From NCBI RefSeq assembly GCF_964355755.1, contig NC_092670.1, positions 20,508,795 to 20,572,794 on the forward strand: 64,000 bases of DNA, read 5' to 3'. Positions within the stretch are counted from its first letter, which is position 1. Each line of letters begins with the position of its first letter. Below the pieces are notes generated by a model, which was not told where the DNA came from, did no database searches, and saw nothing but the letters and a program-made list of their open reading frames with translations. The stretch is from Antedon mediterranea (taxonomy: Eukaryota; Animalia; Echinodermata). This document shows positions 1 to 64,000 of this stretch, piece by piece. A program made the position numbers and the translations under genes.

Positions 1-3000
1 TTTCCTGCTAATATGTTTCGAAAACGCCTTGTTTGCATTTTGAAATAGACAAAGAGGTTGTATAATGTATATGTACTGTACTTAAAATATATAACAATAA
101 CTTTATAGTAGACTTGTGATAGCTGTTTGATTCCGTGGAGACTGTGCACATTTTCACAATTCTCATCAAATTTCTTGAAGATTTTCTGTTTTATAGTGTG
201 AAATATTACTATTGAGATAGTATTGTAGATTGCTGCATTTTTATATTATATCATTTTTTTTATGTGCAATTTTAAAAAATATTCTGTTATGAATATAAAT
301 GACAATTGAATTTGTTAACGTCACTGACTTGAATTTCCAAACCACCTAGAATAAAAGAAACCTTGAATTACATATGGAAGTATTAATATCACCAAATATT
401 GTCAGGAATATTGTGGTTCTTGTCCCAATTTTCCAAAACTACAATACATTAAAATATATAATGTAGCTCTAATAACTGTTTTGAAAAGTAGACTTTTTTA
501 TAGGATGTAACAAGAGTTAACAAGATAGGATATTATTTTAGAAACTAAATTTAGAAACATTGTTTTTTCTTATGATTTTGTGGTTTTGGTGTATATAGGT
601 GAACATAAAAATATGTAAATAATAAATATTCAGCCAGTCAATAGAAAGTTACTTCTGTTTACTATGATTCAGCTTAGGTGTTGATGAAAGTGCATCCAAT
701 CAAAATCCTTTTTTTTTTGGTCAGGATTTTATGTTTCTGTGATAATTTTTATTTCTTGAAGATAAAGGTACTAAAATAAATTCTATTTAAAATAATATAG
801 TAATTGCAAGTCACAGATAATAAGTTATTACGTTGATATTATTTAGTCTATGTTACTTAGAAGTTTAGTTCTACATTCTATCTCTTTTAATTCTAAAAAA
901 TCCAGTGCTGGTATATCTTTATCTCAACCAGATGTATAAATAGCCATCTGTTCCTTTGGTCTCTTCATCCATATTTATAAATGGCCACCTGTATGTTTTA
1001 TTTCTCAACCCAGGTTTATAAACAGCCACCTGTATGTAAATCTTTACCCCAGGTGTGTACAAACCAAGAGTATAAATGTGCTTAATCATCTCCACATTCA
1101 GGTGTGTAAATGGGTATACAAGTATAGCATTTGCTAAGAGTAACCAGAGATGAACTGGTGTCCCATTCACAACCACTAGATAACCTTTAAGTAATGGATC
1201 AAATCCAACCTCAGGAAAAAACATTAAATCAGTATTAAAAATAAATGGTAATCTATTTTCCATAAGAACCTTGATATTTCAAACATCTTAATATTTCATG
1301 AAAGTTAAACCATACACTCAGTCTCGTACTTAAGAAATAAACTCTCCTCTTTTTGTATAGATAAAAATATTGTTTATAGGAAAGTTCTTAAATATGATGT
1401 TATTAATAAAAATATGATGATTTGTGATTTGTGAATTTTTCTGAGCAAACTCTTTAAGAAATAAAAAATACCAAACAACCAAGTATTCCGTGGAATAAAT
1501 TTATTAAGTTCAAAACACTAACAAGTAAAATGTTACATTAGAGAAAAGAAGTGATAGAATCGAATACTGTAAATAAAACTATGATTCAAGGTCAATTAAG
1601 TTCTAAATTATATATAAATATATTTGCAGAAATCTTCATAGTAATTGCCAATATTGTTTGTATAGTATACAGCATTCTGAAAGATGTATTCTACATATCA
1701 TCATTCAAAAAAAATTTTTTATACTGTACCACCTTATTATTTTATAATTAAAATATTCCCGAACTTTAATTTGGTCAGATTTCTTCTGTCTGAACAAAAA
1801 CAAACAACACATATCATTTTCTACAGCTCAATTAATATAGCGCCGTTTCTATATATTAATATTATATATTAATTAAGTTGTTATCCAGATGGATTTGAAC
1901 CATGGCAGCCCTTACTAGAAGGTAGGGTGCAGGATTCTGAACCATATACATGTAACACAGGAAGCTTTCAAATGTATGATGACTTAGAAACAACCAAACT
2001 GTTGCAAAATAGAGTGAGAAAGCACGTCCCAATGTGTGCATAATGTATTAACATGACTTGTTCACAGGTTTCTCCCTAAATCATCTATTATAATATGCAC
2101 TTTTTTAAAGGCTTGTAGTATTAAAAGGTTGGTCTGAATTTTAAATATTCATTTTAAGCACACTTCCAGAAGGCCTGACAGAACATGGATATCAATTATA
2201 AATGTTGTATTAAGTCGATAATTGATTTATAAATAAATTATTGAGAATGGAAGAAAAATATTCTTACTTACTGTTTAAAAAGGCAACAAGGGTATACAGT
2301 ATATGGGATACAGATAAATATTGAAGCGAACACCTTATTAGAAATAAAAGATGGAAAATTATAGCTTGAATATAAACTGTATATATGTACTGTAACTAAG
2401 ATATTTAACAATTAGGAGACATGTTATCATTAATATTAAAAACATAGTGATGTGCAATATATAAAATCAATGCAAATCATTCATATACTACAAACTATAA
2501 AAATACCAAAACTATTTATCCAGTTCGACTGTTTTTAAAAAATAATAGCCATTTTAATTCATAAACAAAATACACTACAAAAAATATCTATGCTATAATA
2601 GATAGCCAGCTCTCCAAAATCTAATTTTAAAAACCAGCCATTGTAGGCAAGCCAAGGATGTTCCAGATTTCAGAGAGTTGACTATAGCAAATATTATACA
2701 ACAGAAAAGAGTATGAGTTTCAAACTAAATGAGTGACACTTATGACCACTAGATACTACTACATATAAAAAGCAGGTATTATCAAATTAGCTTTAAAGCA
2801 ACAGTTGCTGAAGAAAGAAAATAGATGAAAACGCTATTGATCGTATTTTAAAGCAACAGTACTGCAGTAAATATACTGTAGATACTGCAACAATAGTTCA
2901 TATGGATGCATTTTTTATTGTATATTAAAATAATTCAAATACGAGCTCAACTTTAAGTATTGATATTTAATTTATAACTAGTCTTAAACAACAACTAAAT

Positions 3001-3256
3001 AGATAGGAAAAAGAAAAAAGTTATATTTGAAAGATAGTGATACCAAATTGAAAGTAAAGAATTTGATCAAGACACTAATTTACTGTAGGCTAGTTATTCA
3101 TTGGCTCTACCTTAATACACCACTATACAATTACACTGTATATACAGGTATTAATTTTTCCAATCATCTTTTTCCAATGCTACTGCTAAATACCATTCCA
3201 TAAGGAGTTTCCTATTGTATCTCATTATTGTATCAAACTTTCTTACTGTATTTCTC

Positions 3257-3387
3257 AAGCTCTGTCTACACTATCAAACTAGTTTGATGTGCCCAAATAT
3301 AGTAGTGATATGACATCATCATGTTCATATATGGGCACATCACATTTTTTTTGTCACATAGAATTTGATAGTGTAGACAGAGCTTTA
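3257..3387. mobile_element. Representative copy of an abundant ~100-200 bp MITE (TIR AGCTCTGTCTACACTATCAAAC); about 14 copies near 3257, 4194, 15257, 17462, 17745, 25149, 25941, 30095, 31070, 38841, 39363, 39790, 42429, 52081
   Basis: Repeated TIRs usually flanked by TAA/TTA (Harbinger/Tourist-like); variable copies of an internal 21-mer ATATCACTACCATATTTGGG(C/T). Confidence 0.88.
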
Positions 3388-3888
3388 GTGAAAGGCAAAG
3401 CAAAGGCATCATTCACACATATGACATGTTAGTCACATCTATAATTAAATTATACTGTATTACTAATTAGGATGTAATTAAATATTACATAATATCTATT
3501 TTTAGATATTTTAAAGCTTACAACCAAACAAGGAGGTAAAATTTACTTATTTTTTTGTGTGTTTGTTTTCTAGTATATTTTTTTTTATAATAAATTAGCT
3601 AAATTCTAAGCAAATTATTTTATCCTTTCAACATTTTTGTTAACACTTTAAAAATTAAACCTACAGTAACCCAACATATATATGTATAATATATCCTTTA
3701 AAATGTACATATTAATAAAGTGTATGTTTTAATAACAACATTTTGTTGTACTGTTGTGAAGCCTATGCATCTCTAAAGATGTTCGGTGTGAATCTTAAAT
3801 GCAAAACTAACTTAGGTTAATGCAAATAACTCTAATGTGAACCAGACTACATGTAAACTTTAGGGTTATATATCCTACGTTGTATTTA

Positions 3889-5376
3889 TCAATAGGAAGG
3901 TGCCTGGTAGGCAGATGGTGATACATCATCTTTGGTAGGGTTAAATGGTGCGTCTTGATAGGTATCCTGGGTCTGGGGTTCCGGAGCTCCCGGGTAAGAT
4001 GAATATGGGGTGCTAGAAGGAGGCAGGCCTGTTTCATGGCTTGGAGAGAATGCAGAATCTGAACCTTGCCTGTATCGCAGAAATGCCAAGACCGTCAAGC
4101 AACCCTAAAAAATATATAGTAGTTATAGTAGTTATTATATACAGTACAATGATTGACCTATGGAATATAAAATTGTTTAATTATTCAAACTAAAGCCCTG
4201 TCTACACAATAGCAAACTAGTTTGACAATAAAAGTGTGATCAATGTCATCATCATGTCCATAATCACATAACGTTTGATAGTGTAGACAGAGCCTTACCA
4301 ATAATCCAACATATCAGTTTAAAATTAACTTACCCAAGAGATAATGGAAAAGAAGCTAAATGCAATTGCAGCCTGGATAGAGCTGGTACCATAGCGAGGT
4401 TTAGTAACGGTCTTACGCCAAGAATTTGCTAACACACAGAAACAGATAAACCAGAACAATGTCCACAAGCCTGAAAATTAAAGTCATAGGTCACAGGTCA
4501 TCAAATGTAGTGTTTACATTTTTTTATCCACTTTCAATTTTTATTAAATTGTTAAAATAACTTAACCTTTGTCTCTGGAAACAAATTTCATATGTTTTAA
4601 ACATGTTAACATATGACAAAATAAAATGAATCTGAATGTTTATGAACTAATCCTGATTCATTTGATTATTATTTTTTTAGATTACTGTACCTGAAAAACA
4701 CAAGTCAGCAATAACAGCATATTTCCTATGTTGAACATTACTCAAGTTGTCAAAGACGGCATCAATAACCAGAAAAATTCCACATGCCAGCAACGCCATA
4801 ATACCGACAAACATTCCATACCCACAAGCCCCATGATTGCCGTTATAAACGCATTGTTCTGCTGTACTTGAATGATCTAGGTTTTGGTATCCTTCAGCAG
4901 ATATACAGCCAAATACAATAATTGAAAATACCTGTAATTTCAATTTAAGTTTTTTTAAAAATATTTTGTCATGTTTAATATTTTCTACATTTTAAACCTG
5001 TCTGATACAAACTATATAGAGTTAGCCTAATTTAAATTACAATCAAGTTATGCATTATAAAAACTAAGAAGTTCATAAAATTAACTAAGCTTAACCTAGC
5101 TAGGCCGACAAAGCTCCGGGCTGGAAAGAATTTCACAGCAGGGCGCATCAAAAACAGCAGAAAAGAGAGCTCGCTCAACACTGGTACTGGGCCTGGCTTT
5201 TTAAATTTGTCAGAAAACATAACTTAAGTGGGTTTGATGCGTTTAAATATTGTTATTGTACTTACCAAACTTATCAGCCTTAGAATAACTTGTGGTTTCT
5301 TAATATATTCGATTGGGTCAAATGGTTTACCGGCTTTTCGTGCTCCGTACGCTCCACCTTCCTGTTGTCCGTCCAT
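3889..5376 (-). CDS. SYNGR: Synaptogyrin (MARVEL-domain vesicle membrane protein), 4 coding exons: 5376-5266, 4931-4691, 4470-4334, 4104-3889
   Basis: Spliced translation MDGQQEGGAYGARKAGKPFDPIEYIKKPQVILRLISL|VFSIIVFGCISAEGY...CVYNGNHGACGYG...RKYAVIADLCFSG|LWTLFWFICFCVLANSW...AAIAFSFFSIISW|...YQAPSY* matches the synaptogyrin family; GT-AG junctions in phase. Confidence 0.95.
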
Positions 5377-5930
5377 TTTGTTTTAATTCCGTGGATATAA
5401 GAAGTAGAATTTAGAATAAACACGGCGGCCGTACATAATTTTTGTCTTGCGCTGATAAGTCGTCACGTATGATAAATTTCTATTGTTTGTCATAATAAAT
5501 AACGGAAATTACAGGAACATTTCTTAACAAGTTAATTAATTATTAAGTGAACATGATTAACTCTTCGAATGAAAATACCTAAAAGTGAAAATTTTTTATT
5601 CTTATTTATTTTGCTACTCCAAAGAATCAAACTTATCCTTTAATTTTATAAACAGCAATAGTAGGCCTACCTTACTTAGTAATAGTAGGCCTAGATAACG
5701 AGTTGTGTCATATCCAAAATATCTTCACATTTTTCATTAAAGATATATTTCCCCCTCTGAACAATTATTGATATGCTTTACAGCCCATTTTTTGTCACCT
5801 AATAGTTCTGATTGGATTGTTTGGAAAAAACCACTTGATAATTAAATGTAATGTAAAAAGGGATTCCATAATTATTTATTGCCTCCCTTTTTAGTCATCC
5901 ATGTTTTGAGGAGGGGCCGGGAACAATTAA

Positions 5931-6240
5931 AGTATATTTGTCCCTCTGAAAAAATTATTCTTTAAACATTTTTTGTTTAATGCCATTTTAATGTCACACA
6001 GTAGTTATCCACGACCGAAAATAGGATGTTTGCCTGAAAAGCTGTAATTTAAAAGCAAAAAAATCGTCAAATTGCTTTAAATTACAGTTTCAGGGGTTTT
6101 GGTTGAATTTGACAGGTTATTTTGTCATGTTATAAGTAAAAACACGTTTTTTTTATTCTACGGTAGTGATATTAAAAAAAACTTATATAAAGTCTGATTT
6201 AATTAATCTTCATTTTTCTTGTTTTGGGGGACAATACATA
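5931..6240. mobile_element. TTAA-flanked MITE (Kolobok-like); inverted copy at 18473-18818, partial copy near 5740-5870
   Basis: TTAA|AG...TGTCCC termini with an inverted GGGGGACAATA...|TTAA; internal sequence shared between copies. Confidence 0.6.
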
Positions 6241-6667
6241 TTAAAATTATTTATTCTTTAAAAATAATAAAATACTGATCCACTTATTCTATATATAAAC
6301 ATAGGTGTAATCTCAGGTACGCTGATCAATCGATTAATTTAATTATGACTTGAATTATTTATATTGGTTGGTTATCAGATAGATTAAGTTATCGGAGGCA
6401 TGAGTCAGCAATTAGTCAATAAAATCAGTCAGTTTGTCGGTTAATCGACCGTCACAAAAAATAAATGTTGCATAACATCACGTTCATTCTATTTCTGGCA
6501 ATCTATGACGTCACTTTATTAATTTTCAGCTAACTACTTGCTCGATCTGCTGGCCTCCAAATAGTCGCGAGCGGTTGTGCAACGTGTATTGTGTAGAGAA
6601 GTGCATATTTTTCCTTGTTTAAAATCAACTAAATTGTTTCAACCAATAGATTTATAGTTTATCCAAA

Positions 6668-9600
6668 ATGTCTAAAACTACTGATAGTATTTCATCGACA
6701 TGTGTTCTCTGTTGTCAAGATGCCAAGCTGTTTGCTGTAGGCCCCTGTGATCACCCAATATGTACCAAATGTTCGACGAGGATGCGAGTTTTGTGTGAGC
6801 AAAAGTACTGTTCTGTCTGTCGAAATGACATGGAGACGGTATGTTGAGGCCTAACATAAAGGCCTAGCTACAATGTAGTTTAATTTGAATAAAATGCGTC
6901 TTATTATTTGTTTTATAGTTTTTTGTGTGCTTATTATTATGTATTTTTTTTAGAATTTTAACTTATATGCTTGCTTGTCAATTGCCACCGATAAATAAAG
7001 AAAAATACTCCCCCCATTTTCCATTAACTCCCATCCCCAGCCCACTCTAGACTAGACTGCATAAACAATGGTGAATAAAGATGGTGCTGGGTAAAAATAT
7101 TGATAGCAAACAAACCAAAAAAAACCCTGATTTATCTGTCACTGATCTTGTTACACTACACTAACTGCCTTTCTTGGTATATAAAACCAAAATATACATA
7201 CTTTTTGTTACAGGTAATATTTATGAAGAAGGTTCACCCTTATGCGAGCATTATAAGTCATAAATTTCTCTACAATAAAAAAGCTGGAATTCGGTTCTCG
7301 GCTAGCTGGATGAAGGATCAGTTTGAAGACTACATCAGTCACAAGTGTTTGATATGTCAGAAGGACAACAAATTTAAAACAATAAAACTTCTAGAGGAGC
7401 ACATGAGAAGAAACCATGAGCTTCACTTTTGTAACCTTTGTCTGGAACATGTTAAGGTGAGATAAATCTGAAACTAAAAGTAATTTTTATTTTTTTATTT
7501 TCCATTTATATATTCAAGGTATATATATATTCATTCTATATATATTACACGACTTGCACTGATGAAGGGCTAGTGTTGCCCGAAAGCTCTGCTAACTTTT
7601 CTGGCTGTTTACTTTATCGTTTTGATTTAGCTTTTCGCTTTTATTTTGTATCTCCATTGAGATCCAGCCACTGATACCCACAGCATTGTCATTTTTTCAG
7701 TAATTTGCCTTTGGATTTATATATTCATTCAAAGAAATCATACAGCCAGCCAATAGCTGAAATGAGTACATATAGATATAAAAACTTTAAATAAATGTAC
7801 ATTATGATAAAGTAATCAAACATCTAGAAAAAACAGTACATCTAGAAAAAAACATTAAAAGCATAAAAAGGACAACTAGGAAAGTTTTGCATAATTAGCA
7901 TTCAACGTCTGATATAAAAGATTTAGTAAATGTTGTAGCTTCATCTCATTAACCAATCATTTAATTTTACAGGTATTTACATCAGAGCGCCCTCTGTACA
8001 ATCGTAAAGATCTTGCCACTCACAAGCGAAAAGGCGATGCAGACAATACGTCATACCGAGGTCACCCACTATGCGAATTTTGTGATGTACGTTTTTACGA
8101 TAACGATGAGTTGTTGAAGCACTTGCGACGTCAGCATTATTTTTGTCATTTTTGTGAAAATGACGGCATTAGTAATCAGTACTATGAGTAAGTTATTTTA
8201 TCAAATTGAAAAATAACTTGGCAACTACTTTCAATAGACTTAAAAATGTAACCATTTATTTTTGGTAATTACATATGTTGTTAATGATTTCATTTACAGT
8301 ATCTATGAAAACCTTAGACACCATTTTCGAGATCAACACTACCTTTGTGAAGAGGATGGTTGTATCAATGAGGAATTTACGGCGGCATTTCGGTCTGAAA
8401 TTGATTTGAAAGCCCATAAGGCATCCAGACATACGGGAAAGCGAAAAGAAGCAAGACAAGCACGTCAACTCGACTGGCATTTTAATTACACAAACCCCAG
8501 GGCTAACAGAGATAGTAAGTAATTTGTTTTATATATTCACAACAAACATGCTTTCTTCTTTTGGTGGTAGTGAAAATATTTTACAATGAAAGTTATGGTA
8601 CAGGACCATGATGCAACTCAACAACCAAATTACAGTACTTTTAATATATTATATTAAAATATAAAATAAGTCAAAATTAATTAACATTATGTCACATTTT
8701 ATTTTTTTATTTCAGGCGTAGTGACTGGAGCAGATTACCATGAAACACATGGATCTTATCGTGGAAGAGGCCGAGGATCTCGATATCATTCAAATAGGTA
8801 CGTACTATATTTGAATGTAAAAGCAGAAGAAGCCGAGGCAAATATGAAGTCATTTAACCAACCAATGCAAAAGGAGAACCAATGAGGAACTCCTAATTCC
8901 AAGGTTGAAACATCAAAACTTGATTATTTATTTTCTCTTTCAGGGAACAAAAAGATACAGAAAAGGCTATAGAAGAATCAATGCAGCCTGATACTGCTAA
9001 GGAGCAACGTCCCCCTAAAAGGCGTGACAAACCCAGGGTTGAAAAAACTGAAAGGGTTCCTCAAGTAGCTGCTAAACCTGAGGAAAAGAAAAAGAGACTT
9101 ATTAAAGAGGATGAATTTGAAAAGCGCCGAGCTGCAGCCGCTGCTGGAAAAACATATCAGAAAGACGGCATTAATCCCGCAAATGAACCCTCTGATTGGA
9201 GTACAGGCAATGAGCTTACTAGTTGTCAGTTCACAGAGAGTACGTGGACAAATAAAGTAGATGAATATCCAAAAGTATCAAAACCATTACCTAAAAGTGA
9301 AAAAGTAGAAAAACCATTATTGAAAGAGGTAACAGAAACTCCAAAGAACATTGAACCTAAACCAGTTAAAAAGAACGTTGACCCACCTTTAGCTGAATCT
9401 GATTTTCCATCTCTTGGAGGAAGAAAAGTGCTTTCGTCGACTTCTTCTGGTTGGAATAGAACAGTGCCAGATGCCAGAGAGTTCCCATCTCTTAGATCTG
9501 CTGCAAAAACAATTAAATCCTCACAAATAGGAAACACTTCAGTATCTGCAAAAACATCTAAGGAACCAGAGTTAAAAGTTGACTTCAGTAGAGCAATAGC

Positions 9601-11026
9601 TACAAATGCAATGTTACATGATAAAAAGAAAAAGGCACCATATAAAGCACCTTGGCAACCGCCTCCTTCAACTCGGTCTTACAAAGACTTTCCCACACTG
9701 AGCTCTATTGCCAACATTCTGAATCCTGAACCAAAGCAAGCCTGGGCAAAAACTTGTCAACCACAAGTTGTGGCTAAGAATGTAGTCAAGACTAAACCAT
9801 CAAACACTATAAATTCTCAAATGACTACTTTGGGAAAGACTGGCCAACAAAAACCAAGCAAACAGAAAGAGAAGTCTGCAGAAACTAAAAACCAACAAAT
9901 CCTCAATTCAAAATCTGAAAATGGAGGCAAATCAAATTCTCAGCAGCAAATTGAACAGAAAAATGGCAGCCATGAGAAGGTACAAGTACAAGAGAAACCA
10001 CCCAAAGGGGTGAATCCATTAACCTTAAATTCAAAACCTGAAAATGGAAGCAAATCAAACTCTCTGAAGCAGACTGGTCAGAGAAATGGCAGCCATGAGA
10101 AGATTCAACAAACACCACCTAAAGAGAAGAATCAACAAACCATCAATTCAAGTTATGAAAATGGAAACAAATCAAATTTTCAACAGACTAGCAACCAGGA
10201 GAAGTTGCAAGAGAAGCCAGCAGCAAAGACAAAATTGTCAAAACTTAAATTTTCTAATAGTTTGCCAAGTAAAGATCAACCCAAACCAGAGAAGATTGAG
10301 AGATCAAAAGAGATAAGTTCTTCTGTAGAAAGAAGATCCAAAGCCATAGATACTTCCAAAGAGCCAGATGGTAATACAAAAAGACTACCACCAGGTTTCC
10401 AGCAAGCACCTAATTCCACTTTTGAGAGACATCCTCCAGGATTTTCTCTTCCAGCATCAAACCCACCACCTGGGTTCACTACTGTTCCAGAAATTACACA
10501 AGGATTAACACCAGCTGCAGTGTTTATTGAACCAAATAATTTTAAAAAAAGGAATAAGGATCTCGTAGATCAAATTCAATCGCATTTGAACTATGACCCT
10601 GAAGGATTTAATGAATTCAAACAACTGTCTGGTAAATTTCGGCAAGGTTTTCTGTCTGCCGATATCTACTATAAAAGTTGTAATAGTCTTCTTGGCCAGG
10701 ATAATTTCCAAAGTGTATTTCCAGATTTGGTTGCCCTTCTACCAGACACAATTAAACAGCAGGAATTATTATTAGTGAATAATGATCATAAAATCTTAGC
10801 AAAAGAAAGAGGAGAGAAGGTGCTGGCAATAAAGAAGAAAAGGGTTGGGCCATCTGCTTGGAATAGCAACAACCAGACTACAAAGTGTAATGACTGCGGC
10901 CAAGTCCTCTTACAGAAGGATTTGATCGCTCATACGAATAGCTGCAGCGCAAACACAGACTTTCCCTCACTAAGTTCTGCTTCAGCACCTCGACATAGTT
11001 CAACTGCGTGGGGTCGTGTCAAATAG
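6668..11026 (+). CDS. ZNF598: E3 ubiquitin ligase ZNF598 (ribosome quality control, Hel2 orthologue), exons 6668-6838, 7214-7456, 7973-8187, 8300-8514, 8716-8797, 8944-11026
   Basis: N-terminal RING (CVLCC...GPCDHPICTKCSTRMRVLCEQKYCSVCR), C2H2-like fingers (HRGHPLC-like YRGHPLCEFC, HFRDQHYLCEE, FRSEIDLKAHK), FPSL/FPTL and PPGF motifs, C-terminal FKQLSGKFRQG...CNDCGQVL. Confidence 0.95.
7552..7722 (+). mobile_element. ~170 bp repeat carrying a minimal hammerhead-like motif (Penelope/retrozyme-like); other copies 20410-22252 (-) and 24540-24660 (-, degenerate)
   Basis: Near-identical reverse-complement copy at 20410-20565; flanked by TA-rich microsatellite; contains CTGATGA...GAAA. Confidence 0.7.
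7556..7592 (+). ncRNA. Minimal hammerhead ribozyme-like motif
   Basis: GCA-CTGATGA-A-GGGC(TAGTGTT)GCCC-GAA-AGCT-C-TGC: short stem I, catalytic core, stem II hairpin, palindromic stem III, predicted UC cleavage after 7589. Confidence 0.6.
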
Positions 11027-11878
11027 ATTGTTGGCCGATTGTTTCATTCATATTATTTTAAACAAAAGAAACCTCATGATAGAGAAAATTAGTCTTCATT
11101 ATTTAATCATTTTAATTTATATGTACTGTAGGCCTACTTATATTTTGTTGTTGATTGTTATTATTATTATTAAAATAATATATTTTCATACAGTAATGTT
11201 AATCATATAATTAGAGAAATTTGCAGCAATGCTTATTAAACATTGTATGATAGAAAGAGGTAGTTTTTAGTTACAGTTTATGAAAATGGGTTTTGTCATG
11301 TTGGAATTTCCCAAGCATACATTCTTCTGTGAATAAGCTTGACATTAAGGCAAAATATTCTGCTGTAAAGAATATGTTGTCGGGGTGACATCATCTAGGT
11401 TTGTTAAAGTCGGACTTCATCATTTTAAATTTGAAGAGAGGAAATGATTAGGGTTTTTGCAAATATTATCTATTGGCATGATATTTGATTTTCAAGATTT
11501 TACATTTATGTGTTGCTATATGTCCTTTACAGAACAAAAATAAATAAGTGATACAATATTAAATGCAATATTTTGTCTTCTGTCTATGTATAATGAGTTA
11601 TATCAGATCAATCCAAGTTATCTTCAAGATTTTATAAAGTTTCCACAGCATATTGTCCAAATGTCACTTAAAAAATTAAATTAAAAACAGGAACTTTCAG
11701 AAAACTATAAAAAACCTCTTCATGGATGACGTAGGGTCGGCATTACTGAACTACGGTAAATTCTTTTATGTCACTTCCGGATAATTGACCTTCTTGAAGA
11801 CACGCCCACTTTTCAAACATTGGGTAATGAACATTCTGTAAAATCCTGGCAATTTCTTGAAATTTTATTTTAAAAAAG

Positions 11879-14800
11879 ATGGCTGCCACCGGAGTGTTAC
11901 CTTTCGTCAGAGGAGTAGATTTAAGTCAAAATAACTTCAAGGTTAGCTTATAAAAGTCGATAAAAACTAACATGAATTGTTTTTTATACTTATCTAAAAT
12001 ACAGAATATCATTTTAAAGCGTTTCTTTCACCAAATAAAGTTTAATAAATAGCTAGGCCTAGGCCAATCATTTCAGTAAATTCCTTCTTGCAATTGAAAT
12101 CCGAGCACTGTGGCGCTGCTGCCAAGTGATCAATCAACTGGTCACACCCCCGTCCCCTAGGCCTAGCAATATAAAACGACTTAAAAATGTCTTAATACTA
12201 TTATTTCAACTTTTAATATTATTAAAATTAATACAAATCATTATGCCTAACTAGAATAATATAACTGTATTTTAGAGAATGCATATGTTATGCGCGATTT
12301 GAACGATTTGCGCAATTTGAAATTGCGCAAAAAAAATCCTTGCGCAATTTGAATTGAAACATGTGTTTCAAATTGCGCAAGCAACGTATTAAATTGCGCA
12401 AGTAATCTGCAAATTGCGCAAGGTTTTTCGACAGATTGTGAAATCATGCACACCCATATTTTTATAGTAATTTCTAAGAATGATTCAAAATTAAAGATAA
12501 ATATCGCATTTCCTTATTTTAGTAGTGCAAATATAGTTATAAGTTAGCATACCGTCGAAGAACCGACGAAGGAAAACGAAGCGGTGGTGTTCCACCAGGC
12601 GGGCGTGGCGCGGGCGGCCGGCTATACTACTCTAGCCTAGCTAGGGTCTGGACTACTGATACTGACTAGGTTACATGGCCTAGCTTAAACTAATATTAAA
12701 AACTTAATTTTTACATTTATTTTGATTTATTTCAAGTTACAGTGATAATATTATTTAATTGTAATAATAAATGTTATGTATTTATTATACACATGTTATC
12801 TTCGCATTTATTATGTTTTATTTTGAGTTATTTAGTTTCCAATAAATTATTATAATACCGATTGTCTGGTAGAATTTTGTTGCGCAATTTGAAAATTTAC
12901 AGTTCGTTTTCAAATTGCGCAAAGGTGTCATTTTGCGCAAGAACTATCTTGCGCAATTTACAAATTGTGCAGCGCAATTTAAAATTGCGCAAAGATTTTC
13001 TTGCGCAAGTTGATTGCGCAATTTGAAATTGCGCAAAAAATCCTTGCGCAATTTTAAATTGCGCAAGAATTCTTTGCGCAATTTCAAATTGCGCAAGGAT
13101 TTTTTTGCGCAATTTCAAATTGCGCAAATCGTTCAAATCGCGCATAACACATACATTATTTGTTTTGTTTGTGTTTTAATTAATAATATTACATTTTTTA
13201 AAAACTTATTTGTTAATTAATAATTATGCCTAGTCCAGCAGTATAATATATTAAAAAAGAATGATTTTTGTTCATCTGCATTACAGTCAACCGTGCAATT
13301 TGTGAAATCCTGCATAAAACATTAACTGAATGACTTTCCAATGTAATAACATTAAAATTAACTAAGCCATATCTTTGCACTTTTTTAAAATTGATAGGAT
13401 GATGAATTCCCAAAACATGTTGCAGACATGTCTGGTCTCCGTTGGCTTCGTATCAACAAAACAAACCTGGACATGCTACCCGATGAACTTTCGCACCTAT
13501 CCAAACTTGTAAGTACAGTATTCATTAATTTTATTGCTTAACAAAAGTTATGACCTAACTAATTAGACAGTCTGACTAATTTTTTGTTTTTTTTTATAGG
13601 AACATTTACACATGTCAAGAAATAATCTAATACAGATACACGGAGACTTGCCAACTCTGAGTTGTCTGCGTACACTAAACTTGCGACATAATAAAATACG
13701 TAACTCTGGCATACCTAATGACGTGTTCAACCTAGAGGAGATTAGTGTAGTGGTGAGTTTGTTTTTGTGGCTTTGTAGTGTTGTTGAAATATACATAAAA
13801 TAAAAACTAAAACAGATCTTATGTAACAGCATCAATACTTAAATTCCACGATAATAATTATTTCTATATTACAGTGTCAGAAAATTATTGAAATCTCAAC
13901 TGTCTTTCCATAAGTAAAAGTAAATTGTTGTGTTTTCAGGATTTCAGTTACAATCAGTTATCAGCCGTACCAGAAGAATGTGAAAAGGCAAAGTCTCTAT
14001 TGGTGTTGAACTTAAGTCACAATAAGTAAGTTAAAAGATCCTATCAGCTTTTTTATCTCAATAATTAATAGAATTTCTACTAATACAGTCAAGTCTCCCA
14101 ATACTGGACTATCTGAAAACAGGAAACTTTCCCAAAACCAGACTTTTCTAAAGGTCCCAAGTTGCTCTTTATGCACTTGTCAATTGTATGACTCACTATA
14201 CGACCCCCGGGAGAGGTGCGTCATGGGTGCGTCATTTACAAATAATTACTGACGCAGGGGTGCGTCAAAAAACCTAGATGGTACGTCACATCAATGAACA
14301 AGGTGTGTCAATGTCCGTCACTTTACCACCCACCATATCATAAACAACATGGTCACAGTGCGTCAAAATGGGTGCGTCGTGGTCACCTAAAGGTAAGTCA
14401 CCTTTTTGACGCACGGGTGCGTCATGGTATTCAAAAGTATGACGCACATCGGACAAATGACGCACCTCTCCCGGGGGTCGTATAGTGGGTCATACAATTG
14501 ACAAGTGCATTACCATTAAACACACATTCCTAATACCGGACTTTCCAGAAAACCAGACCTATTTAGCCAGGCCAACGGTGTCCAGTATTGGGAGAGTTCA
14601 CTGTACCAGAACTTACAACAGTACTTAGTAGTAGCGGTTTGTGTGTGTTCACTTTCTATACTTAATCATACATTTATTTTTATTCTAGTATTCCATCAAT
14701 ACCAAATCAATTGTTTATCAACCTGACAGATCTTATCTACATAAATCTTAGTGATAATAAACTTGGTAAGTCATCTCAAATTAATAATTATTGAATTATA

Positions 14801-17800
14801 ATATAAGCACAGAATGTAAATATAAAGTCTGTAATGCAACATTTATATAGTGCCATTTTGTGAAGATCAGAGCGCTTTGAGTGTTTGTTAATTATGAAAA
14901 TGATAATTAATGTCTCTTTAACCCCTCCTTCCACTGGATAATTTCAGAAAACTGCTAAAATATTCTTGACACAATCTGCGAACAACAGACTTCATTGAAA
15001 AACATTATTATTTGATTACACATAACCTTGAAACTCCTATTTTCTCTTTTTGGTTAAGATACTTTCCCCTTGTCTTTATATATTTCATTTTTTTAAACAT
15101 TTTATTGAATGATTTTGTTATAGAATCACTACCTCCACAAATGCGACGTTTAACAAATTTACAAACACTGATCCTGAACAACAACCCTATTCTACATGTT
15201 CAGTTACGGTATGTGTAGCAATGCAAAAAGTTAATATATATCAGTTGGTTATTTTGACTATCAAACTTTATGTGACAAAAAATTGATGTGCCCATATATA
15301 GACATGATGTTGTCATCTTACTACCATATTTGGGTATATCACTACCATAGTTGGGTATATCACTACCATAGTTGGGTATATCACTACCATATTTCGGTAT
15401 ATCACTACCATATATGGCCACATCACACTTTTTTGTCAAACTAGTTTGATACTTAGTGTAGACAGAGTTTTGGGAAAAATAGTATCCCAGTTCTACAACT
15501 TTGATTGTAATTTTTTTTTTTTTATTTTGTTACAAATTTTGTTCTCAAGGCAAATCACTACCATGTCTCAACTGCACACTTTACACATACGTAACACGCA
15601 GCGTAACTACAACAACATTCCTCCGCAACTTGACATGCTGACATGTCTCGCAGATGTCGACGTTTCTCATAATGAACTTCCCAAAGTACCAGAGGCTTTC
15701 TATCGTTTGCCGTCATTGAAGCGATTGAATCTTAGCAGTAATTGTATTAAGGATTTATCAAGTAGTGTAGGTAAGGGTAAATCATAGATTTTTAATTTAA
15801 TTCAAAGTGACATTTATTTACTTCAAGAAAGACAGTTAACAAGATGTAAATAAAAAATACATGATAACAGTGGAAGAAGGCAAAAAAAAAGCAGAATGGT
15901 TGTGGAAGACATGCCTATTCGTGAGGTTAATAAAGACATGCCTATAGACAAAGATGATATTTAAACAGACAGATAAAAAAGAAAAGAAAAAACAGTCGTC
16001 TTCTGGTAAACATATTGAAGAGGCATGATATATATATATTTTCATCGTTTGAATAGAACAAAATAAGTTTACTTACTCATGCATCATAGCTTCTGTCCTT
16101 TGATCTTCATCCTCTTGTTCTAAGGCTCAAAAGAGGCCTAAATTTGTTAAAATGAAATACTATATAATATATATTATATAATAGCGTGTTCAAAACATAG
16201 AGGGTGTTAAAATAAAAAATAATACTATAATTATTATACTGCGATTTTAAACAACCATGTGTTTTTAGTAGAGCCTAAGGCTCTACAACAGACGACCAAA
16301 CCTGTTAAAATGAAAAACCATAGAGGGTGCTATAATTTTGAATACATCCAGGATTTGTAGTGAATCGTGTGTTTGCTAGGAGCTCCAAGCATGTCATGAA
16401 TGGTTAGAGAGAGACAAGAAATGTTATGAAGCTGCCTCAAAAAGACTGCTATAATTTATACATATCTCTTCTTATAGATTGTTGGGTCAACTTGGAGATG
16501 CTTAATCTCTCGCGTAACAAACTCTCAAGTCTTCCAGTAGCGATCTGTAGGCTTACCAGCCTTAAGAAACTTTACGTCAACTCAAATGAATTAGACTTTG
16601 AAGGAATCCCACCCAGTATTGGAAAGATGTCAAGTCTTGAGCAGTTCCTGGCTGCAAGCAATAAACTAGAACTCATACCAGAAGGCCTATGCAGGTAACA
16701 GAAACAAGTCATGCCTGACTGAACTCAGTCATGCTTGATTGCATTGTTTTAAAAATTACAGGATAATGAAGTATATTTAAAAAAAATGGGTGTTCAGTAC
16801 ATTGAATTAGTTAATTCTTATATAGCGCATTTAAGCAAGCTCTCTAAGTGCTGCACATTATTACCCCGATCATTTTTTGAAAAAAACATGTATGGTCAAT
16901 TTATGGATACATAATCCCATAATAATGCAGCTAGTGATCAGTTCACAATTGTGTCTTGATCTAACTGGGTGGAGAGAGGCAAATATAAGTAAAGTGACTT
17001 ACCTAAGGATACAACCAATGCGGCGAGAGTTGGATTCGAACCACGATCAATAATCCAACATCCAACACACTGCGCCACATACCCTCAATGTGGCAGAGTA
17101 TCACTGTAAAAATAAAATCTAAACTCTAAGCCCTGTAAGCAGGTTCCTACTCACCAAAGTTAACGATAGTTGTACCAATGAAACCAACTTAGCCTGGTAG
17201 GTAACATGCCTGTGATCTGTTACTGCTTATTTCATTGCTTTATAATATTTTGTAATGTTCAACTTTCAGATGTCCCAAGATCAAACGTTTAGTATTAAAC
17301 AGCAATTGTCTTGTTACTCTACCTGAAGCTATTCATCTCATTACTGATTTAGAGGTATTAACACTGTACATTTTTTTACTATGCATCTTTTATTTTAAAA
17401 TTATAATGATATTCAGTCCTGGAACAGGTAATAAGCAAAGACCAATCAGAATACCTGCTATAAAGTTCTGTCTACACTATCAAACTTTATGTGACAAAAC
17501 AAAATGTGATGTGCCCATAAATGGACATGATTGCTACCATATTTAAGCATATCACTACCATATTTGGGCACATCACACTTTTTTTGTCAAGCTTGTTTAT
17601 AAACAGAGCTTTACTCCATCCTATTTACTAGACTGTTAAAACATTTTATCCTATAATAGTGCACATACATTTAATTATATTTTAGAATAAGGATGATTGA
17701 TACAGATTAATTAATGTAGCAATAGCATTGATACTCTTACTGTTAAGCTCTGTCTACACTGTCAAAATTTATATGAAAAAAAAAGTGATGTGCCCATATA

Positions 17801-20800
17801 TGGACACGATGATATCATATAACTACCATATTTGGGAACATCCCACTTTTTTGTCAAATTAGTTTGATAGTGTAGACAGAGCTTTATTTACATATTTCCT
17901 TTTTTACATGCAAGATACTTGATGTTCGTAACAACCCAAACTTAGTGATGCCACCTAAACCTAGGCCTCAACAGAAGGGATCTGGACAAGAGTTCTACAA
18001 CATTGATTTCTCTCTCAACCACCAGTTGCGCCTGGCAGGTGCAGTGCCAACTACAAGCACATCTGCTACTCCAAGTAAGTTTTACTCCACCGCTTGGTTG
18101 ACAATACATAGGCCTAGAGAATAAATAATAATAATAGTTCATTCTTATATAGCGCATATAAGCAAGTTCTTATGCTTCACATTATTACCCTCGTCATTTT
18201 TTGGATCATACACGTATGGAAACATACTCCCATAATAATGCAGCTAGTAATCAGCGCAAAGTTGTGTCTTGATCTAACCGGTACCCATTTTATACACCTG
18301 GGTGGAGAGAGGCAAAAAGAAAAGTGTCTTGCCTAAGGATACAAATAATGTGGCGAGAGTTGGATTTGAACCACGATCAGTAATCCAACGTCCAGCACAC
18401 TGCGCCACACACCTGCACATTGTATACTGCATTTTTTTAGATTGAATATGATTAATTAAGATTGATTGTTAAAGATGTATTGTCCCCCAAAATCATGAGA
18501 AAAATAAAGATTTTTAAAATCGGACTTTGAATAGGCCATTTTGCAGTTTTAATGAAGTTGTTCACTTCCATAAGAAAAAAAACGGGGGAAAAAATTATTT
18601 CACCTATAAAAAGACAAAATAAACAGTTAAATTACCCAAAAACTCATTGTCTTCCAGACAATTTGACCATTTTTTGCTTTAAATTACATTTTTCTCAGGT
18701 AAATAAAATTTTTTCAGACCCAATTTTTTGTGAGAGTGAATAACTATTATGTGACATTAAAATAACATATTCAACAAAAAAATTAAAAAAAATATTTTTT
18801 TAGGGGGACAATATATTTTTAAGAATATCTACCATGCTTTATTTACCTTATGCACAAATTCAAATATTGAAGATTTGATTTCCGTTTGTTGTCGTCCTAG
18901 CAAAAGATCCAATTGCACGAAAAATGAGATTACGTCGAAGGAGACAAGAGAGTGAAGCGGATAAAGATCAAACCAAAGTTTTAAAGGTGAGTTTTGTGGT
19001 TGATTAATTTATGGTTTAAAGCAAAAGATAAACCTAATTTGAATATTGATTTATTCAAATATATTGTTTGAGGGGAAGGGCAGGGAAGGTATAAAAAGAA
19101 CAAACAATACCACCCAATCAAAAGTTTTGTCTAATTGTAATAGCTAACAACTAATCAAAACACCTATTGTTTCTTTAATCCAATGAGAACCATTGTCTTA
19201 TTGTTTTATGGCTTTAAACACTATGTTCAACCAATCAGAAAGTGTGTTTAATTGTTTATTAGTGAATTATACAAAGCTACTGAGGCGTGACAAGACGCCC
19301 TCCACTTTTTACTCAACCTGATCCACCCATGTAGCAATAACATAGTAAATCATTTAATTGACTGTATTTTCTGTGTTGATAAGTACATATTTTTCTGCAC
19401 CATATGTTTATGAAACATTAATGGTACTCAAGGTAAGTGTATATGATTTGAGTATAAAAATTGGACATATTCATAACTTATAATTAAATTAACATAATGC
19501 ATAGAGATATTATAGTGAACTATAATATCTCTATGCATAATGGTACTGCTTTTTCATTTGGTAAGCACTGATAGATGTATTATTTAGTCAAAGCATAGAA
19601 AATAATAATAGGTATTTGTATAGCGCCAGTATCAACTAAACCGACGCTTGTATTAGATGCTTTTTAGGTTCTTTTTTAAAAGTAGCAATAGATGTTGATT
19701 TAGTATTATGACGAGGTTAAAACATGGAAGAAAAAAAGCACTTCCATGGTTAAAGGATAAAAAATATCTAAATAAAATTATAATGTATTTATTATATTGT
19801 TCAATAATTTTATATAAATCAATTTACAGAGAGTCAAAACAGTTTAGTGATATCATAATTTGCCTTTTCTATTAATTAATCTTTTAATTAATTAATAGCT
19901 GTATAACAAGGAATGATATAACCATAATTAGTATTTAATTATATTATGTGTATATTATTTGACATTGACAGTTTTTAATTACAGACTACAAGGTCAAGCT
20001 AATTGAAATAACCCTTATGGTTATCAAGTGCTCTATTGTATTTCACAACTCATTATTCTTTAGCAATATTGTAACACAATTCTGATTTTTATCAGAATGG
20101 TTTTTTTTATTACAGGCCTTTTTGGTTAAGATTTTTGTATACCAAATCCTGGAAATTACTGTATGTTGTTTGTAAGTTTTTAGTAACTTGGTAGCTTGCA
20201 AAGATGATTACAGAAGCAAGTGAAAATTGTGTGTAGTGCTACAGATTATAGTACTTTTGTTTTTTGAAATTTAAATAACTACTATTGTAATCAAACTTGT
20301 TATTTGTAGGGTATGAGTGATTTGGCAGAGAAGAAAAACAAGGGTTTAACACGAATGGAATCTGAAGTCCAGGAAGTAGGGTGAGCATGAATCACATTTA
20401 TATTATATATATCCAAAGGCAAATTACTGAAAAAATGACAATGCTGTGGGTATCAGTGGCCGGATCCCAATGGAGATACAAAAAAAAAGTGAAAAGCTAA
20501 ATTAAAACGATAAAGTAAAACAGCCAGAACAGTTAGTAGAGCTTTCAGGCAACACTAGCCCTTCATCACTAGCCCTTCATCACTAGCCCTTCATCACTAG
20601 CCCTTCAACACTAGCCCTTCAACACTAGCCCTTCAACACTAGCCCTTCATCACTAGCCCTTCATCACTAGCCCTTCATCACTAGCCCTTCAACACTAGCC
20701 CTTCAACACTAGCCCTTCATCACTAGCCCTTCAACACCAGCCCTTCAACACCAGCCCTTCAACACTAGCCTTTCATCACTAGCCCTTCAACACTAGCCCT

Positions 20801-23800
20801 TCATCACTAGCCCTTCAACACTAGCCCTTCAACACTAGCCCTTCATCACTAGCCCTTCATCACTAGCCCTTCAACACTAGCCCTTCATCACTAGCCCTTC
20901 AACACTAGCCCTTCAACACTAGCCCTTCAACACTAGCCCTTCATCACTAGCCCACACTAGCCCTTCATCACTAGCCCTTCATCACTAGCCCTTTATCACT
21001 AGCCCTTCATCACTAGCCCTTCATCACTAGCCCTTCAACACTAGCCCTTCAACACTAGCCCTTCATCACTAGCCCTTCATCACTAGCCCTTCATCACTAG
21101 CCCTTCATCACTAGCCCTTCAACACTAGCCCTTCATCACTAGCCCTTCATCACTAGCCCTTCATCACTAGCCCTTCATCACTAGCCCTTCATCACTAGCC
21201 CTTCATCACTAGCCCTTCATCACTAGCCCTTCATCACTAGCCCTTCAACACTAGCCCTTCATCACTAGCCCTTCATCACTAGCCCTTCATCACTAGCCCT
21301 TCAACACTAGCCCTTCAACACTAGCCCTTCAACACTAGCCCTTCATCACTAGCCCTTCATCACTAGCCCTTCATCACTAGCCCTTCATCACTAGCCCTTC
21401 ATCACTAGCCCTTCAACACTAGCCCTTCATCACTAGCCCTTCATCACTAGCCCTTCATCACTAGCCCTTCATCACTAGCCCTTCATCACTAGCCCTTCAT
21501 CACTAGCCCTTCATCACTAGCCCTTCATCACTAGCCCTTCATCACTAGCCCTTCATCACTAGCCCTTCATCACTAGCCCTTCAACACTAGCCCTTCAACA
21601 CTAGCCCTTCAACACTAGCTCTTCAACACTAGCCCTTCAACACTAGCCCTTCAACACTAGCCCTTCATCACTAGCCCTTCATCACTAGCCCTTCAACACT
21701 AGCCCTTCAACACTAGCCCTTCAACACTAGCCCTTCAACACTAGCCCTTCAACACTAGCCCTTCAACACTAGCCCTTCAACACTAGCCCTTCAACACTAG
21801 CCCTTCAACACTAGCCCTTCATCACTAGCCCTTCATCACTAGCTTTTCATCACTAGCCCTTCATCACTAGCCCTTCATCACTAGCCCTTCATCACTAGCC
21901 CTTCATCACTAGCCCTTCATCACTAGCCCTTCATCACTAGCCCTTCATCACTAGCCCTTCATCACTAGCCCTTCATCACTAGCCCTTCATCACTAGCCCT
22001 TCATCACTAGCCCTTCATCACTAGCCCTTCATCACTAGCCCTTCATCACCAGCCCTTCATCACCAGCCCTTCATCACCAGCCCTTCATCACCAGCCCTTC
22101 ATCACCAGCCCTTCATCACCAGCCCTTTATCACCAGCCCTTTATCACTAGCCCTTCATCACTAGCCCTTCATCACTAGCCCTTCATCACTAGCCCTTCAT
22201 CACTAGCCCTTCATCACTAGCCCTTCAACACTAGCCCTTCATCAGTGCAAGTTATAGTTTATAAACACTGTATATTAATATAACATAAATTGATATTATT
22301 TGTTGCCAAAATGCTAGCAAAGATATAATGGTGAGACATCACCAAACTTAATATATATTGTTAATGTTGTCTACTGAACCACTTTAGAAATCAACAGCTT
22401 TAGCACTGAAAGTGTCATTCAGTATAAAGATAAAATAATTATATAGTAATATTCAATTCTTCAGTTGTATTATCCTTTTATGGACCAACATATTAAATAT
22501 CATGCCTTGTGTCACTCACTGCATGTTTCGCTCAGTTTCTGATGGCTTATCTGATTATATTGTTTGTTAATAGACACAAAAGCTGGCTGGACAACTTAGA
22601 AAAACCACAACTAGATTACAGTGATATATTTTCGTCGGATGTTGGACAGCTTCCTTGCGTAGAAGTTTGGCAAATTGAGAATTTTGTTCCGATAGAAGTA
22701 GAAGAAAGTAAGTTTAATAATCATTTTATTTCCCATGACAAATCACTTTACAAATCATAATTCTTGGTAGTGACTTGATGGCCTTCAAATAGAGTTTTGG
22801 TTTGCACTGGACACCAAGAACATCTTCAATCTATAAACACTGACAGACTTTTGCTGGCAACTGATTGTTTGTTTGTTTTTGTGATTGATTGTAAAATTGT
22901 TTTTTTTTTTAGTTTATATGTAGTCACTCGAGCAAATGATACTTTGTTGTTTTGTTTGTATACATATGTTGATTTTGGTCGAAATAAATTTTAAATTGAA
23001 CTGGTACTATTAAATATTTTACACATTTTATTTCAGCTCTACATGGTAAATTCTATGAAGCCGACTGCTATATTGTCTTAAATGTAAGTCTTAAAAAAAT
23101 ATTTTTACTGCTCTATAGTTATTTGGTTTTGCCAAACCTCACATACTAAACATTGTGCTAATTTTCTTTTAAACGACACTCCAGTGGCCGTATCCACAAA
23201 TTTAGTTATTTTCCTTAAATACAAATTATTTAAATAAGAATTTCACTTCACAAGTGGTATTCATTTGAATGATTAACTTGACTATTATTAATTCATTCAT
23301 TTCCTTTATTTCGGATAGTAAATCGACATACAAAGCATACAAAAAACAAGGAGAGAAAACATTTCACCAGGAAATTAACAATATAAGCATCCTCACTAGC
23401 CTATAATCATTATACACCTTCAAAAATATATTCATAAAATCAATTTCTTTTACTAGACTACTCTCGATGATAGTGAAAACCTTTTTTGGCAAATTTATTA
23501 TTGGATTGGAAGCGAAGCAACAGTAAGTAGTATTATTATATACTTTTATTTAAAAAAACAATGTAGTGATATTATAACTTGTGGGCAATGGCCAGATTGC
23601 ATGTAACCCTTTAATACAAGCTCTGAAAGATTAAAAATACACCAATATTTAAAAGACATGAAAAGATATAATATGAAAAAATACAATAGGATTAGGCACT
23701 AAGCATGTAGGTAAAATACTTTTTTAACTTAATTTAATGCTATGATATACCATTAAATAATGTACTCATATTTTGTTTGCGTATTACATTTTGATTTCAT

Positions 23801-26800
23801 TTTATTATTTATGTGTTTGTTTAGCTTGACAAAAAAGCAAGTTCGGCAATCCATGCCGTTAACCTGCGTAACTTGTTGGGAGCTCAGACTAGGACAATCC
23901 GTGAGGAGATGGGTGATGAGAGCGAGGAATTTATGGAGTTGTTTGGGGACGTGGCGTACATTGAAGGTGGAACGTTGAGTGGGTTCTATACAGTTGAGGA
24001 CATCTCGTTTACTGTGAGGCTCTACAGAGCGTCTGGTACACAGAATATTCATTTAGAACCTGTGAGTATTGTGTAAATTCATAGATTTTCTTACCCGGTG
24101 GATTGGTTCACAAAATATATATGTATCAGGGGGATTACCACCTATCGGATAGGACAATGATTCATTTTCTATTGGTAATCCTTGGCCACGTGTGCCTAAA
24201 GACATCAAATAAAGCACAATTACAGGTTTTAAAAACTAAAAAGTATGTACTTTGCTAATAAAATAATAAAAAAATATTTTTGCTTTAGGTACCAGTGGAC
24301 AAATCTTCACTTGACCCTAGGTATACCTACTTACTGGACAACAGACTAAGCATTATGATATGGTATGGTGACCAGTCCAAATCATTGACCAGGTCAAAAG
24401 CGAGGTATGTTCATCACATGTTCAAATACTGCACAGAACCAATATTTACTGCAGTAACTTAATGTTGCCTTGAATGTAGAATATTGAAAAACAAATTTAA
24501 ATGTATAATATATATGTTTATATATTTGAATGTATGATAAATCCAAAGGCAAATTACTGAAAAAATGAATGTGTATATGGAGATACAAATAAAATACAGT
24601 AAGCAAAAAGTTAAATCAAAACAATAAAGTAAAACAAAGTAGAGTTTTAGGAATAACACCAATTGTTCTTATTTATATGTATTATTAGATTGATGGCAGA
24701 AAAGATAAACAAAATGGAGAGAAAAAATAATGCTAATATACTGATGATGACACAAGGCTCAGAAATAAATGAATTCTGGGAAATTCTTGGTGGCTTCGAT
24801 ATCGATTTTAAACCAACTGTAAGTTGCACCTTAAACTTGTTTTCTAAATATGCTGTCTTTTCTAAATATTCTGTATACTCGATTTTTATTGCACTTATAG
24901 TATAAATGAAATGTTATATTCTATGCTGTTGAAAATCGAGATGGAATAGATTTAAATGAGACTACCCGTGTTAAGTCATATTAAAATAGTGTTTTGTTTT
25001 TCCCCTAGCCTTGTGTAGAAGACTTCACACCAATGAAACCAAAGCTGTACCAAGTTGGCCTTGGTATGGGGTACCTGGAACTCCCACAAGGTAAGTTTGA
25101 AAGAGTCTTTAATCCTGAGTTTTCTTTAGTACCAACTGTACTCTATATAAAGTTCTGTCTACACTATCAAACTTTATGTGATAAACAAATGTGTTTCATA
25201 TCACCAAATTTGGGCATATCACTACCATATTTGGGTATATCACAATTTATTTGTCAAACTAGTTTGTTAGTGTAGACAGAGCTTTAGGCCAGCCTACAAA
25301 TTCAGTTTTCTATGTGTCATTCTGTCTGAAAAAAAAAACATGCAATTAAAGATGGTATGTACTAAATTCTTAAATCTGAAGTAAAACACTTTGTTTTTAT
25401 ATTTTCAGTTGAGCTACCAAAGAACAAGTTGAAACAATCCTGTTTAGATACTAAGCACGTTTATATCCTGGATTGTGGAGCTGATATATTTATTTGGTAA
25501 GTTTTCAACAACAATACTGGAGTGAAGCAAACATTTATTTTCCAGTAAACTAAAGTTACTGCAGTATTATAAAGATTACCATGTCTCTTTCCAAAGTAGA
25601 CTATTATTGCTTTTGTTCATTTTTAGGATTGGTAGAAAGTCAAGTCGTCTTGTCAGAGCTGCTGCCCTCAAACTTGCGCAGGAGTTATGCAGTATGATAA
25701 TAAGGCCGTCCGTTGCTATTGTTGTTAGAGTTCTTGAAGGGTAAGTGTTAGTGTGCGCCCCTCAGACACCAATACTCCTCCCTACCAACCCTCACCCATC
25801 TAAACACCAGTTTACTTTATAATTTCTTTTAGAATTCTAAACTTGGTATTCTCACCCTGTTGTAATTTTCTTTTCTATATACATTTTCTTAATGCTTGAT
25901 ACTAAATATAACAGGATCTTCTTTCTGAGAGCAATAGGCTAAAGCTCTGTCTACACTATCAAACTTTATGTGACAACAAAATTTGATGTGCCCATATATG
26001 GACATGATGATGTCATATCACTACCATATTTAAGCATATCACTACCATATTTAGTCGCATCACATTGATAGTGTAGAAAGAGATTTGGAGAGTATCACCA
26101 ATGCTAAACATAATACAATAAATCCTTATGGTATACCCAACAGGGTGTCGCCTAAGGGTGTCGCCAAGTGAGGGAGTGGTTCTACTGTATATTCCAGACA
26201 GGATGATGCCCACAAAACAATTGTTTGCTCCCAAAAATGTTATATGGAGAAGGCTGTAAGAAAGAATCTTAAGAGAAGATGCTATGTTGGTGTCAATGTA
26301 GGCTTGTGAACCTGCACAGTATCCATCATCTTGTAGACAAAAATTATCGAAAATAAATGTTTACCTCCCAGATACGAACCATATGTTTTCAAGCAACATT
26401 TTGAAGTATGGGATGAAATACTGGCGGTCGACTATACAAAGACTGCCGAAGCCATTTTCAAATCAATGGCGTACGACATGTGGTAAGATGACGAGGCCAG
26501 TCAGTACCATATGTGTACTAATTAACTGCGTGCCTTTGTCATAGTCCTTACAACTCACAAAAGCGTGGAAACAATGCATGAAAAGTTATTGCGAAAATTC
26601 ATTTTTAACTTCGCATGCTAAAAGACAATGTTTTGTACCAATTTAGATTAAACAATTAATAGTAACCCATAGATATACAATATGAAATGTTTTTTAAAGT
26701 ATTTCTAGTTTATTACTCATGAATTAAAACATTTTTACATAAATTTGTAGTATAAAAAATTTGCTCAGCAAAGTTGTTTGGCTGTTTTCGTTTTGATTTA

Positions 26801-29800
26801 GGTTTTTTTTCACTAATTTGCCTTTGGATTAAGTAAAAATATAGTGAATATAGCTGACAGTATTCCAAGTAAATAGTCATACTTGGACTCACTATGGAGT
26901 TGCCAGGATTCATCTGATTTATCTGTCGCTTCATGCTCTGGGAAAACCATTTCTTTTATTTTGCTATATAAAAAAATGTACAAAAAGCAGCAAAAGCTGA
27001 AAGAATTGTATTTACATGATATAAAAATATATAAAAATGTAAAAGTATAACAAATTTGGGCAGCACACACACAGAAAAAAAATACAATATTATAGCAATA
27101 AAAAAAAAACATAAAAAATGCCATTAAAATTACGGATGATTGTGAGAACCTACATTACACATAATCACGTATTATGAATTACTTACTGATTTTGGTTGAA
27201 ATTTATCTGATGTGTTTATTTTATTACTTTTGTTAATATAACAATTTTTATAATATAAAGGTTTTTAATAATTTTATAACTATATTTTGTGTGGTTGAAT
27301 TTTTTCCCCCTAAATAGTAAAATGTTATACTGCAATATCAACAATTGTTATATTTCAATGCTGTTTGTATAATATTTATTAATAGATTTTACAGTAAGAA
27401 AGATTACATGATTTTTATAGGATTCTTTCCTATTAGATTAGAAGAATTATACACACTTCCATCAGTCACGTATACTCCCTCCAACCTTATCAGACTAAAT
27501 GAAGGTTATTTAAATGATTCTCTATACTGATAGGTTTCGAACCCTAACTTTATTTTTCACAACCTGAAACACAACTAACTAACACATTTTCAATCCATCA
27601 ATAACTAGTTAATTCAAATAATTATTGCATCTTGTAGTAAATTAGACTCATATTTCTTTGTAAACAAATATGACAGCTAATAATATTTTTCTATCAGCCC
27701 ACTAATTCCCTAACATTTTTGTGTACAATACTTGAAAAACAAAACAAAAATTGGACAAATTAACATATTATCACCTTTTTCTCAAACTTTTGTTTAATGT
27801 GATTTATTTTTTTCTCTAGCACTGAGAGCCAAATCTTCAGGGCAAAATTCCAAGGCTGGGATAACGTTCTCGGAGTAGACTACACAAAAAAAGTAGAAGG
27901 AGCTACTCGTCAAATTCGTAAGGTGAGCCGTAGTATGTGTGCTCTTGTTAAGCCAAGATACAGCAGCGGTACATATATAATATTTCTCAACTTGAAACAG
28001 TATATACAATACAATGTTTTGTTAACATAGATTGTGTCTTTTTTTTTTCAGGATGATTCAGAGTTTAAGACAGATCTGTCTGCGCTGTTTATGAACCGAC
28101 AGCCATCAATGACAAATACGGAATGTGTAAGTTGTTTGTATGTAGTAACAATAACGTACCTGAAATACCTAACAGTGAATGTTAATAAATAGATACTATT
28201 CATAATAATTAATTTTTTATTTAGGAACAATTGGCAGATGAGTGGAATGCTGACTTGGATGTCATGGAATCATTTGTTTTGGAGAATAAGAAGTTTGTCC
28301 GTTTGCCTGAGAATGAATTGGGTAATATGTTGTTTTGAATCCTAAAGGCCAACTTTACTGAGAACCTTATTTTGACAACGACGATGTACATATGATTTCA
28401 GAAATATTGTGAGATTTACGATTTTGATGTGCGTGCTTGCTGTACATCTGTGACGTCAAGTGTGCTTAGCAAAATCTACCTCATGAGTAATAATATGGTT
28501 CTTGATATTAAAGTTTCTTTTAATTCCTTGTTCGTTTTCTCATGTTTTAAGTCACTATGAATCTTGCTGCATATAAAGTGTGAGGCAGATATATGTTGAA
28601 TGCACTACTACTCAACAATAACCTTATTTTTGTATTTGTACAGGTCATTTCTACAGTGGTGATTGCTATGTTTTCCTTTGTCGATATTGGGTTCCAAAAG
28701 AAGTTGAGGAGAAACCCGACGTTGAAGGCGGGGACAAAACAGATGATGATGAAGACGAAGAGGACTCGCAGGAGGATGAGATCGCGTACACCGTGTATTT
28801 TTGGCAGGGTAGAGATTCAAGCAACATGGGGTGGCTTACGTTTACGTTCAGCTTACAGAAGAAATTTGAATCACTGTTTGGAGAGAAGCTTGAAGTGGTT
28901 AAGCTGTGCCAGGTAATGCTTACATCCCACTGTGTTTTCATATTATAAACTATTGTTTCGATTGATATATGTAGCGTGATATATATGTTCATTGTCTTCC
29001 AATATCCTGATACCCTGTTAATCAAATCAGGTATATACATATATATGTCGCTATCCAGTCGAGAACTATACCATGAAAGCCCCAGTGGTCTAATGGTTAG
29101 GACATCTGCATATCAAGCAGAAGGTCCGGGTTCGAATCTTGGTTGGGGCGACTTTTTCTCATTCTCACAGATTTCCTCATCTTATTGTTTCAAATTAATT
29201 AATTAAATTTCAGTATATCACCGGGCGGTTTAGAATTAATGTTCTATGCCTAATATGTTTATATATATATATATCATTTACTGTTGACAACCATTTACAT
29301 AATGTACAATAATCCATTCGGCTTACCGTACATATATTGCAATTACCATGGAGAGTGGGGTTTATTAAGCTGATTATTCTTTATTATTAATACTCCTACT
29401 TTTTATTTTCCACTCTCACAATACAATGAGCTTTTTTAGTCGGAATTGGCATGATAAAAGGTTTGATTATTATTGTTAAATTTCAGCAACAAGAGAATCT
29501 AAAGTTCTTATCACACTTCAAATATAAGTTTATCATCCACCGAGGCAAGAGGAAGGCTGTACCAATCAAAGGAGAAGAACTTAACCCCAAGTTCTACCAT
29601 GTTCGAGCAAATGGTGGATCATTGTTCACTCGCTGTGTTCAGGTTCATCCAACGTCTAAATGGCTTAATTCAGAATTTTGGTAAGTACATGATAAGTATA
29701 TCCATAAGTAAGTTACGTACAGCAAACATGTATTACACACACCAGGAGGCACACCATAAGAACACCTGTGTTGAGTTTTCTAGGTGGTGTGGAAGGGTAT

Positions 29801-31392
29801 AATATATCTTTCACTATATATAGTGTATCTATAATATTACATATTTTAATACTTAGAAAACAATAATTTCATTGCAGTTACTGCAGGCATATTCAAATGT
29901 TTACAAGAATTCTGATTTTAAATAATCCTAATACTTTTTTCAGCTATATCCTGATGGTACCTTTTAACAGTGAAGACATGAAGGGAATTGTTTACACATG
30001 GATAGGGGATACGTGTGATGGAGAGGTGTCGCGCATGGCCGAGGAAATGGCCTATGACATGTTTGGTGTTAGTACATTTGATTAATTCAGACTTAAGTTC
30101 TGTCTAATACACTATCAAACTAATTTGACAGAAGAAGTGTAATGTGCCTAAATATGGTAGTGATATACCTAAATATGGTAGTGATATACCTAAATATGGT
30201 AGAAATATGGTAGTGATATGACATCATCATCATATATGGGAACATAACATTTTTTTGTCACATAAAGTTTGATAGTGTAGACAGATAGTAACAAACTATT
30301 GCTGTGTAGAGGCCCACACCAAAGAAAAGAGGGTTAATGAAGAAATACAGTAGAACCTCTGGGACACCTCTATTTATGGGACACCTCTATTTATGGGACA
30401 CCCCAATTAAGGACACACTTTGCCATAAAACAAACAAGGGGAAATATATATTTGAACACTATGACTATTAAGGAATTGGGTCCCCTGAAGGTGTCCCCAT
30501 AATAGACATTTTACTGTATATTAGAGCCCAAACTTTTAAAATGTGAAATTGCTTATTTTTAAAAGAAATATTTTCTACATGTAGGAACATTACAGTCACC
30601 AGCTGTTAACAGAGGGAGAAGAGCCAGAGAATTTCTGGTGGGTTGCCCTCGGTGGCAAGCGACCTTACGACACCGATACTGACTACATGGAGCATGTACG
30701 TCTATTCCGCTGCTCTAATGATAAAGGATTCTTTACTGTATCTGAGAAGTGCTCAGATTTCTGCCAGGTAAATAACTATATTTGACTATTGGCTACCGGC
30801 CATCATTTCATTCATTTATTTGACCAAAAAAACCCAATAAAAACAGGTCAGGAAAAACAAAAGCTACCCAGGACACTGTGACTCAACGAGTAAGTAATTC
30901 CTAATGATATTAATTGTTTATTGATATCAATTTTTTTTTGGTAGGATGATCTTGCAGATGATGATGTTATGATTCTGGATACAGGTCATGAGGTGTACCA
31001 ATGGGTCGGACCACTCTGCAGTGACACAGAAGTTAAACTGGCATTCAAAAGTGCTCAGGTAATGATTAGTACACTATCAAACTTTATGTGAACAAAAATA
31101 TGTTATGTGTCCATATATGGACATGATGATGTAATAATCACTACCATATTTGGGCATATCACTACCATATTTGTTCACATTACTTTTTTTTTTAACATAG
31201 CATGTATAATATGAATATACATATAATGTAAATGGGTTTTTGTTTTAGGTCTACATCCAGCACTTACGGAACAAACAACCTGACGCTCCCCGAAAACTAG
31301 CAGTCATAAAGAAGGGTCGTGAGCCGTGGAAGTTCATCAGATGTTTTCACGGATGGGGTAAATTTAAGACACATGCTGCAAGTAATATATAA
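11879..31392 (+). CDS. FLII: Flightless-I (LRR domain plus six gelsolin-like domains), about 30 coding exons
   Basis: Exon 1 [21 protein letters not shown]; LRR exons; [13 protein letters not shown]; gelsolin exons ([73 protein letters not shown]); ends [19 protein letters not shown] at 31390-31392. Confidence 0.97.
12286..13149. mobile_element. Non-autonomous DNA transposon with TGT...ACA termini and 4-bp TSD (Ginger-like), subterminal TTGCGCAA repeats
   Basis: TIR TGTTATGCGCGATTTGAACGATTTGCGCAA / TTGCGCAAATCGTTCAAATCGCGCATAACA; CATA duplicated at 12282-12285 and 13150-13153. Confidence 0.85.
14086..14603. mobile_element. Tc1/mariner-type MITE (CAGT...ACTG, TA TSD) containing a nested element
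   Basis: TA|CAGTCAAGTCTCCCAATACTGGAC ... GTCCAGTATTGGGAGAGTTCACTG|TA. Confidence 0.8.
14172..14509. mobile_element. PIF/Harbinger-type MITE nested in the Tc1/mariner-type MITE
   Basis: ~50 bp TIR TGCACTTGTCAATTGTATGAC...GGTGCGTCAT, TTA on both sides, internal TGACGCA repeats. Confidence 0.85.
18125..18411 (-). mobile_element. tRNA-derived SINE; second copy 16812-17085 (-)
   Basis: Minus strand: A box TGGCGCAGTG, B box GGTTCRAATCC, central CCTTAGGCAAGACACTT...CTCCACCCAGGTGTATAAAATGGGTACC, tail GCGCTATATAAGAA...(ATT)n. Confidence 0.8.
20550..22244. repeat. 14-bp tandem array (CTAGCCCTTCAWCA)n, about 120 units, in a FLII intron
   Basis: Directly visible; two main unit variants (CATCA/CAACA). 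Confidence 0.99.
26372..26486 (+). other. FLII: Duplicated alternative exon of Flightless-I (paralogue of exon 27820-27922), alternative terminal or cassette exon
   Basis: CAG acceptor with AG at 26370-26371, same phase as the donor after 25740; reads (G)[37 protein letters not shown], homologous to (G)[24 protein letters not shown]. Confidence 0.8.
29079..29150 (+). tRNA. tRNA-like cloverleaf with anticodon ATC (Asp-like); probably a tRNA pseudogene or SINE head
   Basis: GCCCCAG/TTGGGGC acceptor stem, GTCT/GGAC D stem, TCTGC/GCAGA anticodon stem, CCGGG-TTCGAAT-CTTGG T arm, TTTTT at 29153-29157. Confidence 0.55.
30348..30516. mobile_element. Tc1/mariner-type MITE (TA|CAGTAGAACC...ACTG|TA) with GGGACACC subterminal repeats; related ends near 26140-26190, 47855-47901 and 48960-49005
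   Basis: Termini and repeated GGGACAC/GTGTCCCC motifs. Confidence 0.65.
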
Positions 31393-32673
31393 GATAGTGC
31401 TGTTCTGCCATACAGTAAACATTGTGCTGAATTGTAATTTGTTAACATTTAGTACTAAGATGCTACTGTTTGAATGCTTGTGAGTGGCAGTAAACAGAGC
31501 CAGATCACAGTTACTAATTCTGGCTAGTTGTGTTCTTAAATTAAATTTTTTAAATCACACTTCACAGAATAAGTTTGTTAATAATACTGCTTCATTTTTT
31601 AGTTGATTTGCACTCACTCATTCTAACATTGAACTTTTTCAATTGTTTTTGATAAAGACAATCATGTTTAAAATTTAAAAGATAAACTAATTACTAATTA
31701 AGGTCATTTTTACATGTATGATAAATGCGATCTTTCCATTTTGTAAATTTATATCATAAATCTGTTATGTAGTTGTATATGCAATAGAAAGAACAACAGT
31801 TTTGACTTAGAGCTTAGAGATCAGCCTAGCAGGCAAAACATAGGAATTAAGCTAATTTTTCAGCCACAAAGTAGGTTGGCTAACACATAGAAGTATTCAC
31901 CAGACCAGGCTAGACTTACTAAATCGACCCATGCTTCTTTACTAATTGTTTTCCATAAGGTATCATGCCCTTAATTTCATTTTCATTGTACATATTTTAT
32001 ATACTTTCTTTTCCAAAACTTATTTTAACGTGCAATGAAAAATAGTTTATTATAAATTGATAAAGTTATTGTAGTGAACAATTTCTATTTAAAAGCAAAA
32101 TATTAGATGAGCTATTCCCTTATTTTGAAGGGGTGAAATGATGTGAATTTGTGTTTTTGTAAAATGCAAAGCTAATACAGTACATATTTTTGAAGGCATT
32201 TTTGGGGGATAAATGTCTACTTGGACACTATGCTAATTATTTTATTTATTCAGGTAGATTGTTAGATTTAAAGTGGACTTAACAGTAGAGCTGATTAAGA
32301 TTTAACAAATATTGTAGTGTTTAAATGGAACACTATATTTTACATAGAGGATGACTGAAAAATGAAATTTTACATCCTCCGATTTCATGCTATTACATTA
32401 TTTTTTTGTAAGTTTGCAAACTTATTAAAGCTTTTTGAACAATATTTTATTCTGTAATTTTGTTGATAGTCCTTTGGTACACAAACCTCTTTTATTGGGA
32501 CACCTTTTATGAAACAAATGAAGGGAAATAATATACATAACAGCTAATCAATATTCAAGGGATACCCCTTAACAGGGGTTTTACTTGTTTTTACATCTTT
32601 ATTTAAAAAAAAGAAGTGGTCTATTCACTTTTTGTATAAATTATTTATTCAGAAAAGACTATAAAATACATTA

Positions 32674-34998
32674 TTAATTACTGTATACAGGTCGCAAGTT
32701 CACTTTCCAAACATGAAGAGCATTATCATAAAATGAACAGGAAGCAATCATTTCATTTGACCCTTCCCAGCAGGCCTTGTCAGCCATATTTTCTTTAAGG
32801 TCAATCTCAGATATTGATTTCTCATCAACATGTTCATTTTTAGGAGTTTCTTTTGAAGTTGAATCGGCTTCTATATGATGTACACTTGAATCTTGATTTT
32901 GTAATGAAATCTCTGCAACACGATACCAATCCACGCCATAGGCTAAAGATTCGTGTTTTTCATATGAAGCGATGATTGGCTGAGGACATCCATCTGAAAC
33001 AAAAGAAATGTATTGTTGACATACGTTTACTGTAAAGGTTCTAACAATACATTCTGCACTCTTTTAGATATAATTACTGATGGAGACTAGACTTGCCTGA
33101 TAATGAGCAATTCAAGATGTGAAAACCATTATGCATACAGGCAGCAAGTAGTACCTCTCCATTAGTTGGATGCCATTTAAGCCTCCATACTCCGCCTCCT
33201 ACATTTATCTCCGATAGAGGGCTCCTCATCTTTCTTGTATCCCATAATAAGATTGTCTCATCATAGCTATTAAAGAAACAATGCAGTAATTATAATTTGC
33301 AGCAACACACATAATGTGCCACAGTTTTTACTTTGTAAATGCTTCGTTACCAAATAACTGAATATACAGACTTCTGATTGGTCATTTAATTATAATTTAT
33401 TCTTCCTCACCTTCCTGTTGCTATGATATTTTCTTTGTGTATATTGCTATGGATACTACAAACACCCATAGAATGGCTTTTACTGACAAACGTTGGCATT
33501 TCACATGATGTTCGGACATCCCAACCTTTTAGTCGGCAATCATCACCACCTGAAAAGCAAAGATTCATTTTGGCGTTCAACATTCAGATGTTTATCGCAG
33601 ACATGTACTAGATTTATATAACATTTTGAAATTGATTAGAAAAATAGAGATCATTCTATACCTGTATAAATAATACTAGGTTGCCAGTAGTTAAAAGCTG
33701 CTATCCATGCTTCAAAACCATGAGCTTTCCACTGATTGACCTGTGTTAACGATCGGTCAAAGGTCACTTTGAATGTAGTGATCATTCCTTTTGAATCACT
33801 GGTAACAATATGAGGCTCTGAGCTGAATAGTAAAGTTAAATAACACATTTATTTTTCTATTTAACAAGCAATCATTTCTTACTGTATACAAATTGATTGG
33901 ATTGAAAAGTAAAATTGCAAATATCAGAGTTTACATATATTTTAATTGAATAAATTGAATAATGAGATACCCTTCTTTATTTTGTGTTTACTTACTTCTG
34001 ATACTTAGCATTAGACCAATCTAATGACAATCCTAATCTGTCATCTCCAATTAAACTTGAACATAATTCATTAATGACCTGAAAAATTAGTTTGAATCGG
34101 CTATGAATACAGTATATAAAATCACAAAGTTACTTATAATATAAAAAAATACAAAGAATTTGGATACTACGGTACCTTATTGTCTAGTTGAAAGAGCTGT
34201 AATTTGCCATCAGCGTTCACAAGAGCCAACTCAGAAGGTCTGTCTGATGAGTTTGGATTCCTAAATTGAAAATAATTAGGATTAATATATTGATTAAAGC
34301 AAATCCTGCCAGTTACGTAAAAGTAACAGTTTTAACTTGTATTTATATAATTTATATTATAAGAGACAAAGAGTTTATTTATATAATTTATATTATAACT
34401 TAAGAGACAAAGAGTTTGCGCTGCTGCTGCACACATATACATGTGGGGTATTATTAAAATGAACAGAATTGTATTAGGAAGGTTTTTAACTAAATTTTGA
34501 AAATTAACCGTTTTCTTGGTTCCAATATGGGGACAAAGTGTTTAAAATCCGTACTTTTATCACATATCTGTTTGTTGATTTTGGGTATAGTATATTTGTT
34601 ACAACTATGATATATATAACCATTTCATATCCAAAATTGCTGCCATATCTTGTCGCTGCGTTTCTTGTAATTTATTTTCATCACAATGGAATAATAGCAA
34701 CCGTCCAAGTCTCTTCTTTGGTATATCACTGGTAACATCCTGTGGAACAAAAATAATGATATTGTTATTTATTAGTTTTGGCTAAGACTTTTGTTACACA
34801 ATATTTTTGCCATTTGTCAATTGACCATTTACTCACATTTGGATCAACCCCGTCTGAAGTTGCTAGCTGATATGTTCCAATTGCAAGAACATTGTGGTGC
34901 GAAGGTGATGGACAGAATTCTGCAGAGTCTGCACTATACTCTGTGTTAAATATGTGTAAGGTTTCGGGATGTGATGCTGATGTTACTTGTGCAGCCAT
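32674..34998 (-). CDS. DPH7: Diphthine methyltransferase/methylesterase DPH7 (WDR85), multi-exon WD40 protein
   Basis: [12 protein letters not shown]...[84 protein letters not shown]. Confidence 0.93.
32994..33096 (-). other. GC-AG intron in DPH7
   Basis: Minus strand TCA G|GCAAGT...TTTCAG|AT GGA TGT; this donor gives the needed phase 1, while the nearby GT (GTCTAG) is out of frame. Confidence 0.8.
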
Positions 34999-35963
34999 TA
35001 GAACCACAATTTTCTTGTTCTTTTTAAATTTTTTAATGTTATACCTCAGACCTAAACAAAAACAGATATTAAATACGATTAAATCTAGGCCGATCCTGCC
35101 AATCAACTAGTCAAATCCCCAGGTCTAATAAATGTACCATGGTCGTTAGCATCCCTTATATAGTAGGTCCAAGCCTACCTATAGGTCAGCCAGGAGTCGG
35201 CATGGGAAGGCCAGGCCAGCCTACTAATAGCTAGCTTGATCCACACGTGGACTAAAATGAATAGGCCTAGCATAAATAGTTGTGTGTTTGAGTGACTATG
35301 GTAACAACAAAGTAGAAAGCAATACTGCAAATACAACTGATAGTAAGTCCTAAACGTATTAATAACTTTATATACACTTATAACATAAAAGAAAATCTTA
35401 AAAAGTAGACACACGAAGTAAACAAAAGAAGGCAAGAAAATCAAAATAAACAACAGCGCCACCAAGTTCAGTGAAGTATGATGGGATACTCTGCTTAACA
35501 ACGATACACAAAAAAGTTAGCACTATCATATTTCTAAACAAAATTACTTTAAAAAGTACTAACAAGTTTTTATTGAATAAAAATAGCTAATTTTGTTGTA
35601 GCTCTAACTAGAGATCTAAGAGACTAGCCTAATATTCAGGCCTTATATAGTTAGGACTAGGCCTAGGCTTAGCTAGCTAGGCTAGGCCTTATTATATTAT
35701 AGCTAGCTAGGCCTAGGCCGACCGAGTAAATCCACCCCTACAATTCAGGTGGGTGTATGAATGAGTGGACAGGTGGAGTCTGATTGGCCCTCTCTGTCCT
35801 GTCTAGCCCAAGCCTAGTATAGGGGCCTGCCTATCCATTGTACTGTGTGTCTAGAATTGGATACTGTATTATTCATCGAAAAATCAAATGCCTACTTTTA
35901 CTTTTTTCTTACATTATTTATTTAGCAATCTTTAACACAGAGAGAGAGTGTATAAAACAAAAC

Positions 35964-38900
35964 ATGAGTCGTCTGTATGATACAGTTGAGCCGTCAGTGA
36001 TTGAGGAGGATATGTTACAGAAAGCAGTAGAAGAACAAGGACCGAAAGAAGAAGCTGGCAAAATAGCAAAATCTGAAGGGATTGATTTTGGTGACGTTCT
36101 TCAATTAAGACTAGACTTCAAAAGTCAGTTGCAAACATCTTTTTTTTTTCTCTCTCAAAATCACATTATTTATGAATATTTCATCCAAAAAACTCTAATA
36201 ACTTAAATAAATTCGCATCATATATAACATTTCTAAGAGCTTAAATATATAGAATACTGATTGTTTAACAAACATTCAAATGTTTTTCTTTTATAGATAT
36301 TCTTAAAATTGATAATTTGTGGCAGTTTACAAGCCTTGTCAAGTTACAATTAGATAACAACATTATTGAACGAATCGAGGGCCTTGATGCATTGGTCAAT
36401 TTGGTGTGGTTAGGTAAGATATAATACTGATACGCCACCGCTAAAGGCCAACCCAGTAAAATCTCAATATATACAACGATGCCCTACGAATGAAAAGGCC
36501 CGAAAGAAAATTAAACATGGTTAAAAACTACACCCAACACTATCTCAAGACGACTCGTCTCATCGGGATTCAACTCAGCACTGACGAGTCAAGACATTCA
36601 GCAGGCCTCGTCGTATGATGCTGTCTGAGTTGAAATTTAGAAAACTTATATTGAGATTTTACTAGGTTAGCCTTAAAGGTCTTTTTAAAAACTTATTTAA
36701 GTCCATCAGCCATACATCCACTCTATTTAGGTCTTTATGGGACAAAGTTTATTTATAAGTTCGACATTCACTGACCATTAAAAGTTAATTTGTTCTTTTA
36801 AAATCTCTTCTAGATTTGTCATTTAACAATATTGAAATCATCGAAGGGTTATACAAGCTAGGGAAACTTGAGGACCTGACATTATACAACAACAGGATAG
36901 CAGCACTGGAGAACATGGCAAGCCTGACAAACCTACATGTGTTCTCAGTTGGCAACAACAAGCTCTCTAGCCTGGAAAATGTATGTATAATAGATAGATT
37001 TAATTTGATATTATTAATTGTATTAGCTAATGCAGTATGTTATTGGATATTACCTGTATTTGTTTCTACAGTCAAGTCATGTGTTACATATATTTAATTT
37101 TATATGTTATTTCAATTTATTCCATTAAGAAAGTTAACATTAACAAATTCAAATAACTCACTACATTTCATGAGATCAATGTGTAAATTCTGTACATTTT
37201 TATTTCGCAGCTTGTTTACCTGAGAAGGTTTCGAAATCTTCAGACATTAAATCTCAATGGGAATGCCTTTTGCGATGATGATAACTACAAGCCGTTTGTT
37301 GTCGCGCATATTCCATCACTGGTGTATTTAGATTTTAGGCTAATTGATGGCAACACAGTAAGTTTGCATATTTTTGTTTCCTCACACCACACATTACAAC
37401 ATAGCCCACAGTACAAGCTGACAGTACAACCCAATAGTGATGGAAACTTCTTATTTGGAGAATGAGTATTATCCTATGTGTAAACTGTAATTGAAGCTTA
37501 GTTTGTGGCTAGCTGCTTTGGTCATGAGTAATCCAGACCCAAAATGTGTACTCCCATTTCTTCAAGCCCAAGGTACAAGCCTGGTGACAATGTGGGTCAA
37601 GGAATTGGAGCATATCATGCAAGCTGTGTAACTGCTCGCTAACTAATTTTGTTTTTTTTACTAGAGAGAAGCTGCAGTAGAAAAGTATAGATATGCCATT
37701 GAAGAGCTGGTTGCAGATGAGACGGCAGCAGAGCTGAAAGAGAAAGGCAGGAAGCAACAACAAGAAGAATATGCCAGGCAGAAGGTAACCACACTAATGT
37801 AAATAAGCAATAGTCTATGCTACTGCCTAACACTAACAAGGCAGTTCTAGGCCCACAACAATGTCTCTACTTTCACAAGCTGCTGCCAAACATGGCAGGC
37901 TTAGGCCCACAACTCTTTATACCATTCACCCCAATTACTTAAATCTTTTAAAATCATTACTTTTTGTTGCAGGCTGCTTATGTGGAGAATCTGAATGGAC
38001 CTTACCTATTTGACAGTATGTTCACAGACGACCCTGAAGCAGTGAATCTTGCAGCCTTACCAGGAGTTGATGAGTTACTTCTTTCATATCCTTTTAATTA
38101 TCAGTTATAACTTTTTTTAAATGATCCTAATTCAACAGCTACATTATTTGTAATTGCACCTTTGTAAAACTTGATACCCCATGTGGATACTGTAGATGGG
38201 TGCATGAGCAAACATTTAGATTAATTTACTGCAGTAATAGAACTATTAGTATCTTACTTAGTACTTCAGTTTCAAATATGACCCTCTTCAGTGGCGTAAT
38301 GGCTATGAGTGCTCACTGGCTAACAAATGGGCCCATGAGCTTACAGGGGCCCCTGAGCAGAGCCCAGAGAAAATAACAGGCGTTAAAATAGGCCTCCAGT
38401 GTTACAGGACCACTTAGGGGTTCCGAAACAAGGGCCTAGGCCTCTGTGTTACGCCACTGACCCTCTTGTGTTAAATTAACATTGATACCATGGAGCTATA
38501 AAATTAATTTTATAGCTCCATGTTGATACCATAGGTATAGGTGTATCATCCTTAATAAGACTTACATATAAAGAAAAAATGGTGGTGATCTGTCAGCAGG
38601 TGTTTGAGTTCGGTCTAAAGGAGTTTGACAGACGAGAACATGATGTCCAAGAGTTCTACGCTTGCATTCAAGAAGCAAAGGATGAAAACAAAAAAGATGC
38701 CATCAATGAAATAAAGAAGTTTAACCAATACAGAAAGAAGGTACTGCATTATCACTGTTGTCAATCATCATCACTATCATTATCTCCATCATTAATATTG
38801 TAATCATCAATCATACCCACATTACTTTGAGTTTATAACTAAAGCCTTGTCTACACTATCAAATTTTATGTGACAAAAAAAATGTAATGTGATAGTGTCA

Positions 38901-40206
38901 TACTATTACCACATTTAGGCACGTCACACTTTTTTCAGTGTAGACAGAGCCTAATAGATTGTACTAATATTCATTATTTTTATATTACATAGATGTTTGC
39001 AGAGTTTAGTCAGATTAGTGACCCCAATGTATTGAAAGGTCGTGTAGATGAATACAAGGAGGAAGTAGATGCATTGTTGGACAAACTGATGGGCCTGGAG
39101 ATGCAAATTGTTGACCAACTTGAGGTAAGGCTTAAGTATGATTCTGAAAAAGATACTTAAACTTGTACTGAGTGCTTAATCGTGTTTAATGATTTAAACA
39201 GAATAATTTCAAGATATTGTTTATTTTCGTTGCAGGATACTATCAAAGAATTTGAGAGAAACATGGCAGATTTCGTTGCAACATTTGTAGAGAATGTACA
39301 GGGACTATATCCTTTAAAATATATATTATATAATCTGCATCATAATAATTTAAGCATGTCTTAAGCTCTGTCTATTAATCAGATATGAATGTACAGCTCT
39401 GACTACAGTATAAAAAAAAATGTGATGTGCCCAAATATGGTAGTGATATAACATCATCATGTCCATTATGAGCACATCAAATTTAGTTGTCACATAAAGT
39501 TTGATAGTGTAGACAGAGCTTTACAAATAACTGTGCTCACATGTATTTCTTTAACTATCTCGCACGATATCACAGATACGTGATTTAGAAAACATTCACC
39601 ATGAGCGGCTGTTGGAGACCGCCATCGCTACGTTGGAAAAGTATATGAAAAATGAACTTGATGACGATCTCCCTGAGGATCTTAAAATGGTATACTTGAA
39701 GTTCTATTTTTCTAAAAAACTTCTCTTGAAACAGTGTTAGCTAAACGGATTAATTAGAATCCCGATTAGAATCCAGTTGACACTTTTCTAAAGTTCTGTC
39801 TTAACAAAATGTGATGTGCCATATATGAACATGATGTCATATCACTACCATATTTGGGCACATCACAAAAAATAATTTGACAGTTTAGACAGAGCTTTAG
39901 GTTGTTTCAAAATAATGAATACAGGAATACAGTACATTATCATTTTTCTTTTATCCATAGTTATTTGTTGACAAAGACACAATTTCAAACGCTGTTAGCG
40001 CATCTCACGACGTGCACATGTTGAAGATTGACAACAGGGAGGACGACATTATACAGAGAGCAAACGGCTGGATGGCAAGTCTAATAGAAAGGATCCATAA
40101 CGAGGAAGAAGTGAAGCGTAACAGAGATCGTGTGAAAGAAATCGGTAACTTTATTGATCATCTTGGAGATGAGCTAGAATTATTGGACTTGCAGGGAGCT
40201 TTGTAA
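35964..40206 (+). CDS. DRC3: Dynein regulatory complex subunit 3 (LRRC48)
   Basis: MSRLYDTVEPSVIEEDMLQKAVEEQGPKEEAG, ILKIDNLWQFTSLVKLQLDNNIIERIEGL, AAYVENLNGPYLFDSMF, LEMQIVDQLE, SHDVHMLKIDNRED...RNRDRVKEI. Confidence 0.95.
36445..36673. mobile_element. PIF/Harbinger-type MITE in a DRC3 intron
   Basis: TAA|AGGCCAACCCAGTAAAATCTCAATATA ... TATATTGAGATTTTACTAGGTTAGCCT|TAA. Confidence 0.8.
38289..38459. mobile_element. hAT-type MITE inside the first U12 intron
   Basis: TIR CAGTGGCGTAA/TTACGCCACTG, perfect 8-bp TSD ACCCTCTT. Confidence 0.88.
38489..38522. mobile_element. 17+17 bp palindrome with 7-bp TSD (P-type transposon footprint); similar at 19500-19535 and 19723-19748
   Basis: TTGATAC|CATGGAGCTATAAAATT-AATTTTATAGCTCCATG|TTGATAC. 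Confidence 0.7.
39307..39565 (+). other. U12-type AT-AC intron 2 of DRC3
   Basis: Donor ATATCCTTT at 39307, branch site TTCTTTAAC 39547-39555, AC at 39564-39565; joins ENVQGL|ISQIRDLENIHHERLLE in frame. Confidence 0.92.
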
Positions 40207-40915
40207 ACTTTGACCTTTTGGTATGCACTTTGACTCCATGTTATCTCTCTACATTTTAAGAGACACAGTTGGAATTTGAGATAAATACCGTATGGCCAAG
40301 TGGATTAATGTATTATATTAAAATATTAATAAATGTAAATATATTTTTATAATTTAAATATCTCAATTCTTTGTAAATAATTAAAACATTTTTGTTGTAG
40401 ATTTTATGCCTGAATATAAAAGTATAAAAATTTATACTAATATTTACAATAATTTGTTCTGGTTCTTAGTAACCCAATAACAAGAAACGCAACATAATAA
40501 ATGAAATAAAATGTATACATACAAACTACAGAAAGTAATACAGAATGAATGTAATTTTTTTTTATTAATTAGCATAAAGTACATCCTTAAGTTGCTGTAA
40601 TATTGTTGTTGCAACCCTGAGCTGCATCTCAGTGCAGTCTTGGAGGATAACTCCAACCTGTAGGGAGTAATTGCTTTTTATTTGACTATTTTTTCACTCA
40701 ATAACACTGACCAAAGAAGAATTATTTAGACTTGGCACAGGGCCAGACTATGCAGGTGTCCAATCATTGTTGTTTGTTACCTGCTGACAGCTGTTACTCT
40801 TGACTCATGTTGCAGGTGTTTTATTCTAATGCATCTACTATTTCCAAAAACCGATTATGGACATTTTTGTAACGTTTCTTTCCCAAAATAACTTTTAATG
40901 TTTGTTAGATTCTTG

Positions 40916-43900
40916 TCATACTGCAATTTTCTTAATTTTATGCGTCGTCTCTGTTACCAGGTGTACAAACAATGTGGCAGCTGCTACTCTTGCTTGTAGA
41001 TCCATGTGATCAATTCGATGACCCCATTCAACTTCACCCCATTTAGAAATCTGAATACAAAATACAATAATCTTTTAATGAAATATGTATGTACTAAGTC
41101 CCCTATTCATTTCTGAACATAGGGCAAATGAGCTGTTAGGAGCTTATTTTACTAAGCCTCAGCAGGAAGACTGAAATTACAAATTGTAATTTCACTCTTC
41201 CCTGGCCTCAGCATTATGTGGTAGGGTAGCCTCCCTAGTATTTTCAACCAGGTACTCATTTACAGCCGAGTTGTCGGGAATTGAACCAACATCAAGTGTC
41301 CTATCATATTTACTTGTAATTTTACACTATTGTCCTTTGTGACGCAAAACAAAATTGTACATTTTTAATATTGTCCATTATTCAGACTGACCTCACATTA
41401 TGTTTGTTTTCATGCACATGTGGCTCAAATTTCCATAGCACATTATATTATGGCCATAAGCTTTGTCAAACATAACCAAGAGGCTAGGGCAGCTGTATGT
41501 TGTACATAACCACGAAGCTAGGCCAGCTGTATGTTTTCCTCAATGGCTAAGCATGTCTGGGTATCATTACTGAGAGAGGATAATGTAATTGTACCCAGGC
41601 GGTCAAGCCACTGCTCTAACCCAGCCTTAAATCCCGCAAGAAAGTGTGAAAATCCCTAGGGAACCAAGACCAGGAAGCATGCCCTTTTCCAGCTGTAGTT
41701 CTCATCACACAGGAAACAGCGCTATAACATTCAAAACCATGAATAACTCTTTGGATGTGTTGTCCTGTGTCCAAACACTGAAAGGGACTTTATCGGCACG
41801 TTTGGCTGACATTTGTTTGGTAGAATTTTTTAAACATAAAGGTAATTTTTTTCATGCTATTGTCAGTCATACAAGTCCGTCAACTTTAATTGATTTAGAA
41901 TGAAAGAATATTCACTTATATACTTTATACGTGACTTGATTTCTTCATAAGGTAACATTAACAAACAAGCATGTAGATGATATTGAATCTTTGAATAAGT
42001 TATTTTCCATAAATTGTGAAGATGTTTTCTCTTGTGATAAGATATTAGTTGGGTGTGGTTACTTAGGTCTGTTTAATTTATAATTGTTTTAAATATCCGT
42101 CAACATAATTTATTATTTAATTTCCATTGCCAATTAAACCTTTTAATTCAAACTCCATGTTCTTAAGAGGAGGTACTTGCATTTAGGAAACTGTGTCATT
42201 AGTAATTACATATGATTTTTTTCAGCCACTCAGCCGACTTACTTGGAATTCTTCTTCTAACCTGGACAGCGCCATTGCTCGTTCAACGTGAATATGTCTA
42301 TCCATAAGAGCAAATGCAACAACTATAGATTTCAACGATTGTACTGCGCTTTCATAGCCTGGCGAAACATAAATATTCACAGTTAAACAGTGTATACACC
42401 CTTTCTTAAAAAAATTGTAGAATACCTTAAGCTCTGTCTACACTACCAAACTTTATGTGACAAAAACATGTGATGTGCCCATATATGGACATGATAACAT
42501 CATATCGCTACTATATTTGGGCACACTTTTTTTGTCAAACTAGTTTTATAGTGTAGACAGAGGTTTAGATTTAAAATAAGACGAGTAGACTAGTTTTATT
42601 ATTAAAAGCTGTACACGTCTCCAGGTGTGTAGTACTTGAGTAGTTTAACTATATTTGATATCAAGTGCAAACCATAGGTTATGCCAAAATACGCTACCGA
42701 ATAATGCCCACTCGTTGTGCGTCAACAAATGCTGTTTCAGCTTGGCTCGTGTTTCGTCTGGTACTGCAGGTGGCATGATAGATTGTGTAGATGTGATATC
42801 AGTCTCGTATCGAGAGTTGAACCAGTCTAACAGCGGGTCCCATTCTCTTGTCTGAAGTTCAACAAGGTCAACCGGTAATTCTTGTCTGTAACTAAATTAA
42901 TATTGATTAATCTTATATTGTTATCATCATAATTTTCAGGATTGTTAACATTCATCATCTTAATCACCATACCATCACCATTATCAATAATCATCTTCAC
43001 TCTAATTGTTATCATTATCTGTCATCATGGTTATACAGAATCATTCCCAGAATTACTATCATACAGTATCTTCTATCAATTTTCACATCATCAATTTTTC
43101 ATACGCATGAGCGAGTAACTTGCCAATTACAGGATGGATAAACTATTTTATAATTGATATTATAAACTAAGTCCCATTTTAGGCTTAGGGAGTAGAGTTG
43201 AAAGAGTTGTGAGTTACAACCCTGGCACTAGGTCAGGATTGAATGGAAGGCAAGTACGTTGACCACCCAAGCTACAGCTCCACCACTATCAATTGTCATC
43301 ACCATAATTGTACTATCTTCATCATTACATTATTAACTGTGAATAATTGCATACCACACTGTGTCTGTGTCAAGAAAATGAAGTATTGATGTTATCACTT
43401 GTTCTTTATTTCTACCAGTTGGATTATCAAGGGCAGTGTTGCATAAAGTTGTCTGGAAAGAAAAATAGCAATATCAATAGCAAAAATCATTACTATTATT
43501 ATTAAATTTAATTATATAAATATTATTACATAAATACAATAAAATATACAAAATATATATTTTACCATCTGCATAGTGTGTTGTTTTATAATGTCTGTCT
43601 GTTTGTCCCACTCCGTGCATACAGCAATAGCCAAGGCTTCACTTGGAACCTGGAAGAGCTTTCCAGATGGTGTCTTTAACTTGCGTTGGTCAAGATTAAT
43701 CTCAAACACACCTTCCGACTCAGTAATGCTCACTGATTTGTAAATTTTCTTCCTTTCTAAACGTTTTTATAAGAAGTTATTAGAAAGAATTTGTTTTATC
43801 CATCTTAAATTCTATTTTATATAATTGTAATTATCCTAAGCTATGTTTGCGTTACTGTGTAATCCTATTCCTTCGTTTCCAGGCAGTTTCCACTCACAAA

Positions 43901-44063
43901 AACACATGTGGTTACACGTCTGGGCTAAGCCTAACAATTGTTTCTCTCAATAGAACTAAACTATCTTACCTCTAAAACCCCTTTTTAGCATGTTTGCAGC
44001 AGGAATTCTAGATTTTAAAAGCGTTGAAGACAAACATTGATTTGCCAATGTTTTAAATGCCAT
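40916..44063 (-). CDS. ATPAF2: ATP synthase F1 assembly factor 2 (Atp12), multi-exon
   Basis: Basic presequence-like exon 1; ERKKIYKSVSITESEGVFEINLDQRKLKTP, ALAIAVCTEWD, FLDTDTV, EWDPLLDWFN, LSRLEEEFQ|ISKWGEVEWGH; TGA at 40916-40918. Confidence 0.95.
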
Positions 44064-44138
44064 AATTTTAAAGGATTTAAATTAAGCCTACTAGGCCGCC
44101 TAAATCAGTTTGTTTACAAAAAAATTACGACCGCCGCA

Positions 44139-45936
44139 CAGCGTTGCCAGCGATAAAATTTAAATTATGCCGTATCCTGTCTCAAATAATGCCAGATTGG
44201 GAAAAATAATGCCAGATCCCCAAAATGTGGCCCTAAACAGCGCCACCAACGGTTGTATGTCTAATAAACGTTTGTAAAACCCCAACTGACACAAAATAGG
44301 GCCTAAATTGTATCCCTATGTCGTTCAAAAATTGTATTTTTAGTTTTGTGAGTAATAATTCTAAAAATATCTAGGGTGCGAAAATGGTAATTGCAAATGA
44401 CACAAACACCAACCCACGAACCCTTATCCCCCCCACCCCCCCCCCCCCCACCTCCCCCAAAAAGAAAACTGTTACAGCCATGGGAAATTTAGAATTTTTG
44501 AGCTGAAATATGAGAGCTGCTCGATCTTTGCACTTAATTTCAAATATGAAAGGATCTTAGCCCACCATAATTAGAAAATTATAATTTAAAATAGGAAATA
44601 AAAATATATATCTCATGGTTGATAAGAAAATTTTGAAAAAAGCTCATGGCCGGAAATGCCACTTAATTTAAAAAATGAAATAAAAATATAGGCCTATTTA
44701 TTAGTGTCTCCAGGATCTTAGCCCACCATAGTTCGAAAATGGCAATTATAATTGAAAATAGGAAATCAAAATATATATTAAGTGTCTCCAGGACCTCAGC
44801 CCCACCATGGTTGGGACTGAGGTACAAAAATTTGGAAAATAGAGCTGCTCGATGGCCGGAAATGGCACTTAATTTCAGATATGAAATAAAAATATATTTA
44901 TTAGTACCTCCAGGATCTTAGCCCACCATAGTTCGAAAATGGCAATTATAATTTAAAATAGGAAATAAAAATATATATTAAGTGTCTCCAGGACCTCAGC
45001 TCCACCATGGCTGGTGCTGAGGTAAGAAAATTTGGAAAAATAGAGCTGCTCAATGGGCGGAAATGGCACTTAATTTCAAATATGAAATAAAAATATATTT
45101 ATTAGCACCTCCAGGATCTTAGCCCATCATAGTTTTGAAAATGGCAATTATAATTTAAAATAAGAAATAAAAATATATATTAAGTGTCTCCATGACCTCA
45201 GCCCCACCATGGTTGGGGCTGAGGTAAAAAAAAAATGGGAAAAATAGAGCTGCTCGATGGGTGGAAATGGCACTTAATTTTAAATAAAAATTACCTCGCC
45301 CACATGGTCACTACAGGGGCTGAGAGGTGAAGAACATTTGGAAAAATAGGGTTGCTACGACGATGCAAATGGAACATAATTTGAAATATGGAAAACAAAT
45401 TCTCCTAGATGAAATTCTTTTTTAGTTACTGGAAATTGCCATTTCAAGGGTTGGGGTAGGGGTGCGGCCACTTATAATTATGAACTGAAACAACAAAACC
45501 CCTTTCATAATGTTTTCGTTCAATTGTCTCTATATCTGGGGATCCAATAACCTGCATGGTCTCTGAAATAGAGCAACATAATTGGCCAATAGCTAGCCTC
45601 TTCGGATTTGTTGTGCTGCCTATATCGCACACACGGTAGTTTTCGAGCAGCCTTCCTATCCGAAGCAAAAGGATGGAAGAACTATTGTACGGAAAACCCG
45701 AACAGATCTGTTTTGTACGATATGATATTGTGTAAGGTGATATGTATTAAATTGCAAGATTAAACAAAATATTTTATTTTTGTTCTGTGGTATATCATTT
45801 TTTTGGTTGTTCAAAAAACACAAAATTATGCCAGATTATGCTAAAAACGGCTAAATAATGCCGCGGCATTATGCCAGATGCCGTGGGCCTCTAAATAATG
45901 CCAAAAAGCATAATAATGCCAGAAATGGCAACTATG
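44139..45936. mobile_element. 1.8 kb non-autonomous hAT-type element between ATPAF2 and GID4, with internal ~180 bp tandem repeats (~44490-45360)
   Basis: Perfect 8-bp TSD CCGCCGCA at 44131-44138 and 45937-45944; imperfect TIR CAGCGTTGCCA/TGGCAACTATG; subterminal TAATGCCA repeats at both ends. Confidence 0.85.
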
Positions 45937-45944
45937 CCGCCGCA

Positions 45945-46143
45945 CTTTATTGAGGAACGGCTGTGTCGACGCCTACATAAACTTTACTGAAACATGTTTT
46001 AATTGGTTAGAATTCCAAGCCTTGTATTTGTTTAGCCAATAAGCATACGCCATTTAGTTGTAGTAAATACAGACGTTATGTAGTAAATAATTAGAACATT
46101 TTAACAACCATTCAACAAGAGCAGATTGAAGGAAGACAATTTC
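45945..46143. promoter_or_regulatory. GID4 proximal promoter, likely the remaining part of the ATPAF2/GID4 bidirectional promoter
   Basis: Lies between divergent start codons; ATTGG near 46002 and CCAAT near 46036 in opposite orientations. Confidence 0.45.
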
Positions 46144-49100
46144 ATGTCAAAAGATATGCCTGGACTAAAGTTGGACCCACCTCCGCCAATTAACTGTCAA
46201 CAACCTGGTGTTGCTAAGTCTGTTTTATACAGCGGTTCCAAATTTAAAGGCCAACAAAAAAGCAAAGGCAGTTGCTATACAGTTGAAGTTGAACTTCAGG
46301 TTCGTCTTCTTGCTAGCTAGGCCAACAAGAGAGAGTGTGTCAATGTTTTGTGTGTGGGTTCCTGGTGGGTCCAGCCCTTTTGCACTGGTGTGGTGCCCAT
46401 CCATCAGGCCTGCATCCATTACTTGTGAGAATTTCTAGGCCTACATATTTTGTTCTTTTTGTTATAGTTGTTTGAAATAGTCTTTAAGTAAGATATAAAT
46501 TATAGGCCAAAGTAGCTACAGTACAGGGGCAATCTATTTTTATCCGAGAATAAAAAACCCACAAACCTCATCGTATCACATCCTCCTAAACTACATCACT
46601 ATATTATATACCGCTATGCAAACCACATGCTGGTCGAACAAGTTAGATTTAAATTTTATAAATATATAATGTAATTACTGTGAAATATGTGTATACTATG
46701 TGTAAGCCCATCAGGAATCAGTTATCTAATTTTGTTTTCTACAGCATGTAGATGAACAAAACTGTTACCTTTGTGGGTACCTTCGAATCAAAGGACTGAC
46801 GGAGGAATATCCCACACTTACTACCTTCTTTGATGGAGAGATCATAAGTGACAAACATCCGTTCCTGACACGCAAGTGGGATGCTGATGAAGACGTTGAT
46901 AAAAAACATTGGGTGTGTATCGGGAATTGAATAAAAATATCATAATTCAATTATAATACCTGTACTATCTAGTCGAAGAAATTATCTTCTGTTATCCTTT
47001 GTTTGTAAATCACTTATTGGAACGGTTGATTGTAGTAGTGTTCGTCAATTTGTAGTTATTAATGGCCGTCACCTTGATACACTCAAGTTCATTCATCACT
47101 ATGCTCGAACCAATTGTCTTCATCATTCCGCTATTAACATATTCCCTAGGTTATGGGAAGAGTTACCGGAAATGATGAAAATGTCTTTAATTTTAGACAG
47201 TTTTCAAACATTTCTAAATTCACCTAAATCACATGTATTATATTGACTTTGTTGAATCGACTATAAGTATTTTATCCTTTTGTTTTATATTGACACTGTT
47301 GATTCGTCTATTTGTATTTTTTCTTGAATCCTTTATTTATTTTTATTAATTTGTATAATATAGTTTATTATATATCATAGTTGTTACTTTGGGAGTCTGG
47401 AACCTGAACTCTTGTTATAGTGATTAGGATCACTTTTAGGTTCCTGCCTACTCCCTTAGTTTCTGTGTCTTTGTATGTTTGTAACTGGTTTTTGGCAATA
47501 AATAATAATAATAATTTATGAAAATTGACAATATAAATTAGCAGTAATAATTATTCAATTATTAATAGTTTAATTTTTTTTATTAGGGTCAGTTTCCATC
47601 ATTTTTCAAGTTTGCAACCATCTTTAATTCGGATTCATTTAAATATGATCAACTTGAAAATGATGATTTTATCTACATGAGATGGAAGGTATGTACTACA
47701 ACAAATCTTGACGAGGCTTAGAATACTAAAACGAACCCTCTTAAAAGTCTTATTCATGTGAAATATTTAGTGATTATAAGAATGTCTGCAATTTGGCCTC
47801 ACAGGTTAGCTGTAGTGTTAAAATACATATTTCCTCTTATCTGTTTCACATAATAAGGGTGTCGCCAATGAAGGGTGTCGCCAATGAAGGGTTCTACTGT
47901 ATTTTTAATACAACATAATTTCAATAAGAATAAAAAAAACAAATCCTACTTTGTTCTTCGTAAGGAGCATTTCTTGGTGCCAGATCACAGGATTCGTGAC
48001 ATCAATGGAGCATCTTTTGCTGGTTTTTATTATATCTGTTACCAGAAGTCAAAGGGCGCCATCGACGGATACTATTATCACAAAAGCTCAGAATGGTATG
48101 TTTTTAGGTTAAACAATTTCTTTTCTTTCGACTTCAATTTACTTCAACATTTTAAAATGTATGATTTTTATACAAAAAATGATTAAGGTGACATCTTCTG
48201 GACCCCCAATGTTTCCCCTAAATATAGGGGTTGGCCATAGTATTAAAACATAAAATTTTCCCCGGTTCCTTTAAACCAGAAAATGTCCCCTTAATAGGGG
48301 TTGGCCATAGTAATAACAAATATATTTCCCCTTGTTCCTTTAAACCAAAAGGTATCCCTTTAATAGGGATTGGCCATAGTAATAACAAATATATTTCCCC
48401 TTAATCCTTTAAACCAAAAGGTGTCCCTTTAATAGGGATTGGCCATAGTAATAACAAATATATTTCCCCTTGTTCCTTTAAACCAAAAGGTGTCCCCTTA
48501 ATAGGGATTGGCCATAGTAATAACAAATATATTTCCCCTTGTTCCTTTAAACCAAAAGGTGTCCCCTTAATAGGGATTGGCCATAGTAATAACAAATATA
48601 TTTCCCCTTGTTCCTTTAAACCAAAAGGTGTCCCTTTAATAGGGATTGGCCATAGTAATAACAAATATATTTCCCCTTGTTCCTTTAAACCAAAAGGTAT
48701 CCCTTTAATAGGGATTGGCCATAGTAATAACAAATATATTTCCCCTTGTTCCTTTAAACCAAAAGGTGTCCCTTTAATAGGGATTGGCCATAGTAATAAC
48801 AAATATATTTCCCCTTGTTCCTTTAAACCAAAAGGTGTCCCCTTAATAGGGATTGGCCATAGTAATAACAAATATATTTCCCCTTGTTCCTTTAAACCAA
48901 AAGGTGTCCTTTTAATAGGGTTGGGCATAGTAATATATTTCCCCTCGCTCCTTTAACCAGAAAGTGTCCCCTTAATGGGGGTTTCCCAAAGGAGGATTCT
49001 ACTGTTATGATCAATACGAACTTATTCTAGCCATTAAACCTAGGGATTGGAGGACAAGCATGTTAACCACCAAGCTACAGCTCCACTTGTTTTTATAACA

Positions 49101-49217
49101 TTAATTTATCATTTTCTTTGATTTGATTCCGTCATTTCATTTTGTTTTGCCAGGTTTCAGTCGTTGAATTTAGAACACGTACCAGATCACAGCATGCCAA
49201 TTTACGTTTTCCGATGA
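46144..49217 (+). CDS. GID4: GID4 (CTLH/GID E3 ligase substrate receptor, Vid24 family), exons 46144-46299, 46745-46912, 47587-47688, 47965-48095, 49154-49217
   Basis: [99 protein letters not shown]; the start could instead be ATG 46156. Confidence 0.95.
48210..48985. repeat. 69-bp tandem array, about 11 units, in the last GID4 intron
   Basis: Unit CCCCTTAATAGGGATTGGCCATAGTAATAACAAATATATTTCCCCTTGTTCCTTTAAACCAAAAGGTGT. Confidence 0.97.
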
Positions 49218-50371
49218 AGGAAGTACGAAGATTGGAGAAAAATAAAAAACTGCCGAAATAGAGAATGTAGGCATATTGCCAGCCGAGAGGAAGACTCTTG
49301 AGAGAATTGGCCTGACAATTTAAAACCCACCGGCGAAGGAAATGCAATAAACAATTATTTTATAAATATTTTATACTTCCAAAATGTTGTTTAAAAGTAT
49401 TTAAATTAAATCGTAAGTGTGGTCTAAAATGACTGAAATGACCTAAATAAATTGTCTAAAAAGTTATAATAAAAAAATCTACTTTTTCTACAATTGTTTT
49501 CAATTAATTGGATAAGAAAAACACTTTGCAAGACTTCCTTTTCGGAAAATCTGTGTTTACTTTAAAAATTAGATGTTTTTTCCACCTGGGTTGAAACCTT
49601 GGTAATTATGCATATGATAGGAGTAAATTTAGGGTGAAATTTCTACCAAGTCACCGGCAACAAATTAAGTTTTAGGTCAAACTACTTACTTGAAATTACA
49701 TACATATTGGAAATGTTAATTTGCTCGTAAAAATTGCACTAACTTTAACTACATTGAATAATTAGTTAATAGGAGTGTAAGTTTTTAAATGCGTGCTGTT
49801 ATTGAAGACAATTTTTTTTTTATAAAATTAAATAAGAAAATGAAATAATAATATGCAATATCTCTGTCATAGGTCTTTTAGTATAAAATTATAATAGTGA
49901 ATTTTTTTGTTGTGAATTGAAACAGGTACTTATAAAATAAATATTGGTGAATTTGGGATACATTAAAGTAGTTTAGTACTGTAATACTATACTTTATCAT
50001 TTATAATTTAAAACATATTTTAAATACAGTATTTACCATAAAAAATATTAACATTGTATATTTTTGGGTTACACTTTAAATGGGAATTTAGTAAATTGTA
50101 CTTTCACTGGTTAATAAACAAAGGAAATGATTAAATAAAATACTTTTCAAAAATCCGATCAAACAATTATTATTATATTATTATTAATTTAAATATTAAC
50201 ATTAAAATAGAGATCAATTATACAATAGTTTCTTTTAATTGGATAGTAATAAAATTGTTTATAGCGCCCTCTGTAAGCCATGTGAGTAATTTACCGGCGA
50301 AATTTTTACGATGCCTTTTCGTCGCGACACGCGATTGGTCGTATTTGACTGCCAGAAATCGTTCGGTAAAG

Positions 50372-57897
<7,526 letters not shown>

Positions 57898-58984
57898 TAA
57901 ATCATTGTGGATTAAATACAAGATTATTGAATGTAGGTGAACATAATTTGTGTGACCATCTGTTGTAAGTAAATTTAATTTATTCTTTAAACTGGATTAC
58001 CTCTTCAGTCTAGTACAATACAATACTGTTCTCCCAAAGGGTACAGTGTACATGACCACAATCAGCAAACCAGAAGACTATCCCCCTACTTTTTTTTTGT
58101 AACAATTTCTTTATCGTGTACATTAGCAATGTACCAACGGTTTTATATCCCATCAGCACACACAATATCTAGATTCCATTCTTCTTGCAAGCTACAATGC
58201 TAGTGTACGATATCTCTTACCATTAAGCTATCTTGCTCTCTAAGTTGATTTGTAAGTAAAGTAAAAATATTATGTTTCGTATTGCGACAAAAAAAATATA
58301 TGACAATATCACTGACATGTATTAAGAGCCCTGGCTCCAATAAGTAATGTATCTTGTTATCTATGGACGTTCAGAAATTATTGAAAATTGTGTTTAATAG
58401 CATTACTACTATGCTTCATAAAATAAATATCCCAATATTTTGATTACAAAATCAGTGCGTTGAAAGATGAGCAGTTCATGACAAGCAAACAGAAAAAAGT
58501 TCTGCGTTCTGCGACAGTGTCCGTTCCGTGGCTCCAATCAAATTGTGAGTCAGCTTATGAGGTTAGATAACACAGGAAAGTGTGTCAGAATATAGAGTGA
58601 ATCTTGCAGATGATGACAGTAAAAGCAGCAACGAAGATTAAAGAGGAGACACGTACGAGTGCAAGCGGATACAGCATGTGGATATTGATGTTGCGAATGA
58701 CCAATTGGATTGAGTCTACACTATTTCATGTTTCGCATGGTTCATGTTTGATTACCATGTATTTAGTAGGCAATGTACGTCGAGCCATGCAGGTTGTTTG
58801 CATCATTTTCTGATTGCTGAATCATTACGTAATTGTACACAGTCCTCTGGATGAGATGTTAAGCTGTTGAACCATGTGCAATATTACCAATATGTGGATT
58901 TAATGCTTTGAAATATTTTATTTTTTTATTTTGTTTTATCTTTTGGTAATGTGGCCAAGGATTACCAATAGTAAATTAATTACT

Positions 58985-59232
58985 TTCCTATCAGATAGGT
59001 GGTAATCCCCCTGATACGGAGGCTATTTTGTGAACCAGTTCACTGGGGTAACGTCCCACTCTTCTTGAATAATGAACTGGGTTCTTTAAAGTGGACACAT
59101 CACTGTGTACACACTACGGTTTATAATCCCTATCTGAGAAGACTTGTTCCACTACCAGAACTAGGAGCTAGTCAGCCTCGAACTCTTGCTGGTGTTGTTG
59201 GCCCTTTAGGTACGGTAAACCGCGTCCCTGCC
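58985..59232 (-). mobile_element. Second tRNA-derived SINE family; 3' fragment also at 24091-24155 (+)
   Basis: Minus strand head TGGTCAACAGCGGTTAAGGC...GAGTTCGAG, body CACTTTAAAGAACCC, tail GTATCAGGGGGATTACCACCTATC shared with 24091-24155. Confidence 0.7.
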
Positions 59233-61939
59233 TTAACCGCTGTTGACCAGATGAGCGTTTCAGTATCCGTCATCCACTTAATTGTGTCTTCACCACCAAT
59301 GCACACTTTGCATCACACTCCACATGCCTCTGTTTGCAATCTGGACCATTGGGCTACTGTAGATTCCCTAGCCTATAACATCTGCAGAATTATTCAATTA
59401 AGGCTAATTTTTCCTAGAATTCTCATCATCATAGAGAGTTGTCTGCTTAGTTAGAGCTTAGTAACTCAATCCAGCCATTCTGCACCAAAGTTGTTATAAT
59501 CTGATTGTACGATTCCTAGCATCAGATCTTTTTATGATATCCAATTAACATAAAGTCATTGGCCACATATAATATGAATCACGCAATTCAACAGATAGTA
59601 TTTGGACACAAATTATATGATTCAGATAGCTTGTTGAACTTTTCAGACCTGATCATTAAGTGCTGTGTTAGTCAGAGCATAGCCAATAGTTTGGCTATTA
59701 GTGACACTGTTATGATCTTGTAAACAGTAAAAGTCATTTCCATTTAAAAAAAAAATATTAAAACCACACCCAATAGGTAAAATGAGCAAAATGTTATGTG
59801 CATAAGCAATTGGGCTTTCTAAGATGGTTACATTTCTTTGGTAAAAAAACATGGGTTGGGGTAACATTGTGCTTGGTGACAAAAAAAGAATTGAGTGAAA
59901 ATAAAAGGATGATAGATGGGATCATGGGTGTCTGGTGGGAAAACATTGGCTGGGTCACCTGTTGTACAGGAGTACATGTAACCTTTCAATCTCTTCCCAG
60001 CACAATTATCCTTGATTTAAACTAATTTCATGCTTCCAATGTCAAGAAAATAACTTTTTTTTAAATGTGCTCATATTACTAGTTTCTTTCCATGGCTTTT
60101 GGGCCTACTGATTATCATCTGCCTCCATCTGGGCTCTAGGCTGTCTCTCTCTGTTAACACCTGTCTCAATGTATTTAAATGGTAATACGACTCTTTGGGA
60201 ACCACTTACCAAAGCCACGCATTTTCAAGTAGCAATTGTTGAAATTGTCGGTGTTCTTTAATATTTTAATTGTTCTAAATTTGTAATTTATGGGGAAATG
60301 TTTACGATTCTATTGTCCTTCGGGAAAACACATAAAAATAGAAGTACTATCACTGAGGAGATACCTAATATTATTATTAGGACATCTCATTTTAATACTA
60401 GATGGGGAAATGCCTATCTTAAAAATCATTATTGTACTTAAGGACATTTTTAAGGTTGTACTTGAAGAGTTTCATCCGACGTTATTCCCTCAGTTTGTAG
60501 TAAACTAAGAGAACACAGTTAATCCAGTACACAGCTAATAGTAAACTATGGCAAGCCATTTGTGCCAAAATATATACTTGTAAGTAATAAAATATGGAAT
60601 CACAATGCCAAGTGTAAAGTTTCTCAATAGCCTTGACTTGTGTACTACTTACAGTTATTTTATTTAATACACAGGAGATTATTATAATTCTTAATGACAG
60701 GTCACATAACTTCGTACAAGTTGTAAGATCTGAGGGGGTCCTTATAAAGGATTATGAAGGGAGGAGCTGAGCACGGCCTTGCATTATGTAGGGAGCCAGA
60801 CTGGGTCCAATGGTAGGCATTGTCTTTTGCTGAGCTTATAAACCAAGGAGATTATAGTTAAAGGTTAATATATTTCTGCATCATACATAAATTGATTTAA
60901 TCTCATCTAATCTAATCTTAATCTGATCTTTCCGTAAAGATTTTTGGAGCTTAAGTATTTATCAAACTGTATATTGTGGGTAATTGGCCACTATTTCGGA
61001 AAATTCTGAACATTCTAAGACCCAGAAAGCTGAGTAATATTAAGAGTTTATTTTTTAGGTGACATAAGGTGGTGTGATTATTTTGTACTATTATGGGCAA
61101 TACTTACTGGTTATCGCTAAACAATTTAAGACTAATTATTTATAGCAGCATATTAGACATGTATTGTTTATACAGCAAATAGCAATAAAAAAATGTTTAT
61201 AATACTTTGTTGATTACAAAAAGCACTTACTTAAATAATCTACTTAGCTTGTTGATTGATCAAATTAAAGTTAGTACATTACCCTTGTAAAACAGAGTTC
61301 CATAATCTTTTTCTTTGCCAATATGTACTGTCTGGTAATTGGTATGTTGTTCTTTATTTAAAAAAAAACAAAATTCCCTTGTGTGTTGGTTGTATTAAAT
61401 TTTAAAAAAGTAGTTGCTGGTAGGAAGGCCACTGTGCAATAGAGATAGTTGTATGTTTTGGTGCCAATTTGGCCAATATGTGTGGTAGTACCACTGCCAG
61501 GGAGTTGTAAATTATTTTATTAGATGGTAACTGCATAGTTTCAGGCTATTAGGTTAGGTGACTTTACATACAGTGCTGCATCTTTGATACAATCAAACTA
61601 TTGTGTTATAATAATCTATTATCAGAATTCAAAGGCTTATTTCTTATGTTTGCAGGGCAAAATTTAAAAAGCAACTGATGCTAAAGATAAGATAACTTTC
61701 AGGTTATGACTCAAACAGATGAAGGACAAAATCATTTAAGATTGGTCAAATTTAGGAAAACCTAAACTATGTAAACATAACTAAGTTACATACTATATCA
61801 CGACCCATGTCCCTGGAGAAATACATCCAAGGAAAGCAACATTTTGGAAAAGAACATCAGACCATACTATTTCATTCCTTAATGTAATTTTAGGAAAAAA
61901 CTAGGAATTGTTTAGGTACTGTACTGTATTCCTCCTGAG

Positions 61940-62730
61940 AAACGTATCCCAAAGGAACTTTGTATTGTAGAGAAAGATATCATTCCTCCATTGCTCAGAT
62001 TTGGTTAGGAAAACCTGATTAAGTTATAGTAGTACAGTACTGTTACTGAGACAGTATCTTGTTCCGTTGGTACAGTATATCCCAGAGAAGTTTGTAGGGA
62101 AAGATATCATTCCTCAACTGCTCAGATTGGTTAGGAAAACCTGATTAAGTTATAGTAGTACAGTACTGTTACTGAGACAGTATCTTGTTCCGTTGGTACA
62201 GTATATCCCAGAGAAGTTTGTAGGGAAAGATATCATTCCTCAACTGCTCAGATTGGTTAGGAAAACCTGATTAAGTTATAGTAGTACAGTACTGTTACTG
62301 AGACAGTTTCTTGTTCCGTTGGTACAGTATATCCCAGAGAAGTTTGTAGGGAAAGATATCATTCCTCAACTGCTCAGATTGGTTAGGAAAACCTGATTAA
62401 GTTATAGTAGTACAGTACTGTTACTGAGACAGTTTCTTGTTCCGTTGGTACAGTATATCCCAGAGAAGTTTGTAGGGAAAGATATCATTCCTCAACTGCT
62501 CAGATTTGGTTAGGAAAACCTGATTAAGTTATTATGTAGTACAGTACTGTTACTGAGACAGTATCTTGTTCCGTTGGTACAGTATATCCCAGAGAAGTTT
62601 GTAGGGAAAGATGTCATTCCTCAACTGCTCAGATTGGTTAGGAAAACCTGACTAAGTTATAGTAGTACAAATGTTTAATATCTCATTCCATTGGTACAGT
62701 ATGTATCTATCCCAGAGAACTTTGTAGGAA
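61940..62730. repeat. ~126-bp tandem array, 5-6 units, with degenerate flanking units
   Basis: AAGATRTCATTCCTC recurs at about 61974, 62101, 62227, 62353, 62479, 62608. Confidence 0.95.
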
Positions 62731-64000
62731 AACAACAAACGCTATCAATTTCATCTCTTGGCTGGTCAGATTGTGTTTAAATTAAGTTAGTATCGTGATC
62801 TTTGTCCCTAGATACATCTATCCCTTAGGAAGATATTAGGGAAAGGATGATAATGTAAAGGAATTGATATTGCCAACAGGTGAATAGCTTAATAGGATAT
62901 CTTACAAAATATCTGTAGATTTTTGTTGTACGTAAGGAATAACAAAAATATATTGACTAACCAAATAAATAGAATATCCATGGTGTGTTTTAATACATTG
63001 GCCAGGGTTGTATAGTCAGTTATTACTACACTTTATTTTTATTCTGCTGATTTCATAACTGCACAAAACAATACTTGCGTGTAGTATACTTTCATCATGT
63101 CACGAAAACTTTATTTTTTCAATTCAAACAATCCTTGCCTTAGTACTTATTTGTAGGCCTCATCTACAGCTTTTATAACATATAAATCTAGATCTAAAAG
63201 TTAAAAGCATCTTACAATCATTTTACACTGTCAAATTTGATGTATTTTAAAAGGCTTATCTATCCTTAAAGTTTGATTAAACTTGCACTGACAATAAATA
63301 ATAAAAGCCATATTGATCCAGCGCAAGATTTGATAGATTCGGACAGTTGTTAGCAACTGATTGTAACTAGCTATGTAAAGAATGGAACTCACTTAAGTAC
63401 TTACATTTTTCAAACTGTTGAGTAAATATCTGCAAACCTAAATCTTCGAAAAGTAGTAAATGTTTATATTTTAATTTTGTAGCTTTTTTTCTTACATTGA
63501 TTAATGGATGTACTAATATATACAAAATCTTTGGTTTAAAATGTTTAGTTTATTTAAATTCACTGTGTAGAATGGTTTAGTTACTGTCCATATAGCTGCG
63601 TTAATAAAACCGATTTAAGGCGATGTGAACCATATTGGTTGCAAGTGCTTATATAATCTGGGAATTTTTTTATTATACCTTTGTCGTTAACTTTGATATA
63701 CTGATAAATCTGATATACCTCTGATAGGTTTCAGGTACAGTACATTCAATGTTACGTTATATTGCACGTACGCAGAACAAGTTAAACCACTTGATGAATT
63801 TCAATATATTTAACGCTGATAAAGAAAAGAGAATGTTTATTAATATTAGCATAGCTTATGATTCATTATCAAGTCCTTGGGGAGTAAAACAAATGTTTAA
63901 TGTACGATTTTAAAAAGTTTTCTTTATAGTAAGTAACCTTGATTTTATCATGGATTATAATCAAAAGTGTGATACCATCAGGTAATTTAAAACTAAATAC

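What the first reader, a model, noticed from the sequence alone, without database searches (positions are those of the whole stretch)
26372..27922. Tandemly duplicated Flightless-I exon: a possible switch to a half-length LRR+G1-G3 isoform
Seen: the donor after 25740 (phase 2) has two compatible acceptors. Exon A (26372) reads [38 protein letters not shown]. Exon B (27820) reads [28 protein letters not shown]. They share the E..F...F..WD..L.VDYTK pattern but are well diverged in DNA, and A has stayed open, which suggests an old, selected duplicate. A ends in TAA (26484-26486) followed by 1.3 kb of AT-rich, UTR-like sequence. The stop overlaps a donor-like TG|GTAAGA, which would instead make a 111-nt in-frame cassette onto B. 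No in-frame donor joins A to the next exon (28052), so simple mutual exclusion is unlikely. Established: gelsolin-family proteins are two three-domain halves, and three-domain members such as severin, fragmin and CapG exist. Inference: alternative termination gives a Flightless lacking G4-G6. A's tail MAYDMW also resembles MAYDMF near 30048-30065.
Basis: partly seen in the sequence, partly recalled or inferred. Interest (0 to 1): 0.78.

Follow-up and report, generated by a model that had tools for sequence, protein, structure and literature searches.

The report
Ancient optional duplicate exon in Flightless-I
A feather star's flightless-I gene carries a second, diverged copy of the exon that ends its third gelsolin domain, and gene models of sea stars, sea urchins, acorn worms and amphioxus include such a copy as an in-frame insert, so it likely lengthens the hinge between the protein's two halves rather than cutting the protein in half.

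Summary
The duplicate is real; the half-length isoform is not supported. The 30-exon model using exon B equals the Antedon mediterranea FLII record P0002 exactly. Exon A (26372-26482, 111 nt, phase 2-2) has the best-scoring of 102 GT donors in its intron. Its 'stop' is the donor's own GTAA: 6 of 8 constitutive phase-2 donors here read into an immediate stop. FLII isoform pairs of Acanthaster, Patiria, Ptychodera and Glandiceps differ only by this 37-residue insert; Diadema and amphioxus models also carry two copies. Antedon A matches sea-star A at 26 of 36 residues and groups with echinoderm A copies (100/99); an Antedon-specific duplication is rejected (p-AU 0.0004). The one spliced run available skips A, so inclusion in Antedon is not shown. 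A repeats the last segment of G3 plus the start of the G3-G4 linker. The likely product is a regulated, 37-residue-longer FLII. One origin versus several, tissue and function remain open. Not found in the papers searched, but present in RefSeq predictions.

The parts
11879..31392 (+). flightless-I (FLII) gene, 30 exons in the B-only isoform: LRR region plus six gelsolin domains; stop at 31390-31392
   Evidence: Exon model with GT-AG introns; translation identical to P0002, 1243 aa; Pfam LRR and Gelsolin
25627..25740 (+). Upstream constitutive exon (most of the second half of G3), ends in phase 2
   Evidence: its last 30 nt are the loose end of the X1 contig in front of exon B
26372..26482 (+). 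Exon A: 111-nt phase 2-2 duplicate of exon B, likely an optional cassette adding 37 residues (junction codon with B reads Cys)
   Evidence: Open frame; 26 of 36 residues identical to Acanthaster and Patiria cassette exons; echinoderm-A clade 100/99
26483..26488 (+).
   Evidence: Score 8.1, rank 1 of 102 GT sites in the intron, mid-range among the gene's 29 donors (1.8-12.2)
26352..26371 (+). 3' splice site of exon A, on the weak side
   Evidence: Score 5.1 against 1.1-15.2 for 29 constitutive acceptors; at least 8 other AGs of the 90 in the intron score higher
26517..26522 (+). ACTAAT, a Quaking-type motif 35 nt downstream of A (motif identity recalled; function untested)
   Evidence: 36 such hexamers on the + strand of the window
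26575..26580 (+). TGCATG, an Rbfox-type motif 93 nt downstream of A, with a second GCATG at 26613 (motif identity recalled; function untested)
   Evidence: 5 on the + strand and 9 on the - strand of the window; 0 of 29 constitutive donors have both motifs within 150 nt
27820..27922 (+). Exon B: constitutive, phase 2-0; encodes the end of G3 and the start of the G3-G4 linker
   Evidence: Spliced X1 contig covers it and joins it to 28052; in P0002
28052..28126 (+). Next constitutive exon (rest of the G3-G4 linker)
   Evidence: Joints 27920>28050 and 28126>28225, GT..AG, in run X1

Best explanation
Exon A is an ancient tandem duplicate of the flightless-I exon that encodes the end of gelsolin domain 3 and the start of the G3-G4 linker, and it is likely spliced as an optional 111-nt in-frame cassette in front of exon B, giving a full-length FLII 37 residues longer. 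SHOWN: the duplicate, its frame and splice sites, its orthology with sea-star and sea-urchin copies, skipping in one spliced run, and isoform pairs with and without the insert in the annotated proteins of four relatives. INFERRED: (1) Antedon includes A in some tissue or stage. (2) Inclusion is regulated, perhaps in muscle or neurons, given the weak acceptor and the downstream Rbfox- and Quaking-type motifs. (3) In the long isoform A, being contiguous with the G3 strand, supplies the closing helix of G3, and B becomes extra linker with a second copy of the conserved WDDV-x-VDYT motif. (4) This loosens or re-registers the tether between the barbed-end-capping half (G1-3) and the formin-binding half (G4-6). 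The confidence given is for the cassette reading. Steps 2-4 are each about even odds or less.
For: Isoform pairs differ by one clean 37-residue deletion in Acanthaster (P0138/P0012), Patiria (P0139/P0024), Ptychodera (P0134/P0135, P0008/P0133) and Glandiceps (P0137/P0136). 37 residues equals 111 nt, the distance to A's best donor. Of 178 stored FLII proteins spanning the region, 9 have two copies (Glandiceps 2, Ptychodera 2, Diadema 2, Acanthaster, Patiria, amphioxus hybrid), 167 have one and 2 none. Antedon A is closer to relatives' A than Antedon B is to their B (23 vs 18 and 23 vs 17 of 30 for two sea stars). It keeps 10 of the 14 positions that are at least 85% conserved across single-copy FLII. 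Echinoderm A is a starred clade in both trees, and an Antedon A+B clade is rejected (p-AU 0.0004). Both copies align to the last residues of gelsolin G3. The division of labour between the halves is from PMC7509490 (abstract, passages). The role of gelsolin's G3-G4 linker on actin is from 10.1101/2024.09.10.612341 (passages).
Against: No inclusion of A is shown in Antedon. The only spliced contig (run X1, one run, tissue unknown) joins 25740 directly to B, and the single Antedon record lacks A. The relatives' isoforms are computational gene models whose read support I could not see. Models of Asterias (2 species), Lytechinus (2) and Strongylocentrotus lack A. The Diadema models give inserts of 35 and 59 residues, not 37. 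A's acceptor is outscored by at least 8 decoy AGs. The deep AlphaFold model docked B with better confidence than A (pLDDT about 75 vs 35), though its alignment had 77 rows on B and 8 on A. Drosophila G4-6 does not bind actin (PMC7509490), so gelsolin's linker role may not carry over to FLII.
Confidence: 0.82

Rival explanations
1. Exon A is an alternative last exon: read-through of its donor meets TAA, and intronic polyadenylation yields an 847-residue LRR+G1-G3 protein that caps filaments but lacks the formin-binding half.
For: The stop is there. AATAAA/ATTAAA hexamers lie at 26647, 26723, 27097 and 27123. Two short unnamed ORFs with an A-type segment end just after it (P0147, P0148). Isolated G1-3 is active in Drosophila (PMC7509490, abstract).
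Against: 6 of 8 constitutive phase-2 donors also read into a stop, two of them as Trp-stop. The hexamer density is ordinary. Relatives' models run A into B. P0147 and P0148 lack the upstream exon, so they read as unspliced ORF calls. No other of 214 stored proteins ends within 45 residues of the motif, although my searches favoured full-length proteins.
Confidence: 0.06
2. Exon A was a cassette in the echinoderm ancestor but is now silent or decaying in this crinoid.
For: Not in the Antedon record. Skipped by the X1 contig. Weak acceptor.
Against: It has no indel or stop, an intact top-ranked donor, 72% identity to sea-star A, and higher conservation than the constitutive exon B.
Confidence: 0.08
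3. A substitutes for B (mutually exclusive use) through a splice junction I did not recognise, as the Saccoglossus models suggest.
For: Both Saccoglossus records (P0009, P0142) carry an A-type copy alone, followed directly by the linker.
Against: In Antedon A ends in phase 2 and the exon after B needs phase 0, and no consensus phase-0 donor lies near A's end. Seven other taxa are modelled with A and B together. The Saccoglossus models may reflect an assembly gap or a lineage-specific loss of B; I could not read its DNA.
Confidence: 0.04

Closest known systems
Flightless-I (FLII/fliI), gelsolin superfamily
   Same: LRR plus six gelsolin domains; the B-only isoform is identical to RefSeq XP_071963998.1.
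   Different: All vertebrate, protostome and cnidarian proteins examined have at most one copy of the G3-end segment. The papers read mention no such isoform.
RefSeq-predicted FLII isoforms X1/X2 of Acanthaster planci, Patiria miniata, Ptychodera flava, Glandiceps talaboti, and X9 of a Branchiostoma hybrid
   Same: Same duplicated segment at the same place. 37 residues in the four ambulacrarian pairs.
   Different: Unannotated in Antedon. The amphioxus copy is 32 residues and weakly groups with its own B (82/67), so it may be independent.
Tandem duplicated exon substitutions (mutually exclusive homologous exons; PMC9741552, passages; PMC8373072, listing and supplement search)
   Same: Ancient tandem exon duplicate kept under selection; that class is enriched in Z-disc and actin-binding genes and is often tissue-specific.
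   Different: Here the copies are used together (A+B versus B), not as a swap. Their 3' phases differ. FLII was not found in either paper's searched text.
COE/EBF H2d-H2a duplicated exon (PMC2394523, abstract)
   Same: A tandemly duplicated exon that is included next to its original and repeats a helix.
   Different: Inclusion became mandatory in vertebrates; in FLII it appears optional and is seen only in invertebrate deuterostomes.
Three-domain gelsolin relatives (CapG, severin, fragmin; caspase-made gelsolin G1-G3)
   Same: The duplicate lies at the G3/G4 boundary where these end.
   Different: No evidence that FLII is ended here; the stop is the splice donor. Severin and fragmin are recalled; CapG and G1-G3 appear.

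Membership tests
Flightless-I | N-terminal LRRs followed by gelsolin repeats; orthology to FLII | tested here: met
   Model identical to P0002; Pfam LRR_8 and Gelsolin; best hits are named FLII
Tandemly duplicated exon | Adjacent exons homologous beyond chance, same acceptor phase | tested here: met
   tblastn E 2.9e-05; both phase 2
Symmetric cassette exon | Length a multiple of 3, same phase at both ends, GT-AG sites, open frame when included | tested here: met
   111 nt, phase 2-2, donor rank 1 of 102
Symmetric cassette exon | Both skipping and inclusion transcripts exist | tested here: inconclusive
   Skipping shown in run X1; inclusion seen only in relatives' gene models, not in Antedon reads
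Symmetric cassette exon | Purifying selection on the coding sequence | tested here: met
   Protein level only: 26 of 36 identical to sea stars, above exon B. dN/dS not run, as no relative's DNA was available
Mutually exclusive homologous exons | Equal phases at both ends and never included together | tested here: not met
   A is 2-2, B is 2-0; 9 proteins hold both
Alternative last exon (three-domain FLII) | A stop codon that is not simply part of a splice donor | tested here: not met
   6 of 8 constitutive phase-2 donors give the same read-through stop
Alternative last exon (three-domain FLII) | A used poly(A) site before exon B | not testable with these tools
   Only contigs were available; hexamer density is ordinary
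Rbfox/Quaking-regulated muscle or neural exon | Downstream motifs conserved in relatives, and tissue-biased inclusion | not testable with these tools
   Motifs present in Antedon; no relative's intron DNA and no tissue data

The most novel reading that the evidence does not exclude
A splice-controlled conformational switch, kept since the deuterostome ancestor or evolved up to three times: two copies of G3's closing helix and linker motif compete for one docking site. Muscle- or neuron-specific inclusion of exon A would then uncouple FLII's barbed-end-capping half from its formin-binding half. Saccoglossus would have fixed A and dropped B, and vertebrates lost A.
Probability: 0.15. Interest if true: 0.7.

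Novelty: new member of a known kind. Interest (0 to 1): 0.42.

Why it matters
FLII caps thin-filament barbed ends at the Z-disc and is a cardiomyopathy gene (10.64898/2026.06.02.729301, passages; PMC10544232, search listing). Unlike gelsolin it is not calcium-gated (PMC7509490), so how it is tuned is open. A cassette kept for roughly 480 million years or more (date recalled) that doubles the conserved G3-end and linker motif points to that segment as a control point. It gives a natural pair of isoforms to compare in capping and formin assays. It also adds a missing exon to the Antedon annotation, and it shows that a stop read at a phase-2 GTAA donor is uninformative.

Tried and rejected
No whole genome is held, so no genome-wide or DNA-level comparison with relatives and no dN/dS was possible. 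Run search: no RNA holder listed; X1 is only guessed to be RNA, though its contig is spliced at GT..AG joints. X1 shows no cover over 26075-26758. One search had given summed depths of 0.84 and 60.3 for bins 26188-26471 and 26472-26755. I take those to be stray pieces of repeat-bearing contigs, but the discrepancy is unresolved. Contigs drop rare variants, so neither result speaks to absence. The word-indexed search with exon A plus 12 intron codons found nothing. The A+B region search returned only 4 already-known proteins. The HMMER search with exon A gave 5 hits: 3 real (amphioxus FLII and two unnamed A-type ORFs) and 2 false repeat proteins, P0146 and P0149. AlphaFold was inconclusive on which copy closes G3. 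The deep, B-weighted alignment gave B ordered and A disordered. The 9-row neutral alignment put a helix in A at the G3-closing position, but at pLDDT under 40 with a mean of 46. No FLII structure was among the best 60 of 239 PDB hits shown. The trees (33 and 30 columns) cannot decide one origin versus several: all-A clade p-AU 0.44; ambulacrarian A 70/70; echinoderm A+B p-AU 0.33; hemichordate A+B p-AU 0.46. The MAYDM link to G5 was set aside as probably chance. Earlier findings: none.
Full report
Observation. I built the whole gene from coordinates: 30 exons from 11879 to the stop at 31390-31392, all introns GT-AG. With exon B its translation is letter for letter the 1243-residue record P0002, named flightless-1 homolog of Antedon mediterranea. 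Exon A lies in the 2079-nt intron before B. A and B share 40 of 73 nt ungapped, with least identity at third codon positions. A finds B at E 2.9e-05, with nothing else under E 0.4 in the window.

The stop is the splice donor. A's TAA sits inside GTG|GTAAGA. A matrix from the gene's 29 constitutive donors scores this site 8.1, first of 102 GT sites in the intron. A phase-2 donor starting GTAA or GTGA gives a stop on read-through, and 6 of the 8 constitutive phase-2 donors of this gene do so, two as Trp-stop exactly like A. The 1333 nt after A has ordinary intron composition and poly(A) hexamer density. A's acceptor is weak, 5.1 on a 1.1-15.2 scale, below at least 8 other AGs of the 90 in the intron. 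That fits a regulated exon but also counts against strong use.

Relatives. Of 214 stored proteins, 178 span the region: 9 carry two copies of the segment, 167 one and 2 none. The 9 come from Acanthaster, Patiria, two Diadema species, Ptychodera (2), Glandiceps (2) and a Branchiostoma hybrid, the last found by the exhaustive HMMER search. In four species the isoform pairs differ by one 37-residue block and nothing else, which is 111 nt. The Diadema models insert 35 and 59 residues, the amphioxus model 32. Both Saccoglossus models carry an A-type copy without B. Models from Asterias, Lytechinus, Strongylocentrotus and Antedon itself lack A. All these are computational gene models whose read support I could not see. 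Antedon shows that absence from an annotation is not absence from the genome, so the single copy seen in vertebrates, protostomes and cnidarians is a statement about annotated proteins only.

Selection and age. Antedon A matches the two sea-star copies at 26 of 36 residues. Over the first 30 residues A is better conserved than the constitutive B in all five comparisons. It keeps 10 of 14 near-invariant positions, with H, E and I substitutions shared by the other echinoderm A copies (conservation computed on 67 of the 77 rows of alignment A1, which I chose from 145 stored proteins). In two trees of 31 hand-picked rows (33 and 30 columns; Artemia dropped when the pattern failed) echinoderm A is a starred clade (99/99; 100/99). 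An Antedon-only duplication is rejected (p-AU 0.0004). So A predates the split of crinoids from other echinoderms, about 480 million years or more ago (recalled). Whether the hemichordate and amphioxus copies share that origin is unresolved: ambulacrarian A has 70/70, all-A is not rejected (p 0.44), and amphioxus A groups weakly with its own B (82/67).

Transcripts. One run, X1, has a 2461-nt spliced contig. Its loose end before 27819 is the last 30 nt of the upstream exon, and it joins B to 28052 and on at GT..AG. Skipping of A is therefore shown. Inclusion in Antedon is not.

How it likely works. Both copies align to the last 15 or so residues of gelsolin domain 3: B in P0002 and A in the long sea-star isoform. 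The rest of each copy is the start of the G3-G4 linker. The first 25 residues are as conserved across animals as the G3 core (0.78 vs 0.77). In gelsolin this linker mediates autoinhibition and, when active, lies on actin and positions the second half (10.1101/2024.09.10.612341, passages). In Drosophila FLII, G1-3 caps barbed ends without calcium, while G4-6 does not bind actin but binds the formin DAAM (PMC7509490, abstract and passages). I infer that inclusion of A lets it close G3 and turns B into extra linker with a second copy of the motif, changing the reach or coupling between capping and formin binding. AlphaFold did not settle which copy docks. A TGCATG at 26575 and an ACTAAT at 26517 follow A, a pair absent from the first 150 nt after all 29 constitutive donors. 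Their reading as Rbfox and Quaking sites is recalled and untested, and TGCATG is not rare on the other strand.

Comparison and novelty. This is a tandemly duplicated exon used additively, closer to the COE/EBF case (PMC2394523, abstract) than to mutually exclusive substitutions (PMC9741552, passages). Eight literature searches listed no paper on a duplicated FLII exon. Term searches for FLII gave no hit in the supplements of PMC5703972 (6 files) or PMC8373072 (1 file; GSN also gave none, so that file may not be the gene list), or in the main text of 10.64898/2026.09.05.749416. That preprint's supplements are closed and could list the exon. Passages of PMC7732498 and 10.64898/2026.06.02.729301 showed no such isoform. 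Subscription journals are largely missing from the library. The isoform is already implicit in RefSeq predictions for several relatives.

Verdict. The feature is real, ancient and selected. It is most likely an in-frame cassette (0.82) and unlikely to be a truncation switch (0.06). It is a new member of a known kind, interest 0.42.

Noticed in passing
window 31390: The FLII stop codon is polymorphic: contigs of DNA runs X3 and X5 read C for T at 31390, while X1 and X2 show no such change. From the window sequence, read-through would add 15 residues.
   Followed up: no
P0009, P0142 (Saccoglossus kowalevskii FLII models): Both carry only the A-type copy, followed directly by the linker. This is either loss of B with A taking over, or an assembly or annotation gap.
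   Followed up: partly
window 35900-48200: Neighbours of FLII include an LRR gene (weak LRR_9), an ATP12 gene and a Vac_ImportDeg (GID4-like) gene. From recall, DRC3, ATPAF2, GID4 and FLII are also neighbours at human 17p11.2, suggesting old microsynteny.
   Followed up: partly
window 3810-11026, 32677-35100, 50320-57900: Other genes: a MARVEL-domain gene (- strand), a ZNF598-type RING gene (+), a WD40 gene tail-to-tail with FLII (-), an acyl-carrier-type gene (+), and a Myb/SANT-like ORF at 53417-53635.
   Followed up: partly
window 29079-29150: tRNA-Asp-like element with the unusual anticodon ATC inside a FLII intron. DNA depth in that bin is about 10,000 times the single-copy level, so it is likely a tRNA-derived SINE.
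   Followed up: partly
window 20553-22244: A 14-bp tandem repeat, 121 copies, 96% matches, fills most of FLII intron 12.
   Followed up: no
window 15240-15470, 25150-25290, 25940-26080, 30090-30285, 31070-31200 and others: A very high-copy short repeat family with internal 21-bp units recurs in many introns, including just upstream of exon A; it looks MITE-like.
   Followed up: no
P0137/P0004 and P0134/P0008 (hemichordate FLII): A second small alternative piece of 6 residues in G1 distinguishes the Glandiceps isoforms; the Ptychodera isoform lengths differ by the same 6. It may be a conserved microexon or alternative donor.
   Followed up: no
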